Shown: piece after piece, positions 1-64,000 of the stretch
Position numbering within the stretch: the stretch's first letter is position 1
Layout of the letters: each line of letters starts with the position of its first letter
Assembly: GCA_945893185.1 (NCBI GenBank)
Contig: CAMDDW010000006.1
Coordinates: forward strand, 13,495-77,494
Length of the DNA stretch: 64,000 nt
From: Akkermansia muciniphila
Lineage (GTDB): Bacteria; Verrucomicrobiota; Verrucomicrobiia; Limisphaerales; UBA9464
Direction of reading: 5' to 3'
Notes under the pieces: generated by a model
Told to the model about the DNA's origin: nothing
What the model saw: the letters and a program-made list of their open reading frames with translations, nothing else
The model's database searches: none
Translations under genes and position numbers: made by a program

Positions 1-545
1 TAGAGCCCCAAGGTGAGCGTGGGCAGCACCGCGTTTTGCCAAGGCCCCCACAGCGCCACGGGAAACCACCCGAGCCACAGACCGAAAACCAATACCAAAA
101 GAGGCCCTAGAACAAACACGGGCACGCAAACCCCCACCAAAGTTAGCCCCGCTGCGGCGTAATCCGCCCAACCACCCCGCTTCAACGCCGCCAGAGCCCC
201 CAATGGAATCCCTAAACCGATCGCCACGCCAAAGGCCATCGCTCCCAACGACAAGGATACCGGCACCGTCTGACCCAGCAGGTCGTTGACGGAATGGTCG
301 CGGTACTTGAGCGAGGGCCCGAGGTCTCCCCGGATCACATTCCCGAGGTATCGCTCGTACTGCCGCCAGAGAGGTTCATCCCAGTGATAGCGTGCCTTGA
401 GGGCTGCCTCGGCCTCGCGGGAAGCCGGCGCGCGCTCCCGATCGAAGGGACCGCCCGGGACCGCCCGCAGGAGAAAAAAACTCAGCGTAGCCACCATCCA
501 AAGCAGAACGGGAATTAAGGCCAATCGCGCCATCCAGGGTCTCAT
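1..545 (-). CDS. ABC transporter permease, oligopeptide/dipeptide (OppB/DppB-like), 3-prime end cut by the window edge
   Basis: Absent from the ORF track because it runs off the window. Manual minus-strand translation from the ATG at 545-543 gives MRPWMARLALIPVLLWMVATLSFFLLRAVPGGPFDRERA...GDLGPSLKYRDHSVNDLL...GWFPVALWG, typical of the N-terminus of peptide ABC permeases. The start overlaps the stop of the upstream SBP gene (ATGA). Confidence 0.8.
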   Translation of the reverse strand, partial: MRPWMARLALIPVLLWMVATLSFFLLRAVPGGPFDRERAPASREAEAALKARYHWDEPLWRQYERYLGNVIRGDLGPSLKYRDHSVNDLLGQTVPVSLSLGAMAFGVAIGLGIPLGALAALKRGGWADYAAAGLTLVGVCVPVFVLGPLLVLVFGLWLGWFPVALWGPWQNAVLPTLTLGL

Positions 546-2230
546 GGGCGGATCCTCCTCATGGAAAAGAACGGGTGCTCATCCATCCGATTGGGCCAAA
601 TTCCGCCAACTTTCCGGGGATCGGCCGCATAAAGTCCCACATGACTGTAGAGGCCGGTCACCGGCACGGCCTCTACCACGAGAAGGGTCTCGGCCTCCCG
701 AAGGATCTCGAGCCGACGCTGGGGATCGGCCTCGGCAGCCGCCGCTTGGAGCAGTCGATCATACCGAAGATCTTTCCATCCCGTCCGATTGTTGCCGCTG
801 TCGGAGAGGAAGCAGTCGAGGAAGGTCATCGGGTCATCGTAATCGCCGACCCAAGATCCGCGGATGAAGTCGTAGTTCAGCGCCGACATCTCGGTGAGGT
901 AAGTCTTCCACTCCAGCGGACGCAACTCGACCCGGATCCCCAGGTGTTCCCGGAGCATGGACTGGATTTCCACCCCGGTCTGTTCATAGATCCTCGACCC
1001 GACATTGAAGGTGTATTCAATGGCTGGAAACCCCCGCCCTTCTGGATACCCAGCCTCGGCCAGGAGACGTCGTGCGGTCGCCGGGTCGCAAGAAAGGCCC
1101 GCCGGGGGTTGGTATCCTCCGGTTCCGGCTGGCGTCACCGCGGCGCTGGGTCGCTCGCCCATCCGAGTGATGTGCGCCGTGATTCGGGATCGATCCAATG
1201 CCATAGCCACGGCGCGGCGAACACGGGCATCCTGAAAGGGTTTGCGCGTGGTGTTGAAGCGAATGAAGTCCTGACCCAAGTAATCGAAGCGGTGGAAGTC
1301 GGGGCGAGCGGCCAACTCTGGGCCCAGCTCGCCAGGGATAATCTTCCGGTCAGAAATGAGGTCTACTTCGCCGTTCAGGAACAAATTGAGCGCGGTCGAG
1401 GGATTGTCGCCGCTGAGTATGTCGATGCGTTCGGCCGTCACCTGGGCGGCATCCCAATACTGGGGATTCCGGCGCAAACGGAACCGATCGTTCACTCGCC
1501 AACTCAGGAGTTGATAGGGACCGCTGCAGGGCAAGGGTTCAGCGCGAATCCAATGATCGCCCCACCGTTCTACGGCCCGCCGAGGCACCGGAAAAAACAC
1601 CCGGGAGGCCATCAATTCCAAGAAGTAAGGCGTCGGATTCTCGAGATGAACACGGACCGTGTGAGCATCGAGTGCCTCAGCTCCCAACTGGGAGGCATCG
1701 CGAAGTTCACCATTTACGATGGCTCGACCCTTCCGAATACAGAAGAACTGGCTCGCGTAATCGGCCGCCGTCGCCGGAGTGACAGCCCGTCGCCAGGACC
1801 AGACCACCTCATTGGCCTCAATGGGTTCTCCAGTGGACCAGCGCGCTTCCGGCCGCAGAAAGAACAAATAGGTTAACCCATCGCTGGAAATCTCCCAATG
1901 CGAGGCCAGCCCCGGCATCGCCGTGCCGTTGGTGGGATTAAACCGGGTGAGACCCTCGAAAAGCGCGGAGGCGATACGCCCATCGGCCTGACCCGTTAGA
2001 ATTTGCGGATCGATGGTCTCTGGCTCCGGACCGTTGTGTAGGACTAGATCGGCCCGTTCCAACGGCGAGCAACCCGTGAGAACCCACGCACCCACACTCA
2101 AAACCACGCCGAGAGCGCGAACCGCGAGCCAGGGCCTCAAGGATTCAACCAGCCCGGCCCACCAATGCAGGCAACAAAAAACCCCCGTCTTGCGGACGAG
2201 GGCGTTTTGTTGAACCAAACTGTGGATCAC
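542..2230 (-). CDS. ABC transporter substrate-binding protein, family 5 (peptide/nickel, OppA/DppA-like), probable lipoprotein
   Basis: 562-aa ORF. Family-5 SBP-like sequence throughout (NGPEPETIDPQ..., FNPTNGTAMPGLASHWE, RRNPQYWD). Lipobox-like LTGC after a hydrophobic N-terminus. Lies directly upstream of the permease. The ORF-track start is a GTG and the true start is uncertain. Confidence 0.85.
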   Translation of the reverse strand: MIHSLVQQNALVRKTGVFCCLHWWAGLVESLRPWLAVRALGVVLSVGAWVLTGCSPLERADLVLHNGPEPETIDPQILTGQADGRIASALFEGLTRFNPTNGTAMPGLASHWEISSDGLTYLFFLRPEARWSTGEPIEANEVVWSWRRAVTPATAADYASQFFCIRKGRAIVNGELRDASQLGAEALDAHTVRVHLENPTPYFLELMASRVFFPVPRRAVERWGDHWIRAEPLPCSGPYQLLSWRVNDRFRLRRNPQYWDAAQVTAERIDILSGDNPSTALNLFLNGEVDLISDRKIIPGELGPELAARPDFHRFDYLGQDFIRFNTTRKPFQDARVRRAVAMALDRSRITAHITRMGERPSAAVTPAGTGGYQPPAGLSCDPATARRLLAEAGYPEGRGFPAIEYTFNVGSRIYEQTGVEIQSMLREHLGIRVELRPLEWKTYLTEMSALNYDFIRGSWVGDYDDPMTFLDCFLSDSGNNRTGWKDLRYDRLLQAAAAEADPQRRLEILREAETLLVVEAVPVTGLYSHVGLYAADPRKVGGIWPNRMDEHPFFSMRRIRP

Positions 2231-2631
2231 TTTACGGCGGGGGCAGCAGGAGCAGCAGCAGGAGAGGCAGGGGCCTTCGGGGCCGCGTTGGTCAGGGAGA
2301 TGAGAGCGTTGGCTGCGGAAGAGGAAGGAGCTGTAGCTTCGGAGCGGCTGACCGCATCGCGCACCCCTTTGGCCGCGGAACCAGAGCTGTTCTTCATGTT
2401 ACCCAACCAAGCCAAGAGGATGCATAGGCCCAGAAAAATGCCGCCGGTCCACTTGGTGATGCTAGTCAGCGCGCTACCAGCACCGGCACCCAATAGGGTA
2501 TCCACTGCGCCGGAACCGAACGCCATGCCCATGCCTGCCTCTTTCTTGGGGAGTTGGATTAGAACTAGCAGACCCAGAAGGAGGCACACCAGTACGAGGA
2601 GGAAACTCAAAAGACCAATCAGGATACCCAT
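2227..2631 (-). CDS. secG: preprotein translocase subunit SecG
   Basis: Internal ATG at 2631 of ORF 2227..3051 gives MGILIGLLSFLLVLVCLLLGLLVLIQLPKKEAGMGMAFGSGAVDTLLGAGAGSALTSITKWTGGIFLGLCILLAWL. This has the SecG two-TM architecture and G-rich loop. It sits in the conserved tpiA-secG position. The longer ORF would overlap tpiA. Confidence 0.85.
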   Translation of the reverse strand: MGILIGLLSFLLVLVCLLLGLLVLIQLPKKEAGMGMAFGSGAVDTLLGAGAGSALTSITKWTGGIFLGLCILLAWLGNMKNSSGSAAKGVRDAVSRSEATAPSSSAANALISLTNAAPKAPASPAAAPAAPAVK

Positions 2632-2674
2632 GATATTAAAAAGTTGGGGGAGGAGTTGAAGTCGGAGAAAAGAC

Positions 2675-3439
2675 TCAGATCGAGTTTTTGATAATTTCCA
2701 CGAAACCCTTGGATTCCAGAGAAGCACCACCGACCAGCGCGCCGTCGATATCGGGTTGCTGGAGCAGTTCGCGGGCATTGGAGCCCTTAACACTGCCGCC
2801 GTACTGGATGCGGACGCGGCGGGCAATGGCCTCACCGTGCATCGAGACGAGCACCTTGCGAATGAATGCGTGAACTTCTTGGGCCTGAGCGCTGGAGGCC
2901 GTCTTGCCGGTACCAATGGCCCAAACCGGCTCGTAGGCCAGCACTGTCGATTCCACCTGCTCGGCCGTAAGACCTGCCAGGCTGCCGCGGAGCTGAGTCT
3001 CGACCACCTTCTCAGTAATGTTGGCCTCGCGCTCGGCGAGGGTTTCGCCAACGCAAACGATCGGGATCAGGTTGTTTGCGTGGGCATTGGCGGCCTTCTT
3101 GGCGACCAGGGCGTCGGACTCTTTTTGGAACTGACGGCGTTCGCTGTGACCTAAAATCACGTAGCGCACCGACAACTCACGGAGCATGCCCGGGGCGATC
3201 TCACCGGTGAAGGCGCCGTATCCTGAGTCGCTGAGGTTCTGAGCACCCAGACGGATATTCGAACCCAACACGAGCTTGGAGACGTCGGAAAGGGCCGTGA
3301 ATGCGGGGCAAACCACCACATCCACTTCCTTCACCGCGGCCAGCTCGCGAATCAGGTCCATGACCAAGGCCACGGCCTCGGAGTTGGTTTTGTTGCTTTT
3401 CCAGTTACCAGCAACGATCAATTTGCGCTCTTTATCCAT
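2675..3439 (-). CDS. tpiA: triose-phosphate isomerase
   Basis: From the internal ATG at 3439: MDKERKLIVAGNWKSNKT...VILGHSERR...AYEPVWAIGTGKTAS...YGGSVK, the canonical TIM motifs. Confidence 0.95.
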   Translation of the reverse strand: MDKERKLIVAGNWKSNKTNSEAVALVMDLIRELAAVKEVDVVVCPAFTALSDVSKLVLGSNIRLGAQNLSDSGYGAFTGEIAPGMLRELSVRYVILGHSERRQFQKESDALVAKKAANAHANNLIPIVCVGETLAEREANITEKVVETQLRGSLAGLTAEQVESTVLAYEPVWAIGTGKTASSAQAQEVHAFIRKVLVSMHGEAIARRVRIQYGGSVKGSNARELLQQPDIDGALVGGASLESKGFVEIIKNSI

Positions 3440-3596
3440 GCGAAGCAGAACAACAATATTAGCCACCGCCCCGTTGGCGTAAAGGGGGAAAAGGCACCCA
3501 ACCCGCCAATCCGCGACCGACTTCAGCCGACATTTGCGAAAGGAGGCGGATCTCCGAGACGCCCGCACGTTACATTGGTGCTTCCGGATCACCGAC

Positions 3597-3663
3597 CGCC
3601 CGGTGAGGGCACCGGGCCTACAACATGTCCAAATCGCCCGGTGAGGGCACCGGGCCTACAACA
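3597..3663. repeat. two tandem copies of a 29-bp hairpin-containing repeat (period 38 bp)
   Basis: cgcccggtgagggcaccgggcctacaaca occurs at 3597-3625 and again at 3635-3663. Each copy holds the 7-bp inverted repeat cccggtg/caccggg. It lies immediately downstream of the pilT stop (3668) and upstream of tpiA. Confidence 0.75.
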
Positions 3664-3667
3664 CGTT

Positions 3668-4750
3668 TCATTTGCCGTTCGGCTTGAAACGATCGGGGTC
3701 TCGGGCCCGGGAAATCGCGGCATCGTAAGAAATCAAACACTTCGAGTAGAGGTCGTAGAGACAGTTGTCCATCAGCACCGAACCATCCCGGCCGCCCAAC
3801 TGCATAATCGTGTAAAGTTGATGCAATTGATTCTCGCGAATCACCGACCGAGCGGCCGCAGTCATCATCAAGAGCTCGTAGGCCAGGACTCGGCGAGTCC
3901 GATCGATGGCAGGCATCAGATCCTGGGCGATGACGCCCTGAAGAGAATTGGCCAACTGCAGCACAACCTGTTTCTGAGCGCTCCCCTCGAAGATCCCGAC
4001 GATCCGCTCCAGCGCATGCATCGCGCTGGGAGCATGGAGCGTGGCCAGCACCAGGTGCCCGGTTTCCGCTGCGGTGAGCGCGGTCTGGATCGTCTCGTGA
4101 TCCCGCATCTCGCCGATGCAAATAATATCGGGATCCTGCCTCAGGGCGTGGATGAGCGCATGGTTAAAGGACCGCACATCGGTCAGCACCTCCTGCTGCA
4201 CCACGATGGCCCGACGGTTTTCATGAACTCGTTCGATGGGATCTTCAATGGTCAGGATCTTGCAGCGCCGCTCCCCATTGATGAGGTCGACCATGTAGTT
4301 CATGGTCGTGGTCTTGCCCGCTCCGGTGGGGCCAGTGATCAGGATTAACCCGTTGGTCTTACGAGCCAACTCATCGATGCGTGGAGGCAAGCCCAGCTCC
4401 TCCCGGGTCGGAAAGAGTTTTCCGCAGAACCGGCAACTCAGCTCAGTGACCCCGTTGCGCCGGTAGAACGTGACCCGAATCCGGCCGGCGACGCTGTGGC
4501 GGATGGAAATGCACAGTTCCCAGAGCTGATCGAGCTTCTGCCGCTGCAAGTCGGTCAGGAGCGATTGGGCCATGACTTCGCAATCCTCGGGCGACACGGC
4601 GTCCTCATCAGCCAAAAGAATCTCGCCGGTCACCCGAAAGGCGGGCGGAACTCCCACGATCACATGCAAATCGGAGGCACCCATCGACACGGCTTCGATG
4701 AGCAGTCGATCCATCCGGGAGTGGATGGCGTCGGCGATATGAGGGTTCAT
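3668..4750 (-). CDS. pilT: type IV pilus retraction (twitching motility) ATPase, PilT family
   Basis: 360 aa. Walker A GPTGAGKTTT, TIEDPIE, Walker B/Asp box ILVGEMRD-like (IICIGEMRD), His box TGHLVLATLH. Length and motifs match the PilT/PilU family. Confidence 0.9.
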   Translation of the reverse strand: MNPHIADAIHSRMDRLLIEAVSMGASDLHVIVGVPPAFRVTGEILLADEDAVSPEDCEVMAQSLLTDLQRQKLDQLWELCISIRHSVAGRIRVTFYRRNGVTELSCRFCGKLFPTREELGLPPRIDELARKTNGLILITGPTGAGKTTTMNYMVDLINGERRCKILTIEDPIERVHENRRAIVVQQEVLTDVRSFNHALIHALRQDPDIICIGEMRDHETIQTALTAAETGHLVLATLHAPSAMHALERIVGIFEGSAQKQVVLQLANSLQGVIAQDLMPAIDRTRRVLAYELLMMTAAARSVIRENQLHQLYTIMQLGGRDGSVLMDNCLYDLYSKCLISYDAAISRARDPDRFKPNGK

Positions 4751-5523
4751 AATCTATGAAATCGTCGAAAAACACCGGTGCACCGCTCCAGTAAGCCGGG
4801 GCGCTGAGAACGGCTCAACCCGTCGCTTGCCGCCAGGGAATCGGGCTGGATTTGCCAGGCCTGAGTAAAGGAAACCCGGGCCTCGTCATGAAAGCTCAGC
4901 AGAAGCTGGCAGTCTCCCGCGAGGAGCCAGGGCGAAATCTCACCCGGGGCCAGACTGCAAGCGTCCCGGGCCGATTGCAGCGCCTTGGCGAACTGACCAT
5001 GGAATCGGCGGATCCTCCCGGTCAGCCAGGCGCAGGTCCAGTCGGACGGAAGAACACTGCGGGCCCGTTCGAAGCAATGGTCGGCCTGTTTTTCGCGGCG
5101 CGACAAGAACACGTCGCCCCGAGCCAACCAGACGTAGGCCGAATCACCCCGCTCCTCGATGCTGGCATCGGAAAAGGCGATGGCATTGTCGTGGTCTCCC
5201 AACCGGCCGAGCGCGACCGCCTTGGCGGCCAACAACTCCGGCGCCTGCGGAAATCGCTCCAGGGCCTTGTCGGCCCACAACCGGGCTTCGCGGAATTCGC
5301 CCAACTCAATCAAAGACCGCACCTGCCCTGCCCAAGCCGGAACGCTCGTCGGATTGTGCTCGAGCACGCGGGCGAAAAGCCGCAGGGCCAATTCGAAGTC
5401 ACCCAGGCAGAATGCGCGCTCGGCCTCCGACGACCAGTGTGTCTCTCCGGCGGCCGGCCGCAGAGACTGCTGCCCGGAAGAGTCCGGCCCCGTTTCGAAT
5501 TCCAGTTTTCCAAAGCGGCTCAT
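4747..5523 (-). CDS. TPR repeat protein
   Basis: Internal ATG at 5523 (MSRFGKLEFE...). TPR-like helices (AERAFCLGDFELALRLFARVLEHNPTSVPAWAGQV..., EFREARLWADKALERFPQAPE...). 4-nt ATGA overlaps with both neighbours. The longer ORF-track version would overlap the upstream gene. Confidence 0.75.
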   Translation of the reverse strand: MSRFGKLEFETGPDSSGQQSLRPAAGETHWSSEAERAFCLGDFELALRLFARVLEHNPTSVPAWAGQVRSLIELGEFREARLWADKALERFPQAPELLAAKAVALGRLGDHDNAIAFSDASIEERGDSAYVWLARGDVFLSRREKQADHCFERARSVLPSDWTCAWLTGRIRRFHGQFAKALQSARDACSLAPGEISPWLLAGDCQLLLSFHDEARVSFTQAWQIQPDSLAASDGLSRSQRPGLLERCTGVFRRFHRL

Positions 5524-6473
5524 GGCTGTGTTTGATCGTGGAAAAACCATCGGCCATAGACCCGACCTAGGAAATCGGAATGTCGCACCGCCGACATGCG
5601 GTGAAAGGCCTCTGCAAAGGTTGCATCGGCATTGCGGCGGACTCCGCCGACCATAACGCCCTGCCGGGGCACCCGCACCGTAGGCCAAACAAACCATTGT
5701 CCGGGTTCCACCACTTGCTCGCCCTCCATCGGCATGCCCTCTAAACGCGGCACATCCCGGCCATTGACTCGCACCGACTTCGGCGTGAAGACGATCCGAT
5801 CGCCCGGAAGCCCAAACACCCGTCCCAGGATCGGCCCCTGCGCGAAAACCCAAGGATTGTCACCCCAAGGTTGGCTGCGGAACCCCTCTTGATGAAATGC
5901 GATCGAATCTCCGCGCTGCACGTCGCTGGCACGGACCCTCGGGTTGAACACCACGGTTCGATCCTCAGTGGTGATTCGCAAGGGGGTGGCCACGCGACGC
6001 CGGAACTGATCGAAGCCCGGCATGTAGACCAACGAGTAGTAAATCGCCCAGCACACCAGCGGCAGCAGGATCCGCTCGGCGAGGCCGGCCGGGTGGCCCT
6101 GGTTCGCTTCACGCTGACGGAGCATCAGGAAGGCCAGTCCGCTGGAATGGCAGGAAGCCATGCCTCCCATAAACCATCCCATGGTCGGATGGCACAGCAA
6201 GATCACGGTGGCCACCGCGCTCAGCCACCAACCCGCCAAGAAAACCCGGCCCAAGGTCCGCTGACCCAACAGCACATAACCCCGGCCTGGGATCAGCGAT
6301 GCCAAAAACCACTGGAAGCCCGTCAACTCCAACCCCATCCCTTGGCCTAACGGGCTACTCCTCCACATCCGCCGGATCGACAGCCCGAAACGATCGAGTG
6401 ACTGGCCTAGGCGCGGGGAGATCCACCGACGCCCAGCGCGCGGCGGGTAATAGCTTGAGGTCTCGGAATCCAT
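5520..6473 (-). CDS. polytopic membrane protein with C-terminal S26 (signal peptidase I)-like domain, probably non-catalytic
   Basis: 317 aa. Hydrophobic N-terminal half. The C-terminal half carries box-C/D-like RGDSIAF and LGRVFGLPGDRIVF...VRVNGRDV...VEPGQWFVWP. I see no SMxPT serine box, and the position of the catalytic Lys (K-R-x-x-G-x-P-G-D) reads G-R. Confidence 0.6.
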   Translation of the reverse strand: MDSETSSYYPPRAGRRWISPRLGQSLDRFGLSIRRMWRSSPLGQGMGLELTGFQWFLASLIPGRGYVLLGQRTLGRVFLAGWWLSAVATVILLCHPTMGWFMGGMASCHSSGLAFLMLRQREANQGHPAGLAERILLPLVCWAIYYSLVYMPGFDQFRRRVATPLRITTEDRTVVFNPRVRASDVQRGDSIAFHQEGFRSQPWGDNPWVFAQGPILGRVFGLPGDRIVFTPKSVRVNGRDVPRLEGMPMEGEQVVEPGQWFVWPTVRVPRQGVMVGGVRRNADATFAEAFHRMSAVRHSDFLGRVYGRWFFHDQTQP

Positions 6474-6494
6474 CCGCCGAAGAAGTTGGGAACC

Positions 6495-6695
6495 TCAGTG
6501 CTGCTGCTTGTTGTGCAAGGTCACATCCTCGTCCGGTTCGTAATATCCAGAGGTGTGCCGCAATTCTTGGGTTTTTCCGATCATCTGCTCGAAGAACCGG
6601 AGGACCTCGACACACCCTTTGCCTTGGAACCCTTCGACATGGATTTCGACCTCTCCGGTGGGGCCGATGGTGATTTCGTATTCGCGCGCTTTCAT
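6495..6695 (-). CDS. DUF2997 family small protein
   Basis: 66 aa: MKAREYEITIGPTGEVEIHVEGFQGKGCVEVLRFFEQMIGKTQELRHTSGYYE. It matches my memory of the DUF2997 pattern: short protein, I-x-P-x-G-x-V then G-x-x-G-x-x-C, then T-x-E-Y-Y. It sits next to a DUF1257 gene, as is usual. Confidence 0.7.
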   Translation of the reverse strand: MKAREYEITIGPTGEVEIHVEGFQGKGCVEVLRFFEQMIGKTQELRHTSGYYEPDEDVTLHNKQQH

Positions 6696-6750
6696 GGGGC
6701 TGTTGGTCGGTTGGAATCTACTGGGGGGATGACTGTGTCAGGACCGCACT

Positions 6751-7224
6751 TTAATTCTGCCAATGTCGGACCCGGAGACGGATGGACTGATTCTGTTCTA
6801 CGGTCTCCTCGACCAAATCCATCCCCTTGCCTGCCATCTCGGATTTGAGCTTCGCCAACACATAATGCTGCACCGTCCGGCCGGCGATCTCATCGCCGAT
6901 GGCTCGGAGTTGCACCTCGGTTAAGCCCTCTCCGGTGACACACACCGAATCGCGCCCGCGGGCATCACGGCTGAACTCGACATTCACCCCGTCGCGAGCC
7001 AACTGGATCTGCTGATCCCGACCCAACGTGCCCGTCACGGCCGAGCAGTTCGGCACATCGAGGGTCACGGTATTCGAACCGGCACGGAGGTCCTGGTTCA
7101 GGCCTTGTTGGGCGACCTCTCGGGCCACGCTGAAACCCATCGACACCGCCGCCGAGGCGACTGCGGCGCTAATGGCAGGCCAAGAACTAACGACGATGGG
7201 AGCAATGATGGCGACAGCACTCAT
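6751..7224 (-). CDS. DUF1257 (Ycf35-like) domain protein with N-terminal hydrophobic segment
   Basis: 157 aa. The C-terminal part, VQHYVLAKLKSEMAGKGMDLVEETVEQNQSIRLRVRHWQ, resembles the conserved DUF1257 C-terminus. The N-terminus MSAVAIIAPIVVSSWPAISAAVASAAVSMGF is hydrophobic. Confidence 0.65.
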   Translation of the reverse strand: MSAVAIIAPIVVSSWPAISAAVASAAVSMGFSVAREVAQQGLNQDLRAGSNTVTLDVPNCSAVTGTLGRDQQIQLARDGVNVEFSRDARGRDSVCVTGEGLTEVQLRAIGDEIAGRTVQHYVLAKLKSEMAGKGMDLVEETVEQNQSIRLRVRHWQN

Positions 7225-7302
7225 AGATTAGTGGGAATTGTCAGGACGTTATGAAGTTGGACCGGGCTGGTTCGGATTCGTCACGCAAGATCGGACCTTT
7301 TC

Positions 7303-8868
7303 TCAGAACTCCATCTTTCTGGGCAAATGTTCCCCCAGACCCGCGTTGCGGGGAGTGCTGGCATTGCGCGCCCGACCCTCGGCCCAACTGCGGAGTCGGT
7401 TGATTTGCTCATCCATGGTGCGGGCCAGCGGGACGGTTTGACGGATAGAATTCAGGACATGCTCGGTCGTCAGATCTCCGCCATCGTAGAAGGCCTCGTA
7501 CAAAGCGCTGTTGATGGCTTCTTCAATCTCGGCACCACTGAAGTCGGTTGAGGCTGCCGCCAAGACGGGTAAATCAAAGTTTTCGGGAAACCGACCCCGC
7601 CGCCCGATGTGTACTTTAAATATGTCGGCGCGCTCGGGTTCTGCTGGAAGATCCACGAAGAAGATCTCGTCGAGGCGGCCTTTGCGGAGCAACTCCGCCG
7701 GTAAGTGCGAGATATCATTGGCCGTGGCGACGACGAACACCGGCGCATTCTTCTCGCTCAACCAAGTGAGGAAAGTACCGAAGACGCGGGCGGCCGTGCC
7801 CCCATCACTCGAACCACTCCCCTGGGAACCGGAAAAGGCTTTGTCGATTTCGTCTACCCACAGGATGGCCGGGGCAACTGACTCGGCGACCGCGATGGCC
7901 CGGCGCACGTTCTCCTCGGACGAGCCCACGAGGCTACCGAACATCCGCCCCATGTCGAAGCGCAGCAACGGCAACTGCCACTGGCTCGAGATTGCCTTAG
8001 CGCAAAGGCTTTTGCCGCACCCCTGCACGCCCAGCAGCAGCACTCCCTTGGGGAACGGCAAACCGAAGATCCGCGCTTCAGGCGAGAAGGCCGATGACCG
8101 TTTAACCAGCCAGTCCTTGAGAATGGTCAGGCCACCCACGCTGCTGAAGTTCTCGGTGGTGGCGTAATACTCCAGCAGGCCGCTCTTGCGGATGATTTGC
8201 TGCTTCTCGGCGAACACCTCGTTGACGTCGTCTCCGCTGAGGCGAGCGTCCTTAACGATGATCTTGGCGAATACGTTCTCAGCCTCGCCCAGCGTCAAAC
8301 CCAAGGCCGCTTGCAGCAACCGATCCCGGCCCGCCACGTCGAGATTAATGACCACTTCCTTGATAGAGCGCACATCCTCCAGAATTCGATCTAGCAACGC
8401 ACCCAGGTCTTCCTTAGTGGGCAGCGGGAAACTCAAGACGGTAATTTCCTTGTCCAATTCCGCGGGAATCTCCAGCAGCGGCGACACTAGGATGACCGTC
8501 TTAAAACTGTTCTTCAGGTTCAGAGCGATGTCCTTGAGCTTACGGATGACGGCGAAATTGGACTTCGCCAGGAACGGATGAAAATCCTTGAAGAGGAAAA
8601 TCGCCGGTTCCACCTGTTCCAGCACCTGGTCTAGAGCGGCGAGTGGGTCTTTGGTGGCACCCGAGCGTCCCTTCTGACTCTGGATACTCGCACCGGCCAA
8701 CACGATGCCCGTGGAATAAGACCACTCGAAGGCCTTCTTGCCCCGGCGGGCGGCGATGTCCATCACCACAGGGATCACGCGCAGCTCCTCGCTGGTCTGA
8801 ATATAGATCAGCGGATACCGAGCTCGGATGAGCACCTCGAGTTCAGAGGCAAACGTGTTGGAGGTCAT
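7303..8868 (-). CDS. AAA+ ATPase (classic AAA clade, single ATPase domain with about 250-aa N-terminal domain)
   Basis: 521 aa. Walker A GVQGCGKS, Walker B ILWVDEIDK, second region of homology ATANDISHLPAELLRKGRLDE, C-terminal helical lid (FSGAEIEEAI). Confidence 0.9.
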   Translation of the reverse strand: MTSNTFASELEVLIRARYPLIYIQTSEELRVIPVVMDIAARRGKKAFEWSYSTGIVLAGASIQSQKGRSGATKDPLAALDQVLEQVEPAIFLFKDFHPFLAKSNFAVIRKLKDIALNLKNSFKTVILVSPLLEIPAELDKEITVLSFPLPTKEDLGALLDRILEDVRSIKEVVINLDVAGRDRLLQAALGLTLGEAENVFAKIIVKDARLSGDDVNEVFAEKQQIIRKSGLLEYYATTENFSSVGGLTILKDWLVKRSSAFSPEARIFGLPFPKGVLLLGVQGCGKSLCAKAISSQWQLPLLRFDMGRMFGSLVGSSEENVRRAIAVAESVAPAILWVDEIDKAFSGSQGSGSSDGGTAARVFGTFLTWLSEKNAPVFVVATANDISHLPAELLRKGRLDEIFFVDLPAEPERADIFKVHIGRRGRFPENFDLPVLAAASTDFSGAEIEEAINSALYEAFYDGGDLTTEHVLNSIRQTVPLARTMDEQINRLRSWAEGRARNASTPRNAGLGEHLPRKMEF

Positions 8869-9107
8869 GGAGAAGTCGATTCAGTGGAGGGGGAGGCGTC
8901 GCCCGAATCCAGCGCGGTCTGAAGAAAAAACGCCAGTTCCGGAGTCAAGTTGTGGGCAAGAATGCGCCCGTCGGTGAGCAGCATTAGCTCCGAAATCACC
9001 GGAACCAACTCAGGGCCTGGAACAAGAATGGGGGACCCGGACGGTTCCGGCCCCGAGGTCAGTCTGCAGGGCTCGGTTTCATTTGATCCTTCAGAGAGCG
9101 GCGTCAT
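8865..9107 (-). CDS. hypothetical small protein (80 aa)
   Basis: The ORF exactly fills the gap between the radical SAM stop (9120) and the AAA+ start. It has a 4-nt ATGA overlap with the AAA+ gene. No recognisable motif. Coding status rests on position and coupling only. Confidence 0.4.
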   Translation of the reverse strand: MTPLSEGSNETEPCRLTSGPEPSGSPILVPGPELVPVISELMLLTDGRILAHNLTPELAFFLQTALDSGDASPSTESTSP

Positions 9108-9119
9108 GCAGTGAGTCTT

Positions 9120-10088
9120 TCAGTCAATGAACCGCAGTCCGGCCTCCATCCCGATACGGGTGGCCTCCTGAGCCTCGCTCAACCGGCCGGGTGCCTTCAG
9201 TTCCGCATGACGGCTGCTGAACCAACCGGGCCAGAAGCCGGTCCTCAAGCTCACCTCCACCTGGGGCAGATGTTCCGCGATCCACGCCGCAGCCGGGCGC
9301 CAGCAGCATTCGAGGTGCCCCGGCAAAAGCAGGTGCCGCACAATCAGGCGGGTCTGCCCCGCCGCCCACCGCAGGTTGTCCTGGACGGTCGAGCAGTAAC
9401 CCTCCACCCGGGCGATGCGACGGGCGCAGTCGTCGTTGCCAAACTTGAGGTCTGCCACCCAACCATCGAAGACCCCATCCAACAGGGCATTGGACTCCGA
9501 GGTGCCGTGGGCGTTGGTCTTCCACACCACAGGCAATCCGTCCGGCAGGGCCGCCACCAGTTCCAAAGCCGAAGCCAAATGAATCGTCGGCTCGCCCCCG
9601 AGGATCATCAGGCTGCGCACCGCGCCGGATTCCCAAGCCCGACCGATACGGCTCAGCAGAGCCTCCCGCTCGACTCCTTCGGGAACGGAACCCGCCGACG
9701 CATCCCAACTTTCGCGACCGGTGTTGCAGAAATCGCAGCGGAGATCGCACCCGCTGAAGGCCACGGCAAAGACCGGACACAAATCGGATTCATCCCCCAC
9801 TTCGATCTGGGCACTGAAAATACGCCCCTCGGGACCGGCATGACAGGGGCCTCTTTGGCCGGCCAGACGATCCACCCCGCAGCGATGCGCGCACCAATGA
9901 CAATGACTCAATTGTTCGCGTGCGATGGCGGCCCGTTGGGATGCCAACCCAGCGCGCGAACCCGTCTCCGAGTGCCCAGTACCGACACATCGAATCGGGT
10001 TCCGGCCGCGGCTCGGGCTCGCGACATAAAACCCCTCTCGCAAACCCGGTTCCTGGACCAAAGACAGGCTCAAAAGAGTTGCCTCCAC
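9120..10088 (-). CDS. radical SAM protein, PflX-like (COG1313-type putative activase)
   Basis: CxxxCxxC cluster motif GCDLRCDFCN. An upstream Cys-rich segment, SHCHWCAHRCGVDRLAGQRGPC, is typical of PflX-type proteins. LILGGEPT-like MILGGEPT. The start is uncertain, because the ORF-track start overlaps the upstream ORF by 19 nt. Confidence 0.85.
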   Translation of the reverse strand: MEATLLSLSLVQEPGLREGFYVASPSRGRNPIRCVGTGHSETGSRAGLASQRAAIAREQLSHCHWCAHRCGVDRLAGQRGPCHAGPEGRIFSAQIEVGDESDLCPVFAVAFSGCDLRCDFCNTGRESWDASAGSVPEGVEREALLSRIGRAWESGAVRSLMILGGEPTIHLASALELVAALPDGLPVVWKTNAHGTSESNALLDGVFDGWVADLKFGNDDCARRIARVEGYCSTVQDNLRWAAGQTRLIVRHLLLPGHLECCWRPAAAWIAEHLPQVEVSLRTGFWPGWFSSRHAELKAPGRLSEAQEATRIGMEAGLRFID

Positions 10089-10318
10089 CAGGGTTTTAAG
10101 TCGGCACCGATCGGCGGAGTAACACCCGCCGGATTCGCAATACTCGCTGTCACGCGCGCTCGCAAATCTTCCGGAACCGGCGTCTGGGACCGGTCCCAGG
10201 CGATCAGCGCCTCAGGAGTCTCGAAGTCGACCGGCGTCCGAGCCTCCGTGTGCTGAGTGGACGTACTTTCCAAGTTCGCCTGAGTGACTGTTTGAAGTCG
10301 TTGGGACGGGGTGCTCAT
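10070..10318 (-). CDS. hypothetical small protein (82 aa), in the position usually held by an anti-sigma factor
   Basis: The ORF begins 24 bp downstream of the ECF sigma stop on the same strand. It has no TM segment and no zinc-binding motif. Coding status is inferred from position only. Confidence 0.4.
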   Translation of the reverse strand: MSTPSQRLQTVTQANLESTSTQHTEARTPVDFETPEALIAWDRSQTPVPEDLRARVTASIANPAGVTPPIGADLKPWWRQLF

Positions 10319-10342
10319 GGGGGAATTGGCAAAAATAGGGGT

Positions 10343-10936
10343 TTAGCCGGTCTTGACGAATGCAGCCGAGAAGGCTCGGCGGGCCCGGTGCAGTTTACCA
10401 CGGACGGCATCGGAACTCTGCTGGGTAATCTCGCCGACCTGTTCGTAGCTCAGATCTTGATCAGCGACCAAGAGCAGCAGGCACCGATACTCCTCCGGCA
10501 GGCAGTCTAAGGCGTTTTGAATGCGCTGACCCAGTTCCTTGGTCTCGAGAGCACGGAGAGGGTCCCCAGCCGCGGAAGGCTGAGACTCCAAGAGCGAGGT
10601 GTCGTCGGTGAGGTGGATATTTCGCGCAGACCATCGCTGCCGCAAGTTGGTGCAATGGTGGAGCGTGATCCGGTAGAGCCAGGTCCGGATGTCGGAGTCA
10701 CCCCGGAAGGATCCAAAATTCCGGAAGGCCTTCACGAACACGTCATGGGCGACGTCCTGGGCCTGCGCCGCATCCCCCAAAAACCGCAACGCCAAATAGT
10801 ACACCGGCTGCGCATGGGCTGCGTAAACCGCCTCGAAATCGGCCGACAACCCTCCGTGTTCATCCACGCCGCCCCCATTTTCCGGAGCATTCCCCTGCTT
10901 TACGCAGGCGATCTCCTTGGGTTCGGGCGCGATCAT
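10343..10936 (-). CDS. RNA polymerase ECF-type sigma-70 factor
   Basis: Internal ATG at 10936. Region 2: DVAHDVFVKAFRNFGSFRGDSDIRTWLYRITLHHC. Region 4: LPEEYRCLLLLVADQDLSYEQVGEITQQSSDAVRGKLHRARRAF. The longer ORF-track version would overlap the divergent antitoxin gene. Confidence 0.85.
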   Translation of the reverse strand: MIAPEPKEIACVKQGNAPENGGGVDEHGGLSADFEAVYAAHAQPVYYLALRFLGDAAQAQDVAHDVFVKAFRNFGSFRGDSDIRTWLYRITLHHCTNLRQRWSARNIHLTDDTSLLESQPSAAGDPLRALETKELGQRIQNALDCLPEEYRCLLLLVADQDLSYEQVGEITQQSSDAVRGKLHRARRAFSAAFVKTG

Positions 10937-11036
10937 CACCCCCTTTGGACAAGGCCACCGCCCAAGTGTCACGCAGGAAAAACTCCCATCGCTAGAACCA
11001 AACCCTCCGCTAAGTCCAGTTGCATGGGCCAACGCG

Positions 11037-11077
11037 TTGACGACGAGATGGATTTGATACATTAATATCGATGTATG
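11037..11077 (+). promoter_or_regulatory. candidate promoter and palindromic operator of the RHH-PIN toxin-antitoxin operon
   Basis: TTGACG at 11037-11042, followed 15-18 nt later by the AT-rich tacattaat. The 6-bp inverted repeat atacat (11057-11062) / atgtat (11071-11076) overlaps the -10 region and the start codon (11075). Confidence 0.3.
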
Positions 11078-11317
11078 AAGACCATCACGATCAATGTATC
11101 TGAGCCGGTGTACGAGGATTTCCAGAGATTCGCCCAGAAAATGGACCGTAAGGCCTCCGAACTCATCCGAGAGGCCATGGAAGCTTACCGCCAACAGCAC
11201 ATGCTGCGTCGAACTTCGCTACGGGATCGGCGTCCCGCCAGCGTCGGGGGCCCCATCCAACCCATCACCTCCGAAGACGATTTGCTGGGAGAAATGCTGC
11301 ATGACCTACGGGATTGA
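11075..11317 (+). CDS. type II antitoxin, ribbon-helix-helix (CopG/VapB-like)
   Basis: 80 aa. The N-terminal MKTITINVSEPVYEDFQRFAQKMDRKASELIREAMEAY is a typical RHH fold sequence. It overlaps the downstream PIN gene by 17 nt. Confidence 0.8.
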   Translation: MKTITINVSEPVYEDFQRFAQKMDRKASELIREAMEAYRQQHMLRRTSLRDRRPASVGGPIQPITSEDDLLGEMLHDLRD

Positions 11318-11741
11318 TACCGACTTCCTAGTCGCGCTGGAAATCCGGGATCACCCATTTCACCGGGAAGCCGACGCCTTGCTCCGATCGTTGCTGGATG
11401 GCGGGCATGATCTGGCATTGGCACCCCAAACCCTCGCGGAATTCCTGCATGTGGTCACCGATGGGAAACGGATGCCGACCCCCCTACCGATGTCCGAAGC
11501 CCTCCAACGGACGGAGCATTGGTGGCAGGCCGCGGAAGTGATCCGGGTCTTCCCTGACGGCCCCTCGGTCACGGAATTTCTTACTTGGATCAACCGTCAC
11601 TCCCTCGGGCGCAAACGACTGCTGGACACGATGCTGGCCGCCCTAATGGCCCAAGCGGGAGTAACCCGGATCGTCACCAATAACGCCCAAGATTACCGTG
11701 GTTTCGGTCGCTTTGAAATCGTGCCCTTCCGGGGCGACTGA
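11301..11741 (+). CDS. type II toxin, PIN-domain ribonuclease (VapC-like)
   Basis: From the ATG at 11301: MTYGIDTDFLVALEIRDHPFH...LAPQTLAEFLHVVT...TRIVTNNAQDYRGF. The acidic PIN residues (D at the N-terminus, E, a T-N-N/D motif near the C-terminus) are in the expected places. Confidence 0.85.
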   Translation: MTYGIDTDFLVALEIRDHPFHREADALLRSLLDGGHDLALAPQTLAEFLHVVTDGKRMPTPLPMSEALQRTEHWWQAAEVIRVFPDGPSVTEFLTWINRHSLGRKRLLDTMLAALMAQAGVTRIVTNNAQDYRGFGRFEIVPFRGD

Positions 11742-11854
11742 ATCGGCCTTCGATCGCCCGCATCCACACGACCGGAAGAATGGATCAATTTCCCGGCGAT
11801 CCATTTCTCCCCAATCCTTCCCTCCCAGACGTTTGATGCCTAGAATTCGCGCCT

Positions 11855-12625
11855 GTGTTTCGGCCGTGCATTGATTTGCGCAATGGGAAGGTGGTCCAGA
11901 TCGTGGGGGGAACCCTCGACGATGCGGGCACCTCGACGCTCACTCGCTTCCAGTCGGAGCACCCGCCCTCCTGGTATGCGGAGCTCTACCGGAAGGACGG
12001 ACTCACCGGCGGGCATGTCATCGCCTTGGGTCCGGGCAACGAATCCGCCGCACGCGATGCCCTCGGCGCGTGGCCCGGCGGCCTGCAGTATGGCGGTGGC
12101 GTGAACCTCGACAACGCGTCGACTTGGCTTGAGGCCGGAGCCTCTCAGGTGATCGTCACCTCGTGGGTCTTCCGCGATGGACTCCTCGACCGCCAGCGCC
12201 TGGCCGACCTGGTTCAACGCGTGGGCAAGGAACGTCTGGTGCTCGACCTGAGCTGCCGCAAGCGCGACGGCCGCTATTGGGTGGTGACCGACCGTTGGCA
12301 ACGATTCACCTCACTCGAGGTCGATGAGTCGGCCTGCCACGATCTGGCCCAATCCTGTTCTGAGTTCCTCATCCATGCCGTCGATGTCGAAGGCCTGTGT
12401 CAGGGCATCGATCTCGGACTCGTGGATTCCCTCTCCCGTTGGTGCCCCATCCCGGCGACTTATGCCGGCGGGGCCAAGTCGATGGACGACCTTAAAACGG
12501 TAGAACACGCAGGCGACGGCCGCATCCACCTGACCATCGGCTCTGCGTTGGACATCTTCGGCGGCTCCGGCGTGCGCTACACCGACTGCGTCGAGTTCAA
12601 CAAATCCAGTACCCAACCACACTGA
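11855..12625 (+). CDS. hisA: ProFAR isomerase (1-(5-phosphoribosyl)-5-[(5-phosphoribosylamino)methylideneamino]imidazole-4-carboxamide isomerase), eukaryotic His6-type
   Basis: MFRPCIDLRNGKVVQIVGGTL...YGGGVN...EFLIHAVDVEGLCQGID...TYAGGAKS. This resembles the His6/TIGR02129-type HisA rather than the classical bacterial HisA. Confidence 0.8.
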   Translation: MFRPCIDLRNGKVVQIVGGTLDDAGTSTLTRFQSEHPPSWYAELYRKDGLTGGHVIALGPGNESAARDALGAWPGGLQYGGGVNLDNASTWLEAGASQVIVTSWVFRDGLLDRQRLADLVQRVGKERLVLDLSCRKRDGRYWVVTDRWQRFTSLEVDESACHDLAQSCSEFLIHAVDVEGLCQGIDLGLVDSLSRWCPIPATYAGGAKSMDDLKTVEHAGDGRIHLTIGSALDIFGGSGVRYTDCVEFNKSSTQPH

Positions 12626-12630
12626 TCTCC

Positions 12631-12885
12631 ATGATCCCCAAACATGTTCGCCTTTTCATCAAGCCCGGTTGTCCCTGGTGCGACGAAGCCATTGAGTGGC
12701 TCGACGCCCGCAAGATCGGCTATGAAACGCTCGATGTGATCCGCGACGCGGCCGCTCGGGCGGAGATGCGCGAATTGACCGACCAGACCAAAGCTCCCTC
12801 CATTGAGCTGGATGGCCATGTGCTGGCCGACTTCGGGGCCGATGAGCTGGAAGCGTGGATGGCTCAGTTGGGCTACGCAGTCTAA
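12631..12885 (+). CDS. glutaredoxin-like thioredoxin-fold protein
   Basis: 84 aa. Active-site CPWC near the N-terminus (LFIKPGCPWCDEAIEWL), with a glutaredoxin/NrdH-like length and layout. Confidence 0.8.
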   Translation: MIPKHVRLFIKPGCPWCDEAIEWLDARKIGYETLDVIRDAAARAEMRELTDQTKAPSIELDGHVLADFGADELEAWMAQLGYAV

Positions 12886-12951
12886 TCGGGCTCACGACGC
12901 GGAGGCGCCGCAGCCAGGCACGTCTCTTGGCCTATCCACGAACCACTCCGT

Positions 12952-15900
12952 TCACGGATTGGCCACACCCGGCGATCCACCGATCCGAGTAGAGACCCTC
13001 CAGGCTCCGGGTTGATCGGAGTAAGCCTGAACGCTCCGAAGTTGCAGAGTGTACCCGCGGCCATCGGCTTCGACCGGCCAAGGGGCAGAATCGTCGTAGG
13101 CGAGCTTAAGCACCAGCGTGCCGTCAGCCGCGTGGATTCGCAGCGTGTCGCCGCCATTACCCAAGCCAAACCCAAACTCGCCCAGCGGCTTGGGCCCGAG
13201 CGGAAACGTCCGCTGAAACCGGAGACTGTCCTGACAGAACACGGCGTATCCGCCGGCAGGAATCACTCCCCCGCTCAGCACGCTCACATTCGAATCGGTG
13301 TCATCGCGCACAATCCACCCGGTGAGATCCACCGGTGCGGTGCCAGGATTGTGCAACTCGAACCAATCGCCAGAATCCGCCGCAGAGGCCGGGTGATACT
13401 GGATCTCGCTCAAAATCACCGGAGGCCGAGCCGGAGCCACCGGTGAGTAGGCCTCCAAATGGGCAGTGAGAGTGTTGGTGCCGGATGGCGGATTGAACTC
13501 CCACCGGGCTAGCGAAACCTCGATGCCCCAACCGCTCCAACCGACGACACGGAATCCGGATGCGGGAATCACCGTGGCCACCACGGGCGCGTCCCGAAAA
13601 AAGGTTCCCACCCAGGGAGGCGGCGCGGCCACCGAACGATTCAACCTCACCTGCCCCGCCCCGGCCGGCGAAACGACCGCCTGCAGTTGCGCCAACCCCT
13701 GCTTCAAGCCGAAGTGATCGAGGCAATCTTGCCGGAGCTTGGTGGGGCGTCGGCGAGCGAAGTCGCTCAAGGAGTCGAGGTTCTTCTCCCAGGTCGCCGC
13801 CGTGAACGGTTCATACTCCGCCTGATAGGGCTTGCCGTAGCCGCGCTTCTGCAACTCGGCGAAGCTCCAGCGTTGGAGGTGCCGGGGAATCTCTGGCCGA
13901 ATTACTGCGGCCATGGAACGGATCGTTGCCTCCACCCGCTCTTGACGGAAAGGCCCGTTCAGAAAGTCCGCACAGCGCTGGATAAAGAGGGTCCGCACCC
14001 CGGGGTTGGTCAGCAACCGGCGGAGCATCAAGGTGCGCCCACCTTCATTAGGCCAACCGGTGCCTGAGCCGATGCCAGCGGTCGAGAAGGCGAAGATATT
14101 GTCATAGTTCCCGTAATCGCGGGCCATGGCTGGCACGTAGACCTCGGGTTTCCACAAGTTGAAGCCATAGTCTTGATCGTAGACGATCCATCGGAACCGC
14201 CCGTTCGGAACTCGTGGACGCCAGCACTTGATGTTGCCGATGTCGAAGTTTTGGAAGTAGACGAGCGACGCTTGGTAATCGAGGAAGTTGTCCAGATCGA
14301 GGTAACGGTCGAGGAGCGTTTGGAGATTGGTCTGAATTGTTAGGTCTTTCGAGGACACGAACGAGCGCATCGCCGTGTAGGCCTGGCTATCACCCGCGAT
14401 CACCGCGCCGTAGCCCTCGATCAGGTCGAGCCCACCGCGGGGCACCTCATGGTTCCCGATAATGTGATGCTCATTCAGCTTCTCTCGCAAATTGTGAATA
14501 CCCCAGTAGTCGCCGTTCAAATAAACCACCGTCGGCCGGTAGGCCTGGGTATCCAATCCGGTGTCCGCGATCAGGCGCTCCATCATGGCGTCGCGCATCA
14601 GCGTGAACTGCCCGTTCACGAAGTAACTGCCGTAGGAAGTCACCGGCCCGAATTGGGTGATGGGTGACCGGACAGCCGTCTGGTGGGTGCTCTGGTTGTC
14701 ATTGCCAGAATTGCGCAGCACTAGGGCCTCGAACTGGTCCATGGGTCGATCCGGAAAGAAGCGGTACGCCAGATTGCCATCACCGTACTTGACGCGCGCT
14801 GAAAGGGCGTAGGATTTTTGCGGATACCCGCGGGAACCCCATCCGCCATAAACCGACATCCCCACCTTCTGACGAACCTTGGACTGGCGGTCGGTGTCGA
14901 AGAATTCGAAACCCACCTCAATCTCCCGATCTTTCCAGGCGTTGGACCCCGAGTACGGATAACTCTGGAGCACCTGCCCGCTGGTGCTGAGCACACCCGT
15001 GCCCATGCCAATGAGATAGCCATTCTTGAAGTCGAAGTTCGAGGCCGCCGCCGCCAGCGAGATGACCGGCAGGTCATGGGAAATGCCGAAGAAATAACTC
15101 CGCAGGGACTCCGCGCTGGAACGCGCCTCCAAATAAGCCTTAGCCCGGACCACCTGAGAGCGTTGGATGCGCAGCGGACCTGTCCACGTCGGCGAGACAA
15201 CCGTGACAGGGTCGCCATTGGTCGTGTAGCGGATCAGGGCATTGGTCGGTGAGGCTTGCAAATTGAGCACCACCTCGGCCCCCGCGGCGTAGAAACCCGA
15301 ATCTACCGAGAACACGGGCGGCGGCACCGGAGGCCCCAGCGAAACGACGCCATTGGCAGCACCGGGTGTCGCCTGCGACTTGGAATACACCGTCCACTCC
15401 CCGGCTTCTGGATTGGGAGGTCGGCCCAGCGACTCATTAGGGCCCAATCGAGGCACCACCACCTGGTCGACGACCCGCCCCTCGGCATCGCTCAACGTCA
15501 GGGTCTCGCCGGCGGCATCGAGGCGAAAATCGGTGTGCAATTCGTTGCCGGGGCCGATGCGATCCAGATCCGAAGCATAGACCACGAGGGATTGCCCTGG
15601 CTGGATCCACCGCTCTGGGAATTGCCAGCGCACCGGCCTTAACAGGTCCTCCGAGAGGGCGAATCCCGCCAGCGCAATGGCTCGGTCCTGCGGATTGGAA
15701 ATCTCAATCCAATCCCAGAAGGCCCCAGCGGCATCGGGAAACACCGCGGCGTTGTCGCTCATCACCTCGGTGATCTGGAGCAACCCCGCGGCAGAACCTT
15801 CGGTCAGGATGCGGTAGAAGAGGGGTGTTGTTCCGGCAGGTTCAGGAATGCGCACCTGAAAACGACCCAGTGCCGACTCGTTCACTGTGGCCGTGGAGTC

Positions 15901-16161
15901 CAACGACCACACCATCGGGGTTTGCCACCCGGCGGCGACTTGCACCCGATAGGCCTTCGGGTCATCGGAATTGGCGGTGAACTCGAAAACGAACCCTTTG
16001 CCGACGGAACTCTGAATCGACTCGCGCAGGATGAGCGGCGCGAGGGGCTGCGCCAATAACCACACGGGAAACACAGCGGACAGCAAAGCCACCCACCAGG
16101 GCCTCCCGTGTGAGAAAAATTTCACAGCCGGCTCTCCAGTTTTCGGGCGCGGCGGATCCAC
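12952..16161 (-). CDS. secreted CotH-domain protein with two lamin-tail (LTD) domains
   Basis: 1069 aa with a signal peptide. LTD-like ITEVMSDNAAVFPDAAGAFWDWIEISNP near the N-terminus and ILSEIQYHPASAADSGDWFELHNPGTAPVDLTGW near the C-terminus. The central part is CotH-like (YFVNGQFTLMRDAMMERL...VVYLNGDYWGIHNLREK). Confidence 0.85.
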   Translation of the reverse strand: MDPPRPKTGEPAVKFFSHGRPWWVALLSAVFPVWLLAQPLAPLILRESIQSSVGKGFVFEFTANSDDPKAYRVQVAAGWQTPMVWSLDSTATVNESALGRFQVRIPEPAGTTPLFYRILTEGSAAGLLQITEVMSDNAAVFPDAAGAFWDWIEISNPQDRAIALAGFALSEDLLRPVRWQFPERWIQPGQSLVVYASDLDRIGPGNELHTDFRLDAAGETLTLSDAEGRVVDQVVVPRLGPNESLGRPPNPEAGEWTVYSKSQATPGAANGVVSLGPPVPPPVFSVDSGFYAAGAEVVLNLQASPTNALIRYTTNGDPVTVVSPTWTGPLRIQRSQVVRAKAYLEARSSAESLRSYFFGISHDLPVISLAAAASNFDFKNGYLIGMGTGVLSTSGQVLQSYPYSGSNAWKDREIEVGFEFFDTDRQSKVRQKVGMSVYGGWGSRGYPQKSYALSARVKYGDGNLAYRFFPDRPMDQFEALVLRNSGNDNQSTHQTAVRSPITQFGPVTSYGSYFVNGQFTLMRDAMMERLIADTGLDTQAYRPTVVYLNGDYWGIHNLREKLNEHHIIGNHEVPRGGLDLIEGYGAVIAGDSQAYTAMRSFVSSKDLTIQTNLQTLLDRYLDLDNFLDYQASLVYFQNFDIGNIKCWRPRVPNGRFRWIVYDQDYGFNLWKPEVYVPAMARDYGNYDNIFAFSTAGIGSGTGWPNEGGRTLMLRRLLTNPGVRTLFIQRCADFLNGPFRQERVEATIRSMAAVIRPEIPRHLQRWSFAELQKRGYGKPYQAEYEPFTAATWEKNLDSLSDFARRRPTKLRQDCLDHFGLKQGLAQLQAVVSPAGAGQVRLNRSVAAPPPWVGTFFRDAPVVATVIPASGFRVVGWSGWGIEVSLARWEFNPPSGTNTLTAHLEAYSPVAPARPPVILSEIQYHPASAADSGDWFELHNPGTAPVDLTGWIVRDDTDSNVSVLSGGVIPAGGYAVFCQDSLRFQRTFPLGPKPLGEFGFGLGNGGDTLRIHAADGTLVLKLAYDDSAPWPVEADGRGYTLQLRSVQAYSDQPGAWRVSTRIGGSPGVANP

Positions 16162-16895
16162 ACTGCATTGCGGGATTTCTCGAAGGCCGGGGAGTGGTTT
16201 TGGTCGGCCACCACCTCATCGATTTCAGCCTGGGCCTCATCAACCATCCCTCGCGAGGCGAGCAACTCGGCATACTGGACCCGAGCCCTGGGATAGCTGT
16301 TGTTTTCGAGCACGCGCTTCCAATTCAGGAGAGCGGCGTCCACTTCGCCGAGGGCCGTTTGGGTCTCAGCCAAGGCCATGAGTGTGTAGCCAAAATCGTG
16401 TCGCGGGTCGGACTTCAGAATCTTCTCCAAGAGGGGCTTGGCCTCGGCGGCTTTGCCTTGCCGTAGGAGGCACTGCCCCAAATGGCTAACGGTGTCGTCA
16501 TCCTCCGGATCCCGCTCCAAAGCCCGCCGGTAAGAGGCCTCTGCCTTGGTCAGTTTGCCCTGCGAGAAATAAAGATCTGCTAAATCCAAATGGTCGCGAG
16601 CCTTGTCGAGGTGATGAATGCGGCTCTCCAGTTCCTTAATCCGGCGGCGATCGGCCGCACCCGGTAATTCAAAGCCTCTGAGTCCCATTCCGCCGCTGGC
16701 CGATGCCTGCGCCCGATACACCATGAAGTAATAAAACACCGCGCTGAAGACGCTGAAGAAGAGGATACACGCCGCCCAGATCCACTCTTCGCGGCGCAAG
16801 GCATCCACCATCATCCAAAGCTGAAAAGCAGCCCCGATCAGCAGGAGAGGGTTCTCCAGGGACAACTGCATCAAATCGTTAATCAAGCCGATCAT
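16122..16895 (-). CDS. membrane-anchored TPR repeat protein
   Basis: Start chosen at the ATG at 16895 (MIGLINDLMQLSLENPLLLIGAAF...). Two TM segments are followed by TPR-like repeats (LADLYFSQGKLTKAEASYRRALERDPEDDD...). The longer ORF-track start (16991) would be encoded by a non-coding repeat that also occurs at 59291-59440. Confidence 0.75.
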   Translation of the reverse strand: MIGLINDLMQLSLENPLLLIGAAFQLWMMVDALRREEWIWAACILFFSVFSAVFYYFMVYRAQASASGGMGLRGFELPGAADRRRIKELESRIHHLDKARDHLDLADLYFSQGKLTKAEASYRRALERDPEDDDTVSHLGQCLLRQGKAAEAKPLLEKILKSDPRHDFGYTLMALAETQTALGEVDAALLNWKRVLENNSYPRARVQYAELLASRGMVDEAQAEIDEVVADQNHSPAFEKSRNAVWIRRARKLESRL

Positions 16896-16910
16896 CGCCT
16901 TAAGACTAAT

Positions 16911-17040
16911 CCGGAACGATTCCGTTGGGAAGAAAGGGACCGCGCCGCGGATTCTTTCGCAAGACGAGGCGAGAGCGAAGGCACGGGCCATACTGAGGTT
17001 TGCGCTTAAGGCCCGTAACGAGCGAACAACGACGCTCTTG
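16911..17040. repeat. copy A of a dispersed non-coding intergenic element of about 130-150 bp
   Basis: Aligns by eye with 59291-59440. Shared blocks: gaacgattc-gttggga-gaaa, cgattctttcgc, gaggcgag, gc(g/c)cttaag(g/c)c, cgaacaacg, ctcttg. No conserved reading frame on either strand. Confidence 0.6.
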
Positions 17041-17240
17041 CAGAAGGAGAAGCAGCCAGCACGACCGGTTTAATGGAATTGTTCCCGCTAATCCCTACTC
17101 CAAAAAAAATAAAATACTCGGAATGAAAAATCAGGCTCTCTGGTAGCGAAGGCGTCGTGGCCATCCTGGTCCTGTCCCAGTCGTCCGGCAATTTTCCCTC
17201 TGCTGTAATCCATTGAGATCGAGCCCAGTTTTACCGTTTC

Positions 17241-18164
17241 ATGCCTCTCATGACATCCGCCACCGTGCGCATTCCGGGGACGACCTCCAATTTGGGCTCG
17301 GGCTTCGATACTCTGGGACTGGCCGTCGCGCTCTACAACCGGGCCACGGTCCGCCGCCGGAGCGACCGACGTGTCGAGATTACTTCTCCCATCGCCGAGG
17401 ATGCGCGGGCTGGAGCCCTCGCCATGCTGGAGGAGGCCGCTGCTGCGTTCTTCAAAAAGACTCGCGCCCAACGCTTCGGGGTAGATCTTCACCTGGCCGG
17501 CGACGTACCGATCGCGCGGGGACTCGGATCCAGCGTGACCGCCCGACTCGGCTGCGTGGCCGGACTCAACGCCCTAGCAGGCAGCCCGCTAGATCGACAA
17601 GGATTGCTAGAAGTCGTGGCGGCTCTGGAAGGCCATCCCGACAACGCGGCTCCGGCGATCTTTGGCGGTTTCACGGCCGCAGGATTTGTGGGCTCTGAGG
17701 TCCGATGCATCCGGGTGCCACTCCAGAGTCGGATCCGCTTGGTGACCCTGATTCCGCACTTCGAGGTCAGCACGCCGGAGGCTCGGAAGCGAGTGCCGCA
17801 GACCTTTTCCAAGGCCGATACGATTCATATTCTCAACCGAGCTTCCCTGGTCACCGCCGCGTTCACCACGGGCCGACTCGAGAACCTCCGCGGCTGCTTC
17901 GATGACCGCATTCACCAACCCTATCGGGCTGCGCTCATTCCAGGCATGGACGCCATCCTGGCGGCCGGCGTGAAAGCCGGAGCCATCGGCGGCTGGCTCA
18001 GCGGTAGCGGCTCCACCTTGATGTGCTTGGCCTTGGACAACCCCGAAGCCATCGCAACGGCCATGCAGCGAAAAATGCCCAAGGCCGCGGTCCACATCCT
18101 CAAGCCCGACAATGCGGGCCTGAAGGTGAACCCTAAAAAAAGGCTAAGTTATCAGCCCGACTAA
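17241..18164 (+). CDS. thrB: homoserine kinase
   Basis: GHMP kinase motifs: IPGTTSNLGSGFDTLGLAV and the phosphate-binding loop PIARGLGSSVTA. Length 307 aa. Confidence 0.9.
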   Translation: MPLMTSATVRIPGTTSNLGSGFDTLGLAVALYNRATVRRRSDRRVEITSPIAEDARAGALAMLEEAAAAFFKKTRAQRFGVDLHLAGDVPIARGLGSSVTARLGCVAGLNALAGSPLDRQGLLEVVAALEGHPDNAAPAIFGGFTAAGFVGSEVRCIRVPLQSRIRLVTLIPHFEVSTPEARKRVPQTFSKADTIHILNRASLVTAAFTTGRLENLRGCFDDRIHQPYRAALIPGMDAILAAGVKAGAIGGWLSGSGSTLMCLALDNPEAIATAMQRKMPKAAVHILKPDNAGLKVNPKKRLSYQPD

Positions 18165-18180
18165 GGAGCCGATCTGAAAC

Positions 18181-19527
18181 TCAAATCTGCTCGAAGTAGC
18201 GCTGCTTTTCCCAGTCGGTCACCGCGTTGCTAAAAGCCTGATGTTCGAGGCGGGCGTGGTGCACTGAAAAGTCGACAACCCCGTCGCCGAAGGCCTCGCG
18301 GGCCAGGCGCGACCCGTTGAAGAGGTCGGCAGCCGCGATCAGACTCGAGGGCAGACGCGGCAACTTCGGATCGATATAGGCATTGCCGGAATAGGGCTCA
18401 CCGCAGTCGAGCCCCTCATCGATGCCCGCCAAACCGGCGGCGATCATGGCCGCAAAAGCAAGGTATGGATTGGCATCAGCCCCGGGCATGCGGTTCTCCG
18501 GACGGTAACCATTGCCCTGCCCCACCACGCGGAATCCGGTGGTGCGGTTGTCCTGGGCCCAAGCCATGCGGGTCGGAGCCCAGCTCCCGGCCTGATAACG
18601 TTTGTAGCTGTTGATGGTCGGTCCGTAGAACAGGCACAACTCCGGAGAATATTTCAGCAACCCGCCCAAAAATTGCCGGAACATCGTGGACCCGGTCTTG
18701 GCCTTCGGATCCCAGAACAAGTTGCGGCCGGCCTTCCACAGGCTCATGTGAATATGACAGGAGTTCCCCGCCTCGGTCGGTGCCACCTTGGCCATGAAAC
18801 TCACCGACTTACCGTGCTGTCCGGCGATTTCCTTGACCCCCTGCTTGAAGACGACATGTCGATCAGCCATCTCCATGGCCTCGCCGTAGGTGAAATTAAT
18901 CTCATGCTGACCGCGGCTCCACTCGCCCTTGCTGCTCTCGATCGGCACACCCGCGGCCGTGAGTCCGTTGCGAATGGCCCGCATCAGCGGTTCATCGCGG
19001 CCGGGCTGCATCAAGTGGTAATCGATGCGGTAGTCGCTCGAGGGTTTGAGGTTCCGATAACCGGCTTCGAAGGCGGCACCGTAGGTTTGCTCATAGAGAT
19101 AAAACTCCAACTCGCTGGCGCAGAAGCAGGTGAGGCCGCGTTCCTTGAGCCGATCCAACTGGCGGCGCAACACCGAACGCGGAGCTTCGGCCACCGGCGA
19201 CCCGTTGGCGTGGCGAAAGTCGCAAATCACCAAGGCTGAACCCGGAAGCCAGGGCATCAGCCGGAACGTGGCCGTATCGGGCAGCATCTCAAAATCACCG
19301 AAACCCGAATCCCAATTGGCGACGGCAAACCCATCCAGCGGATCCATGTCGAGATTGACCGTGAGCAAGTAGCTACAGCCATGGGTCCCATGGGACACCA
19401 CTGACTCCAGAAAATGGCCTGCATGGAAACGCTTGCCCACGAGTCGGCCAAACGGATCGGGGATGGCCACGAGGACCGTGTCGACGGCACCCGACTTAAC
19501 CTGGGCCTTGAGCTGTTGGAGAGTCAT
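18181..19527 (-). CDS. glutamine synthetase family protein (gamma-glutamyl-amine synthetase, PuuA/GlnA-like)
   Basis: Internal ATG at 19527 (MTLQQLKAQVKSGAVDTV...). GS catalytic-domain motifs: SELEFYL, KGEWSRGQHEINF, GNSCHIHMSLW, NSYKRY, DNRTTGFRV. Confidence 0.9.
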   Translation of the reverse strand: MTLQQLKAQVKSGAVDTVLVAIPDPFGRLVGKRFHAGHFLESVVSHGTHGCSYLLTVNLDMDPLDGFAVANWDSGFGDFEMLPDTATFRLMPWLPGSALVICDFRHANGSPVAEAPRSVLRRQLDRLKERGLTCFCASELEFYLYEQTYGAAFEAGYRNLKPSSDYRIDYHLMQPGRDEPLMRAIRNGLTAAGVPIESSKGEWSRGQHEINFTYGEAMEMADRHVVFKQGVKEIAGQHGKSVSFMAKVAPTEAGNSCHIHMSLWKAGRNLFWDPKAKTGSTMFRQFLGGLLKYSPELCLFYGPTINSYKRYQAGSWAPTRMAWAQDNRTTGFRVVGQGNGYRPENRMPGADANPYLAFAAMIAAGLAGIDEGLDCGEPYSGNAYIDPKLPRLPSSLIAAADLFNGSRLAREAFGDGVVDFSVHHARLEHQAFSNAVTDWEKQRYFEQI

Positions 19528-19555
19528 ATTGAGATGGAGTGGGAAGAGATGCTGG

Positions 19556-20983
19556 TTATTCGGCCACGTACACGTTCTTGACCTCTGAGTAGCCTTCCAT
19601 CGCAGCCATGCCGAGGTCGCGGCCCAGCCCGCTCTGCTTGAAACCACCGAACGGAGCCTCCACATGAACGCTGCTGTGACTGTTGATGGAGAGCACGCCA
19701 CTCTGAATCGCACGGGTTACCCGAAACGCGCGTGAGAGGTTGTTCGTCCAGACCGATCCGCTCAGGCCATAGGGCGATGCATTCACGTCGCGCAGCATCG
19801 CCGCCTCGTCATCGAACGGAACCACCGCCGCAACCGGGCCGAAAATCTCCTCGCGCCAGCAGCGGTCTTCGGGAGCGACACCCGTGAGGATCGTGGGCTC
19901 CAGATAGAAGCCCGCCGAGGGCAAGCGCCCTCCCCCGCACACCACCGTGCTGCCGCACCGTCGTGCGTCTGCAAGATAGTCTTCGACCACCTGCCGCTGC
20001 GCGGAGGAGACCAAAGGGCCCAGTTGGGTGGACTCATTCAACGGATCGCCCACGATGAGCTTGCGGGTGGCCGCCGCGAATCGTTCCACGAATTGTTCGT
20101 ACACCGGGCGTTCGACATAGACCCGGCTTCGGGCGCAGCAGTCTTGGCCCGTGTTAGCGAAGACGGACATCGGCGCGGCATCGGCCGCCTTCTCCCAGTC
20201 GGCATCAGCGAAGATGATGTTGGGAGACTTGCCACCCAATTCGAGCGAGATCCGAGTCAAGTTCCGCGCGGCCAGCTCCATGATTCGGCGCCCCACCTCG
20301 GTGGAACCGGTGAAGGACACCTTACGGACCAGCGGGTGAGTCACCAGCGCGTCACCCAGAGTTCCGCCAGGACCGGTGATCACCTGCAGAACACCCGCGG
20401 GCAGTCCGGCCGCGTGGGCCAGTTCTCCCAATTTCAGCGCGGTCAGCGGCGAAAGGGAAGCCGGCTTCAGTAGCACCGCATTCCCAGCGGCCAGCGCCGG
20501 AGCCACCTTCCAACAGGCGATGGCGAAGGGGAAATTCCAAGGCACGATGGCTGAGATGACTCCCAGCGGTTGGCGCAGTGTGAAGTCGAGGCCTCCGCGG
20601 GCGACCGGAATGGTCTGACCGTAGAACCGGCTAATGCCTCCCGCGTAATATTCAAAAACCCGCGCCCCCAGAGCGACTTCATCTCGGGCATCGGCCAGTG
20701 GCTTGCCCACGTGCAGAACCTCTAGCCGAGCCAACTCCTCAGCATTTTCTCGGATCACAGCGGCGATCTTAAAAAGCACCGAGGCCCGTTTGCCCGGGGC
20801 CAGATCGCGCCAACCACTCTCAAACGCCTGGTGGGCTGAAACTGCCGCCGCATCGACTTCCTTCACCGTGGCCGCATCGATTTCCGCGAACACTTCGGCC
20901 GTGGCAGGATTAATCAGTCGCGTCTTCGGAGTGCCGTCGACCCCGATGTAGCGGCCGTCCAGAAACAATTGGTGAGGAATCAT
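19556..20983 (-). CDS. NAD(P)-dependent aldehyde dehydrogenase
   Basis: Internal ATG at 20983 (MIPHQLFLDGRY...). Motifs VPWNFP, FTGSTEVG, LELGGKSP, GQDCCARSRV (catalytic Cys), EEIFGPV. Confidence 0.9.
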   Translation of the reverse strand: MIPHQLFLDGRYIGVDGTPKTRLINPATAEVFAEIDAATVKEVDAAAVSAHQAFESGWRDLAPGKRASVLFKIAAVIRENAEELARLEVLHVGKPLADARDEVALGARVFEYYAGGISRFYGQTIPVARGGLDFTLRQPLGVISAIVPWNFPFAIACWKVAPALAAGNAVLLKPASLSPLTALKLGELAHAAGLPAGVLQVITGPGGTLGDALVTHPLVRKVSFTGSTEVGRRIMELAARNLTRISLELGGKSPNIIFADADWEKAADAAPMSVFANTGQDCCARSRVYVERPVYEQFVERFAAATRKLIVGDPLNESTQLGPLVSSAQRQVVEDYLADARRCGSTVVCGGGRLPSAGFYLEPTILTGVAPEDRCWREEIFGPVAAVVPFDDEAAMLRDVNASPYGLSGSVWTNNLSRAFRVTRAIQSGVLSINSHSSVHVEAPFGGFKQSGLGRDLGMAAMEGYSEVKNVYVAE

Positions 20984-21032
20984 GGGAGGAGTTGAGGAAA
21001 GAATGGGGGAGGCGGATTTGGAGCGTCGTTTG

Positions 21033-22187
21033 TCAGAGAACTTCGAGGTACAGAGCTCGCAAGTCTTCGATAGTGACTGGCACGGCATTGGTCCGGTGGC
21101 AGGGGTCTTCCCAGGCCTGGGCCACCAGTACGTCGAGATGCTCGGGGCGCACCCCGTGCTGAGAGAGCTTCTTATTCAAACCCAACCCCGCCAAGAAGGA
21201 CTCCACGAAGGCGATGGTAACTTGGTCTGCTTCAACGTCGGAGAGCTTAACTACTTCTAGCCCAGCGGCTTGTCCAACACGTCGGTATATTCCCGGACGG
21301 CGCGCACTACAGAATCGCAGGCTGGCCACCAAGCAAAGGGCATTGGCCAATCCATGGTGCATGCCGCAAATGGAAGACAGCGGGTGCGCCAATGAGTGGA
21401 CCACTCCCAGATCTTTCTGGAAAGCCACAGCGCCCATGGCTGCCGCCACGAGCATGTGGCCGCGGGCCTCTAGGTCCTTGCCATCGCGATAAGCTTTGGG
21501 AAGCGCTTCAAAGATCAATCGAACTCCCTCGAGAGCAATGCCATCGCACATCGGATGGAAAGACGGACAGGTGAAGCTTTCGATGCAGTGGGTCAGTGCA
21601 TCGGCCCCGGTTGCAGCGGTCAGGTGAGGCGGCAATCCCACCGTCAGCGCGGGATCCAGGATCACCAGTTTGGCCAACATTTCAGGATTGAAGAGCACCG
21701 CCTTGCGATGAGTGGCATCGAGGGTGATCACTGAGCTGCGCCCCACCTCACTGCCAGTGCCCGCCGTGGTGGGAATGGCCACTAGCGGCAGCAGGCCACT
21801 CCAGTCGGACTCGTCATAGAACTTCGAGAGATCGTAGCCAGGACGAAGCGCCAACAGACGCGCGGCCTTACCGGCATCCAAGGGGCTTCCACCGCCAATG
21901 GCGATCACCCCGTCGCACTGATGATCCCTCAGCGCGGCGGCCGCCTGGCGCACATCTTCCTCGACCGGATTGGGATGAACCCCATCAAAGACGAACCACG
22001 TCTTGCCTTGATTATCGGCACCCATTACCGCAGCGAGTTGGGCGAAAGCGTCCGTCTTTACCAGTCCGCCATCGGTCACCACCAGCGGGCGGCGCACACC
22101 GAGTTTGACTAGGGCGGCCGGCAATTCAGCCAGCGCGCCAGCACCGTAGAGAGTTCGAGTCGGGAAAGAAAAGGCAGTCAGGCTCAT
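21033..22187 (-). CDS. iron-containing (group III) alcohol dehydrogenase
   Basis: 384 aa. GGGSPLDAGKA, PTTAGTGSE and His-rich metal site motifs (ALTHCIES, HSLAHPL...HHGLANA). Confidence 0.9.
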   Translation of the reverse strand: MSLTAFSFPTRTLYGAGALAELPAALVKLGVRRPLVVTDGGLVKTDAFAQLAAVMGADNQGKTWFVFDGVHPNPVEEDVRQAAAALRDHQCDGVIAIGGGSPLDAGKAARLLALRPGYDLSKFYDESDWSGLLPLVAIPTTAGTGSEVGRSSVITLDATHRKAVLFNPEMLAKLVILDPALTVGLPPHLTAATGADALTHCIESFTCPSFHPMCDGIALEGVRLIFEALPKAYRDGKDLEARGHMLVAAAMGAVAFQKDLGVVHSLAHPLSSICGMHHGLANALCLVASLRFCSARRPGIYRRVGQAAGLEVVKLSDVEADQVTIAFVESFLAGLGLNKKLSQHGVRPEHLDVLVAQAWEDPCHRTNAVPVTIEDLRALYLEVL

Positions 22188-22236
22188 GTTGTTTAGGTCG
22201 AAGGAGATTGTTGCAATCGGGTCATTGGGCCAAGGG

Positions 22237-22980
22237 TCATCCCTGAACGAAATGGTGCAGAAAATTGTGCAAAATTTGCTGTCCCCAGGGTGTCGGCTGC
22301 AAGTTGTCCAACACCTCGTCTAGATTAAAACGAACACGCGGGCGCCACAACTCGCGTCGTGGATTCCAAATTAAGCGAAGCACCTCAGGATCCGTCTCTG
22401 GGTGGAACTGGACCCCATGGAGCAGTTGCGTGGAGTCTTGAATTCCCTGAATCGGCGCAAAGGTGCCGGCCACCGTATGGGTCACCCCACTGGGAAGATT
22501 GGACACCACATCGGAATGGCTCGAGAGCACATCAAAGCTGTCTGGAATTTTATCAAACAACTTCGACATTCGACCGGCTGGAGTGAGTGTCACCGGAGTA
22601 TTTCCCAGCTCCAGGCCTTGCGGATCTGGCGCCACCGTCGCTCCCAAAACTCGGGCCATGAGTTGGTGGCCATAGCACACCCCAAGAACCGGCACCCCGG
22701 AATCTCGGCATCGAAGAATCCACTCGCCCAACTGCACGTTGACCGGGTCGTCACTCCAAGCATCTCGGGGCGAACCGCTGAGAATGACCCCGTCCCATTC
22801 CGCTGGTGAATATAACGGATTGATGTCCGATTCGACACCGACCCTGCACCACTCCACCGGCATAGATTTAGGAGTCCACCGGGTAAACCAACCGCAGACA
22901 TCGCGACGGGGATCCGGCTCCAAACCCGGCGGCCAAATCACTGAATCTACCAACAACACCCGTCTAGTACGCATTGCCAT
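22237..22980 (-). CDS. class I glutamine amidotransferase-like protein (candidate gamma-glutamyl amide hydrolase)
   Basis: Nucleophile elbow GVCYGHQLM and FHPE (VQFHPET). Stand-alone GATase1 domain of 247 aa. Confidence 0.85.
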   Translation of the reverse strand: MAMRTRRVLLVDSVIWPPGLEPDPRRDVCGWFTRWTPKSMPVEWCRVGVESDINPLYSPAEWDGVILSGSPRDAWSDDPVNVQLGEWILRCRDSGVPVLGVCYGHQLMARVLGATVAPDPQGLELGNTPVTLTPAGRMSKLFDKIPDSFDVLSSHSDVVSNLPSGVTHTVAGTFAPIQGIQDSTQLLHGVQFHPETDPEVLRLIWNPRRELWRPRVRFNLDEVLDNLQPTPWGQQILHNFLHHFVQG

Positions 22981-23201
22981 TGTCTTCCAACAGGAAACGG
23001 CACCCGGTCAACCCATTGCCAGAGGATTCTCGCGACAAGCCAAATCAGAAATTTTCGGGACCCTGAGCACCGACACCACTACAGGTGTTTGCGCCGTTCT
23101 GAAACCCACGGCCCGTTGCCGGTTTCAAAGCCACGGTTTTGCCCTGTTCTTGGAGGGGGGGCTTCCGGATTGAGCCACCGCGTCAGTGACGGGATAAAAA
23201 C

Positions 23202-23584
23202 CGATGAAACCTGCCGGTTTGAAAACCACTGAGCGCAGAAACTCAGCGGATCATCGATCCGACCTGAGATTGTCGGTTGCCTAAACGAATTCTAATAAAC
23301 TCTGGTGGGCCTCAGTCGCATTCGGCCTCATCTGGAAGAAGGAAAAAACGCTGGAGCTCATCCGGAAAGAAAACGGATTTGAGGATCCGGCAAAACCGCG
23401 GATTTCAAACCGGCAACTTTACGTGGGTTCCAGAACGATGCTGACACGACCGCGTTTCTTCCTTCTTCGAATGGCACCCGAATGCATTCAGAGACCAATA
23501 GGGCGAACCAGGATCCGCTTGGGCAACGAACAAGAAGAGGGCCGATTGATGAGGCGGTGAATTTCAAACCGGCAGGTTTCATCG
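23202..23584. repeat. 383-bp segment bounded by a perfect 23-bp inverted repeat made of REP-like hairpin units
   Basis: cgatgaaacctgccggtttgaaa (23202-23224) is the exact reverse complement of tttcaaaccggcaggtttcatcg (23562-23584). Each arm contains the hairpin aaacc-N4-ggttt. A third unit, tttcaaaccggca, lies at 23403-23415. A related hairpin, tgaaacc...ggtttca, lies at 23100-23127. Confidence 0.7.
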
Positions 23585-23672
23585 ATTTTCACGCCGTCGC
23601 TGACATACTGAAGACTTCCTCATCCTAAACAGTCCTAAACAGCCAGTCCCAATCAGCGATTCATCGAGAAAC

Positions 23673-24668
23673 TTACCCGAGCGCATCGACCCGTAGATCT
23701 CGAAGCGTCGACAGATCTGACCAAGGTGCACCACGGATAGGACGCGCCCCGTCTCGGCGTTTAGACCCAAAGGATGCACGGTATCGGAAGAAAACAGCAT
23801 CCACGAACTTGCGGGAGCCCAGCGCCACCCCATCGGTCAAGTGTCGGACCCTGAGTCGCAGGATTTCAGCCTCGCTCAACTTTCCTCCCTTCAAGAGCAC
23901 CGAACGAATGGTTTCCCGATCCAATTCCCGCTTTGAGCTATGCCCACCAACGCCTGCCTGAACGAACATAGATTCCCTATAACGAGCTGCTGCTTGACCC
24001 CAATTCGGCATCGAGAAAACCCTCATAATTCCTCGTTGCAAATTCCTTTGCCCCACCAAAGCCGCCGAGTAGCCGCAGAATCGATAATCCTTAGGATCAC
24101 CCACCATACCTGCCCGCACTGGGTTGAGATCAATGTAAGCAGCGACCGTCCGCAAAGCCCTAGGAGAGTCCTCCACCAGTACACTTTTGAAGCGTTCCGC
24201 CCAAAGAGTGCCAAAGCGTTCTGTCCGTCGATTGTACCAGCGACTGAAACGCTGTTTGAATTCCTTCATAAACACCGACACATCGCCCATTCGCCCTAGG
24301 AGTGTCTGGCGAATGTGTCCCGGCATCTGGCCCTTGCCCTGCCCCATCATCGCATCCCGCGCCAGAACCACCAAAAAACCTTGCGACCCATAGAAACCTT
24401 CGGCCCTGAGGAACAGCTCCTCATCACTCAACGCCACAGCCTTTGGAACCCGCACCAGCAGATGGAAATGATTCCCCATCATGCAATAAGTGATCACCTC
24501 CAACCCGCAGAACCGAGCCAGCGGCATCAACAGATCCACCAACCGAGCCTTGCAAAGATCATCCAGCAGCATCTGCCCGCCCACCGTCCGTGAAACGCAG
24601 TGGTAGACAGCACCTTCAGAGCCCCCCCCTTTAATCCGCGCCAATCTCATATTTTGAAATCTAGACAC
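23673..24668 (-). CDS. HUH Y1 tyrosine transposase-like protein (IS200/RAYT-like)
   Basis: 331 aa. HUH motif MGNHFHLLV. The catalytic-Tyr motif AAYIDLNPVRAGMV is typical of REP-associated tyrosine transposases and IS200-like TnpA. REP-like hairpins lie about 90 bp downstream. Confidence 0.8.
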   Translation of the reverse strand: MSRFQNMRLARIKGGGSEGAVYHCVSRTVGGQMLLDDLCKARLVDLLMPLARFCGLEVITYCMMGNHFHLLVRVPKAVALSDEELFLRAEGFYGSQGFLVVLARDAMMGQGKGQMPGHIRQTLLGRMGDVSVFMKEFKQRFSRWYNRRTERFGTLWAERFKSVLVEDSPRALRTVAAYIDLNPVRAGMVGDPKDYRFCGYSAALVGQRNLQRGIMRVFSMPNWGQAAARYRESMFVQAGVGGHSSKRELDRETIRSVLLKGGKLSEAEILRLRVRHLTDGVALGSRKFVDAVFFRYRASFGSKRRDGARPIRGAPWSDLSTLRDLRVDALG

Positions 24669-24768
24669 CGAGACCCAAGTAAGTCAAAAATATTGAACCT
24701 GTCACTTTATTTGGGTTTGACTGGTTGACTGTTGGGAACTGGTGCTCTATCGAATGATTATTCGCTTT

Positions 24769-26010
24769 ATGAGGGTTTTAAATTCTTGGGTTTCGTGCGC
24801 TTTGGGTTCGTTGGTGGCTTTGTCTGCTTTCGGGGCGGATTGGCCTCAGTGGCGGGGTGATTCCCGCAGGGACCATTCTCCAGACAAGGGCTTGCTGGCC
24901 CAGTGGCCTCAGGAGGGACCAAAACAGGTCTGGTCGTTCAACAATGCGGGCTCGGGTTATGCCGGCTTCGCGATTGCGAAAGACTCCCTCTTCACAATGG
25001 GTCTCCGGGATGGACAGGAATTTCTGATAGCAGTCAACGCTTCCACTGGAAAAGAATTGTGGAGCTCTTCAGCGGGCCAAAAATACCCGAATGGTTGGGG
25101 GGATGGCCCTCGAATGACTCCGACGGTGGATGGTGATCGAGTCTTCGCCATCGGTGGACAGGGCCTACTGATCTGCGTGGAGGCCAAGAACGGAAAATTG
25201 ATCTGGTCCAAGAATCTGGTGACCGATCTGGGCGGTCAGCTCCAAGATTGGGGTTATACCGAATCTCCTCTGGTGGTCGGCGATATTGTCATCTGCACCC
25301 CGGGTGGACCTCAGGGAACTCTCGCAGCATTAGACAAATCCTCCGGTGCAGTCCGATGGCGCACTTCAGGGCTCACGGACAAGGCTCAGTATTCTTCTCC
25401 AATCCTGATCCAACACGACGGCCAACCTCAGGTCGTCCAGTTGGTGATGAATCGCTTCTTCGGGGTATCCCCCAAGGATGGCTCCGTTCTATGGAAGAAA
25501 GACTTTCCAGGACGGGTGGCCGTCATTCCCACCCCCATCTATGAGGACGGGATCGTTTACGTGACCGCTGGATATGGTGTGGGATGTGAGGCGGTTCGCT
25601 TGGGCACAAATAACTCAATCGCTCCACTTTACTCCAACAAAGTGATGAAGAATCACCACGGCGGGGTTGTTTGCGTCGATGGATACCTTTACGGCCACTC
25701 CGACGGGGCTGGCTGGGTCTGCCAAGAACTTAAAACCGGCAAAGAAATCTGGTCCCACAAGGGTTTTGGGAAGGGATCGGTCACCTACGCCGATGGAAAG
25801 CTCATCTGCCTCGATGAGCGCAATGGGGATGTCGCTCTGGTGGAGGCGAGTACTCAGGGATGGAAGGAGTTGAGTCGCTTCAAGCTGGCTCCGCTAAGCT
25901 CCAAGCGGAGTCCTCAGGGAGGGATTTGGCCGCACCCGGTCGTTGTCAACGGACGACTCTACCTGCGCGATCAGGAGTTGCTCCACTGCTTCAATGTGAA
26001 GTCCCCGTGA
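24769..26010 (+). CDS. secreted PQQ-like beta-propeller repeat protein
   Basis: Signal peptide MRVLNSWVSCALGSLVALSAFG, then DWPQWRGDSRRDH and repeated propeller-blade motifs. The ORF track begins upstream at a GTG (24742). The ATG at 24769 gives a canonical signal peptide. Confidence 0.85.
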   Translation: MRVLNSWVSCALGSLVALSAFGADWPQWRGDSRRDHSPDKGLLAQWPQEGPKQVWSFNNAGSGYAGFAIAKDSLFTMGLRDGQEFLIAVNASTGKELWSSSAGQKYPNGWGDGPRMTPTVDGDRVFAIGGQGLLICVEAKNGKLIWSKNLVTDLGGQLQDWGYTESPLVVGDIVICTPGGPQGTLAALDKSSGAVRWRTSGLTDKAQYSSPILIQHDGQPQVVQLVMNRFFGVSPKDGSVLWKKDFPGRVAVIPTPIYEDGIVYVTAGYGVGCEAVRLGTNNSIAPLYSNKVMKNHHGGVVCVDGYLYGHSDGAGWVCQELKTGKEIWSHKGFGKGSVTYADGKLICLDERNGDVALVEASTQGWKELSRFKLAPLSSKRSPQGGIWPHPVVVNGRLYLRDQELLHCFNVKSP

Positions 26011-26110
26011 TGATCCTTGGTTCGTCGATCGCCGACGGGCCTACTTTATTCTTAGAGGGCTCCTCCGGTCCCCTACTCGTTTGCTGGCTAGTGCATTGCT
26101 CCCCGGTGCA

Positions 26111-26944
26111 TTACTCCCGCGAGGCGTGAAGGTCGCACCAAAACTCGCGTCCATGGGAGGTCCAGTGCCGATAATGGCGGTGCCACAGGGCTTTGACCGC
26201 ATCACCGGACACCCATGTTCCCGTCAGGTTTGATCCAAAATCGCCTGAGGAACCGATCGGAAAATCACGTCCTGGAAACCGCCGGGACCGCTGCCCCAAC
26301 GTCCGGATCCGCTGATAACCCGCCAGTTTACGGATGAGGCGATAGGGCCACGCCCGATGCGCCGTCAGGATTCTTGGGAATTGCGCCGTCCAACCCAATG
26401 GCCCGGACCAATAGTCGATCGGAAGCAATGAACTTTGCTCCACTAGCATAAATCGTCGGTAGCCCAGCGCCTCACAAGCATCCACCAAGGCCACATCGGA
26501 GACCTCCACCGACAGGTAATCGGGCAAGCCTACTTCGCGGAGTCCATCGAGGCAGAAATGGTCAGCACTTTCGATGTCCACTTTGAGGTAGTGCGGAACC
26601 CCGTGTTGACGCAGTAGATCTCCAAAACGGAGGGCGGGCACTGTCACCTTCCGATGCCGATGGCCGCCGCGAGCCGCGCTGGCCACGTCGAGTGCACTCC
26701 ATTCCGGATGATCTTCGTTGATCCAGAACTCCACTTCACCAGGTTCTCCCGCCACGGCCACGTTCTGAATCACCAACCGGCCATCGCGAACGGCTTCTGG
26801 AAAACGGGCCGCTACTTGACCACAGAAAGCCTCGTTGGCCTCAACGGCAACGACTCTGAAACCGCATTCGAGATAGAATCCCGCGTCGTCACCATTGTTC
26901 ATCCCCACATCAAAGATGAGGTCCGGAGTGGGTGACGTGTTCAT
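26111..26944 (-). CDS. FkbM family SAM-dependent methyltransferase
   Basis: Internal ATG at 26944 (MNTSPTPDLIFDVGMNNGDDAGFYLECGFRVVAVEAN...). This is the FkbM-type N-terminal SAM-binding motif, and LKVDIESAD is also present. Confidence 0.8.
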   Translation of the reverse strand: MNTSPTPDLIFDVGMNNGDDAGFYLECGFRVVAVEANEAFCGQVAARFPEAVRDGRLVIQNVAVAGEPGEVEFWINEDHPEWSALDVASAARGGHRHRKVTVPALRFGDLLRQHGVPHYLKVDIESADHFCLDGLREVGLPDYLSVEVSDVALVDACEALGYRRFMLVEQSSLLPIDYWSGPLGWTAQFPRILTAHRAWPYRLIRKLAGYQRIRTLGQRSRRFPGRDFPIGSSGDFGSNLTGTWVSGDAVKALWHRHYRHWTSHGREFWCDLHASRE

Positions 26945-27398
26945 TGGGGGAAAAGCTAATGACGCCCGCGCTTGGAGAACAGATTTTTGGTAAGAGCACC
27001 GGGCTCCACGAATCGAACCTCGGAAACCAGATCGTAAATCGGCGAAGGGGCGATTGATTGAGCCCCAGATCAACTCGCAGTCCCGATTTCCCACCGGCAC
27101 GAAAAGCGACAATCAGCCATCAAGTCTATTTAACGCACCGTTATCCACCATTTGTTCGAATCCATACTTATCAGCGTCAAAATTTTCCTAGTACTGCGAC
27201 CTCCCTTGACTTGAAGCGCACCGGCTGAAGTCTCGTCATCGAAGGTTCACGAAATCGTAACGGTTCACCTAATCGCTTTTTAAACTTCCGGCATCGCCTG
27301 GTTGGCGAATCGTCAGAAACAAAAGCGTTTTGGGGTAGAACGGGGTCCATCGGCTACTAACCCGGCCGGCGGTATCTGAAGCAAACCTTGTAACAACC

Positions 27399-30300
27399 AT
27401 GAAACGCCAAATCCTAAAACTGACGGGAATGCTAGCGCTGATCTCCAGCGCGGCGCCGACCTTGACTGCGGACTACGCATCAACGGTCTCCAACCTCAAG
27501 CCGGTCGCCTTCTGGCGCCTGAATGAGACCACGCAACCTCCCGCTGCTGACGTAGCGGTGAACGCCGGTTCCCTGGGCAACGCTGCCGTGGGTTACTATC
27601 TGGGGACAGCCCAGCACCCGGTTCCGGGCGCACTCAATGGCCGCACCGACAGCGCCGTGGGCTTCGATGCCACCGCCAACTCGGTGACCATGGTACCCTA
27701 CATGCCGGAAATGAATCCCAAGGCCCCCTTCACGGTGGAAGCCTGGCTGAGCCCGAATATCGAGCACGCTGTGGGATCCGGAACCCTGACTTGCGCCATC
27801 TCTAGCGGCCAATTTGCCGCCCCCCGCACCGGTTGGTTGATCTACCAATCTGAGAGCGGTTGGAACCTCCGCATGTACAATAGCAATGGAACCGCCACCT
27901 CGGTGAACATCAGTGGTGGAACGGCTCCCGTGTCCGGCATGTGGTACCACGTGGCGGCGGTTTACGACGGTGCGACCGCCAAGTTGTTCGTTAATGGCGC
28001 CAAGGCGGCTGAAGCAGCCCAAACCAGCTATGTGCCAGGCCAATCGGGCGGTTTCGCTATTGGCGGCCGCGCGGACGGTTCATTCTGGTGGAATGGTTCC
28101 GCCGATGAAGTGGCTCTCTACAGCAAAGCCCTGACCGCTGAAGAAGTGTCCGCTCACTACGCCAACGGCACCGCCACCAGCCCGAGTGCCACCTACCAGA
28201 GCCTCGTTCTGGCCCAGGCTCCCATTGCCTACTACCGACTGAACGAAGGAGCCTACACCGCTCCGGCCAGTGTGCCTCCGGCCGCCAACACCGGAACGGC
28301 GGGCGCTTCCATCGCCGGTTCGTACAACCCAGGCATGAAGGCGGGCGCAGATGGCCCGAAGCCGCCGATTTACACCGGGCTCGAAGCCTCCAACGTCGGT
28401 GGCGGGTTCAATGGTGCGGCCGGCTACGTCGGCACTCCGTTCCAGATGAATGACCTGACCGAATTCACCATGATGGGCTGGGTCCAGCGCAGCGCCATCA
28501 AGAGCGGTCGTGGCGGCTACTTCGGCCAGAACGACCTGCTCGAGTTCGGCGACGCTGATGGCGGTGCCAACATCGAGCTGTGGGTCAACGCCCGGGGCGG
28601 CAACATCAAGGCTGCTTATCCCTTCAAGGACAACGATTGGGGGCACTTCGCCGTCATCGGCAGCGCCACCTCCACCGTCCTGTATGCCAACGGCAAAGAA
28701 ATCGGCCGACTGAGCGGAACGGTGGCCAGCTATGGCACCAGCAGCTTCAACTTCAACATCGGTGGCGGCGGGATCTTCAACAGCGCCGGCGACTACTTCA
28801 AAGGCAACATCGATGAAGTGGCGGTTTTCGATAAGGCGCTGAGTGCGGCCGACATCCAGTCGATCTACTTCTCGGCCAATGTGGCTCCGACCATCACCCA
28901 GCAACCGACCCTCCCGAGCCGCACCCTCTATGCGGGTTACTCGGTCAGCTTGACGGCTGCCGCCAGTGGCACCCCGCCGTTGACCTACCAGTGGCGCAAG
29001 AACGGCCAGAATCTGGCCGGCAAGACCTCCACCACCCTGTCGCTGATCGGCGTGACCGCAGCAGATGCAGGCGCCTATGACATCGTGGTGACGAGCACCT
29101 ACGGCTCCACCAGCAGCACCCCGGTCGCCCTAGTGGTGACGCCTGCCGACGCGGTGGCTCCGACGCTCCAGTATGCCGCGGGCTTTTCCAGCTTCGACAA
29201 GGTGCGGATATGGTTCTCGGAACCCTTGGATCCGACGACCGCTCAGTTGGCGGCCAACTACAAGATCGAAGGTCTTACCGTCACCGGGGCTGCCTTGAAG
29301 GCCCCGGCGGGCAGTATCGGCGACAACATCGTCGAACTAACGACCTCCAAGCAGACCGCCGGTCAGAGCTACAAGATCACGGTCACTGGCGTGAAGGATC
29401 AGATGCTTCCCGCCACCGCGATCGCCGCAAACTCGACGATCACCTTTGGCTCCTGGCAACTGGCTTCCGGCGCGCTGCGCTTCGAGCACTACGACAACCT
29501 CGCGACTGCCAGTGACGCCGCCATCACGGCCGCTCTCGATGACCCCCGCGTGATCGCCGGCACCCCAACGACGCTTGGAACCATCACCGGTCGCTTCGAC
29601 ACCCGCACGGTGTTCCCGGATGACAGCCATGAAAACTACATGGCCCGGATCAGCGGCTTCATCACCCCGACCGAGACGGGCGACTACTACTTCTTCGTGG
29701 CCTCCGATGACGCTTCCCGCGTTTATCTCAGCGCGAATGAAACGATGCCCAACCCGGCCACGGACACGCCCATCGTCAATGAGATGGGCTGCTGTAAAGG
29801 ATTCCTGGAACCCGAATCGGGATCAACGCAAACCACGGCCGCCCCGATCAACCTGCAGGCCGGCAAGAAGTACGCGATCCTGACGCTGCTCAAGGAAGGT
29901 GGCGGCGGCGACTGGCTCAAGGTGGCTTGGCGCAAGTCCACCGATACCACTGCGTCGGCCGCATTGGCCCCCATCGATGGCAAGTACCTGTCCACCTACG
30001 TGGATCCGAATGCCGAAGTGGAATTTACCAAGCAGCCGACCAATCAGGAGGGCGCCCTCTCCACGACCGCGGTGACGTTCCTGACCCAGGCCTTCACCTC
30101 CAGCGACGGTGGTTTCACGGTCACCAACACCACCCCAGAGCCTCCGGGCCCCTGGGTGTATGACCCGGCCAATGGCGTTTGGTCGGCCGACGGTTCCGTG
30201 GACGGCTGCGGCGGCCCCTACAACTCCCGCCTGAATTCGGCGACCTACACGGTGCCGGAGTCCCTGGCCGTGACCCTAAACTTCTCGCACCGCTATTCCT

Positions 30301-31037
30301 TCGAGGGAGACCTCTGGGACGGCGGCCAAGTGCTCGTCAGCATCAACGGTGGGGCCTTTACTGCGGTTTCAGCCGATAATTTCACAGCCAATGGCTATGC
30401 TCCCGGAGTTATCCAAGGCAGCGGCGTCCTCAAGGGCCTGCGCGCCTTCAATGCCGATTCCGCGGGCTATGCGGCTGGCAGCTTCATCACCAGCTCCGCG
30501 ATCCTTGGCACATTCACCAAGGGTGACAAAATCGTGGTCCAGTTCCTGGGCGGCTGGGATGACTGCTCCAAGGGCAGCACCCCCAGCTGGCAGATCAAGG
30601 AAGTGAAGCTGGCTGTCAGCTCGCCGCCCACCGCGGTGACCTTCGACGGCACCGCCAAGGTGACACGCCAGGGTGTAGCCACCTCGTTCAGCTACCAATG
30701 GCAGCGCAACGACGGCTCGGGCTTCGTCGACATCGCCAACGCGACCGGCACCTCGTACCGGTTCTTCCCGACCACCCCCTCGGACATTTCCGCCACCTAC
30801 CGTATGATGGCGGGTGTCCCGGGCAAGATGGTCTCCAGCGCCGACGTGAAGGTCACTCCTCCGCGCCCGACGCTCTCGCTCAGCCGCACCGCCGACGTGA
30901 TCACGGTTACCTTCACGGGCAGCCTGCAGTCGTCCACCTCGCTCACCGGACCGTTCTCCAACGTGACCGGCGCGACGAGCCCCTACGCGGTGCCCGCCCC
31001 AACCGGCGGCAGCTTGTTCTTCCGCAGCATCAAGTGA
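27399..31037 (+). CDS. giant secreted protein with two LamG (concanavalin-like) domains, Ig-like domains and a PA14-like domain
   Basis: 1212 aa with a signal peptide. LamG signatures: FTVEAWL...WYHVAAVYDGATAKLFVNG...DEVALYSKALTAEEV, and a second copy with GNIDEVAVFDKALSAADI. Ig-like: PPLTYQWRKNGQNLAG...DAGAYDIVV. PA14-like: ENYMARISGFITPTETGDYYFFVASDDASRVYL. Confidence 0.85.
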   Translation: MKRQILKLTGMLALISSAAPTLTADYASTVSNLKPVAFWRLNETTQPPAADVAVNAGSLGNAAVGYYLGTAQHPVPGALNGRTDSAVGFDATANSVTMVPYMPEMNPKAPFTVEAWLSPNIEHAVGSGTLTCAISSGQFAAPRTGWLIYQSESGWNLRMYNSNGTATSVNISGGTAPVSGMWYHVAAVYDGATAKLFVNGAKAAEAAQTSYVPGQSGGFAIGGRADGSFWWNGSADEVALYSKALTAEEVSAHYANGTATSPSATYQSLVLAQAPIAYYRLNEGAYTAPASVPPAANTGTAGASIAGSYNPGMKAGADGPKPPIYTGLEASNVGGGFNGAAGYVGTPFQMNDLTEFTMMGWVQRSAIKSGRGGYFGQNDLLEFGDADGGANIELWVNARGGNIKAAYPFKDNDWGHFAVIGSATSTVLYANGKEIGRLSGTVASYGTSSFNFNIGGGGIFNSAGDYFKGNIDEVAVFDKALSAADIQSIYFSANVAPTITQQPTLPSRTLYAGYSVSLTAAASGTPPLTYQWRKNGQNLAGKTSTTLSLIGVTAADAGAYDIVVTSTYGSTSSTPVALVVTPADAVAPTLQYAAGFSSFDKVRIWFSEPLDPTTAQLAANYKIEGLTVTGAALKAPAGSIGDNIVELTTSKQTAGQSYKITVTGVKDQMLPATAIAANSTITFGSWQLASGALRFEHYDNLATASDAAITAALDDPRVIAGTPTTLGTITGRFDTRTVFPDDSHENYMARISGFITPTETGDYYFFVASDDASRVYLSANETMPNPATDTPIVNEMGCCKGFLEPESGSTQTTAAPINLQAGKKYAILTLLKEGGGGDWLKVAWRKSTDTTASAALAPIDGKYLSTYVDPNAEVEFTKQPTNQEGALSTTAVTFLTQAFTSSDGGFTVTNTTPEPPGPWVYDPANGVWSADGSVDGCGGPYNSRLNSATYTVPESLAVTLNFSHRYSFEGDLWDGGQVLVSINGGAFTAVSADNFTANGYAPGVIQGSGVLKGLRAFNADSAGYAAGSFITSSAILGTFTKGDKIVVQFLGGWDDCSKGSTPSWQIKEVKLAVSSPPTAVTFDGTAKVTRQGVATSFSYQWQRNDGSGFVDIANATGTSYRFFPTTPSDISATYRMMAGVPGKMVSSADVKVTPPRPTLSLSRTADVITVTFTGSLQSSTSLTGPFSNVTGATSPYAVPAPTGGSLFFRSIK

Positions 31038-31060
31038 TCTAGCGGAAACGGTTTCTTACA

Positions 31061-31092
31061 GCCCGGGAAGGTTCGCCTTCCCGGGCTTTTTT
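31061..31092 (+). terminator. rho-independent terminator
   Basis: 11-bp perfect stem gcccgggaagg / ccttcccgggc, loop ttcg, followed by tttttt. It lies 24 nt after the stop of the LamG gene. Confidence 0.85.
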
Positions 31093-31297
31093 GTCGCGGA
31101 TCTCGGACCCCGCACACGTTCCCTCAGGCTGAAGCGCTTCTGCAGAACCACACGACTCCGATGAGACCGGCCTCGATCCGCCGGGAGCCGGGGGAGGCCC
31201 CAAGCTTGGAAGCCTCATTCCCAAGCCCACCGATACCTCAACCTGTGGACTCCGAGTTGCCGACCGGATCCGGTGAAGCCACTCTAGGGGCCAAGTC

Positions 31298-31948
31298 ATG
31301 ACGACCCTATCCTCTGAGCAACTCCTCGGTGCCCTGAATTGGCGCTACGCCACCAAGAAATTCAACGCAGCGGCCCCCATATCCGCCGACCTCTGGAAAA
31401 CCCTAGAAACAGCCCTCGTTCTGGCTCCTTCCAGCTTCGGCCTGCAGCCATGGAAATTTGTGGTGGTCACCGATCCCCAGGTTAAAGCCCAGCTGGTGCC
31501 CCATTCTTGGGGACAATCCCAACCGGCCGACTGCTCTCACATGGTGGTTTTTGCGGTCAAGACCGCTCTAGATCAGGGCCATGTAGATCAATTTCTGGCC
31601 CGTCAAATCGAAGTCCGCGGCGGATCGATGGAGGCCTTGGCCGGCTACCGCGGCATGATGCTGGGAAGCCTTCAGAAAGCGGCCGATGCGGGCTACCTCG
31701 ACGTCTGGCAAACCCATCAGGTGTACATCGCGCTGGGGCAGTTCATGACGGCGGCGGCCTTGCTGGCGGTCGATACCTGCCCGATGGAAGGCATCGCTCC
31801 GGTGGAATATGACCGGATCTTGGGGCTCACCGGTTCCGGCTACAAAACCGTGGTCGCCTGCGCCGCCGGTTACCGCGCGGATGACGACAAGTATGCGTCC
31901 CAGAAGAAGGTCCGCTTTCCCGCCTCCGAGGTGGTGAAGCACGTCTGA
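31298..31948 (+). CDS. nitroreductase family NAD(P)H-dependent oxidoreductase
   Basis: 216 aa. The N-terminal LNWRYATKKF...APSSFGLQPWKFVVV motif is typical of NfsB/FRase-like nitroreductases. Confidence 0.85.
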   Translation: MTTLSSEQLLGALNWRYATKKFNAAAPISADLWKTLETALVLAPSSFGLQPWKFVVVTDPQVKAQLVPHSWGQSQPADCSHMVVFAVKTALDQGHVDQFLARQIEVRGGSMEALAGYRGMMLGSLQKAADAGYLDVWQTHQVYIALGQFMTAAALLAVDTCPMEGIAPVEYDRILGLTGSGYKTVVACAAGYRADDDKYASQKKVRFPASEVVKHV

Positions 31949-31966
31949 GTGTCGACCGGGCAAAGC

Positions 31967-32000
31967 CGGTGACCCTCCGCCCCGCGCCGGAAGGTCACCG
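31967..32000. terminator. GC-rich hairpin between convergent genes (possible bidirectional terminator, no U-tract)
   Basis: Arms cggtgaccctccg (31967-31979) and cggaaggtcaccg (31988-32000) pair at 12 of 13 positions around an 8-nt loop. Confidence 0.4.
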
Positions 32001-32154
32001 CTGCGGCTCTGGCTTGGCCCGCACCCACCAACCTTCCTGCGCCCTTTCTTGTCCGTCTCGCCCCTCTGGACCGCATTGAGCGATGGAGTGCCCTGGCCCG
32101 TCAGCAGCGGCTCAGTTCTCAGCAGCAAACTCAAACACCGTCGACCGAGGGAAA

Positions 32155-33213
32155 TCACGGCTGGCGACGACGGGGGCGACTTGAGCTCTCTCTGTCGGCA
32201 CCACCGCCTTTTCCGGAGGGTAACGAGTAAGTCTCCGAAGCGGTTTGACCGTCCCCATCGGCCCAATCAAAGGTCACGGTCTGGTTGGTGTTCAGGCGGT
32301 ATCGAAGGTGATGGGTCTGGGTGGCGGTCTTCACCTCGAGATGGAAGTGGTTCGACGCGACTCGATCAAATCCCGTGATCCGGGCTCCGCGCCACGGCTG
32401 CAGCGCCGGCCGCACCGGCTCGGCCCGGGGTTGCGGGTCCACCTGTCCCTCTCGCTCAACCACCTCGCCGTGGAATCCGCCGTTGAGGTACGGATACTTC
32501 CGGGTGGCATGGTAATGGTAGCCCAGGGCCGGCGTGCTGTGGCCGTTGAAGGCATCCAGCGATCCCACCAGGGACCCATCCGGTTCGGTGAAGCCGTAAA
32601 TCCAATAGCCGTCGAGGGCAACGGCAATGGGCTGCCCCGGACCCACCCGCTCCTGCAAGTGGGTTGGAGCGATGTGGTAATGATAATCGTCGGCGCGGCC
32701 GCAATGTCCGCCGAATTCGTCGAGTTCGCCGGCCAGGAAGGTGTCGGTGCGGCCGTCGTTCTTGATCGGATTAAAAATCGGCACGCCGTTGACCGCCATC
32801 GCGATGGCCCCGCGAAAGAAATGATCCTTGGCCGACAAGGGCTGGGTGGCCGGCACCGGAAACCGCGGAATCCTCCAAGCATTGGCTCCCACATAAGGCT
32901 GCGGCAGCGGCACCTGCTGTTGCCAGGCGGTGATGCCCACCATCATGCGGTGATCGGGCATGCCATCGCTCTCCACGATCCAATGGGTGGCGTTGGTGGT
33001 GGCCCGCACCTTCGGTCCGAACCGGCTAAACAAGCTCAAACGTTGAGCCGCCGCATCGGCTACTTTGAGGGGCAATCGAGCCGGACGGGGAGAGCTGTTT
33101 AGTGGACGCACGTCCCCGTGGAGGGGCTCGACATCGGAAAGGTCATGAGCCCAGAGGTCTGTTCCACCGACCAGCAGGGTCAGCAACGCAGTGAGGCAAT
33201 GGAGTGGTTTCAT
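32155..33213 (-). CDS. secreted YHYH-motif protein
   Basis: Internal ATG at 33213 gives the signal peptide MKPLHCLTALLTLLVGG. Two YHYH motifs are present (GRADDYHYHIAP and ALGYHYHATRKYPY). Confidence 0.8.
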   Translation of the reverse strand: MKPLHCLTALLTLLVGGTDLWAHDLSDVEPLHGDVRPLNSSPRPARLPLKVADAAAQRLSLFSRFGPKVRATTNATHWIVESDGMPDHRMMVGITAWQQQVPLPQPYVGANAWRIPRFPVPATQPLSAKDHFFRGAIAMAVNGVPIFNPIKNDGRTDTFLAGELDEFGGHCGRADDYHYHIAPTHLQERVGPGQPIAVALDGYWIYGFTEPDGSLVGSLDAFNGHSTPALGYHYHATRKYPYLNGGFHGEVVEREGQVDPQPRAEPVRPALQPWRGARITGFDRVASNHFHLEVKTATQTHHLRYRLNTNQTVTFDWADGDGQTASETYSLPSGKGGGADRESSSRPRRRQP

Positions 33214-33605
33214 GGAGAACAAAACGAAGCAGGTTCGGCAACGACGCGGAAGAATCTCATTCAATGCAACATCGCGGATCCCTTGTTCTTTCCGATCAGG
33301 CAGGAAGTCCGGAAAATCGCCGATTCCTCTCAAATCTTTTTCTGAGGATGTTCGAGCTGTCGAGGCGATACACGGTGTTAGAATTCCTGCCCAGTTCGAC
33401 GTTCAACCCATGCCAGATTCTCGATAAAGGGAGTGGTGATCCCCGCCCTGGATGCCGACTGAGTCATTCCCGATATCCGACCGGAAGCCAATCCTCATCC
33501 CAACGGCGCAGCCCATGATGAACGCGGAAGTTGTGCCGTATTTTTCGTGCCCCACACTTCTGCGTGGCAAGACCCCCAAGACCACCGCCACCATCCTCTC
33601 CAAGA

Positions 33606-34862
33606 ATGCGTGGACACGTGGCCATTGTGGGGGGCGGAGTCATCGGGCTGAGCACGGCCTATTACTGTGCCAAGGCCGGTTACTCGGTGACGGTCATCGA
33701 TCGAAATCCGCCGGCCCGCAATGGCTGCTCCTTCGGCAACGCTGGCATGGTGGTGCCCAGCCATTTCATCCCGTTGGCCGCGCCAGGCATGGTGGCCTTA
33801 GGCCTCAAGTGGATGTGGAATCCAGAGTCCCCATTCTACATCCGCCCCCGCTTCGACCCGCAACTCTTCGAGTGGGGATGGCGTTTCTGGCGAGCCAGCA
33901 CGGCCGCACGGGTCCAGAAGGCCGCGCCGCTGCTGCGGGACATCAGCATGGCCAGCAGGGCGGCTTTCGAAGAATTGGCGGCCCTACCCCACTTCGACTT
34001 CGGCCTCGTGAAAAAGGGCCTGCTCATGCTGTGCCGCAGCCAGCACGCCCTCGACGAAGAAGCCCACACCGCGACCCAAGCACGCGCTTTGGGTATCCCA
34101 GCCGATGTCCTCGATGCCCGGCAAACTGCGGCTCTGGACCCAGCCATCACGATGACTGTGGCCGGATCGGTCCACTTCCCGCAGGACTGTCACCTAAGCC
34201 CCGACCGCTTCATGGCCGGCCTGCAACACGAACTCGAACGACTCGGGTGCCGCTTCCGTTGGAAGGCCGAAGTGCGCGGATGGCAAACCGAACACGGTCG
34301 GGTTCGGGCGGCCTGGGTCGACGGAGAAGCCCTAGAGGCCGATGAATTTGTGCTGTGCGGTGGATCTTGGTCACCCCAGACGACTGCCCAACTGGGGCTC
34401 AATTTGCCCATCCAGGCGGGCAAGGGCTACAGCCTGACCCTCCGAAACCCCCGAGAATTGCCGAACCTTTGTTCCATTTTCACCGAAGCCCGGGTGGCCA
34501 TTACCCCCATGAACGGCCAGCTTCGCTTTGGGGGAACCATGGAAATTGGAGGCCTCAACGACACCATCAACCCGGTCCGGGTTAGGGGCATTATCAAGTC
34601 GGTGCAGAAGTATTTTCCGCGATTCGAAGAAAGTGATTTCGAAGGAGTCGAACCGTGGTTCGGCCTCCGACCAGTGCCTCCGGATGGGCTCCCCTACATC
34701 GGTCGAACAAAGCGACTGGCCAATCTCTCCCTAGCCACCGGACACGGCATGATGGGTATTAGCTTGGCTCCCATCACGGGCCAACTCATCGCTGACACAC
34801 TCACCGGGGCTCGGCCTCGCTTCGACCTATCGCTCCTCTCACCCGATCGGCATTCCGGATGA
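33606..34862 (+). CDS. FAD-dependent oxidoreductase, D-amino-acid dehydrogenase (DadA)-like
   Basis: Internal ATG at 33606: MRGHVAIVGGGVIGLSTAYYCAKAGYSVTVIDRN (Rossmann GxGxxG). The length and C-terminal GHGMMGISLAP are typical of the DAO family. Confidence 0.85.
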   Translation: MRGHVAIVGGGVIGLSTAYYCAKAGYSVTVIDRNPPARNGCSFGNAGMVVPSHFIPLAAPGMVALGLKWMWNPESPFYIRPRFDPQLFEWGWRFWRASTAARVQKAAPLLRDISMASRAAFEELAALPHFDFGLVKKGLLMLCRSQHALDEEAHTATQARALGIPADVLDARQTAALDPAITMTVAGSVHFPQDCHLSPDRFMAGLQHELERLGCRFRWKAEVRGWQTEHGRVRAAWVDGEALEADEFVLCGGSWSPQTTAQLGLNLPIQAGKGYSLTLRNPRELPNLCSIFTEARVAITPMNGQLRFGGTMEIGGLNDTINPVRVRGIIKSVQKYFPRFEESDFEGVEPWFGLRPVPPDGLPYIGRTKRLANLSLATGHGMMGISLAPITGQLIADTLTGARPRFDLSLLSPDRHSG

Positions 34863-34940
34863 GGTTTTTGGACGAGGGTTTTTGAACGATGGGGCTGGAG
34901 AAGTGGATCGAATCGGTGGATTAGATGAGGCGAAGCGGAT

Positions 34941-34988
34941 GGGTTAAAAACACGATGGGTTAAAAACACGATCGGTTAAAAAAAGACG
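34941..34988. repeat. 16-bp tandem repeat (2 perfect copies + 1 degenerate)
   Basis: gggttaaaaacacgat at 34941-34956 and at 34957-34972, then the degenerate cggttaaaaaaagacg at 34973-34988. Confidence 0.75.
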
Positions 34989-35014
34989 GGGGCCGGCCTT
35001 TTGAGCCGACCCCC
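34978..35014 (-). terminator. rho-independent terminator acting on the minus strand
   Basis: The hairpin 34988-35014 (gggggccggc / gccgaccccc, 9 of 10 pairs, 7-nt loop) is followed on the minus strand by a 7-T run (plus-strand A-run 34978-34984). Confidence 0.65.
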
Positions 35015-35221
35015 AAGTGACGGAAGCAATTACGCCTTCACTCCAGGCGCTAAAACCACGACGAGGCAAACACCCAACCCCTACCCGCAAGCCCCGCCGT
35101 CAGCACGCTTCCTCTGCCAACCCTTAGCGGATAGTTACCAACCACCTACTCCGACTCGGAAACTTCCGGATTGCTCAAAGTATTTTAAGAAATCTCGGCC
35201 GGAGCCTAAAGCCCTGGAAAA

Positions 35222-35860
35222 TCACGGAGCAGCCGGCTCAGAGATCCTCAACATAACCTCATTCCGCCGGAGAACCGAGGGGGTCCACGGCGGGTCGAAG
35301 TAGCCATACACCGGCATAGCATCGACGACCGAAAGCCCCCGAGCCGCCAGCCAGGCCTGCAATTCACCCAGAACTGCCACCTCCCGCTCGGAGGACCGGG
35401 TTCCGCGGAACCGATAAATAGCAAACCGGCCGGCCGAAACCTCCCTTCGGCGCAAGGCCCCATCGTTGGGCACAGGCACGGACGTCGCCGCCATCGCCTT
35501 GGGCATGACGAAGGCCATCACCCGTTGAGACGCCGGGTCGGCGGTCGGAGACCCAGCCATGTAGACCGGTGTGGTCATGGCGATTTTTTGCTGGGACTGA
35601 TTACGCCCGGTGATGAATCCGAACAATCGACCGAAACTGCCGTCTGAATCGCCATTTCCTGACCCCATGGTGGTCTCCACCCATTGCATCGTGGGATACT
35701 CCCGAATCTGGAACGCCCCATCGGACTCCAGCACCCGGTACGGAGCGGTTTCATATCCGGCCCGGATCACCTGACAACCTCCGGCCGCCACCAAGATCAC
35801 CGCCAACAGCGCCGCCGAAGAAAGAGCAATCCATTGGGTCTTCATTGATCTGATCTTCAA
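35222..35860 (-). CDS. SOUL heme-binding family lipoprotein
   Basis: 212 aa. Lipobox LVAAGGC. SOUL/HBP-like blocks: YETAPYRVLESDGAFQIREY, KIAMTTPV, FVMP, GRFAIYRFRG, YGYFDPPWTP. Confidence 0.8.
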   Translation of the reverse strand: MKIRSMKTQWIALSSAALLAVILVAAGGCQVIRAGYETAPYRVLESDGAFQIREYPTMQWVETTMGSGNGDSDGSFGRLFGFITGRNQSQQKIAMTTPVYMAGSPTADPASQRVMAFVMPKAMAATSVPVPNDGALRRREVSAGRFAIYRFRGTRSSEREVAVLGELQAWLAARGLSVVDAMPVYGYFDPPWTPSVLRRNEVMLRISEPAAP

Positions 35861-35932
35861 CCGGGATCGGTCAAACGCAACTGCGACGTGGTCCGTTACG
35901 CCCTCTCCCTAACGGCCGCGAGCAGGGCCGAA

Positions 35933-37378
35933 TCAGGCCAAAACCGCCCGAATCACCTCTCCGTGGACATCGGTCAAACGACGATTAGCCCCCTGGTGAA
36001 GGACATTCAGACGCTCGTGGTTCAAACCCAACAAGTGCAACGCCGTGGCATGGAAATCATAGGTGGTGGTGATGTCACGGGCCGCCTTCCAAGACCACTC
36101 ATCGCTTTGGCCGTAAGACACTCCGGGGCGCACCCCCGCCCCAGCCATCCAACCGACGAAGGTCCCACCATTGTGATCCCGACCTTCGCTGCTTTGGGCA
36201 AACGGCATCCGTCCAAATTCCGTGTTCCAGAGAACCAAAGTGTCTTCGAGCAGCCCGCAGGATCTGAGGTCCTGAAGAAGTCCGGCAATCGGAAGATCCG
36301 TCGACGCGCACATGGGCGGAAGTTCCTTAGCCATATTGGCATGGTTGTCCCAATTGCCCGTGGGCCCACCGGTACCACTCCAAACTTGAACGAAGCGGAC
36401 CCCGCGCTCCACCAACCGACGGGCCATCAGGCAACGGCGACCAAAATCCTCAGATTCAGGGCGATCCATACCATAAAGCCGGCGAGTGGCCGAACTTTCC
36501 ACGCTCAAATCGAAGGCCTCCGGCGCACTTAATTGCATGCGGGCAGCCAACTCGTAGGCTTGGATTCGGGCTTCTAAACGCGGATCGGAATCGTTGGCCT
36601 CGAGGTGCCGGCGATTCCACTGCTGCAGCAAGGTCAACCCTTCGCGACTGGCCTCCGGCGTGACGCTCAGGGCGGAGGCGGGCGGCCTCAGATAAGCCAT
36701 CGGGGACGGGTTGCCCGCATGAATAAGGGTTCCCTGATGAGCCACAGGCAGAAATCCCGCCGAAAAATTGCCCCGCTGATTGTACGGGAGCCCTTTGGTG
36801 TCTGGCAGCACCACGAAGCCCGGAAGGTTGTCGGCCTCGCTGCCCAGGGCATAGCCGACCCAGGCCCCGAAGGCGGGGAATCCGGGCAACAAAGACCCGG
36901 TGTTCATGAGGTAACTGGCCGGCCCGTGGACATTGGTCCGAGACTGCATGGCCATCAGGAAGGCCATGTCATCCACGCATCGGGCCAGGTTCGGCATTAG
37001 GTCGCTGACCCAGCGCCCACTCTGGCCATGCTGCCGCAGAGGGACCGGCGGTTTGAGCACCTTACCCGGTTCACTCGTTGGGGCCTCGATCCGCACACTA
37101 GAACCGGGATCGAAGGGTTGACCGGCCCGACGGAACAACTCCGGTTTGTGATCGAAGAGGTCCATCTGGCTGGCCCCGCCATTCATGAACAATTGGATCA
37201 CCCGCTTGGCTCGGGGCCGGTGGTGCGGCCGGTGCCCCATGGCTTGGGGATCCAGGCGGGAAGCGTTGTCGCCGGCCAAGAGTTGGCCCAAAGCAACACT
37301 TCCAAAACCAGCCCCCAACCGACTAACAAAGTCGCGCCGGGAAACCCCGGGGCCCTGATTTAATCCAGTGGTGTTCAT
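35933..37378 (-). CDS. DUF1501 domain protein (sulfatase-like fold) with Tat-type signal
   Basis: SRRDFVSRLGAGFGSVALG twin-arginine-like N-terminus. KRVIQLFMNGGASQMDLFDHKP, and C-terminal GRDHNGGTF...DFHATALHLLGL, characteristic of DUF1501. Confidence 0.9.
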   Translation of the reverse strand: MNTTGLNQGPGVSRRDFVSRLGAGFGSVALGQLLAGDNASRLDPQAMGHRPHHRPRAKRVIQLFMNGGASQMDLFDHKPELFRRAGQPFDPGSSVRIEAPTSEPGKVLKPPVPLRQHGQSGRWVSDLMPNLARCVDDMAFLMAMQSRTNVHGPASYLMNTGSLLPGFPAFGAWVGYALGSEADNLPGFVVLPDTKGLPYNQRGNFSAGFLPVAHQGTLIHAGNPSPMAYLRPPASALSVTPEASREGLTLLQQWNRRHLEANDSDPRLEARIQAYELAARMQLSAPEAFDLSVESSATRRLYGMDRPESEDFGRRCLMARRLVERGVRFVQVWSGTGGPTGNWDNHANMAKELPPMCASTDLPIAGLLQDLRSCGLLEDTLVLWNTEFGRMPFAQSSEGRDHNGGTFVGWMAGAGVRPGVSYGQSDEWSWKAARDITTTYDFHATALHLLGLNHERLNVLHQGANRRLTDVHGEVIRAVLA

Positions 37379-40050
37379 GGCAGGAACAGAAACTCGTTGC
37401 TGTTGAAAAGCAGCCGGCAGGCGTTGGCCAAACCGTGTTGTTGCGCGTAGCGAGCCAGCGACTCCCTTTCAGAGGACGTGGGTGGGCGACCCCAAACCCA
37501 GCCAACGGCCTCCTCCCAGGGAATCTCACCTCCGACCCCGATTTCTTTGCCACGGGCCTCCAGAGCCCGAGCCCAGTGCTCCGCCTGACGAATGGAAAAG
37601 TCATGATTCCACAAGGCCAACGCCTGCTGAAGGGTCACCGAGTTGTCCCGAGCGGGCACCAGTTGATCACCCGCCGGACAGTCCAGCGCTTCCATCCAGG
37701 GATCGGGCAGCGTCCGGAACAAAAAGCGGTGCACGCTGCGTCGCCGACCCTCAGGCGAATCCGGATCAAATCGAGTGTAGTCCACCCGGGGTGTCACATG
37801 AATGCCCGGCTTCAAGTCGAATTGACGGTCACCCGGCCCGCCCATCCTCAAGTCGAGTCGCCCACTAATGAGCAGCATGCCGTCCCGCACACATTCGGCG
37901 TCCAACCGAGTCCGATTCATCCGGCTAAGCCACTGATTCTCCCCATCGGAGGCTGCCGCGACCTCTGTGCCCACGGGGCCCTTCTGGCTGCTCTGGCGGT
38001 AGGTCGCGCTGGTGAGCAGCAAGCGGTGCAACGCCTTGAAGGAACCTTGGGCCTCATCCCGAAACCATACGGCCAACCAATCGAGCAACTCCGGGTGGGA
38101 CGGTGCGGCGCCCATGCGACCAAAGTCGTTGGGAGTATTCACCAAACCGCGTCCGAAATGGTGGAGCCAGACCCGATTGACGATGGAGCGCCAGGTCAAC
38201 GGATTGTCTCGATGGGACAGCCAACGGGCCAGCGCCGCACGCCGATCCCCTTCCTCGGAACCCTCTGACACCGCAAACCGGGAGGGCAGGCCTGCGATGC
38301 ACGACAAGGTCCCCGGACCCACCTCTTCGCGGGGTTGGGTAATTTCGCCCCGGTTCAAGCGGTGGATCGTCCGAGGCCGCAAGGACGGTTTGAGTCCCCC
38401 GTCGGGTTCAAAATTACTTGCGGCGGCATAGACCTTTGACGGCTCGGGTAACGTTGCCAATTGCTCCCGAAGACGCTCCCGTAAAACAAAGGTCGCCACC
38501 AAGCGCTGTTGATCCCGGGTCCACTCCTTGGGCGAGTGCTCGAGGATCGAGTCGATTTGGGCCGGCACCACTCGACTGGCCTGACCGGACGCGTCGGTCA
38601 CCGAGACACGGAATCGGCCAATCACATGAGACTCTCCATGAGCCTGGCGCAAGATCAGGCTCAGTTGGTCTCCTGGACGAGACTGAAGCGGTTCAGCCAG
38701 TTCAAAGACTGCGCGGTGTGGCTGCCCCTCCTTGGGATGAATACCCCAGGCCGTCTTTTCCTGGCCGTCGATGGCATGAGCCGCCGTCCATCCATCTTGG
38801 TCGAAACTGGACGTAGCTCGAGCCCAACGGAGCCGCCGGGGTTCCGTGGCTCCCACAGAAAAGACCCACAATTCAATTTCGCTCAGGTGAAGATTCCCGT
38901 TTTGCTCATTTCGACCCGGACCTCGATGGGGCAATGAATCGTCCGGCAAAAGTTCCAACTGAATCGCACTCACCGGACGCCCGCCGGCAGACCGCGTCAG
39001 GGTGTAAACGTCTCGTTCGGGCCGAGTTCCGCTGACCCGATACGAGCCGTCGGATTGTCGTTGGAGCGTGGCCTTGCCTGCCGAAACAAACGTCTGAGCT
39101 TCCCAGGTTGCCCAGACCGCAGGTCGCACACGGCGCTGGTCCGACCACTGCCGAACCTCGTCGCGAACCTGGGGTGATTCCAGCAAGTCCGCGTCACCCC
39201 GCTCCAACTGACGTTGCTGGTGCATCCAACGCTGCCGCCGGACATGCACCGACGGGTCCCGATCAAAGACCCGATTCGCGCGTTCGACGCCAGAAAACAC
39301 CGCCTGCAGGGCGTAATAATCCGACTGCGGAATGGGATCAAACTTGTGGTCGTGGCATCGGGCGCAATGAACCGTGGTACTATTAAACACCGAGAGGACC
39401 GTGCTGATCATGTCATCGCGATCCACATACCGACCTAATTGGCGATCGAGCGTGTCCTCACGAATGTCGCGCAGAGAACTCTCGTCCCAAGGGCCCGCGG
39501 CGATCATGCCTAGAGCGACGGTCGCCTCGGGTCTATCGGGATACAGCACATCTCCAGCGACCTGCTCCTCGACGAAGCGTCCATAAGGCCGGTCGGAATT
39601 AAATGCCTCGACCAGATAATCACGGTACGGCCAAGCCTGTTCGCGAATGCGGTCCTGATCGTGGCCGTGGGTCTCAGCAAAGTGGACCGCGTCCATCCAG
39701 TGACGAGCCCAGCGTTCCCCGTAGCGGGGCGAGGCCAGCAACCGATCGATCTCCCGCTCATAAGCCTTCGGCGAGGTGTCCGCCAAGAATCGCTGATAGT
39801 CGCTGGGCGACGGGGGCAAACCAATCAAGTCCCAATAAATCCGCCGCAAAAGGGTCGACCGATCGGCTTCCGGGGAGGGCTTCAGTCCCCGAGCCTTCCA
39901 TTGCGCCCGGATAAAAGTATCCACCGGCTGGAAAATCTCGGCCTCGGTCTCGGGAACCCGGGGCGAACGCAGCGGCACATACGCCCAATGCGGTTCGACA
40001 GCCCAAACGGCCATGCTCGTCCAAATTAGGAGGATCCACAGGTATCTCAT
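37375..40050 (-). CDS. DUF1549 (PSCyt2) / DUF1553 (PSD1) domain protein, no N-terminal cytochrome domain
   Basis: 891 aa. DUF1549 block: IDTFIRAQWKARGLKPSPEADRSTLLRRIYWDLIGLPPSP...ASPRYGERWARHWMD. The CARCHDHKFDPI motif. DUF1553-like C-terminus (VNRVWLHHFGRGLV). 4-nt overlap with the DUF1501 gene. Confidence 0.9.
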   Translation of the reverse strand: MRYLWILLIWTSMAVWAVEPHWAYVPLRSPRVPETEAEIFQPVDTFIRAQWKARGLKPSPEADRSTLLRRIYWDLIGLPPSPSDYQRFLADTSPKAYEREIDRLLASPRYGERWARHWMDAVHFAETHGHDQDRIREQAWPYRDYLVEAFNSDRPYGRFVEEQVAGDVLYPDRPEATVALGMIAAGPWDESSLRDIREDTLDRQLGRYVDRDDMISTVLSVFNSTTVHCARCHDHKFDPIPQSDYYALQAVFSGVERANRVFDRDPSVHVRRQRWMHQQRQLERGDADLLESPQVRDEVRQWSDQRRVRPAVWATWEAQTFVSAGKATLQRQSDGSYRVSGTRPERDVYTLTRSAGGRPVSAIQLELLPDDSLPHRGPGRNEQNGNLHLSEIELWVFSVGATEPRRLRWARATSSFDQDGWTAAHAIDGQEKTAWGIHPKEGQPHRAVFELAEPLQSRPGDQLSLILRQAHGESHVIGRFRVSVTDASGQASRVVPAQIDSILEHSPKEWTRDQQRLVATFVLRERLREQLATLPEPSKVYAAASNFEPDGGLKPSLRPRTIHRLNRGEITQPREEVGPGTLSCIAGLPSRFAVSEGSEEGDRRAALARWLSHRDNPLTWRSIVNRVWLHHFGRGLVNTPNDFGRMGAAPSHPELLDWLAVWFRDEAQGSFKALHRLLLTSATYRQSSQKGPVGTEVAAASDGENQWLSRMNRTRLDAECVRDGMLLISGRLDLRMGGPGDRQFDLKPGIHVTPRVDYTRFDPDSPEGRRRSVHRFLFRTLPDPWMEALDCPAGDQLVPARDNSVTLQQALALWNHDFSIRQAEHWARALEARGKEIGVGGEIPWEEAVGWVWGRPPTSSERESLARYAQQHGLANACRLLFNSNEFLFLP

Positions 40051-40282
40051 GGGGTGCGGTTGAGCATGCTCATCTCGGATCCGATGACCAGCGAGGATCT
40101 ATGCCTGCCGAGAAAACCTGACTAAAAACAACCCGACCTACCCCCACGGATTGCAATTTAAAGCCCCCTCAGAGAGATAGAAGAGCGTGGGTAATGCGGC
40201 CCGTTCCCTTCCCTGACTCGGAGTTCCACCGTTGACCCCTGCGTGGGCTTACTTAGCCTCACCCCCCGTGAGCCGATTTTCC

Positions 40283-41344
40283 ATGCGTCTGTTGCTGGTG
40301 ATGACCTGCCTCTGGATCGGGGTGATGAATTGCCCCGCGCCCTTGATCTATCGACCCGGTGAAGGCTGGACCTACGAAGCCGTGGGCGCCGGGGCGGCCT
40401 GGCAGCGCAAACGGGCCAAAGACCAATTGGTGGTGGCTCAAGAGGCCTTTGATGCTGGCCAGTACCGACTCGCTCTCAAAGCCGCCAAGCACACCACCAA
40501 GACCTGGCCCCTGTCGGATTCTTCCGGCCGCGCCCAGTACCTGATCGGCCGCTGCTACGAGGCCCGCAAGATGGATGAGCGAGCCTTCAAAGAGTACCAG
40601 AAGGCACTGATCAAATATCCCAAGTTGGAAAACTACTCAGAGATCCAACAACGCCAATTCGAGATCGCCAACCGCTACCTCGGCGGACAGTGGTTCAAAC
40701 TGTGGGGCTACATCCCCTTCTTTCCGTCGATGGACCGCACCGCCAAGCTGTTTGATCAGGTTAACAAGAATGGCCCCTACAGCGAAATCGGACCTAAGGC
40801 ATTGATGAACATCGGTGCCGCCCGGGAAAAGCAGAAGGACTTCCGCCTGGCGGTGCGCGCCTACGAGCGGGCCGCCGACAAGTACTACGATCGCCCCAAG
40901 GTGGGTGCCGACGCCATGTATGCCGCGGGCATCGCCTGGAACCGCCTGGCCCGGCGCGCTGAGTACGATCAATCCATCGCAGGCAACGCCATCAACTTCC
41001 TCAATGACTTCAAGGCGCTCTATCCCGACGACCAGCGCTCCGAGGAAGCCACGAAAATTGTCGCCTCACTGAAGACCGAGCAGGCCCGGGGCGCTCTGAA
41101 GACCGCCGAGTTCTACGAGAAGTACAAGCGCTACCAGGGTGCGCTAGTCTATTACAACGAAGCGCTCGTGAAGGACCCGAACTCCACGTTTGCGGCTCAG
41201 GCCCGCGAACGGATCGAATTCCTCAAGCCCAAGGCACAGAAACAAGTGCGCCGGTGGTCCGAAGTCGATGCCCGCCAATTGCAGCGCGAGCGCATCAACT
41301 CGACCAACGCACCCGCCAGCAAGACCCAAAAACAATCCAAATGA
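40283..41344 (+). CDS. bamD: BamD-like TPR outer-membrane lipoprotein
   Basis: Start at the ATG at 40283 (MRLLLVMTCLWIGVMNC...). TPR-like repeats with the YfiO/BamD-type pattern (AQEAFDAGQYRLALKAAKHTTKTWPLSDSSGRAQYLIGRCY..., EFYEKYKRYQGALVYYNEAL). Context also includes LptE-like, BamB-like and lgt genes. Confidence 0.65.
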   Translation: MRLLLVMTCLWIGVMNCPAPLIYRPGEGWTYEAVGAGAAWQRKRAKDQLVVAQEAFDAGQYRLALKAAKHTTKTWPLSDSSGRAQYLIGRCYEARKMDERAFKEYQKALIKYPKLENYSEIQQRQFEIANRYLGGQWFKLWGYIPFFPSMDRTAKLFDQVNKNGPYSEIGPKALMNIGAAREKQKDFRLAVRAYERAADKYYDRPKVGADAMYAAGIAWNRLARRAEYDQSIAGNAINFLNDFKALYPDDQRSEEATKIVASLKTEQARGALKTAEFYEKYKRYQGALVYYNEALVKDPNSTFAAQARERIEFLKPKAQKQVRRWSEVDARQLQRERINSTNAPASKTQKQSK

Positions 41345-41877
41345 GCACCGCAGCCAACCCCACCCGCTGGTCGACCGTGGCCTCCTTGCTCGCCGTGACC
41401 TTGGGAATCGTGGTCGGCTGTGGTGGTTACTCACTAGGCCCCAGCAATGGACAATCGGCGGGCGTCCGAGCCATTCGCATCGGCCACGTCGCCAACGGGA
41501 CCGACGAGCCCCGCCTGGCCGACGCGGTCAGCCACGCCCTCCGCGCCCAAGTCCATGTCGATGGCACGTTTCGCTTAGCCACCCAAGACGACGGCGACAT
41601 CGTCATCACCACCGCGCTTCAAAAATTCCAGCGCAATCCCCTGACCTTCCAATCGAAGGACATCATCGCCACCCGCGACTATGACGTCATCCTTACGGCC
41701 CACGTCAAAGCGATCGAGGTAGGCAGCGGCAAGGTGTTGCTCGATCAGGAAGTCATCGGACGGACCTCCATTCGCAGCACGGCAGACTTGGGTTCCGCCG
41801 AGCGTCAGGCCGCCCCGCTGCTGGCCGAAAACCTCGCACGCAACATCATCAGCCGCCTTTCCGAAGGTTCCTGGTGA
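41341..41877 (+). CDS. LptE-like lipoprotein
   Basis: ATG at 41341 overlaps the bamD-like stop (ATGA). Lipobox IVVGCGG. 178 aa, with the LptE-like layout (ANGTDEPRLADAVSHALRAQV...LLAENLARNIISRL). Assignment rests on size, lipobox and context and is only moderately confident. Confidence 0.5.
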   Translation: MSTAANPTRWSTVASLLAVTLGIVVGCGGYSLGPSNGQSAGVRAIRIGHVANGTDEPRLADAVSHALRAQVHVDGTFRLATQDDGDIVITTALQKFQRNPLTFQSKDIIATRDYDVILTAHVKAIEVGSGKVLLDQEVIGRTSIRSTADLGSAERQAAPLLAENLARNIISRLSEGSW

Positions 41878-43181
41878 TTCCTGTTTCCATGATGGCCACC
41901 ACTCCGTTCCGTCGCCGGACTCTTCTCGCCCTAATCGGCACCGTTCTCGGGGCCGCCATCTTCCTAGGCTCAGCGACACACGCCGCTGAAACTCAGGCCA
42001 ACGACTGGCCGGGTTGGCGAGGTCGAAATCGTGATGGTCACGCCAGCGATCCCTTGCCTGCGCGTGTCGATTCCGCCCCCAAGCCGCTCTGGCGCAAATC
42101 CATTGGTCATGGTTATTCCGGAGTCGTCGTATCGGGCCAGCAGCTGGTCTTTCTGGACGATTCCAGCGGTCAGGAAACCGCCCATTGCCTCGATGCCGCG
42201 ACCGGTCGGGAATTGTGGTCTCAGCCCTTCGCCGAGCAGTACTCCGACGAATTCGAAGCAGGCCCTCGATGCACGCCACTCATCGATGGCAATCGGATCT
42301 ATGTGCAGAGCTGCTTTGGTGAGTTCGCCTGTCTTTCTCTCGACGACGGCAAGAAGCAGTGGGGGTTCCATTTTCGCGACTACGGAATGTTCTGGGTTAA
42401 GGACCGCTCGGGTGGTCCAGGAGCCGCAAACCGACGAGGCAATTCCGGATCGGCAGCCATCTCGGGCGATCGAATCTTCATCCAGATCGGCTCGACCAAT
42501 GGGGCGAGCATCGCCGCCTTCGACAAACTGCAGGGCCGACTCCTCTGGAAATCTCAGAACGACCTGACCAGCTACGCCTCCCTCATGACCGGAACCTTGG
42601 GCAATCGCCCGCAGGTGATCGGTGTGACCTGCGAGGGGTTGCTGGGATTGGAAGCCGCCTCCGGAGAAGCCTTGTGGCGGATCCCCTTCAAGACCGGAGC
42701 CAACCGCAACGTGCTCACCCCGGTGCTCGACGGCGACGGCGTCTTATTTGCCAGCTACACGACCGGACTGCGACGGGTTGTCATCGAAGCCGATGGACCG
42801 AAGGTTCAGGTCCGGCAGTCCTGGCTCAATCCGGACCTCAAGATCAACTTGTCCACGCCTGTTCTCGTGGGACGACACCTTTACGGTCATGGCCCCGACA
42901 AAGATTTCGTCTGCGTCGATGCTTCCACGGGAGCGATTCAGTGGCGACACACTGGCTTCAACCAATACGCCTCGACCTTGGCTTCGGGTTCCCGATTGCT
43001 GGTGCTCAACGATACGGGTGAAGTCATTCTGCTCGAGGCCAGCCCCACTCGGTATACAGAACTCGGCCGCTTTCAGGCCTGTGGCAAGACCTTCAGCCAT
43101 CCGGCCTACGCCCGCGGCATCCTCTACACCCGGGATAGTCGCGAACTAGTCGCCTGGCCCCTCCAGCCCTCGGCGCGCTAA
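41874..43181 (+). CDS. PQQ-like beta-propeller repeat protein (BamB-like by context)
   Basis: 435 aa. Signal peptide, DWPGWRGRNRDGH, propeller repeats. Paralogue of 24769..26010. GTG start overlaps the upstream stop; an alternative ATG lies at 41889. Confidence 0.8.
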   Translation: MIPVSMMATTPFRRRTLLALIGTVLGAAIFLGSATHAAETQANDWPGWRGRNRDGHASDPLPARVDSAPKPLWRKSIGHGYSGVVVSGQQLVFLDDSSGQETAHCLDAATGRELWSQPFAEQYSDEFEAGPRCTPLIDGNRIYVQSCFGEFACLSLDDGKKQWGFHFRDYGMFWVKDRSGGPGAANRRGNSGSAAISGDRIFIQIGSTNGASIAAFDKLQGRLLWKSQNDLTSYASLMTGTLGNRPQVIGVTCEGLLGLEAASGEALWRIPFKTGANRNVLTPVLDGDGVLFASYTTGLRRVVIEADGPKVQVRQSWLNPDLKINLSTPVLVGRHLYGHGPDKDFVCVDASTGAIQWRHTGFNQYASTLASGSRLLVLNDTGEVILLEASPTRYTELGRFQACGKTFSHPAYARGILYTRDSRELVAWPLQPSAR

Positions 43182-43208
43182 GTCCAGCCCCTCAAGAGCT
43201 TCCCTCCA

Positions 43209-44003
43209 TTGAAACCGATCCTCCTCGAACTCGGCAGCTTCCGGCTTCACTCCTTTGGCCTACTGGTGGCCCTGGGTTTCCTCGCCGGTTCCTGGATTGC
43301 CAGTCGTCGTGGACGAGCCATGGGACTGGATCCTCAGGCCATCCAAGACATTGTGTTCCCCTGGCTGCTGGTGGGCGGCCTGATCGGCGCACGCATCCTC
43401 TACGTCCTCAGCTATTGGCAACGGGATTTTGCCGGGCAACCCCTCGTTGAGGTACTGGCCATTTGGAAAGGGGGGCTCGTGTTCTACGGAGGCCTGATCG
43501 GAGCCACGATCGCCGGAGCCATCGGAATTCGCCGCAAGGGGCTACCGCTGTGGGCCACGGCGGACTGCCTGGCCATCGGTCTGGCCCTGGGACACTTTTT
43601 TGGACGCTTGGCCTGTCTACTGAACGGTTGCTGCTTTGGGCGGGCGTGTGTCCTGCCCTGGGGGATTCGCTTCCCGGCCGATCACGCCACCGGTGGCGTC
43701 TGGGTGCACCCCTCTCAACTGTACGAGGCCGCTCTCAACCTCCTGCTGTGCGGAGGTCTCATCGTCTGGCAATCCCGACGCCCGCATGGCCCTGGGCAAC
43801 TCTTCGCCCTCTACCTGATGGCCTATTCGGGAATCCGGTCTTTCACCGAATATTTTCGCGGAGATTACAGTTTCCAAAGCGCCCCGACCGCCGGCGTGTT
43901 TACCCCGGGCCAATCCACCAGCGTGTTTATTTGTGCTGCCGGACTTGCCGTGTGGTTTCTGCGACGGCCCCGCTCCGGTTCCACCGGTCCGCGCGTCGAC
44001 TAA
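43209..44003 (+). CDS. lgt: prolipoprotein diacylglyceryl transferase
   Basis: Lgt motifs: HSFGLLVALGFLAG, WKGGLVFYGGLIG, GRLACLLNGCCFGR, HPSQLYEA. TTG start in the ORF track. Confidence 0.9.
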   Translation: MKPILLELGSFRLHSFGLLVALGFLAGSWIASRRGRAMGLDPQAIQDIVFPWLLVGGLIGARILYVLSYWQRDFAGQPLVEVLAIWKGGLVFYGGLIGATIAGAIGIRRKGLPLWATADCLAIGLALGHFFGRLACLLNGCCFGRACVLPWGIRFPADHATGGVWVHPSQLYEAALNLLLCGGLIVWQSRRPHGPGQLFALYLMAYSGIRSFTEYFRGDYSFQSAPTAGVFTPGQSTSVFICAAGLAVWFLRRPRSGSTGPRVD

Positions 44004-44019
44004 CCAACGGACAAGCCGT

Positions 44020-45678
44020 TCATGACAGCCGGTTCAGTGCACTAATCACCGCCTGAATCGAAGCCAGTTCGATGTTGGTGTTCACGCCCGCTCCCCAGCG
44101 GGTCATGCCTTCGGCGGAGCGGATCTGGATGTAGGCGATGGCGCTGGCAGCCTCCCCCTCCGAGAGCGAATGCTGCTTGAACTGGGTGACCTCGAACCGG
44201 GGAACGCCCGCCTCGGCCAAGGCATGGACAAAGGCGGCAATCGGGCCATTGCCCCGACCGCGCATCGACACTTCCTGCCCCCCGCGCTTCATCGACGCCC
44301 GGCATTCAAAGAGATCATCCACGCCATCGGCATGGAAGTGAATGAGCGACCAAGGCTCGGTCCGCTGGACGTACTCCACCCAGAACATGGCTTTTAGTTC
44401 CTCGCCGCGGACCTCCCGGCCCAACGCATCCACCTGATCGTTGGCAATGGGACCAAACTCCCGCTGCAAGTCCTTGGGCAATTCGATGCCGAACTCCATC
44501 TCGAGCAAGTAAGCCACGCCACCCTTGCCCGACTGACTATTGACCCGGATCACCTCGCGGTACTCACGACCAATGTCTGCAGGATCCAGCGTGAGGTAGG
44601 GGACATCCCAATGACTGCGCGAGCCGGTCTCCCACTCGGCCAAGCCTTTCTTAATGGCATCCTGGTGGGAACCGCTGAACGCCGTGAAAACCAACTCGCC
44701 GGCGTAAGGATGCCGCGGCGGCACCGTCAAGCCTGTGCAACGCTCATAAACCTCGCGGATCTTCCCCAAATTCGAGAGGTCGAGATTCGGATGTATGCCG
44801 AGCATGTAGAGATTCAGGGCCACCGCGACCACATCCAGATTGCCCGTGCGCTCCCCGTTGCCGAAGAGAGTGCCTTCGACGCGGTCCGCGCCGGCCAAGA
44901 GCCCCAGTTCGGTGGCTGCCACGCCCGTGGAGCGATCGTTGTGGGTGTGCAAGCTGACGATGAGGCTGTTCCGATCGCGGATGTGGCGGCACATCCATTC
45001 GATTTGATCGGCGTACACATTCGGCGTCGCCACCTCCACTGTGCACGGCAGATTCAGAATCATCTTCCGCTCCGGGGTCGGCTGCCACACGGCCATCACC
45101 GCTTCGGAGATCTCCAACGCGAACTCAAGTTCGGTGGCGCTGAAGCTTTCCGGAGAATACTGCAGCCGGACATCCGTGCCCTTCAACCGGTGCAGGCGCT
45201 CTTGGACCCAACGCGCTCCCTGAACCGCGATGGCCTTAATTTCCTCACGACTTTTTCCGAACACCACCCGGCGCTGAGCCGGCGACGTGGAATTGTACAG
45301 GTGGATGATCACCCGTTTGGCACCCATCAACGACTCGATCGTCCGCTCGATCAAATCTTCCCGGGCCTGGACCAGGACCTGGATGGTCACGTCTTCCGGA
45401 ATCCGATTTTCCTCGATGAGCCGCCGATTGAAGGCGAACTCGGTGTTCGATGCCGAGGGGAACCCGACCTCGATCTCCTTGAAGCCGCAGTTCACCAGCG
45501 TCTGGAACAGCTCGAGTTTCTGGGCCACGTTCATGGGCACAGCCAGCGCCTGATTGCCGTCGCGAAGGTCGACACTGCACCAGATGGGAGGCGCGCTCAG
45601 CGTGCGTGCAGGCCATTGACGGTCGCGCAAGTCCACCGCCGGAGCGGGGCGATACTTCGTGGCTGGATTCTTCAACAT
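44020..45678 (-). CDS. leuA: 2-isopropylmalate synthase (long, LeuA type 2 form)
   Basis: 552 aa. PIWCSVDLRDGNQAL, HTHNDRSTGVA, and a C-terminal LeuA dimerisation/regulatory domain. Confidence 0.95.
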   Translation of the reverse strand: MLKNPATKYRPAPAVDLRDRQWPARTLSAPPIWCSVDLRDGNQALAVPMNVAQKLELFQTLVNCGFKEIEVGFPSASNTEFAFNRRLIEENRIPEDVTIQVLVQAREDLIERTIESLMGAKRVIIHLYNSTSPAQRRVVFGKSREEIKAIAVQGARWVQERLHRLKGTDVRLQYSPESFSATELEFALEISEAVMAVWQPTPERKMILNLPCTVEVATPNVYADQIEWMCRHIRDRNSLIVSLHTHNDRSTGVAATELGLLAGADRVEGTLFGNGERTGNLDVVAVALNLYMLGIHPNLDLSNLGKIREVYERCTGLTVPPRHPYAGELVFTAFSGSHQDAIKKGLAEWETGSRSHWDVPYLTLDPADIGREYREVIRVNSQSGKGGVAYLLEMEFGIELPKDLQREFGPIANDQVDALGREVRGEELKAMFWVEYVQRTEPWSLIHFHADGVDDLFECRASMKRGGQEVSMRGRGNGPIAAFVHALAEAGVPRFEVTQFKQHSLSEGEAASAIAYIQIRSAEGMTRWGAGVNTNIELASIQAVISALNRLS

Positions 45679-45786
45679 ATCCGAAACTGTAGATAGGATA
45701 CGATGCCCGGGCCCGTTGCGGCAGGAAAAAAGGTTCCCGTTGATTTCACTGAGTGCCGCCTCCGAAAACTCAAGTAGCGCCCGGAA

Positions 45787-48477
45787 TCACTCCGAACCCC
45801 GAACACGAAAAAATCGTGCCCCCAGATCGACAGAAACACTCACCCGAGAAGTACCCTCCTGAGGCTGGGCGGCGACCTCTTGGACCAGCTCGAAGGGCTT
45901 CAGGAGATCCTGCGAAGCTTCCAGTTGGTAGCGCTGCCCTGCCAAGGCCGTCCATTGAATTTGCACACGCCCTTCCGGTTCTAAAGCGGCTTTCAACTCC
46001 AGCGCTGGTGCCTCCGGTAAGCGGATGGATACCCCTGAAAAAACAGGGTTTTCTCCCGCGGCCATAGGGCCTGTCGTGCCAATGAAGCCGGCATCAAACC
46101 TCCGAATCTTCGTGCCGGTGCCCACCTCCAACCCGACCCCGGCGGCGATGCGCAGCGTCTGCCCGTGGCGCAAACCACCTAGTCGGCTGCGGGGGATCGC
46201 TATCTGGATGGCGTCGGCACTGCTCACCCCCGGTGTCACCACGCCGCGCACCGAATCCGGATTCCAGGCTCGGATCCGAATGTCCGGCACCGAACTCAGC
46301 GCCGCATCCAAACGGAACACCCCCTGCCCCAGCGCCACCTCCGAGCGCGGGCGTCGAAACCGGCGATCCTGCTGCTGAGCCAGCACATCACTCACGACAA
46401 TTCCTATCGAAGGTCGAAACCCCTCGGCGAAGCTCACGCCCTCGGCGAGATCCAACCCATCGACTCCTTGTGCAGCGGAGTCCTCGGCCAGATCGCGCCG
46501 CCCGTCGCCCAATCCCGCCAAGGACGACACACCCGGCAAACCGGGCACCTCGAGAAACAAGCACACATCCGAACCCTGGGAAAACGCCAGACCCTCGAGG
46601 CTGAGATACAAGTGGGTGCTGTCCATCATCACCCGAAGCTGACCCAAATTGCTGGAGCGCCCGGTGAGCGACCCAATGGCGGGAGCTCGCGACATCCCAT
46701 GGACTTCCCAAGAGGGCGTCTGCGGGGGCAAATCCACCTCCGGAGTCCCCAACGCGGCTGCGGCCACAAGCACCGCCTCGGGCCGACGCCGAATCACTGA
46801 TTGATCCTCCACCTTCCCCTCCTGGTTCACGCAACGGACGGTCAACGTATCGCCCTCAAAGCGCAGTTGAGTAAAGTGATACACCACCCGGAAGGCCGAC
46901 TGGAATGCGGAGACTTCGCGGAGCCCGTACAAGACCGCTCCGCCACCGCCGGTGACAATTGAGGTCATGCCCTCGACGGGAATGAGTCGTTCGTAATTGT
47001 GGTCATGCCCAGAAAGGTACAATTGAACCCCATGCCGTTGGGCGATCGGCAGCAGCACCTCGGCAAATTCCCCGCCATCCGGACGCCCGTTGTAGTTGGA
47101 GTCATCGATCCGGTGGGCTGAGGAGGTTTCCCACGGGATATGGGCCAAGAGCACCTTCCAAGGCTTCTGCGAGGCGGCCAGGTCCTGATCGAGCCATCGC
47201 GCCTGCGGACTGTTGGTGCGCATGTGGTATTGGCTCAAAAAGGGTTGAAACAACACCGCGAAGTGAACATCGCCTGCATCGAAGGAGTAATACGCCTGGG
47301 GCACAGTGTTTTCGGACACATGCTCCCCATTTGGAGTGTTATTGGTGGGTGACCCGAAGACCTCCACCAGCGGCGCATAGCCGTAGTATAAATCATGATT
47401 TCCCCACGTGAACGCTGAAGCACGAGTCCGCATCCAGGGTCGTTGAACACTCAAGAAACGCAGATCGGCCAAGGATGGTGAGAAACCCGGGTACACCATA
47501 TCGCCGGCGTGCAAGACCAAGTCGGCCTCGGACCGCATCATCTGGGCTACGACGGCGTGCGGGGAAAAGTCTCCCCAACCGGAATCACCCACTACCTGAA
47601 CGGTCAACGGGCCTGCTGCGGGCAAGGTCTGGAAGGCGATTGGCGCCGTCGCGCCACCCTCGCCTTGCTTACCCAAGATCACCCGATATTGATACCGGGT
47701 TCCGGGACGCAACCCCTCCAAGCGCACCACATGGTTTGTACCCTCGGGGCCCGTCACCGCGGCTTCTTGGATCGACTCCGTCCCATATTCTACCCGAATG
47801 GACCGCGGCCACGGCGTCACGCAGCGGATCTCCGCACGATTGGAGGACACATTCTGCAGGTAAGGAGCCCGAGAGAAATTGGCCAGTATCTCGCCGGTAA
47901 AAACAGGCCAGCGAGAATACACCCCGTCCGCGTGCAACTGGAGGGTCACCCAATTGGTTCCCGGGCCAATCCATCCCTCAGCCGAGCCCATCGGAATCAA
48001 CTCCGGGCTCCCTGAACCGCGCGGACTTGGGATCGCAGTGAACGGCACCGGAGTCCCCGGCTCTCCGGTGAATCCACGTCGCACCCACTCTCGACCATTC
48101 AAGCTCAGCACGAAGCCGCCTGAATAGTCCACACGCAGGGAGAGCCACCGCACGTCGGCCCCCTCCGGAACCACGAATGCACGCCGCAAGAGCACGCGTT
48201 CCCAGCCGTTGGTGTTAGGGAACCGGGTCGATTCTCCATAATTGCTCGTCCCAAACCCACCGGGCCCCTCCGACCAACCCGTCGCGTCAAAGCCGAGAGT
48301 TTGCCAGTTCGCCGGAGCCTCGGCCAGGGATCCCGCGGCCAAGAACCTCCACCGATCGGAGAGCCCCACCAATGCGACATCATCACCCGCCCTCGTTGTC
48401 CCCGCCAACAGGCAGAGCACCCAGAACCCGAAGCAACGAGCCCACTTCAACATAATCCGAAAGGCTACCCGCCCCAC
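45787..48477 (-). CDS. secreted metallophosphoesterase (purple-acid-phosphatase-like) with large N- and C-terminal accessory domains
   Basis: 896 aa. Calcineurin-like motifs: VVGDSGWG, LHAGDMVY, WGNHD, GHDHNYER. PAP N-terminal-like RPGTRYQYRV. Signal peptide. Confidence 0.85.
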   Translation of the reverse strand: MGRVAFRIMLKWARCFGFWVLCLLAGTTRAGDDVALVGLSDRWRFLAAGSLAEAPANWQTLGFDATGWSEGPGGFGTSNYGESTRFPNTNGWERVLLRRAFVVPEGADVRWLSLRVDYSGGFVLSLNGREWVRRGFTGEPGTPVPFTAIPSPRGSGSPELIPMGSAEGWIGPGTNWVTLQLHADGVYSRWPVFTGEILANFSRAPYLQNVSSNRAEIRCVTPWPRSIRVEYGTESIQEAAVTGPEGTNHVVRLEGLRPGTRYQYRVILGKQGEGGATAPIAFQTLPAAGPLTVQVVGDSGWGDFSPHAVVAQMMRSEADLVLHAGDMVYPGFSPSLADLRFLSVQRPWMRTRASAFTWGNHDLYYGYAPLVEVFGSPTNNTPNGEHVSENTVPQAYYSFDAGDVHFAVLFQPFLSQYHMRTNSPQARWLDQDLAASQKPWKVLLAHIPWETSSAHRIDDSNYNGRPDGGEFAEVLLPIAQRHGVQLYLSGHDHNYERLIPVEGMTSIVTGGGGAVLYGLREVSAFQSAFRVVYHFTQLRFEGDTLTVRCVNQEGKVEDQSVIRRRPEAVLVAAAALGTPEVDLPPQTPSWEVHGMSRAPAIGSLTGRSSNLGQLRVMMDSTHLYLSLEGLAFSQGSDVCLFLEVPGLPGVSSLAGLGDGRRDLAEDSAAQGVDGLDLAEGVSFAEGFRPSIGIVVSDVLAQQQDRRFRRPRSEVALGQGVFRLDAALSSVPDIRIRAWNPDSVRGVVTPGVSSADAIQIAIPRSRLGGLRHGQTLRIAAGVGLEVGTGTKIRRFDAGFIGTTGPMAAGENPVFSGVSIRLPEAPALELKAALEPEGRVQIQWTALAGQRYQLEASQDLLKPFELVQEVAAQPQEGTSRVSVSVDLGARFFRVRGSE

Positions 48478-48654
48478 GCCGCCTCGAGAACACCAAAACG
48501 CCAGAACCGTTCAGCCTTACTGGCAGGAAAGAAAAAACTTAATTCGTGAAAGGTTTTAGCCGATGCCGACGAAAACCCTCATGACGCCTGAAACGGGCCC
48601 ACGGCAACCGACGCCCCAGGCCTTCAGAAAAACCAACCACAGCAACTTCAAACC

Positions 48655-49431
48655 ATGCACAACCATCGCCACCTCCACCGCTACTGCCTCTCCCTGATGC
48701 TCACCCTCCTGGCAACCACGCTGACCACGTCGGAGGCCTACGCCGCCAAAAGCTCCTCCGCCAAACCCAAACCCAAACCGGGAGCCACAGGGCTTGAGAA
48801 GCTTGAGAAAGTAGCGAGCATATTTCAAGTTCTGTATAATGTTGGATCTAAGACTGTAGATAGCGCTAACGATTACGCAATATATACAGCAAGCGCACAA
48901 CTTGAAAGGTATAGTGAAAGACTGGATTCTTGGGATCATGACACCAAAGAATCCATTGAAAGGGTCCATTGGGTTGACCAAAACGACGGAACATCCAAGT
49001 ATATTACAAGATTTTACAAAAATGACAAACGAACGGATAGAACGAGTACAGAAGCTTTCCCGCACGGATGGGGAAACTGCACGAACAATTGTGGAATCAT
49101 TTCAAGTAAAGACGGCACGATCGTAGGTGGAGAGAGAACTGCGGTTTATCCAACCAAATTCAGATTAATAACAACACTCGATCGAACACCTCAGTCCACT
49201 GTGCACCTACGTGACCCCATTCCAGTTTGGTATGTTTTCCAATTCTGCAGTCCATCACCTACTAATGCTTGTGGAGTACTTTTCGATAGTACGTTACCAA
49301 TCAAGAGCATGGGTTTTGAAGGCAGAGCGTTCAGAAACCGCGCATCGAATCAGGTGCTTGATTATCCAATTTCAAATTCATTTAGCCAGTCGGGTGAACC
49401 ATTGGTCTTCGTCACGGTTTCAGATGAATAA
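48655..49431 (+). CDS. hypothetical secreted protein (orphan), first gene of the AT-rich island
   Basis: 258 aa. Signal peptide LSLMLTLLATTLTTSEAYA, then a K/P-rich linker. The mature part has 4 Cys and no motif I recognise. The 5-prime part (about 135 nt) is GC-rich and the rest is AT-rich. Confidence 0.6.
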   Translation: MHNHRHLHRYCLSLMLTLLATTLTTSEAYAAKSSSAKPKPKPGATGLEKLEKVASIFQVLYNVGSKTVDSANDYAIYTASAQLERYSERLDSWDHDTKESIERVHWVDQNDGTSKYITRFYKNDKRTDRTSTEAFPHGWGNCTNNCGIISSKDGTIVGGERTAVYPTKFRLITTLDRTPQSTVHLRDPIPVWYVFQFCSPSPTNACGVLFDSTLPIKSMGFEGRAFRNRASNQVLDYPISNSFSQSGEPLVFVTVSDE

Positions 49432-49472
49432 AATATAAATAAACCACCCCCTCAAACTGATAGGATTCATTG

Positions 49473-50156
49473 ATGAAATTTTACGTTGCATCGTTGCTAT
49501 TTGGAATCTTACTCTTGATCTTTATTTTAAACTTAAGGAACCACGTTTCCATAAGTGATCCAGCAAAAATAGTAACACCAACTATTGCTCAAGAGCTTTC
49601 TCCAGATCCCAAAAATAACCTTACGCTTCAGCGCTCCAACCATCTGAAACAACTTCACGAATCAAAGAACGGCGAGACGGTACAGCTAATAGATCTAAAA
49701 AATATGGTCAAGGCTGCACATCCGGCCGCAGAACAATTGGCTGATTTATTGTTGGAAAGCGGTTTTACTCAGCAAGAAGCAGCACAAATTTTCGTGAGTG
49801 TTCATAATGACCTCGGGAGGATACGGCAGATTGAAGATATGGTGGCGACGGATTGGACTGAAATAACAGCAGGGATTGCAAAGCTTGAGCAGCGTACGGA
49901 TCTTACTGAAGCGCGCAAAAGACAAGAATATTATTCAGAGTCTTCTAGGTTAAGTTTTTTGAACATTGATATGCGAGGGGAACAGTCCAAGATACGAGAA
50001 AGGTTGTTAGAAACTGTAGGTGTACCCCGCAGTGCAGAAATAGATTTATTTCGAACCCAGTTACTTTCCATATTTCCGCGCGGTCCATTGCCCGATACGG
50101 TAATTCAAGAACTTGAGAATACCACCCGAAATCTGATTAAACGCGACTCACCGTAA
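49473..50156 (+). CDS. hypothetical single-pass membrane protein (orphan), paralogue of the next gene
   Basis: ATG at 49473. N-terminal TM FYVASLLFGILLLIFIL, then a predicted helical, charged ectodomain. AT-rich codon usage unlike the rest of the window. Confidence 0.6.
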   Translation: MKFYVASLLFGILLLIFILNLRNHVSISDPAKIVTPTIAQELSPDPKNNLTLQRSNHLKQLHESKNGETVQLIDLKNMVKAAHPAAEQLADLLLESGFTQQEAAQIFVSVHNDLGRIRQIEDMVATDWTEITAGIAKLEQRTDLTEARKRQEYYSESSRLSFLNIDMRGEQSKIRERLLETVGVPRSAEIDLFRTQLLSIFPRGPLPDTVIQELENTTRNLIKRDSP

Positions 50157-50272
50157 TTATCATAAAAACCAGTAACCGGAACTTATGTTTTATTTTCTGG
50201 CTCCGAGAAAAGATATATATATTATCGCTCCCCCTTCAGAAGACTCTACTGAAAACCCTTAAATAAGCATTT

Positions 50273-50997
50273 ATGAAACGCTTTCCTTACGTATTGCTAC
50301 TGTTTGTTGGGCTTTTAATTTTAGCGTTGTGGGTGCTTATCGGGTTACGATCGAAGCAACAGGATCCCGAAGTAGCCAATATTTCGCCGCCTCAAGCGAC
50401 TACGCAAACTGTAGAGACCACAAAGGCACCGCCGCCCTCATTCCGCGATCTGATTCCGCTACCAGAAGAGGGAGCAAACCGGTCTGGTACTGGAACTCGA
50501 AAAGTCTACCAAAGGTTAGTTCCATTCCGCCCCAAATCTGAACTACCTCAAGTCTTGCACGGTAACCTGCATGCTCAACAGTTGTTAATCGTATTAGAGG
50601 AAGCACAAGTCAACCCAGCCATCATCCAATTAGAGTTCAAGAATATTTATAACAACCTAGGTTCCATCAAAGATTTACAAGTGCGCATCGCTGAAAGCAT
50701 GGTTGAGCTGCATGGAAGAATCGGGAATATTATGCGAACGAACAGCAAAGACACCGATGCGATAGATCGTGAATTGAGAGGTTTGGATACTGCTGAGTGG
50801 AGTAGTACCAATCTGATGGCGATCTGATCGAAGAACACCGCCAGGCAATCCTTTCTGCACTCGCCGGAACGAAGATTGCGTCTGACCCTGAACTCCAAAA
50901 GAAGCTCTTTGACATCAAAGTGCGTTTGAACCTGTCGCCTGAGGCCAGTGAGTTCATGAAATCCTACAGTCCTATTATCACAACGCAGGCCCCGTGA
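50273..50997 (+). pseudogene. paralogue of 49473..50156 interrupted by a -1 frameshift near 50824
   Basis: ORF 50273..50827 (N-terminal TM VLLLFVGLLILALWVLIGL) stops at the TGA at 50825-50827. Reading from 50824 in the -1 frame gives LIEEHRQAILSALAGTKIASDPELQKKLFDIKVRLNLSPEASEFMKSYSPIITTQAP, ending at 50997. This tail aligns with the C-terminus of the upstream paralogue (IRERLLETVGVPRSAEIDLFRTQLLSI). Confidence 0.5.
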
Positions 50998-51013
50998 TGG
51001 AGGCACTGAATCG

Positions 51014-51046
51014 GCCTGAAGTCCGTCGAAGGGAGGGACTTCAGGC
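51014..51046 (+). terminator. 10-bp perfect hairpin at the right edge of the AT-rich island (weak U-tract)
   Basis: gcctgaagtc (51014-51023) pairs with gacttcaggc (51037-51046), loop 13 nt, followed by ttgaac. Confidence 0.3.
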
Positions 51047-51558
51047 TTGAACATAGAGTCTCCGATGCTGTTACCCGAGCCCGCAGGGTTCGGTTTGCCT
51101 GACCGATAGGTGAACGATCCATAGCAGGCGGAGAGTTCTAGGGCTGGACGGGAATCTCAAAAACAACACCTGCCAGCGGGGGAGGACCAAATCCACACCG
51201 GAGATTCCCGGGATTCGGTGACCAAAACGAGTGATCCGCCAAGCCGCCGGGGAGTGAGCTCCATGCTTGCTCCTCGGCAAGACTCCGAATCGGCTGCAAA
51301 TCGACGCGTTGAACGCATTTAAAAAGCCCCTCGATGACCATTCGGCGCTAGCTCGTAGGCCAGCAGATGGACAAACAGGTAGGGGAACAGGTAGGGGAAA
51401 ATAAAACCCAAGAATCTTGAACGGGAAGCCCGGCAGCAGGGGCCCTTTAGCGCTCGGCAAATCCTCGAGGCCTTCCCGCAGGCCGAGCTTGATGATTTCG
51501 GCGACCAACACGGCTCCGCCCCCGGAAACCAGTGAACTCGTGGTCACCTGGCTGCCTT

Positions 51559-51588
51559 CCATCCGCCATTGCCACATCCGCCATTGCC
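51559..51588. repeat. perfect 15-bp tandem duplication 43 bp upstream of the dehydrogenase gene start
   Basis: catccgccattgcca at 51559-51573 and again at 51574-51588. Confidence 0.8.
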
Positions 51589-51630
51589 AGTTGCAGGAAA
51601 GACTCCTTGGCCATCAAGTTCGTCTACTCC

Positions 51631-54600
51631 ATGGCCCTCACTCGTCTCGGCTCTATCTGCGCTCTGACCCTCGGCATGCTCTTGGCGGGCGCCGCCGACT
51701 TTCCGTCGCCTTTCAACTCCGAGCCCGATACGAATTCGGCCGCGATGCCCGCCGCCCAGGTCGCAGCTGAGATGAAGCTGCCGCCGGGCTTTAAGGCCAC
51801 GGTGTTTGCCGCCGAGCCCGACGTACAAAATCCCATCGCGCTCGCCTGGGATGCGCGCGGCAGGCTTTGGGTCGCAGAAAACTACACCTACGCCGAGCGG
51901 GCGCGTAAATTTGAACTGAGCCTGCGCGACCGAATTCTGCTCTTCGAGGACAAGGACGGGGATGGGCATTTCGATTCGCGCCGGGTTTTTACCGACGATG
52001 TCCAGATGCTTACGAGCATCGAGATCGGGCGCGGCGGGGTGTGGATGATGTGCCCACCGCAACTGACGTTCATTCCCACGGCAAACGGCGGCGATGCGCC
52101 GACCGGTCCCGCAGAGGTCGTGCTCGATGGCTTCACGCCTCCGACTGAGAACTATCATAACTACGCCAATGGTCTGCGTTTCGGACCGGATGGCTGGCTC
52201 TATGGGCGATGCGGTGCTTCGGCTCCCGGCGAAATTGGTGCCCCCGGAACACCGAAGAACCGACGCATTCCCCTGCGCGGTACGCTCTGGCGCTATCATC
52301 CCGTTCGGAAGGTCTTCGAGGCCCTCAGTTCCGGGTGCACCAACCCGTGGGGACACGACTGGGATGCGCACGGAGAGCTGTTCTTCATCAATACCGTCAA
52401 TGGCCATCTCTGGCATGGCATCACCGGGGCGCACTACGTACGACCTCACACATTGGACCCCAATCCACGGGTCTACACGCTCATCGACCAGCACGCCGAC
52501 CACTGGCACTTCGACACGGCGAGCGACTGGACCAAGTCACGAGATGGCGCGGCCGACGCTTTCGGCGGTGGGCATGCTCACATCGGCATGATGATCTACC
52601 AGGGCGACGACTGGCCTGCCGAGTATCGCGGCCGGCTCTTCACGCTGAACATGCACGGCCGGCGTGCGAACCAAGAAATCCTCGAACGCCGAGGCTCCGG
52701 CTATGTGGGCAAACACGGCCCGGATTTTTTACGCGCCACAGACAACTGGTTTCGCGGCATGGAACTGACCTACGGCCCGGACGGCGGCGTGTATGTGGCC
52801 GACTGGAGCGACACCGGCGAGTGCCACGACAGCACCGGTGTGCACCGCACGAGCGGACGGATCTACAAGATCACCCACGGCGGGAACGAGGGTTCTGTCA
52901 ACGGTTCAGCGTCATTGACCGGAGACGTCGCCGTGAAGGCGCGACGCCCGGCCGACCTCACCACGCTCTCTGTCCACGAACTCGTTCTCTTGCACACGCA
53001 CGCCAACGAGTGGTTCCCCCGGCAAGCTCGCCTGCAACTCCTAGACCGAGCGAGAAACCCCGCTGACTTGCGATCCGCTAAGAGGGATCTGAGGTCCCTG
53101 TTCGACTCCGAAAAGAATGCGATCCATCAACTCCGCGCCTTGTGGTCGCTGCATGCACTCGGTGCCACGGATGAAGCCTTCCTCATCACCTTACTGCGCC
53201 ATCCCGACGAACACCTGCGCACCTGGGCCGTGCGCTTGATGACCGACGACAGGGCACTGGACAAGGTCGTCGAAGTGGCATCGTCCGACCCGGTTCGGAG
53301 GATCACTTCATCCCCCGGCCTAGCACGCTTGCTGGCGCAACAGGCCCGCACAGAAACCTCTGGCCTGGTCCGGCTCGCCTTGGCCTCCACACTTCAACGC
53401 CTGTCCATCGAAGAACGGATTCCCCTCGCCGCTGCGCTCGTCGCCCACCGGGAGGACGCCGCCGACCACAATTTGCCGGCTCTCATTTGGTACGGGCTCA
53501 TTCCCGTGGCCGATTCATTCCCAGGCGAACTACCCAAGCTCGCCAACGTCTGTGAACTCCCGCTGACCCGCCGGCTTATCGCTCGCCGTCTTGCCGAGGA
53601 CCTCGAGAGGCAACCTGCCCCCGTGAACTCTCTGATCCTCCTCGCATCCGCCAAGGGAGAAGGGTTCCAATCCGACATTCTTTCGGGACTTGCCGACGGA
53701 CTTGCCGGCTGGCGAAAAGCCACAAAGCCGAAGGCTTGGGATGCCTTCTCCCAGCAAATAAAGAATTCAACGAATACATCCATTCGCGAACGAACCAGAG
53801 ATCTGAGCCTCGTCTTCGGTGATGGCCGCGCCCTCGATGAGCTCAAGCGTATCGCGCTTGGGAAGGATGCGGATATGAGCGCCCGCAAGGCCGCGCTGCA
53901 AACCCTCATCGAGAGCCGCCCGCCGGATTTGCGTGCGGTTTGCGAACAACTTCTGGGTGTGCGTTTCCTCAACACCATCGCCGTGCGTGGACTCGCTCAA
54001 TTCAATGACCCGTCCATCGGTGTCACGCTGGCCAAAAGCTACCGCAGCTTCCATCCCAGCGAGCAGCCCGCTGTCATGGACACGCTGGTCACCCGCCCCA
54101 TTTTTGCAAAAGCGATGCTGGAGGAACTGGCTGCCGGACGCATCCCGCTGGCCCAGGTCACGGCGTTTCACGCCCGGCAAATCCGAAGTCTTAACGACCC
54201 AGAGTTAAACAGGCTCTTGACCACGGTTTGGGGCGAGTTGCGCGAGGCGTCCGCCGACAAACGAGCGCTAGTGACGCGATTTAAAACGCAGTTCAGCCCG
54301 AGCGTGCTCGCTGGGGCCAACAAGAGCGCGGGCCGTGCCCTGTTCAACCAGGCCTGTGCCGCCTGCCACCGACTCTACGGTCAGGGCGGCGAGATCGGGC
54401 CAGACCTCACTGGTTCGGGCCGCGACAACCTGGACTATCTCCTGGAGAACATCGTGGATCCCGGCGGAGTGGTGACAGCGGACTTCCGCATGACGGTGGT
54501 AAACCTCAAGGACGGCCGCACGTTGAATGCACTCATCGCCGCGAAGACCGACCGCACGCTCACCCTCAAGTCGATGACCGACACCCTCACCGTCCAACGC

Positions 54601-54741
54601 GATGAGGTGACTTCCATGCAAGAATCGGAGCTCTCGCTCATGCCGGACGGACTTTTGGAATCGTTCACCCTCCAGCAGCAGCGCGACATCCTTGCCTATC
54701 TGATGCACCCATCGCAGGTACCCTTACCGAGTGGCCCGTGA
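51631..54741 (+). CDS. PVC-type membrane-bound-dehydrogenase-domain / HEAT-repeat / CxxCH heme-binding protein (fused form)
   Basis: Start at the ATG at 51631 (signal peptide MALTRLGSICALTLGMLLAGA). N-terminal propeller-like domain: LPPGFKATVFAAEPDVQNPIALAWDARGRLWVAE. Central HEAT-like repeats. C-terminal heme domain: CAACHRLYGQGGEIGPDLTG...SLMPDGLLE...QQRDILAYL. Confidence 0.9.
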   Translation: MALTRLGSICALTLGMLLAGAADFPSPFNSEPDTNSAAMPAAQVAAEMKLPPGFKATVFAAEPDVQNPIALAWDARGRLWVAENYTYAERARKFELSLRDRILLFEDKDGDGHFDSRRVFTDDVQMLTSIEIGRGGVWMMCPPQLTFIPTANGGDAPTGPAEVVLDGFTPPTENYHNYANGLRFGPDGWLYGRCGASAPGEIGAPGTPKNRRIPLRGTLWRYHPVRKVFEALSSGCTNPWGHDWDAHGELFFINTVNGHLWHGITGAHYVRPHTLDPNPRVYTLIDQHADHWHFDTASDWTKSRDGAADAFGGGHAHIGMMIYQGDDWPAEYRGRLFTLNMHGRRANQEILERRGSGYVGKHGPDFLRATDNWFRGMELTYGPDGGVYVADWSDTGECHDSTGVHRTSGRIYKITHGGNEGSVNGSASLTGDVAVKARRPADLTTLSVHELVLLHTHANEWFPRQARLQLLDRARNPADLRSAKRDLRSLFDSEKNAIHQLRALWSLHALGATDEAFLITLLRHPDEHLRTWAVRLMTDDRALDKVVEVASSDPVRRITSSPGLARLLAQQARTETSGLVRLALASTLQRLSIEERIPLAAALVAHREDAADHNLPALIWYGLIPVADSFPGELPKLANVCELPLTRRLIARRLAEDLERQPAPVNSLILLASAKGEGFQSDILSGLADGLAGWRKATKPKAWDAFSQQIKNSTNTSIRERTRDLSLVFGDGRALDELKRIALGKDADMSARKAALQTLIESRPPDLRAVCEQLLGVRFLNTIAVRGLAQFNDPSIGVTLAKSYRSFHPSEQPAVMDTLVTRPIFAKAMLEELAAGRIPLAQVTAFHARQIRSLNDPELNRLLTTVWGELREASADKRALVTRFKTQFSPSVLAGANKSAGRALFNQACAACHRLYGQGGEIGPDLTGSGRDNLDYLLENIVDPGGVVTADFRMTVVNLKDGRTLNALIAAKTDRTLTLKSMTDTLTVQRDEVTSMQESELSLMPDGLLESFTLQQQRDILAYLMHPSQVPLPSGP

Positions 54742-54838
54742 GTCTCTGAAGCTCTCACGAGAGGATGTCTGGCGGCGGAGACTTCGGTCGAAGGGTAACA
54801 GGAACGATTCGTCGTTTGACGGATGCAACCAATCTCCG
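54640..54838. repeat. direct repeat copy 1 (gene 3-prime end plus about 97 bp downstream)
   Basis: Aligns with 54905-55104. The first roughly 115 nt are near-identical with a few substitutions, the middle roughly 35 nt are diverged, and the last 51 nt are identical (tcgaagggtaacaggaacgattcgtcgtttgacggatgcaaccaatctccg). Confidence 0.85.
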
Positions 54839-54904
54839 AGGACCATAGGGGTCAGTTCTTGATATTGTTAACTACCCGCGCAGCTTCCTCCGGCGATACA
54901 AGTG

Positions 54905-55006
54905 ATGCCGGACGGACTTTTGGAATCGTTCACCACCGAGCAGCAGCGCGACATCCTTGCCTATCTGATGCACCCATCGCAGGTACCGTTGCCCAGTGGC
55001 CCATGA
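54905..55006 (+). pseudogene. relic C-terminal fragment (33 codons) of a PVC heme-binding protein
   Basis: In frame it reads MPDGLLESFTTEQQRDILAYLMHPSQVPLPSGP-stop. This nearly matches the last 33 residues of 51631..54741 (MPDGLLESFTLQQQRDILAYLMHPSQVPLPSGP). No upstream coding continuation. Confidence 0.65.
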
Positions 55007-55104
55007 GTCTCTGAAGCTCTTGCAGAAGAGTCTCTCGGGGGTGAGAACTCGGGTCGAAGGGTAACAGGAACGATTCGTCGTTTGACGGATGCAACCAATC
55101 TCCG
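54905..55104. repeat. direct repeat copy 2
   Basis: See copy 1. It ends 24 bp before the start codon of the next gene (55129). Confidence 0.85.
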
Positions 55105-55128
55105 TGTACTCGCACCACCCCTCCCTGC

Positions 55129-57132
55129 ATGAAGAAATTTACGTCGCTCGTTCTCTCCGGTGCGGTTTTTTCGCTCGTCCTGACCGCCCGCGCCGACGCA
55201 ACCCGTTCCGGTCGCGACAATGCGCTGGGCCAACTCAAGCAGATGAAGGTCGCTGATGGACTCGAGGTGAAGCTTTTCGCTCTCGAACCCGCGGTGGTCA
55301 ACCCGGCCAACCTCGACATCGATGCCTCGGGTCGCATCTGGGTCACCGAGGGGGCCAATTACCGGTTGTTCCAAAAATGGGGCAAGCTCCGCCCAGATGG
55401 CGACCGCATCCAAGTGCTGGAAGACACCAACGGGGACGGCGAGGCCGACAAGGCCACGACATTCTACCAGGGCAACGAGATCAATACCGCGCTGGGGATT
55501 TGCGTGCTGGGAGACAAGGTCATCGTCAGTTGCTCACCCAACGTCCTCCTGTTCGAGGACAAGAACGGCGACCTCAAGGCCGATGGTCCGCCCAAGATTA
55601 TCTTCACCGGCATCAAGGGCGTGGATCACGATCACGGCGTCCATGCATTCATCTTCGGCCCCGACGGAAAGCTCTACTTCAACATGGGCAATGACGGCAG
55701 GGAGTTGCACACGGCCGATGGCCGGTTGGTCGTCGATGCCGAGGGCAACGAAGTCATCACCCGAGGCAAACCCTATCGGCAAGGCCTCGCATTCCGACTG
55801 AACGAGGACTTCACGGGGGTCGAGGTCTTGGGACACAACTTCCGCAACAACTATGAATTGACGGTGGATTCGTTCGGCACTGTTTGGCAGTCCGACAACG
55901 ACGATGACGGCAACCAGGGCGTCCGCATCAACTACGTAATGGAGCACGGCAATTTCGGCTACAGCGATGAACTAACCGGCGCGGGCTGGGGTCAGAAGCG
56001 CACGGGATGGGAGGGCGAAGTTCCCAAGCGTCACTGGCATCTCAACGATCCTGGAGTCGTGCCCAACCTGCTGCAAACCGGCGCAGGTTCACCCACCGGC
56101 ATTACGATCTACGAAGGCAAGTTGCTGCCGGAAGTCTTCCAGAACCAACTCATCCACTGCGACGCCGGGCCGCGCGTGGTGCGGGCCTATCCCGTCACGA
56201 AGTCGGGCGCGGGCTACGATGCGACGATCAAGGACATCCTCACGAGCGAGGATTCGTGGTTCCGTCCCAGCGACGTCGGCGTGGCACCGGACGGATCGAT
56301 CTTCGTGGCCGACTGGAATGACTCGGGCGTCGGCGGTCACTACATGGCGGACCATAAGCTAGAGACGATGACGGGGCGCATCTATCGTGTGGCTCCTCCC
56401 GGCCACAAGGCCCGTGGGTCGACGCCAGACTTTAAGTCCGCCAAGGGCGCCGTCGCCGCGCTCCAATCGCCCAACCAAGCAACCCGCTATCTGGCCTGGC
56501 ATGCGCTCCACGGCATGGGCAGCAAGGCTGAGGGCGAGTTGAAGAAGCTCTGGGCAAACAACGATCCCCGGATGCGCGCCCGTGCGTTGCAGTTGCTCGC
56601 TCGCATCGACACCAAGAAGGCCGTCGAGTGGACCAGCAAGGGGTTGAAGGACCCCGAAAGCGACCTCCGCATTACCGCTCTCCGCATCGCTGGCGAACGC
56701 GGGTTGGACGTGATTCCCATCGTAAAAACCCTGATCAATGATGCCAGCGTCCAAGTTCGCCGCGAAGCCATCCTAGCACTCCGCCATAGCAAAGCAGCGG
56801 AGGCGCCCGCCTTGTGGGCCAAACTTGCGCAGCAGTATGATGGAAAGGATCGGTGGTATCTCGAAGCCCTAGGCATCGCCGCCGACAAGCAATGGGACGC
56901 CTACCTGACGGCGTGGCAGCAACTCGCTCACGATGTGTCCAAATCACCCATTGGACGCGAGCTCGTCTGGCGTTCCCGCGCCAAGGCGACGCCGGATTTG
57001 TTAGTCCGACTTATCAGCGACTCGGGAACCAACGAGGCAGAGCGGAATCGCTACTTGCGCTCCCTCGACTTCCAAAGCGGGCCTGAGAAAGACGCCGCGC
57101 TGCTCCAACTGCTGACCATTCCTGCCAAGTGA
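55129..57132 (+). CDS. PVC-type membrane-bound-dehydrogenase-domain / HEAT-repeat protein (split form, N-terminal component)
   Basis: 667 aa. Signal peptide MKKFTSLVLSGAVFSLVLTARA. VADGLEVKLFALEPAVVNPANLDIDASGRIWVTEG and GDGEADK motifs. C-terminal HEAT-like repeats. No heme motif. Confidence 0.9.
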   Translation: MKKFTSLVLSGAVFSLVLTARADATRSGRDNALGQLKQMKVADGLEVKLFALEPAVVNPANLDIDASGRIWVTEGANYRLFQKWGKLRPDGDRIQVLEDTNGDGEADKATTFYQGNEINTALGICVLGDKVIVSCSPNVLLFEDKNGDLKADGPPKIIFTGIKGVDHDHGVHAFIFGPDGKLYFNMGNDGRELHTADGRLVVDAEGNEVITRGKPYRQGLAFRLNEDFTGVEVLGHNFRNNYELTVDSFGTVWQSDNDDDGNQGVRINYVMEHGNFGYSDELTGAGWGQKRTGWEGEVPKRHWHLNDPGVVPNLLQTGAGSPTGITIYEGKLLPEVFQNQLIHCDAGPRVVRAYPVTKSGAGYDATIKDILTSEDSWFRPSDVGVAPDGSIFVADWNDSGVGGHYMADHKLETMTGRIYRVAPPGHKARGSTPDFKSAKGAVAALQSPNQATRYLAWHALHGMGSKAEGELKKLWANNDPRMRARALQLLARIDTKKAVEWTSKGLKDPESDLRITALRIAGERGLDVIPIVKTLINDASVQVRREAILALRHSKAAEAPALWAKLAQQYDGKDRWYLEALGIAADKQWDAYLTAWQQLAHDVSKSPIGRELVWRSRAKATPDLLVRLISDSGTNEAERNRYLRSLDFQSGPEKDAALLQLLTIPAK

Positions 57133-58298
57133 GAGAGGTGGGCGTGCGCCGGTCTTGGTGGGTACCAACGACGGCGGGTCTCAGAACGGCGGCCCTTCGA
57201 TCCACCGTTCTGGCATTGACCGTTTCCTGGTTCACCCTCTCGCCTGGCATCTCAGCGGACGACTCGCGCACCCAAGTAATGCTCGAGGCATTGAGCCGTC
57301 TTAAAGGGCGAGATCTGGAGGCGAACCCAGCGCTCAAGAATGCTGTGTTGAACGTGCTCAAGCAGGTGGACGGCAAGCCGGCTGCCGTAGAGATCATTCG
57401 CGATTTCCAACTCAAGGATCAGGCTCAAGCCCTCCTCGACTTCGCGTTGAAGAATCCCACAGACCCCGCCGCGGCCGAGGCGTTGAAAACCATTCTCGCC
57501 TTCGAACGCATCGATCTCATTAGGGCCTCACTCGCGGCCGACCTCCCGGCGGGAGTTTTGGTCGATTTGCTCGGGGTCACCGCCGAGAACCGAATCTCTC
57601 CGCTTTTAATTCCGCTCGTCGTGGACCCGAAGCGCGATGTTGGTTTGCGTCGTCGGGCGGTCAAATCCCTCGCTCGCGTCCAAGAGGGGGTGGTTGGCCT
57701 GATCGCCTTGGCTAAGGACGACCGTTTGCCTCCCGACGTGAGGGGAATCGCTACGACCGAACTGAGCGCCGTGCGTTGGCCCCAGCTGAAGGCCGAGGCG
57801 GCACGGGTGCTTCCACCGCCTGTGGTCCAGGGCGACCGGGCACTACCACCCATCGCCGAATTACTCCAATGGACGGGAGACGCCTCGAAAGGCGCGGTTA
57901 TTTTCCGACGGCCCACGGTCAATTGCATCGGCTGCCACCAGGTCGGAACCGAGGGATCTGATTTTGGGCCGGCCCTCACCGAGATCGGAACCAAACTGGG
58001 CAAGGACGCCTTGTTTGATTCCATTCTCGATCCCAGCGCAGGCATCGGATTCGGCTACGAAGCCTGGCAGTTCGAATTAAAGAACGGGGACGAAGCCTTC
58101 GGCCTCATTGGCAGCGAGACCGAAGATCAGGTCGTATTGAAGGTTCCGGGTGGGACACCTCAGAAACTCAAGAAATCGGAGATCCGTCAGCGGACCCAGC
58201 AGAAACTCTCCATCATGCCGGCCAACTTGCAGGCTGCATTGAGCGCCCAAGAATTCGTGGACTTGATCGCGTATTTGGCGTCCTTGAAGAAACCGTGA
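57129..58298 (+). CDS. HEAT-repeat / CxxCH heme-binding protein (split form, C-terminal component)
   Basis: 389 aa. GTG start overlaps the upstream stop (GTGA). Signal-peptide-like AALRSTVLALTVSWFTLSPGISA. C-terminal CIGCHQVGTEGSDFGPALT...SIMPANL...EFVDLIAYL. Confidence 0.85.
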   Translation: MREVGVRRSWWVPTTAGLRTAALRSTVLALTVSWFTLSPGISADDSRTQVMLEALSRLKGRDLEANPALKNAVLNVLKQVDGKPAAVEIIRDFQLKDQAQALLDFALKNPTDPAAAEALKTILAFERIDLIRASLAADLPAGVLVDLLGVTAENRISPLLIPLVVDPKRDVGLRRRAVKSLARVQEGVVGLIALAKDDRLPPDVRGIATTELSAVRWPQLKAEAARVLPPPVVQGDRALPPIAELLQWTGDASKGAVIFRRPTVNCIGCHQVGTEGSDFGPALTEIGTKLGKDALFDSILDPSAGIGFGYEAWQFELKNGDEAFGLIGSETEDQVVLKVPGGTPQKLKKSEIRQRTQQKLSIMPANLQAALSAQEFVDLIAYLASLKKP

Positions 58299-58357
58299 GT
58301 CGGCAACACTGCGGCCCGTGTAGTGCTGCCCCTGGGATCGCGCCGTGGGGCTTGATA

Positions 58358-59239
58358 CTATTTCTTCAGCCGTTGCTCGAAGTAGGTGATTAACGCCTTC
58401 TCCGCCTTCTCGGCGTCCGCACCCTTAAACCCGTGCCCTGCCCCCTCGACCGTCAGCAGTTCTGCGGATACGCCGCAGGCCGTGAGCCGGTCGCGCATCC
58501 AGACTCCCTGTTCGTAGGCCACGTATTTGTCCTCGGTGCCATGAATAATGAGCGAGGGCGCAGCGTTAGGAGTCACCCAATTCAGCGGACTGGATTGAAT
58601 GTGCTTGGCGCGCGCAGTCGTCACGTCACCGCCCAGCCACAGGGGCAGCACGACGTGCGCATCCACGCTCTTGCCGTAGGACTGGGTGAAGTCGCTCGGG
58701 CCATAGACATTGACCACGCAAGTGACAGCACTCGAGAAGCCGGGATTGTCCATTCCTTCAAACTCCTTCACGCCCGCAGTCACACCGAGAAACTGAGCGA
58801 GATGACCTCCTGCCGAGCTGCCGGTCACGCCAATGAGGTCAGGATTCATGCCGTACTTTGCGGAGTTCGCACGGATCCAACGCACCGCCGCCTTGGTGTC
58901 GTAGATGGCGGCCGGAAATAGGTGCGTCGGTGCGAGTCGGTAGCTAATGGTGACGGCCGCAAAACCCCGCTGTGCGAGGGTAAGGCACAGCGAGTTGTAA
59001 CCCTCACGGTTGCCGGCGCGAAAGCCGCCACCGTGGATGCACACCACAACCGGGAGCGGTCCACTCGCGTGCTTCGGGCGAGCGAGGTTGAGCTGCATCC
59101 GAGCGCCGCCCGCTTCTGCGTAAGTAATTTCTCGTTCGAAGGTGACGGTATCCGGGATCACAGGTTCAACAGCCCGTGCCGCAACAAGGGCCAGACTGTA
59201 GAAGAGGACGGCGAGCACGGAAGGGAAACGAGGCATCAT
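58358..59239 (-). CDS. secreted alpha/beta hydrolase (esterase/lipase family)
   Basis: 293 aa. Signal peptide. Oxyanion HGGGF (CIHGGGFRAG). Nucleophile elbow GSSAGG. C-terminal HGTEDKYV and GAGHGF. Confidence 0.85.
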   Translation of the reverse strand: MMPRFPSVLAVLFYSLALVAARAVEPVIPDTVTFEREITYAEAGGARMQLNLARPKHASGPLPVVVCIHGGGFRAGNREGYNSLCLTLAQRGFAAVTISYRLAPTHLFPAAIYDTKAAVRWIRANSAKYGMNPDLIGVTGSSAGGHLAQFLGVTAGVKEFEGMDNPGFSSAVTCVVNVYGPSDFTQSYGKSVDAHVVLPLWLGGDVTTARAKHIQSSPLNWVTPNAAPSLIIHGTEDKYVAYEQGVWMRDRLTACGVSAELLTVEGAGHGFKGADAEKAEKALITYFEQRLKK

Positions 59240-59290
59240 GAGGGTAAGGGTGTGGACCGTGTTGACAGGTTGGAGGAGTAAACCTTTTAG

Positions 59291-59440
59291 CCAGAACGAT
59301 TCAGTTGGGAGGAAAATGATGGCGTGGCCGATTCTTTCGCTCGGTGAGGCGAGGGCTTGTTGCTCATGGAGGTCCTGTTGCTTTCAAAGCTCGAGCAATC
59401 GCCGCTTAAGCCACCGGAACAACGACGAACAACGCTCTTG
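59291..59440. repeat. copy B of the dispersed non-coding intergenic element
   Basis: See 16911-17040. It has the same block order and orientation, with about 20 extra nt in the middle. Confidence 0.6.
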
Positions 59441-59557
59441 GCACCTCCTAGCAAAACCTCATTACTGCAAGACTCAACTCGACCCAGAAGCGGTTCTCCG
59501 TAGATCCTCTGAAGTTGTCACCCGAAACTATAGAAATATCTTGAGCGTCCATCAGCA

Positions 59558-61948
59558 ATGTCCGCCTTCAAATGCAGTTCAATGACTATCCACGGCCACA
59601 CTGAGCGAGGGGCGTTTTTGGGGTTTCGCGACGCTGGGTTTGCGCGGACCTGGGTCTTGATTTTCGCGGGATGCTGGCTTGGTTTGATTTGCACGAAATC
59701 TTGGGGAGCAGAGGTGGCCACAGCCCATCCCTCCGCCGAACAAATCGAGTTCTTTGAGAACAAGATTCGACCGGTGCTAACCCAGCACTGCTATTCCTGC
59801 CACTCGGCCGAAGCAACCAAGCTCAAGGCCGGTCTGCGGCTCGACAGTCGGGCCGGCCTGCTCAAGGGAGGCGACACCGGGCCAGCCATCGTGCCGGGCC
59901 AACCCGATGCCAGTTTGCTCATCCAAGCGGTGCGCTATAAGGACGACGATACCGCCATGCCGCCGAAGAAACCCTTGCCGGAGGCTCTGGTTGCCGACCT
60001 CGAAGCTTGGGTGCGCATGGGTAGTCCATGGCCGGAGACGGAGAGAACAGGATCACCAGCCAGGGTAGAGATCCAGGGATTCGACTGGGCGAAGTTTCGC
60101 TTGGAACATTGGGCTTTTCGGAAAATCACACCGTCGGAACCGCCGACAGTGAAAAATGCGTCCTGGGTGAGTCATCCGATCGACCAATTTGTCCTCGCCC
60201 GGCTTCAGGCCGCCGGTTTGAAGCCCGCGTCCCCCGCGGAAAAGCGCGTTGTCATTCGCCGGGCTTACCTCGATCTCACTGGCCTGCCTCCCACTCCAGA
60301 AGAGGTTGCGACGTTTCTTGCCGACCCGTCACCAGACTCCTTCGCCAAGGTTGTCGACGCGCTCCTTGCCTCGCCGCAATACGGCGAACACTGGGGGCGG
60401 CACTGGCTGGATGTCGCGCGCTACAGCGACGGACTAGGAGGATTTCTCGACTCCGAAGAGTTGCCCGAAGCGTGGCGTTACCGGGACTGGGTTGTTGGCG
60501 CCCTGAATCGCGACCTGCCCTATGACCAGTTCGTACGAGCGCAAATCGCGGGCGATCTCCTTTCGAACGACCCGGATTTGGCGATTGCCACCGGCTTTTT
60601 CGCGGTAGGTCCCACTTACATTTCGGACGGCGGCGACCCCGAGGCCACGGCGCAGGCCCGGGCGGAGACGCTGGCCGATCGGGTGGACACCTTCTCGCGG
60701 ACGTTCCTCGGACTGACCGTGGCTTGTGCGCGCTGTCACGATCACAAATTCGATCCGATCACCGCGCGAGACTACTACGCGCTGGCAGGGATTTTTGACA
60801 ACTCCAAGGTCGAACTGACTTCGATCGCTCCGCGTGAGGTGATGAGCGCCTTCGATGCCGCCCAGAAAGCCATCAAGGATCATGAAAAACTCATCAAAGC
60901 CGCCGGAACCAACACCGCAGCGAAGTCCCAAGAAGCGCCGCTGAAGGCAGAATTGGAACGCCTCAAAAAAGCCGCGCCGCCCGCTTATGCCAAGGCGCAC
61001 CTGCTCGTGGACCGCGGAAGCAAGGACATGCCCGTCGCCATTCGGGGCGACTTGCGCAAGCCGGGCGAACCAGCACCCCGCCGTTTCTTGCAAATCGTCG
61101 CCGGAGAAAACCCTCCGCTCTTCAAAGATGGGAGCGGCCGCCGTCAACTGGCAGAGGCGGTGACCGATCCCGCCAATGCGTTGACCGCGCGCGTCATCGT
61201 GAACCGCGTTTGGCAACACCACTTCGGCCAGGCGCTGGTCCGCACGCCGAGCAATTTTGGCATGCTCGGTGAAAAGCCCACCCATCCGGAACTGCTCGAC
61301 TGGCTCGCATCGACGCTCATGGAAAACGGTTGGTCCCTAAAAAAGCTCCATCGCCTGATCCTGCTTTCGTCCACTTGGCAGATGAGCAGCCAGTATCGCA
61401 CAGAGGCGTTTGCGAAGGACGGCGAGAACCGCCTGCTCTGGCGGATGAACCCTCGCAAACTCGAGGTAGAATCTTGGCGCGACAGCATGCTCGCGGTCAC
61501 CGGCGAACTCGATCGCGCCCTCGGAGGGCCGCCTTCAGACAAGATTCTCGAATCCAGCCGCCGCACTCTCTACGGCAAGGTCAGCCGCAACGGCGACCGG
61601 TTTCTCTCCGATGAATTTCTGCGTCTCTTCGACTTTCCAGCTCCTCGCTCAACGAGCGAGCAACGCACCGCCAGCACGGTCCCTCGACAGCATCTCTTCA
61701 TGATGAACAGCGCCTTCATGGCTGCCCGGGCCCAGGCGCTGGCCGCCCGGCTCCAACGTGAATCCAACGACGACCGTGCCCGCATCGCCCGCGCCTACCA
61801 GTTGCTCTACTCCCGAACGCCGGCAGCCGACGAGACCGCCCTCGGCCTGGCGTTCCTCGCCGAGACCGCCCCTGGAACGACTCGTTCCCGCTGGGATTCC
61901 TATACACAGGCCTTGCTCTCAGCTCATGAGTTCATTCAAAACCAATAA
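59558..61948 (+). CDS. PSCyt1 (planctomycete cytochrome c) / DUF1549 / DUF1553 domain protein
   Basis: 796 aa. Heme motif CYSCHS within FFENKIRPVLTQHCYSCHS...GGDTGPAIVPG...MPP. DUF1549 block IDQFVLARLQAAGLKPASPAEKRVVIRRAYLDLTGLPPTPEEV...SPQYGEHWGRHWLD. CARCHDHKFDPI. DUF1553-like C-terminus. Confidence 0.9.
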   Translation: MSAFKCSSMTIHGHTERGAFLGFRDAGFARTWVLIFAGCWLGLICTKSWGAEVATAHPSAEQIEFFENKIRPVLTQHCYSCHSAEATKLKAGLRLDSRAGLLKGGDTGPAIVPGQPDASLLIQAVRYKDDDTAMPPKKPLPEALVADLEAWVRMGSPWPETERTGSPARVEIQGFDWAKFRLEHWAFRKITPSEPPTVKNASWVSHPIDQFVLARLQAAGLKPASPAEKRVVIRRAYLDLTGLPPTPEEVATFLADPSPDSFAKVVDALLASPQYGEHWGRHWLDVARYSDGLGGFLDSEELPEAWRYRDWVVGALNRDLPYDQFVRAQIAGDLLSNDPDLAIATGFFAVGPTYISDGGDPEATAQARAETLADRVDTFSRTFLGLTVACARCHDHKFDPITARDYYALAGIFDNSKVELTSIAPREVMSAFDAAQKAIKDHEKLIKAAGTNTAAKSQEAPLKAELERLKKAAPPAYAKAHLLVDRGSKDMPVAIRGDLRKPGEPAPRRFLQIVAGENPPLFKDGSGRRQLAEAVTDPANALTARVIVNRVWQHHFGQALVRTPSNFGMLGEKPTHPELLDWLASTLMENGWSLKKLHRLILLSSTWQMSSQYRTEAFAKDGENRLLWRMNPRKLEVESWRDSMLAVTGELDRALGGPPSDKILESSRRTLYGKVSRNGDRFLSDEFLRLFDFPAPRSTSEQRTASTVPRQHLFMMNSAFMAARAQALAARLQRESNDDRARIARAYQLLYSRTPAADETALGLAFLAETAPGTTRSRWDSYTQALLSAHEFIQNQ

Positions 61949-61953
61949 GCTCT

Positions 61954-63396
61954 ATGCACTTTGAGCAACACGAAGCCGCCTTCCGCCGAGCCGTCCGGTT
62001 CCATTCGCGCCGCGATTTTCTGAGCCGTCTCGGATCGGGAATAGGAACGATCGGTTTGGCAGGAATGCTCAACCCGACGCGCGCGCTCGGCGGATCGGTG
62101 AGTGAGTCGCCGTTGCTGCCCAAGCGCCCGCATTTTCGGCCTCGAGCCAAACATGTCATCCAGCTCTTCATGCCCGGCGGGCCGTCGCAGGTGGACACCT
62201 TCGACTACAAACCGCAGCTGGCCAAACATGCGGGGAAGCGCCCCGATTCGGTCAACCGCAAGACGCTCCGCGACACCAAAAACGGGCTGATGCCCTCGCC
62301 ATTTTCCTTCCGGCAATACGGCCAAACTGGCAAGTGGGTCAGCGATATTTTCCCGCACGTCGGCGGCTGTGTCGACGACATCAGCTTCATCCACTCGATG
62401 CACACAGACATCCCAGAGCACGCCGGTGCAATGATGATGATGAACGTGGGCGCATTGCAGCCCAACCGTCCGAGCATGGGGGCGTGGCTCGTCTATGGAC
62501 TGGGCACCGAAAATCAGAACCTTCCGGGATTTGTCGCCATGTCCCCACGTGCTCAACCGCGGGGCACCCTCGCCAACTGGGGCAACGCCTTTCTTCCCGG
62601 CGCCTACGCGGGCAGCTACGTAAACCTGGCCGAGATGAAACCCGACGCCGTGATGCGCGATCTGAAGAACACGCACCTCTCCACGCCCGAACAGCAACGG
62701 CAGGTCGATCTCCTCGAGCAACTCAATCGCAAGCACCTCGCACGCCTAGAAAAAGATCAGGACCTAGAAGCCAGTATCGCCGCGATGGAGATGGCCTTTC
62801 GGATGCAATTCTCAGTGCCCGAAGTGTTCGACATCAGCAAAGAATCCCAGGCCACGCGCGACCTCTACGGCGACAGTGAATTTGCCAAGGGCTGCCTGCT
62901 CTCCCGCCGCCTCATCGAACAAGGCGTGCGCGTCGTGCAACTCTCCCTGTCCATCGACGGGTACGACATCGCCTGGGACACCGGCCATGAAAACATCGTG
63001 GATGGCCACGCCCGACTGGCAAAAGCCTGCGACCAAGGCATCGCTGCGCTCATCCACGATCTCAAGGCGAGAGGACTCTTTGACGACACGCTCATCGTCT
63101 GGGGTGGCGAGTTCGGCCGCGCCCCCACCTCTGAAGGCGCCAAAGGCCGCGACCACGATCATTATGGCTACACCAATTGGCTCGCCGGTGGCGGAGTCAA
63201 AAGAGGCTTCAGCTACGGATCGACGGACGAGTTCGGTTGCTCTGCAGTGGAGGACCGCGTCCACGTCCACGACTTCCACGCCACGATTTTGCACCTGATG
63301 GGACTCGACCACGAGAAGCTCACTTACCGCTACTCCGGACGCGATTATCGGCTGACGGATGTTTCCGGGAAAGTCGTTGAGGGAATACTCGCCTAA
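61954..63396 (+). CDS. DUF1501 domain protein
   Basis: 480 aa. SRRDFLSRLGSGIGTIGLAG, KHVIQLFMPGGPSQVDTFDYKP, GRDHDHYGYT, DFHATILHLMGLDHE. It starts 5 bp after the DUF1553 gene. Confidence 0.9.
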   Translation: MHFEQHEAAFRRAVRFHSRRDFLSRLGSGIGTIGLAGMLNPTRALGGSVSESPLLPKRPHFRPRAKHVIQLFMPGGPSQVDTFDYKPQLAKHAGKRPDSVNRKTLRDTKNGLMPSPFSFRQYGQTGKWVSDIFPHVGGCVDDISFIHSMHTDIPEHAGAMMMMNVGALQPNRPSMGAWLVYGLGTENQNLPGFVAMSPRAQPRGTLANWGNAFLPGAYAGSYVNLAEMKPDAVMRDLKNTHLSTPEQQRQVDLLEQLNRKHLARLEKDQDLEASIAAMEMAFRMQFSVPEVFDISKESQATRDLYGDSEFAKGCLLSRRLIEQGVRVVQLSLSIDGYDIAWDTGHENIVDGHARLAKACDQGIAALIHDLKARGLFDDTLIVWGGEFGRAPTSEGAKGRDHDHYGYTNWLAGGGVKRGFSYGSTDEFGCSAVEDRVHVHDFHATILHLMGLDHEKLTYRYSGRDYRLTDVSGKVVEGILA

Positions 63397-63567
63397 CCGA
63401 CATCGCCCGTTGGCTCAGTGTCGAAGGCACCGCACACTGCAGGACCTCTTATTCCGAGAGGCACTCAGTCACTGCACGGTGAGCAGTCTTTGATTTTTTA
63501 AAGGCAAATCCCGACCGAGCGGCAGCCTTCGCACGCGGGATAAATCCTCGGCACTCCACCCTTGGCT

Positions 63568-64000
63568 TCACGGTTTCTGGGGCAGGCGGATGGCCAGAAT
63601 ACGGTGATTCTCGCTGTCACCAATGAGCAGGGTTCCATCGCTTTCGACAAAAATACCGTGAGGACGTGCCAACTGGGTCGGCCCACGAGAACCGGCCAGA
63701 CCGTCGCCCTGGGTTCCGGTTCCAACCACCGTTTCGAGTGTCCGGCGCCGGACACTGTATTTACGAATGACATGGTTTTCGGTGTCGGCCAAATAAACGT
63801 CGCCGTCCGGTGCTACGGAAATTCCCTTAGGCCCATTGAGTGTGGCCGCGCGAGCAGGGCCGCCATCTCCAGAGAATCCGGGGCGCCCCGTCCCCGCCTC
63901 AAGATGAATGACCCCGGCGCGGAGATCGAACCGCAGCAGTTGATGCCCTTCGCGGCTAATGAGAAACAAGTTGCCAGAGGTGTCAAAATCGAGCGAACGC
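63568..64000 (-). CDS. NHL-repeat beta-propeller protein, 5-prime end beyond the window
   Basis: NHL-like repeats: LNGPKGISVAPDGDVYLADTENHVIRKY and LARPHGIFVESDGTLLIGDSENHRI. The frame stays open upstream of the ORF-track Met (…SLDFDTSGNLFLIS), so the gene continues past 64000. Confidence 0.75.
   Translation of the reverse strand, partial: RSLDFDTSGNLFLISREGHQLLRFDLRAGVIHLEAGTGRPGFSGDGGPARAATLNGPKGISVAPDGDVYLADTENHVIRKYSVRRRTLETVVGTGTQGDGLAGSRGPTQLARPHGIFVESDGTLLIGDSENHRILAIRLPQKP

Follow-up and report, generated by a model that had tools for sequence, protein, structure and literature searches.

The uncharacterised cyanobacterial gene ycf46 belongs to a three-gene operon (slr0373-slr0374-slr0376 / Synpcc7942_0416-0418) that is induced by many stresses (PMC7496141; bioRxiv 10.1101/2025.07.21.665879). 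In the DUF2997-Ycf35(DUF1257)-Fed7 cluster of cyanobacteria, the DUF2997 and DUF1257 genes adjoin a ferredoxin gene (PMC4284462). The likewise uncharacterised ten-gene Verrucomicrobiota cluster described here lies in a 64-kb window, i.e., the whole stretch of DNA that was analysed, and it resembles the cyanobacterial genes in the two-domain build of its AAA+ protein of about 500 aa, in the small partners DUF1257 (Ycf35) and DUF2997, and in having an Fe-S protein as a neighbour. The comparison was made with cyanobacterial plasmid copies, which have DUF1257 and DUF2997 on their flanks and to which the AAA+ protein is 46-47% identical. The systems differ in their control, which is exerted by RpaB/ppGpp in cyanobacteria and by a dedicated ECF sigma factor in the cluster, and in their gene content: in place of the ferredoxin there is an activase-type radical SAM enzyme with the small protein s80, and an S26-like pseudo-peptidase, a TPR protein and PilT are added. 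We tentatively interpret the cluster as an autoregulated two-unit ECF sigma regulon around a Ycf46-like AAA+ module to which a PilT motor has been added, an interpretation that we rate at slightly less than an even chance.

Layout and conservation of the cluster

An ORF check of the window recovered ten co-directional genes on the minus strand (Table 1), and the gene calls of a public contig bearing the same sequence were identical. The spacings given in an earlier note on this DNA were recomputed exactly; in transcription order they are a 24-bp gap, a 19-nt overlap, a 12-bp gap, a 4-nt overlap, gaps of 78, 55 and 21 bp and two overlaps of 4 nt. The strong hairpins that were reported after the last gene proved to be two stem-loops of 24 nt each (3597-3620 and 3635-3658), further copies of which were not found elsewhere in the window; their region has a fold energy of -43.9 kcal/mol (z-score -2.2), and the pair is likely a terminator or a REP-like element. 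A scan of the stretches between the genes turned up no candidate intrinsic terminator whose stem was convincing. The GC content is uniform, and a VapBC-like toxin-antitoxin pair adjoins the cluster. Profile searches bore out the labels ECF sigma, radical SAM, AAA, DUF2997, S26, TPR and PilT. The protein encoded in the window falls short of the DUF1257 label (PF06868), but 32 of 36 orthologues match it.

Table 1. Genes, promoters and stem-loops of the cluster in window coordinates
Feature	Position	Strand	Family or remark
Two stem-loops	3597..3658	-	GC-rich, identical, 3' of the PilT stop codon
PilT-family hexameric ATPase	3668..4750	-	TIGR01420 (PilT/PilU family)
TPR protein	4747..5523	-	multiple TPR Pfam families
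Membrane protein, S26 (signal peptidase I)-like domain	5520..6473	-	Pfam Peptidase_S26, partial
DUF2997 protein, 66 aa	6495..6695	-	Pfam PF11211, 47 bits
DUF1257 (Ycf35-family) protein	6751..7224	-	hydrophobic N-terminus; family label via orthologues
P2, ECF-type promoter-like site	7257..7286	-	GCGTGAC-N16-GGTCCAA; in the 78-bp gap ahead of the DUF1257 gene
Ycf46-like AAA+ ATPase	7303..8868	-	Pfam AAA
s80, small protein	8865..9107	-	family of 30 members; stop overlaps AAA+ start (ATGA)
Activase-type radical SAM enzyme (PflX/AmmeMemoRadiSam/NrdG-like)	9120..10088	-	Pfam Radical_SAM and Fer4_12
s82, small soluble protein	10070..10318	-	conserved family directly 3' of sig in 56 loci
ECF (group IV) sigma-70 factor (sig), 197 aa	10343..10936	-	Pfam Sigma70_r2, Sigma70_r4_2
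P1, ECF-type promoter	10945..10974	-	GCGTGAC-N16-TGTCCAA; upstream of the sigma gene

The cluster is real and conserved across the phylum Verrucomicrobiota. Neighbourhood comparison, which had been suggested, showed synteny in dozens of genomes from many orders; most of the 77 related loci are syntenic, and the arrangement is far beyond chance. Of the 61 loci with enough flank, 58 have the sigma gene upstream of that for the AAA+ protein and 38 contain the radical SAM gene. The form of the cluster was compared in 37 such loci: 19 are full, 7-8 have the short form sig-s82-AAA-TPR-PilT and about 9 have sig-s82-(rSAM)-AAA alone. The genes for DUF1257, DUF2997 and the S26-like protein always occur together (19/19 where present, 0/18 otherwise). 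Every locus with DUF1257 among those compared also has the radical SAM gene, and the TPR-PilT pairing holds in 26 of 27 loci. In some genomes the AAA+ gene occurs but the sigma gene does not. The element that is conserved best and most constantly is sig-s82-AAA+ rather than PilT. The observation made in the earlier note is confirmed, and its interpretation is partly supported.

Sigma factor, small partner and promoters

The sigma factor (TIGR02937, 87 bits against a cut-off of 42.9), the start codon of which may instead be the GTG at 10939, heads the conserved set as had been claimed, and the view that these genes are functionally coupled and under its control is supported. The ECF-type promoter that was expected upstream of 10936 is present: P1 is the sole strict match to the motif in the window, where 0.01 matches are expected. 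Across the loci its consensus is GCGTGAC-N16-TGTCYAA, and it precedes the sigma gene in 46 of 69 loci (strict pattern) or in about 49 (relaxed pattern). A GTG or ATG begins 5-7 nt after the -10 element and the mRNA of the sigma unit is therefore probably leaderless. P2 sits 32 nt upstream of the DUF1257 start, and motifs of its type are found 24-35 nt upstream of DUF1257 in 11-12 other loci; a neighbouring TM and TPR gene, f12, is also preceded by an ECF-type motif in four loci. Relaxed matches numbered 72 on the cluster strand versus 8 on the opposite strand, and 65 of the 72 precede sig, DUF1257 or f12. Since there is a second promoter-like site ahead of DUF1257 and the two halves of the cluster are found apart in other genomes, the cluster appears to be one sigma regulon of two units and not necessarily the single transcription unit that was first proposed.

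The product of s82 has the conserved core EFAsxEElLRxDAxQTxVPPxxAxRLxxS and the C-terminal motif WW(R/K)(R/Q)LF; a C-terminal motif is common to s82, the TPR protein and the S26-like protein. It had no match in Pfam, NCBIfam or PDB, no TM segment was predicted, and profile searches detected no similarity to known anti-sigma domains. We consider s82 a partner of the sigma factor and a candidate anti-sigma factor. The arrangement is similar to that of RpoE-RseA and SigW-RsiW, in which an autoregulated ECF sigma gene with a two-block promoter is followed by a small partner gene and effectors. Unlike the partners in those systems, s82 lacks a TM segment, a zinc-binding anti-sigma motif and a detectable anti-sigma domain; moreover, the transcript of the cluster appears to be leaderless and its effectors are two ATPase motors.

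Conserved operons can contain unrelated genes, and the genes might be neighbours by history only, as in tpiA-secG, without a shared function. The separate occurrence of the parts (sig-s82-AAA alone; AAA+ without the sigma factor) would fit this explanation, but the common promoter motif ahead of separate units, the way in which gene subsets and the AAA+ tail (described below) strictly co-vary, the ATGA translational couplings and the shared C-terminal motif make it very unlikely.

The AAA+ module inside and outside the phylum

The AAA+ protein consists of a degenerate AAA-like N-domain (residues 1-235), which aligns in register with the AAA domain, an active-type classic-clade AAA domain in which all the ATPase motifs are intact, and a C-terminal RKMEF tail. 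Its nearest PDB entries are of the Cdc48/p97 D2 domain (5e-48), which agrees with the earlier assignment to the classic clade. Of the 45 loci that have the radical SAM gene, 36 encode a tail of the form [RK]-h-[ED]-h-COOH, against none of the 28 that lack it; the tail is also present on 12/12 rhomboid-like proteins and on 0/452 other ORFs. It co-varies with the radical SAM/DUF1257/DUF2997 set. The N-domain as the sole query retrieved 3740 clusters at 50% identity. The same AAA+ architecture occurs on 709 plasmids, 586 of them conjugative, and in 57 phages, and the protein matches phrog_8638 across its full length. Paenibacillus pPPM1a has the gene order AAA-DUF1257-DUF2997-Fer4_12, and related sets are found on plasmids of B. 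cereus, Arthrobacter, Treponema, Geminocystis, Planktothrix and Pseudanabaena (the last adjoining Hsp70 and GrpE), on IncC pR148 and in a Rhizobium phage (L338C). The AAA+/DUF1257/DUF2997 core, often with an activase-type radical SAM gene, is a widespread, uncharacterised module, older and much more widely distributed than the earlier note recognised. The claim that the combination could not be mapped onto any described system was too strong in view of this spread over plasmids, phages and cyanobacteria; a description of the cluster or of the core module was not found in the searchable literature. The plasmid and phage sets (pPPM1a, pR148, L338C, phrog_8638) share with the cluster the AAA+ build including the N-domain, the basic-hydrophobic-acidic-hydrophobic tail, the small partners and often an NrdG-like radical SAM gene. 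They differ in being on mobile elements, in their identity of 21-53% and in the absence of the sigma factor, S26-like gene, TPR and PilT, and all are annotated as hypothetical.

This distribution, the phrog_8638 match, the partial matches of the AAA domain to the IetA/IteA models and the adjoining VapBC-like pair could be read as signs of a domesticated plasmid- or phage-derived module for defence or counter-defence. We regard that reading as highly improbable: the AAA+ protein is 72-78% identical and syntenic across the phylum, which is housekeeping-like and unlike patchy defence islands, the GC content is uniform, there is dedicated ECF sigma control, no PADLOC system was matched and IetA reached 61 bits, far under its cut-off of 510 bits.

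The radical SAM enzyme carries a CX3CX2C motif (CDLRCDFC) and a Cys-rich N-terminal stretch, and its NCBIfam matches (TIGR04337, NrdG, PflA) are weak and all under cut-off. The s80 protein has the conserved core SELLILPDGRILVHNLTPxMAxLLxELNPxD and no Pfam match in any family member. The AF2 model of DUF1257 (pLDDT 65) had no fold match in PDB, and neither its predicted structure nor that of DUF2997 yielded a functional lead. The DUF2997 motif G-[FYIV]-x-G-x-x-C is universal and is kept in the plasmid and phage homologues. One alternative is a radical-SAM-dependent modification, in which the enzyme and s80 would modify a small protein, most obviously DUF2997 with its invariant G-h-x-G-x-x-C loop, and the AAA+ protein would unfold, present or recycle the substrate. 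An activase-type radical SAM gene does stand beside AAA+/DUF1257/DUF2997 in five distant lineages and co-varies with them in Verrucomicrobiota, s80 is confined to loci with that gene, the Gly-Gly-Cys motif is universal, and in cyanobacteria DUF2997 and DUF1257 are found beside a ferredoxin gene (PMC4284462). However, SPASM and RRE domains are absent, the Arg and the aromatic residue that mark glycyl-radical sites are missing from the DUF2997 motif, a radical SAM gene does not adjoin the sets shown for IncC and cyanobacterial plasmids, and orthology between the radical SAM genes of the lineages was not demonstrable by comparison; both are activase-like, but those of plasmids and phages are of the short NrdG/Fer4_12 type and that of the cluster is PflX-like. 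A modification system is therefore unlikely.

Membrane protein, PilT and proposed role

The S26-like protein (Peptidase_S26, 29.8 bits; cut-off 22.9) has an N-terminal SPYYPPRA motif and several hydrophobic segments. An alignment of 29 sequences of the family showed no conserved Ser or Lys, and the protein is, as previously suggested, a non-catalytic pseudo-peptidase. Its profile matches SPase I as well as SipA and LepA in PDB, which are non-catalytic SPase-like chaperones of pilus assembly that serve sortase pili. The TPR gene is translationally coupled to both the S26-like gene and PilT, with which it has ATGA overlaps. Judging by its sequence, PilT is canonical: it scores 372 bits with TIGR01420 (cut-off 319), can be aligned end to end with Aquifex PilT (2ewv, E 4e-84) and is conserved at 60-76% identity throughout the phylum; solved PilT structures resemble it about as closely as they resemble each other. 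Unlike the PilT of type IVa pili, it is in an operon with a TPR protein and an AAA+ module. Pilin, PilB, PilC and secretin genes are absent from the window, as had been stated. In many bacteria it is normal for pilT to lie apart from other pil genes, and in three relatives (L033, L057, L066) a T2SSF, pseudopilin, T2SSJ and T2SSK cluster is located just downstream; therefore, the 'orphan' status of PilT, correct for the window, says little about an unconventional context.

The cluster could accordingly be a control module for type IV pili or T2SS filaments, with PilT as the retraction ATPase of the cell, TPR and the S26-like protein as pilin or PilT adaptors, the AAA+ set as co-regulated cargo and the sigma factor turning surface filaments off or on under stress. 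The full-length, canonical PilT, its tight pairing with TPR, the downstream T2SS-like genes, the SipA and LepA matches and the type IV-like pili made by Verrucomicrobiota (PMC13174399) all point in this direction. Against it, the constant element is sig-s82-AAA+ and not PilT, the T2SS-like genes occur in few loci, with unrelated genes between them and PilT, the presence of the S26-like gene follows that of DUF1257, DUF2997 and the radical SAM gene rather than that of PilT, SipA and LepA belong to another system, and the 64 kb contain no pil genes. We find such a role improbable.

In the sigma regulon that we prefer, unit 1 (sig-s82-rSAM-s80-AAA+) would be read from P1 and unit 2 (DUF1257-DUF2997-S26like-TPR-PilT) from P2 or by read-through from unit 1, and a signal would free the sigma factor from s82 so that both units are induced. 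The core would be a Ycf46-like unfoldase with an inactive D1-like ring and an active Cdc48-D2-like ring, the obligate small partners of which would be DUF1257 and DUF2997, accompanied by the activase-type radical SAM enzyme. The hexamer would remodel or extract client proteins, with DUF1257 and DUF2997 docking on its C-terminal tail or being handled through it. The S26-like protein may serve as the membrane receptor, as may a non-catalytic rhomboid-like protein with the same tail, the gene of which accompanies the cluster in 12 relatives. Pairing a pseudo-protease receptor with an unfoldase is the logic of Cdc48/p97-Derlin (ERAD) and of FtsH with its rhomboid adaptor YqgP. In the cluster and its relatives, a classic-clade AAA+ gene accompanies genes for non-catalytic membrane 'protease' folds, but ubiquitin-like tagging and a protease partner are lacking. 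Because the window contains neither the rhomboid-like gene nor f11/f12, the analogy with membrane extraction rests partly on relatives. The TPR-PilT pair would link this response to a second motor for disassembly at the inner membrane, which would most plausibly retract type IV pilus or T2SS-like filaments. The envelope-associated machine of the earlier note may be of this kind, and our best guess is that the cluster gives Verrucomicrobiota a response, induced by the sigma factor, in which proteins are remodelled or extracted at the membrane.

Regulation and layout of the cluster

The regulatory architecture of the ten-gene cluster and the functional coupling of its genes are both well supported. 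The earlier note had regarded the cluster as one transcription unit that is headed by its own ECF sigma factor. Its ten minus-strand ORFs were confirmed, as the coordinates matched, all of the gaps and overlaps were recomputed to the same values, and the gene calls that were made independently on the source 113-kb metagenomic contig were identical. The notion of an ECF regulon also held, and neither a convincing intrinsic terminator nor a sigma-70-type promoter was found inside the cluster, but a second promoter-like site (P2) precedes the DUF1257 gene, and the cluster is best read as one ECF regulon that is composed of two adjacent units.

The sigma factor, sig, is of the ECF (group IV) type with regions 2 and 4 alone (Sigma70_r2, 50.9 bits; Sigma70_r4_2, 42.4 bits), and it reaches 87 bits against TIGR02937 (cut-off 42.9). 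Directly upstream of its gene, the two-block motif GCGTGAC-N15-16-TGTC(T/C)AA was present in 46 of 69 loci under a strict search and in up to 49 under a relaxed one; its copy in the window is P1, the ECF-type promoter before sig. A GTG or ATG stands at a fixed 5-7 nt behind the second block, which is the distance that is expected from a -10 element to the transcription start, and because the start codon sits at this distance, the sig mRNA is probably leaderless; translation may in fact begin at the GTG at 10939. Autoregulation of the sigma gene through P1, as predicted from this two-block promoter, is well supported. In 11-12 other loci the motif also stands 24-35 nt ahead of DUF1257, and in four it precedes f12, a neighbouring gene family. 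When 1.1 Mb of loci was searched with the relaxed motif, 72 matches fell on the cluster strand and eight on the opposite one, with 65 of the 72 preceding sig, DUF1257 or f12. The f12 product, which is about 400 aa long with N-terminal TM segments and TPRs, has its gene immediately ahead of sig or immediately behind PilT in L030, L043, L053, L057 and 12 further loci and, judging by the promoter in four loci, is probably another member of the regulon. No homologues of the families f11, f12 or f13 (rhomboid-like) from the loci of relatives were found in the window. The small protein s82, a candidate anti-sigma factor, always adjoins the sigma gene and matched no anti-sigma family or structure. 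Nothing on this sigma group was found in the ECF reclassification paper.

The flanks of the cluster are ordinary, with an RHH+PIN toxin-antitoxin pair and a HisF-like gene upstream and tpiA and secG downstream; the 138-bp intergenic region between sig and the toxin-antitoxin pair contains P1. The strong hairpins that had been reported after PilT proved to be two identical 24-nt GC-rich stem-loops between PilT and tpiA, which possibly act as a terminator or form a REP-like element. The Rfam and tRNA scans of the window were empty.

Table. Features of the cluster and other genes of the window (window positions)
Feature	Position	Strand	Remark
Stem-loop pair	3597-3620, 3635-3658	-	38 nt apart, no T-run behind; sole copies within the window
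PilT	3668-4750	-	
TPR	4747-5523	-	
S26-like	5520-6473	-	
DUF2997	6495-6695	-	
DUF1257-like	6751-7224	-	
P2	7257-7286	-	GCGTGAC-N16-GGTCCAA, in the 78-bp gap AAA+/DUF1257; relaxed search
AAA+	7303-8868	-	
s80	8865-9107	-	
Radical SAM	9120-10088	-	
s82	10070-10318	-	
sig	10343-10936	-	ECF sigma factor
P1	10945-10974	-	only strict motif match in 64 kb; expected 0.01
Trp-rich C-termini	s82 10070-10090, TPR 4747-4775, S26-like 5520-5550		three otherwise unrelated proteins
RHH antitoxin-like ORF	11075-11317	+	upstream flank, divergent from sig
PIN-domain (VapC-like) toxin gene	11301-11741	+	overlaps the RHH ORF, divergent from sig
Large secreted-type protein	12952-16161	-	~1046-1069 aa; LTD, CHB_HEX_C and CotH domains
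TPR protein gene	16122-16991		adjoins the LTD/CHB_HEX_C/CotH gene
ORF with faint Y1 transposase signature	23673-24668	-	IS200/RAYT-like
PSCyt2/PSD1 + DUF1501 gene pair	35933-40050	-	kind abundant in Planctomycetes and Verrucomicrobia
Further DUF7133/cytochrome c proteins	51532-57132		

Conservation across Verrucomicrobiota

Over its full length, the AAA+ protein shares 72-78% identity with thousands of database proteins, and those that are named come nearly all from Verrucomicrobiota. Synteny was analysed using tblastn and de novo ORF clustering in a sample of 80 genome loci around the AAA+ gene, with Limisphaerales, Pedosphaera, Opitutales, Methylacidiphilales and Spartobacteria among their labels, besides MAGs titled Akkermansia. 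The consensus order was sig - s82 - [rhomboid-like] - [radical SAM - s80] - AAA+ - [2-TM protein] - [DUF1257 - DUF2997 - S26-like] - TPR - PilT. In 37 loci the flank was long enough for a comparison: 19 of these had the full set, seven or eight the short form sig-s82-AAA-TPR-PilT, and about nine sig-s82-(radical SAM)-AAA followed by unrelated genes. Two loci had the permuted order S26-TPR-PilT-sig-s82-AAA. The sigma gene lay upstream of the AAA+ gene in 58 of 61 loci, and one complete genome carried the AAA+ gene without a sigma factor. That the halves of the cluster occur apart in some genomes is explained by its two-unit organisation.

These loci bear on the possibility that the genes are neighbours by history alone. 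Adjacency restricted to this genome, which the earlier note had named as a refutation of its reading, was clearly not what was observed, since the synteny extends over many Verrucomicrobiota loci. Moreover, DUF1257, DUF2997 and the S26-like gene were either all present or all absent (19/19 versus 0/18 loci), DUF1257 never occurred without the radical SAM gene among the loci compared, and TPR and PilT were paired in 26 of 27. Although parts of the cluster also occur separately, we consider mere historical adjacency very improbable.

The AAA+ protein and its partners

The profile searches bore out the family labels of the earlier note with the exception of DUF1257, for which the window protein stayed below the family while 32 of its 36 orthologues matched (best E 8.7e-9). 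All of the ATPase motifs of the AAA+ protein are intact, and among the solved structures its AAA domain is closest to Cdc48/p97 D2 (E 5e-48). Against the AAA domain of the same protein, residues 1-235 can be aligned in register but have no Walker residues (hhalign E 0.012), which suggests that the N-domain is a degenerate D1-like ring; used alone as a query, it retrieved 3740 clusters at 50% identity. The protein has a Ycf46-type build, i.e., about 500 aa with a specific N-domain and one classic-clade AAA domain; it aligns over its full length to cyanobacterial, plasmid and phage homologues and has DUF1257 (Ycf35) and DUF2997 as neighbours. The Ycf46 likeness rests on the copies on cyanobacterial plasmids, to which the identity is 46-47%. 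In cyanobacteria, chromosomal ycf46 belongs to a three-gene operon that is induced by many stresses (PMC7496141; bioRxiv 10.1101/2025.07.21.665879), and DUF2997-Ycf35(DUF1257)-fed7 is a conserved cluster (PMC4284462).

The two-domain architecture was found on 709 plasmids (586 of them conjugative, many IncC), on cyanobacterial, Bacillus, Paenibacillus, Arthrobacter and Treponema plasmids, and in 57 phages. A full-length match of the AAA+ protein to phrog_8638 ('unknown function') was also obtained. Its neighbours recur in these elements: AAA-DUF1257-DUF2997-Fer4_12 on Paenibacillus pPPM1a, Fer4_12-DUF1257-HhH-AAA-DUF2997 on a B. cereus plasmid, the ATPase with two small ORFs and an nrdG-like gene on an Arthrobacter plasmid, Fer4_12-AAA on a Treponema plasmid, AAA-x-DUF1257-small ORF in Rhizobium phage L338C, and DUF1257/DUF2997 with AAA+ on Geminocystis, Planktothrix and Pseudanabaena plasmids. 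On IncC pR148, positions 19350-21510 of the record hold AAA, a DUF1257-like gene (130 aa, starting MSH) and DUF2997, a row that is kept on hundreds of IncC-type plasmids with all three genes annotated as hypothetical; the surrounding region also carries ParB, HU, toxin-antitoxin and methyltransferase genes. On the Pseudanabaena plasmid pPg_01 (129817-135761), GrpE and Hsp70 stand immediately before a row of DUF1257, a gene for an ATP-binding protein, DUF2997 and AAA+, which hints at a link between the module and chaperone function. Occurrence on plasmids and phages could also be read as the mark of a conflict module that was domesticated from a mobile element. We give this reading very little credence, as no PADLOC model was matched, the similarity to IetA was partial and confined to the AAA domain, and IteA scored 61 bits against a cut-off of 510.

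The radical SAM protein has an activase-type core with the CX3CX2C motif CDLRCDFC, and Radical_SAM and Fer4_12 were above their cut-offs. This enzyme could place the cluster in a radical-SAM protein-modification pathway. All of its NCBIfam matches to the named activase families (PflA/NrdG/PflX) were far below the cut-offs, no glycyl-radical site of the RVxG[YFW] type was found in the cluster proteins, and the cluster has neither the RRE nor the SPASM domain of a RiPP cluster; we regard such a pathway as unlikely. The radical SAM gene of Verrucomicrobiota was not supported as an orthologue of the Fer4_12 genes on plasmids. Both s80 and s82 have conserved cores without a Pfam match, and a PqqD/RRE-like identity of s80 had Pfam support in 0 of 27 members. 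DUF2997 has a universal G-h-x-G-x-x-C loop, which was rejected as a glycyl-radical site since it does not conserve the Arg and the aromatic residue by which such sites are defined. Its AlphaFold2 model, a hairpin and a helix for which 14 close homologues were retrieved, was too poor for a fold search (pLDDT 54.5); we entertain the idea that DUF2997 is a candidate ubiquitin-like beta-grasp protein. The DUF1257 model (64-sequence alignment, pLDDT 65) gave nothing usable in Foldseek against the PDB (best E 0.048, TM at most 0.35), and thus neither prediction provided a functional lead.

A C-terminal tail of the pattern [RK]-h-[ED]-h-COOH was found in 43 of 80 AAA+ proteins, in 12 of 12 rhomboid-like proteins and in none of 452 other ORFs, and it is retained in the plasmid and phage homologues. 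Among the AAA+ proteins, 36 of 45 whose loci have the radical SAM gene carry the tail compared to 0 of 28 whose loci lack it. The strongest evidence that the ATPase works physically with the radical SAM/DUF1257/DUF2997 set comes from this co-variation, and, from these sequences, the receptor of the tail is most likely DUF1257 or DUF2997.

Membrane proteins, PilT and the proposed function

The S26-like protein matches PF10502 with 29.8 bits (cut-off 22.9), although only boxes C-D are covered, and its profile matches the PDB entries 4nv4, 4n31 and 4k8w; signal peptidase I is among the proteins hit. The catalytic dyad of Ser (box B) and Lys (box D) is not conserved among 29 aligned orthologues, which read G/x-R/P-V at the position of box D. 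They retain an invariant His within a hydrophobic segment, along with a conserved SPYYPPRA motif at the N-terminus. The number of TM segments was inconsistent (2-4) in a crude hydropathy count. Twelve relatives encode a rhomboid-like protein (Pfam Rhomboid, 24.6 bits) that has other residues in place of the catalytic Ser and His; its C-terminus is an invariant SERIxRLEL-COOH that resembles the AAA+ end ...R(R/K)ME(F/L)-COOH. Its gene sits between s82 and the radical SAM gene in L008, L010, L012, L015, L033, L034, L042, L046, L048, L052, L053 and L060. Additionally, a Trp-rich basic C-terminal motif, WW(R/K)(R/Q)LF or RWFWRRQ, was shared by s82 (51/56), TPR (14/43) and S26-like proteins (16/37) and was present in 2 of 452 other ORFs; it could serve to anchor these proteins at the membrane interface or act as a docking peptide that they have in common.

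PilT is canonical (TIGR01420, 372 bits, cut-off 319) and matches the solved PilT 2ewv over residues 15-354 (E 4e-84). Together with the match of the S26-like profile to SipA and LepA, which are non-catalytic SPase-like proteins of pilus assembly, this could point to a module that controls a pilus or a T2SS. As the earlier note had observed, pilin, PilB, PilC and secretin are absent among the called genes of the window, and so is PilMNOPQ, and T2SS-like genes lie near PilT in few relatives only, so that we doubt this explanation. In L033, L057 and L066, T2SSF, N-methyl pseudopilins, T2SSJ and T2SSK with HHH are encoded about 1.5 kb downstream of PilT, and an opposite-strand small lipoprotein gene and a PP-loop ATPase gene lie in between. 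The mucin-utilisation (MUL) pilus loci of Akkermansia were rejected as an identity, as they consist of different genes.

We propose that the cluster is an autoregulated ECF-sigma stress regulon, the effector core of which is a Ycf46-type protein-remodelling module that comprises AAA+, DUF1257, DUF2997 and the activase-type radical SAM enzyme with s80. In Verrucomicrobiota, this core would have been extended by a pseudo-peptidase as receptor in the membrane and by TPR and PilT as a pair of motor components, and the whole may unfold or extract proteins at the membrane in a process coupled to filament retraction. We infer this biochemical function from the family properties, the Hsp70/GrpE neighbourhood in one plasmid and the analogy with pseudo-protease/AAA+ pairs. 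A broader and more speculative reading, which we think has a small chance of being right, is that the four-gene set is an unrecognised, near-universal protein-remodelling system with its small partners docked on the ATPase tail, and that Verrucomicrobiota may have joined it to PilT and to membrane 'proteases' devoid of catalytic function in a sigma-controlled two-motor machine that would extract or disassemble envelope proteins as a Cdc48/Derlin-type analogue.

All of the parts belong to known families, and the uncharacterised cyanobacterial ycf46 operon is a known relative. A description of the module or of the Verrucomicrobiota cluster was not found in the searchable literature that mentions DUF1257 or DUF2997, and the phylum-wide ECF-controlled cluster with its promoters, the recurrence of the four-gene module across phyla and mobile elements, the co-variation of the AAA+ tail and the link to PilT and pseudo-proteases all appear to be undescribed. 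Ycf46, Ycf35 and DUF2997 have long counted among the 'conserved hypothetical' genes in cyanobacteria and plastids, and the module is also carried by clinically common IncC plasmids and many phages, where it is always annotated as hypothetical. The cluster supplies a defined regulator and promoter through which the module could be induced, a consistent association with a radical SAM enzyme of the activase type and a candidate docking motif on the ATPase. The partners that are specific to this lineage (PilT, the TPR protein and the pseudo-proteases) give an indication of the module's site of action. What this very large and uncharacterised family of AAA+ proteins does thereby becomes testable in non-photosynthetic bacteria.

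Follow-up and report, generated by a model that had tools for sequence, protein, structure and literature searches.

The low-G+C patch at positions 48655 to 51046 of the window (the whole 64,000-nucleotide stretch of DNA that was analysed) raises the question of whether it is a foreign island or a resident part of this genome. The first-pass annotation had described it as an AT-rich island with three orphan envelope proteins, inserted between GC-rich core genes and recently acquired by horizontal transfer.

Composition, flanks and occupancy of the site

G+C was 0.430 over 48800-50900, compared to 0.605 (sd 0.029, minimum 0.508) elsewhere in the window (500-nt windows), and the lowest single 500-nt windows of the patch reached 0.404, 6-7 sd under the rest. 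Hand counts of 60-nt lines were reproduced (58.3% at 47001, 38.3% at 49441 and 31.7% at 50161). GC3 was 0.38 in the mature part of ORF1, 0.39 in ORF2 and 0.46 in ORF3, compared to 0.70 ± 0.065 in 32 host ORFs, and the deviant composition and codon usage noted earlier were thus borne out. The sharp drop in G+C at 48790-48810 coincided to the base with a homology breakpoint between 48791 and 48792, seen against near-identical strains. The slow recovery across 50820-51000 was also confirmed (GC3 of 0.59 in the ORF3 tail).

The left flank (45787..48477, minus strand) encodes an 896-aa calcineurin-like metallophosphoesterase (MPE; Pfam Metallophos, 9e-16) of host composition, transcribed divergently from the cassette. 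This protein was 94-98% identical in amino acids in loci L009-L012, L019, L025, L027 and L028, and was present only as fragments in a sister species (L004-L008, L022 and L031). The divergent intergenic region 5' of ORF1 (48478..48654) lies within the left homology block, which is 97.8% identical and extends to 48791, and is common to the strains harbouring the A and B alleles described below. The cassette promoter presumably lies here; no sigma-70 consensus was found on the plus strand. The right flank (51532..54741, plus strand) encodes a 1069-aa PVC-type haem-binding CxxCH protein (DUF7133 plus cytochrome c; TIGR02604 1e-116, TIGR02603 1e-34, PF23500), also of host composition and 96-98% identical in amino acids in L009, L010, L018 and L024. 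The hairpin reported earlier (51014..51046, plus strand, 17 nt past the ORF3 stop) is real, with 14-nt arms (51014-51027 and 51033-51046, 13/14 paired) and a 5-nt loop. No T-run was found behind it and a terminator scan made no call; the hairpin is conserved in L019 and L021, with partial conservation in L009 and L018. It is a possible transcript end.

A homologous and equally AT-rich cassette was found at the same LeuA/MPE site in about 30 related lake-metagenome loci and MAGs. Every relative found with the LeuA/MPE flank carried it (about 25 loci, at least three species backgrounds), contradicting the proposed insertion between core genes. No empty site was detected among these loci. Distant relatives, including other genera, harboured the cassette at two other sites. 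Cassette G+C was 0.40-0.52 in hosts of 0.60-0.63, and a cassette in a host of 0.67 was still about 0.1 below it. Alleles differing by up to 60-75% in protein shared the low G+C, which partly followed the host. As the cassettes of all relatives have this same low G+C, it is a standing property of the family and not a sign of recency. With the cassette and its composition common to all relatives found at this locus, the condition that the first-pass annotation had named as refuting it is nearly reached, although gene content and alleles differ between relatives. The possibility that low GC3 arises through less recombination and less GC-biased conversion was probed by correlating GC3 with allelic divergence; the correlation was weak (Spearman -0.37, overlapping windows), and conserved interior segments were AT-rich too. 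The low G+C may be connected with rarer recombination among diverged alleles.

Neither an integrase nor att-like repeats turned up in our searches. The neighbours of the cassette are the MPE and the DUF7133/cytochrome c genes, with no integrase beside it; no att-like or direct repeats flanked the island beyond chance-level 10-25-mers, and an Rfam scan (tRNA models included) gave no match anywhere in the window. No relatives of the cassette were found in phage, plasmid and IMG/VR collections, and a phage-moron or plasmid origin was rejected within the collections searched.

Two allele types and a replaced module

ORF1 encodes 258 aa with five Cys overall, four of them beyond residue 30. Its constant 5' part (48655..48791, plus strand) consists of a signal peptide and a Ser/(KP)n linker; these first 45 codons are host-like (GC3 0.82). 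The predicted signal peptide is MHNHRHLHRYCLSLMLTLLATTLTTSEAYA, cleaved before AK at an A-x-A site that follows a moderately hydrophobic segment (KD19 1.1). This 5' part was identical or near-identical between A- and B-type alleles in alignments, and the homology with B-type strains reaches 48791.

Four loci (L009-L012, the "B" allele) have flanks 97.8% identical in nucleotides and 98% in amino acids to the window, but their ORF1 is only 40% identical; they lack ORF2 and have an intact 241-aa ORF3. The difference corresponds to a 1386-bp replacement segment in the window, the A module (48792..50177, plus strand), which comprises the A-type mature domain of ORF1 and ORF2; blastn against L009 and L010 placed the breakpoints between 48791 and 48792 and between 50177 and 50178. 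In its place, B-type strains carry a B-type mature-domain segment of 663 bp. Junction alignments showed that the A module is fused in frame onto the conserved ORF1 signal peptide, and the left boundary is inside ORF1 and not at an intergenic insertion site. The three-gene A layout was also found in two independent MAGs (L018 and L019). In the loci examined, A-type ORF1 was always followed by ORF2 and B-type ORF1 by ORF3; one MAG had both kinds of pair, each at its own locus.

ORF2 (49473..50156, plus strand), which accompanies A-type ORF1 as its partner, begins with a membrane anchor, and an acidic domain of about 200 aa follows. Residues 4-22 are its sole hydrophobic segment (KD19 2.55). Its start is most likely the ATG at 49473, as its homologues begin with MKFY. 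Seven homologues were found (pN/pS 0.4-0.5), and one was located 3' of every A-type ORF1 whose surrounding DNA could be examined. Downstream, a stub (50178..50262, plus strand) preserves the last 28 or so codons and the stop of a displaced B-type ORF1 whose start codon is gone. It aligned to the ORF1-B 3' end in L009, L006, L008, L004 and L021 (88% to ORF1-B residues 226-249 in tblastn), and the same stub was present in L018 and L019.

ORF3 (50273..50997, plus strand), the partner gene of B-type ORF1, is a class B1 allele and a pseudogene here by alignment with intact alleles. A 184-aa gene was considered and rejected: the two reading frames belong to one gene of 241 codons that has lost 1 nt between 50809 and 50810. 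Contigs from four separate runs (X1-X4) all showed this deletion, with no differences. The frameshift was acquired after the A module displaced the B-type mature domain. Another A-type contig had an N-terminally truncated ORF3, and L037 had a premature stop at codon 168 with an intact cognate ORF1-B. In L018 and L019 the orphan ORF3 was intact; when it was compared with non-orphans for signs of relaxed selection, its pN/pS was 0.46 and theirs 0.29-0.41, on very few differences. The description of ORF2 and ORF3 as two paralogous partners has to be revised: their homology is no more than remote (hhalign probability 61%, E 8e-5), and ORF3 belongs to the displaced B allele. Each has one strongly hydrophobic N-terminal segment, leaving only 3-5 cytoplasmic residues.

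The A module was 97-99% identical to L018 and L019, while the flanks were 90-95% identical; pS was 0.045-0.064 in the module and 0.19 in the flanks. The module was also about 70% identical to an A-type pair at another locus (L001 and L020). By this measure of divergence the A module postdates its flanks, so recombination did recently bring a segment into this locus. The claim of recent horizontal acquisition thus holds for 48792-50177, but not for a foreign island, as the cassette is present in all relatives found. The donor is the clade's own gene pool and not an alien genome, and the module spread recently across diverged backgrounds. Over the first 250 codons of MPE, pS between L025 and L028 was 0, yet their ORF1-B differed (pN 0.128, pS 0.149); between species, flank pS was 0.42-0.45 and ORF1-B pS only 0.20-0.28. 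Allele divergence is, on these estimates, decoupled from genome divergence. A single sample contained several alleles side by side, with loose ends at 50258 and 50827. The locus shows these features of a replacement-type island: the same position, dissimilar versions, breakpoints in conserved sequence and a mosaic of class and species.

Protein families, constraint and co-variation

ORF1-A, ORF1-B, ORF2 and ORF3 gave nothing significant in Pfam, NCBIfam, PADLOC and PHROGs. A member-by-member domain scan of the families gave nothing consistent, and profile searches against PDB sequences gave nothing under E 0.38. The earlier remark that no motif could be recognised was therefore confirmed. The ORF1 family comprised 34 proteins (0/34 with a Pfam domain) and the ORF3 family 44. 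An exhaustive HMM search of 1.84 billion cluster representatives returned only 16 matches, and hence no bridge to a known family; all family members with an assignable genome came from freshwater Verrucomicrobia or lake metagenomes. ORF1, ORF2 and ORF3 are consequently not ORFans, but form small lineage-restricted families. The label of three orphan proteins does not fit, since the families exist in the lineage and ORF3 is a relic of the displaced allele that has become a pseudogene. Neither protein family is represented in the domain databases searched, and both could be described as new.

The A-type mature domain (48792..49431, plus strand; family alignment and AF2 model) has an N-terminal helix and then long beta-hairpins. 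AF2 modelled full-length ORF1 poorly (pLDDT 63.6), while the mature part with 27 sequences reached a pLDDT of 74.5 (pTM 0.69). The domain harbours a CxxxC motif, conserved within the A clade, and invariant DYxxYTAS, RxHW and FPHGWG motifs; A and B mature domains were 34-40% identical, and the variable domains of different alleles 30-40%, with motifs in common. Foldseek searches with the ORF1 models, two against PDB and one against BFVD, found no match (E at least 0.05, TM at most 0.22). MACPF, gasdermin and CDC pore-state chains topped the list (TM < 0.1), ranking first because of long hairpins only, and were not counted as evidence.

Selection was uneven along the pair. The ORF1-A mature domain had a pN/pS of 0.16-0.27 (against A2-locus copies). 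ORF3 residues 91-130 and 191-210 were at 0.00-0.02, and its hypervariable segments were located at residues 61-90 and 131-190. Hypervariable patches reached a pN/pS of about 1.0, while ORF1-B outside its hypervariable region was at 0.12-0.4; the pair overall was at 0.3-0.85, compared to 0.1-0.18 in the flanks. By these ratios the cassette genes are functional.

The ORF1-B patch and the ORF3 patches fell into two classes (B1 and B2) that were perfectly associated in 13 loci, about nine of them independent. This association was found across species backgrounds, and the DNA between the patches followed species. In locus triples, the ORF1-B C-terminal half, ORF3 residues 1-60 and the ORF3 tail grouped by species and the hypervariable patches by class, with ORF3 residues 91-130 mixed. 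Distances in the two hypervariable regions were correlated at 0.68, compared to 0.19-0.42 with the intervening ORF1-B C-terminal part. Linkage may contribute to the class association. Two ORF1-B sub-classes (GDVKTSTTY and GAVQEEITTE) had no visible counterpart in ORF3.

Interpretations of the gene pair

We are highly confident that the locus is a resident, lineage-specific and hypervariable two-gene cassette of freshwater Verrucomicrobiota, whose alleles are swapped by recombination within and between species. The first gene encodes a predicted Sec-exported protein, with the constant signal peptide and KP linker followed by a variable beta-rich domain of about 210-250 aa. The product of the second gene, directly 3', has a single predicted membrane anchor at its N-terminus, then a Pro-rich spacer and a conserved domain with hypervariable patches. 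The cassette of the window arose when an A-type module, made of the ORF1-A mature domain and its own partner ORF2, recombined in frame onto the constant signal-peptide region; the B-type mature domain was displaced, and the 28-codon ORF1-B stub and ORF3 stayed behind. In the mechanism that we propose, the exported protein and its anchored partner would meet on the periplasmic side and bind through their co-varying patches, and allele class would thereby define specificity. It is probable that the two form a cognate binding pair. The favoured role would be that of an exported toxin or antagonistic effector neutralised by its cognate membrane-anchored immunity protein, with the polymorphism kept by negative frequency-dependent selection. 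The reading as a whole, a cognate specificity pair of exported protein and membrane partner that is probably toxin/immunity-like, falls just short of an even chance; a toxin/immunity function specifically is tentative.

The toxin/immunity-like layout suggested earlier gained comparative support (allele classes, co-varying patches, the stub and the orphan partner), but no known toxin domain was recognised in the cassette in Pfam, NCBIfam, PADLOC or PDB searches, or by Foldseek of the ORF1 model. The Sec signal peptide delivers to the periplasm only, so that exit and entry into a target cell have no explanation in the toxin/immunity reading. ORF3 is dispensable in some genomes (the window, the truncated contig and L037), which also counts against that reading. 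L037, with a broken ORF3 and an intact ORF1-B, is awkward if ORF1-B is a self-lethal toxin and urges caution.

Several known systems resemble the cassette in part. Rhs core extensions are AT-rich. As in Rhs/CDI (CdiA-CT/CdiI), a constant 5' region is in frame with swappable variable 3' domains (junction between 48791 and 48792), the cognate partner gene lies directly 3' (ORF2 or ORF3 varying with the ORF1 domain), a displaced module stays as a start-less fragment plus partner (the window, L018 and L019), the same modules are common to strains and species, and the variable part is AT-richer than the constant one. By contrast, the constant part is a 45-residue Sec signal peptide and linker instead of an Rhs/YD or filamentous haemagglutinin scaffold of 100-300 kDa, the cassette sits outside any T5SS, T6SS or PAAR/VgrG context, and the variable domains are homologous (30-40%) and without known toxin activity, whereas those of Rhs/CDI are unrelated toxin folds. 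The colicin M immunity protein Cmi has an N-terminal hydrophobic anchor and faces the periplasm, a known arrangement. Colicins and pyocins (DNase colicins E2-E9/Im) share with the cassette the order of toxin and then immunity gene and a core with a variable patch that co-evolves with the partner; unlike them, the cassette is chromosomal and not plasmid-borne, has a Sec-type export signal and lacks sequence or fold similarity, receptor-binding and translocation domains and a lysis gene. IdsD/IdsE of Proteus mirabilis are encoded by two neighbouring genes in which short co-varying regions set allele-specific recognition classes. The cassette likewise has adjacent genes with co-varying variable regions, but IdsD is T6SS-delivered and IdsE polytopic, and the cassette has no homology to them and no T6SS genes. 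The pattern of a displaced fragment with an orphan partner has been described for Rhs/CDI loci (PMC3967940). In aquatic bacteria, replacement flexible genomic islands (fGIs) have a fixed position, dissimilar versions, border recombination and coexistence in one sample (PMC10872708). The cassette shares the fixed site, dissimilar versions in near-identical strains, conserved-border recombination and coexisting versions; it differs in being a 1.6-2.4 kb protein pair with all versions homologous, as opposed to tens of kilobases, and in having only two or three small domain-less genes and no glycosyltransferase or polysaccharide genes.

A recently acquired foreign island from a low-GC donor, not yet ameliorated, would account for G+C and GC3 values 4-7 sd under the host and for an A module that coalesces more recently than its flanks. 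This explanation is very improbable and largely refuted: a low-G+C cassette occupies the site in every relative found and sits elsewhere in other genera; no integrase, tRNA, flanking direct repeat, or phage, plasmid or IMG/VR relative was found; among the 16 representatives in 1.84 billion clusters, the placeable ones are all from freshwater Verrucomicrobia or lake metagenomes; alleles up to 60-75% apart in protein share composition; and the left junction is in frame inside a gene. A fast-evolving housekeeping envelope pair without specificity, its classes due to linkage and a few recombinations and its low G+C to relaxed selection, is hard to reconcile with segments at pN/pS 0.00-0.02 beside patches of about 1, with a polymorphism common to several species in which patches follow class and the DNA between them follows species, and with the recent A module spread over diverged backgrounds. 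We consider it improbable, even though pN/pS of the pair (0.3-0.85, compared to 0.1-0.18 in the flanks), the ORF3 null alleles and the weak fall of GC3 with allelic divergence (Spearman -0.37, overlapping windows) would fit.

Envelope variation driven by phages or predators is unlikely, but less so than the two preceding explanations. The locus would then be a miniature replacement fGI, with ORF1 a surface receptor component, ORF2 or ORF3 its anchoring or assembly partner, alleles swapped by homologous recombination against phages and the partner co-evolving merely to keep binding. Very dissimilar alleles at one locus in near-identical strains, recombination at conserved borders and the fit to the definition of replacement fGIs, which have been tied to phage avoidance in aquatic bacteria (PMC10872708), all favour it, as do the lake plankton setting with several alleles in one sample (50258 and 50827), the decay of ORF3 once ORF1-B is lost, as for a mere structural partner, and the tolerated L037 nonsense allele. 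Yet the ORF1-B patch co-varies with an inner-membrane-anchored partner, which argues for a mutual interface and not an outward epitope. ORF1 has neither a C-terminal aromatic beta-signal nor a barrel fold match, so no sign of outer-membrane insertion was found; known replacement fGIs are large glycosylation clusters and not protein pairs; and the orphan ORF3 of L018 and L019 is intact, with a pN/pS (0.46) similar to non-orphans. Self/non-self (kin) recognition through an allele-specific membrane partner, without killing, as in IdsD/IdsE, has little probability. It agrees with neighbouring genes whose co-varying variable regions form discrete classes across species, and with strongly conserved scaffolds and short hypervariable patches in each protein. 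T6SS or outer-membrane exchange genes were not found near any cassette context, and no signalling output is apparent, as ORF2 and ORF3 have only 3-5 cytoplasmic residues. Nor is contact-dependent social behaviour known for planktonic lake organisms such as these, which counts against kin recognition.

Returning to the toxin/immunity-like pair, no dedicated delivery scaffold or secretion system was found in three genomic contexts, which had only the Sec-type signal peptide and no conserved neighbours. It is conceivable, but rather doubtful, that the cassette represents an undescribed family of minimal polymorphic effector/partner modules of uncultured freshwater Verrucomicrobiota without a dedicated secretion scaffold. 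Such modules would combine a Sec-exported beta-rich protein, of a fold unmatched in PDB, with a partner built like TonB (anchor, Pro-rich spacer, C-terminal domain); co-adapted patches would yield specificity classes, kept as trans-species polymorphisms and swapped as cassettes onto a constant signal peptide. A toxin/immunity or recognition function would provide a first handle on strain antagonism or identity in abundant uncultured lake Verrucomicrobia. In that case the pair, with just two genes of about 250 aa, allele classes that occur naturally and specificity patches already mapped, would also be uncommonly compact and easy to work with, and would suit the study of diversifying interaction interfaces. 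As a caution for composition-based island calling, the locus shows that a patch which stands out as AT-rich can be an ancient polymorphic locus under active maintenance and not recent foreign DNA. Contigs of a lake metatranscriptome matched ORF1-A and ORF2 at 95-99%.

Allele replacement at the cassette locus

The AT-rich cassette consists of ORF1 (a predicted exported-protein gene from 48655), ORF2 (from 49473, where the ATG is most likely the start) and ORF3 (50273-50997). The mature domain of ORF1 occurs as an A-type, partnered by ORF2, and a B-type, partnered by ORF3. In the related loci L009-L012, the flanks match the window at 97.8% (nt) and 98% (aa) identity, and the cassette harbours a B-type ORF1 (40% identical), no ORF2 and an intact ORF3 of 241 aa. 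Homology ends between 48791 and 48792, directly past the constant signal peptide and linker, and returns at 50178 with the final 28 codons of the B-type ORF1. The window therefore has a 1386-bp A module (48792-50177; ORF1-A mature domain plus ORF2) where those loci have B-type mature domain over 663 bp. The A module is joined in frame to the constant ORF1 5' region, and an ORF1-B stub without a start (50178-50262) lies downstream of it, before the B-type partner ORF3.

The A layout and the stub were also present in two independent MAGs (L018 and L019), whose ORF3 is intact and of a different allele. The window's ORF3 is a 241-codon gene from which 1 nt is deleted between 50809 and 50810, so that the remaining 62 codons run in another frame up to 50997. 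The deletion lies outside any homopolymer and was replicated without differences in contigs from four separate runs. Contigs from those samples diverge at 50258 and 50827 into an alternative ORF3 allele, indicating that both alleles coexist in the population.

The A module is young: in a comparison of the window with L019, pS was 0.064 in ORF1-A and 0.045 in ORF2, against 0.19 in LeuA and MPE (flank genes, MPE being the metallophosphoesterase left of the cassette); nucleotide identity was 97-99% in the A module and 90-95% in the flanks. The recent acquisition proposed earlier thus holds for the A module, but not the foreign donor: the donor pool is the cassette family itself, the closest off-locus copies being about 70% identical.

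Composition, distribution and products of the cassette

In 500-nt windows outside the patch, G+C averaged 0.605 (sd 0.029, minimum 0.508), compared to 0.430 in 48800-50900 (lowest single windows 0.404). The AT-rich patch of the first-pass annotation therefore lies far beyond the window's variance, and its three hand counts were reproduced (58.3, 38.3 and 31.7%). The deviation resides in codon usage, which is unlike the host as had been claimed: GC3 was 0.38, 0.39 and 0.46 in the mature part of ORF1, ORF2 and ORF3 respectively, against 0.70 ± 0.065 in 32 host ORFs. The signal peptide and linker of ORF1 (its first 45 codons) have a GC3 of 0.82, which places the compositional boundary within this gene. 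The hairpin at 51014-51046 is present, with 13/14 pairs and without a T-run.

About 25 loci with the LeuA/MPE flank, from at least three species-level backgrounds, were compared. All of them carried the cassette and none had an empty site, contradicting insertion as a foreign island. Another A-type site was found between SecA/YbbD-head and glyoxalase genes (L001, L020, L023), distant B-like pairs (50% identity) were placed between MetK and TrpD (L013, L016), and a single MAG harboured both pair types, A and B, at two separate loci. Neither integrase, tRNA nor flanking repeats were detected in the window, and phage, plasmid and IMG/VR collections contained no cassette relatives. Cassette G+C was 0.10-0.18 lower than that of the host in every case, including a host of 0.67. 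Given this consistency, low G+C is a standing property of the cassette family. One candidate cause was examined, namely reduced GC-biased conversion where allele divergence prevents recombination. GC3 reaches the host level at both cassette edges, and its correlation with allelic divergence is weak and negative (Spearman -0.37 on overlapping windows); conserved interior segments are AT-rich as well, which leaves this cause no more than a candidate.

The N-terminus of ORF1 is moderately hydrophobic and leads into an A-Y-A|A site, behind which lies a Ser/(Lys-Pro)n linker. This Ser-rich and (Lys-Pro)3-6 tract opens the exported protein past the predicted cleavage site (within 48655-48791 of the window, and in all B-type alleles), and its repeat number differs among ORF1 alleles. 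ORF2 and ORF3 each have one strongly hydrophobic N-terminal segment and are otherwise acidic; ORF3 has a Pro-rich spacer behind the anchor, a TonB-like build. No models in Pfam, NCBIfam, PADLOC or PHROGs and no PDB sequences matched the three proteins or their relatives. They are not orphans, however, as relatives were found for ORF1 (34), ORF2 (7) and intact ORF3 (44). The ORF1 relatives form clade A (CxxxC-containing, 245-265 aa) and clade B (278-296 aa, without Cys), and DYxxYTAS, RxHW and FPHGWG are invariant in both. The invariant residues include D73, R103, H105, H137 and W139 (ORF1 numbering), a possible active site. The family is very narrow (16 representatives in 1.84 billion protein clusters); the named genomes are Verrucomicrobia lake MAGs (Lac Pavin, Lake Loclat and others), and the sequencing runs containing the sequence are lake-water metagenomes. 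Between the ORF2 and ORF3 families, a collinear alignment spans 121 columns (hhalign probability 61%, E 8e-5), so that the paralogy claimed earlier is retained as probable, distant homology. Mature ORF1 was predicted to start with a helix and to continue in long beta-hairpins (AF2, pLDDT 74.5, pTM 0.69), and Foldseek returned nothing credible from PDB or BFVD (E >= 0.05, TM <= 0.22). The ORF1 fold and the protein families appear undescribed so far.

Localised hypervariability and co-variation of ORF1-B and ORF3

The flanks are under ordinary purifying selection (pN/pS 0.1-0.18), and pN/pS was 0.3-0.85 in ORF1-B. In sliding windows, ORF3 residues 91-130 and 191-210 showed pN/pS of 0.00-0.02 (pS 0.2-0.5), and values reached 0.65-1.1 in ORF3 residues 61-90 and 131-190 and in ORF1-B mature residues 41-110. 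These values show that the genes are functional and that hypervariability is localised. Cassette divergence is decoupled from genome divergence: L025 and L028 are identical at MPE synonymous sites (first 250 codons) and differ in ORF1-B (pN 0.128, pS 0.149), and between species pS is 0.42-0.45 in the flank but just 0.20-0.28 in ORF1-B. Consequently, alleles either move between strains and species or are maintained as trans-species polymorphisms.

The hypervariable patches fall into two classes. Class B1 combines ...YDDGRED... in ORF1-B with ...TGTRKVxQRLVP... and ...VRIAENMVELHGRIGD... in ORF3; class B2 combines ...GDVKTSTTY... or ...GAVQEEITTE... with ...QGSRKVRHYSRP... and ...VMIAxRIVxAHTGIENV.... 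The classes of the two genes were perfectly associated in 13/13 informative loci, about 9 of them independent (exact probability about 0.01 under assumed free assortment), and each species background holds both B1 and B2. Within the examined triples, clustering followed species for the C-terminal half of ORF1-B and for the first 60 codons and the tail of ORF3, but followed class for the hypervariable patches; ORF3 codons 91-130 were mixed. L024 illustrates this: its ORF3 131-190 has an identity of 0.62 to the conspecific L009 and 0.96 to the heterospecific L008, with the reverse pattern in ORF1-B 201-end (0.89 and 0.81 respectively). Distances correlated at 0.68 between hypervariable regions, compared to 0.19-0.42 with the intervening ORF1-B C-terminal part. 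Such co-variation is the outcome expected of epistatic selection on an interaction surface, and chiefly for this reason we propose that ORF1-B and ORF3 bind each other via the hypervariable patches.

Candidate function and surroundings of the cassette

ORF1 would leave the cytoplasm through Sec and lose its signal peptide, ORF2 and ORF3 would be signal-anchored with the C-terminal domain facing the periplasm, and exported protein and partner would bind allele-specifically. ORF1-A and ORF2 transcripts were found in lake metatranscriptomes, as contigs only and with possible DNA carry-over. Tentatively, the likeliest biology is that ORF1 acts as a toxin or antagonistic effector and that its membrane-anchored partner confers cognate immunity. 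This reading is favoured by the strict pairing of A with ORF2 and B with ORF3, by the ability of a single genome to hold several pairs, by the long-lived class polymorphism, and by the displaced stub with an orphan partner, which is the Rhs/CDI pattern (PMC3967940). Like Rhs/CDI-type polymorphic toxin loci, this locus has a constant head, a swappable tail with its partner, and orphans; unlike them, it has neither a delivery scaffold nor any recognisable toxin domain and, as both are defining features, it is not a member of these families. Against toxin and immunity, no toxin domain or fold was found in Pfam, NCBIfam, PADLOC, PHROGs, PDB or BFVD, a route through the outer membrane is lacking, and three ORF3 null alleles exist, including the window's frameshift. 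The second, N-terminally truncated, lies in another A-type contig (ENA ERZ1426823, 2495-2938), where the ORF3 call starts only at residue ~95 (147 aa, P0068), downstream of a 227-aa ORF2 and upstream of a DUF7133 gene; it suggests a second, independent disruption of the orphan ORF3. Similar 147-aa forms, P0067 and P0069, each represent 15-16 sequences. The third (L037:1395-1898, class B1) is cut short in frame by a stop at codon 168 beside an intact 296-aa cognate ORF1-B, a natural partner-null allele.

The main rival, which we consider rather unlikely, is an envelope pair diversified by phage pressure, that is, a miniature replacement flexible genomic island (PMC10872708); the locus resembles such islands in population behaviour but not in gene content. 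A non-lethal recognition pair is improbable, and we give equally little credence to a fast-evolving pair without specificity. A truly foreign island, suggested at first by composition, is very improbable with the cassette at every flank-matched locus.

In a sister species (L004-L008, L022, L031, L036), the MPE beside the cassette is degraded to fragments (residues ~604-793 or 653-896 only; for example, L006:7351-7910), and ApbE stands at the right in place of the DUF7133/cytochrome c gene; the surroundings are therefore rearrangement-prone. In L019:10827-15012 (CAJAHH010000007), compared to window 51481-54848, the first DUF7133/cytochrome c gene is absent and about 4.2 kb of other sequence substitutes for it, a strain difference directly right of the cassette. 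L020 and L022, from lake MAG MiE-22jul19-69, are syntenic with uncultured lake Verrucomicrobia loci (LeuA to ApbE 96-97% aa identity), and the "Akkermansia muciniphila" label of this MAG looks wrong.

Paralogous PVC-type haem-binding genes form a row at 51532-58298. The first (51532-54741) encodes a single protein with DUF7133, HEAT and cytochrome c; the overlapping ORFs at 55129-57132 (DUF7133 and HEAT) and 57129-58298 (cytochrome c) look like a split form of this architecture. A short tandem duplication (54640-55048) involves the 3' end of the first gene, whose last 36 codons are repeated at 54896-55003 (86% identical), also in L009 and L018. A second, milder G+C dip at 22000-27200 (0.545-0.577 per 2 kb, single windows 0.51) contains an IS200-like Y1 transposase-related ORF (23673-24668), a BamB-like PQQ_2 protein and an FkbM-type methyltransferase.
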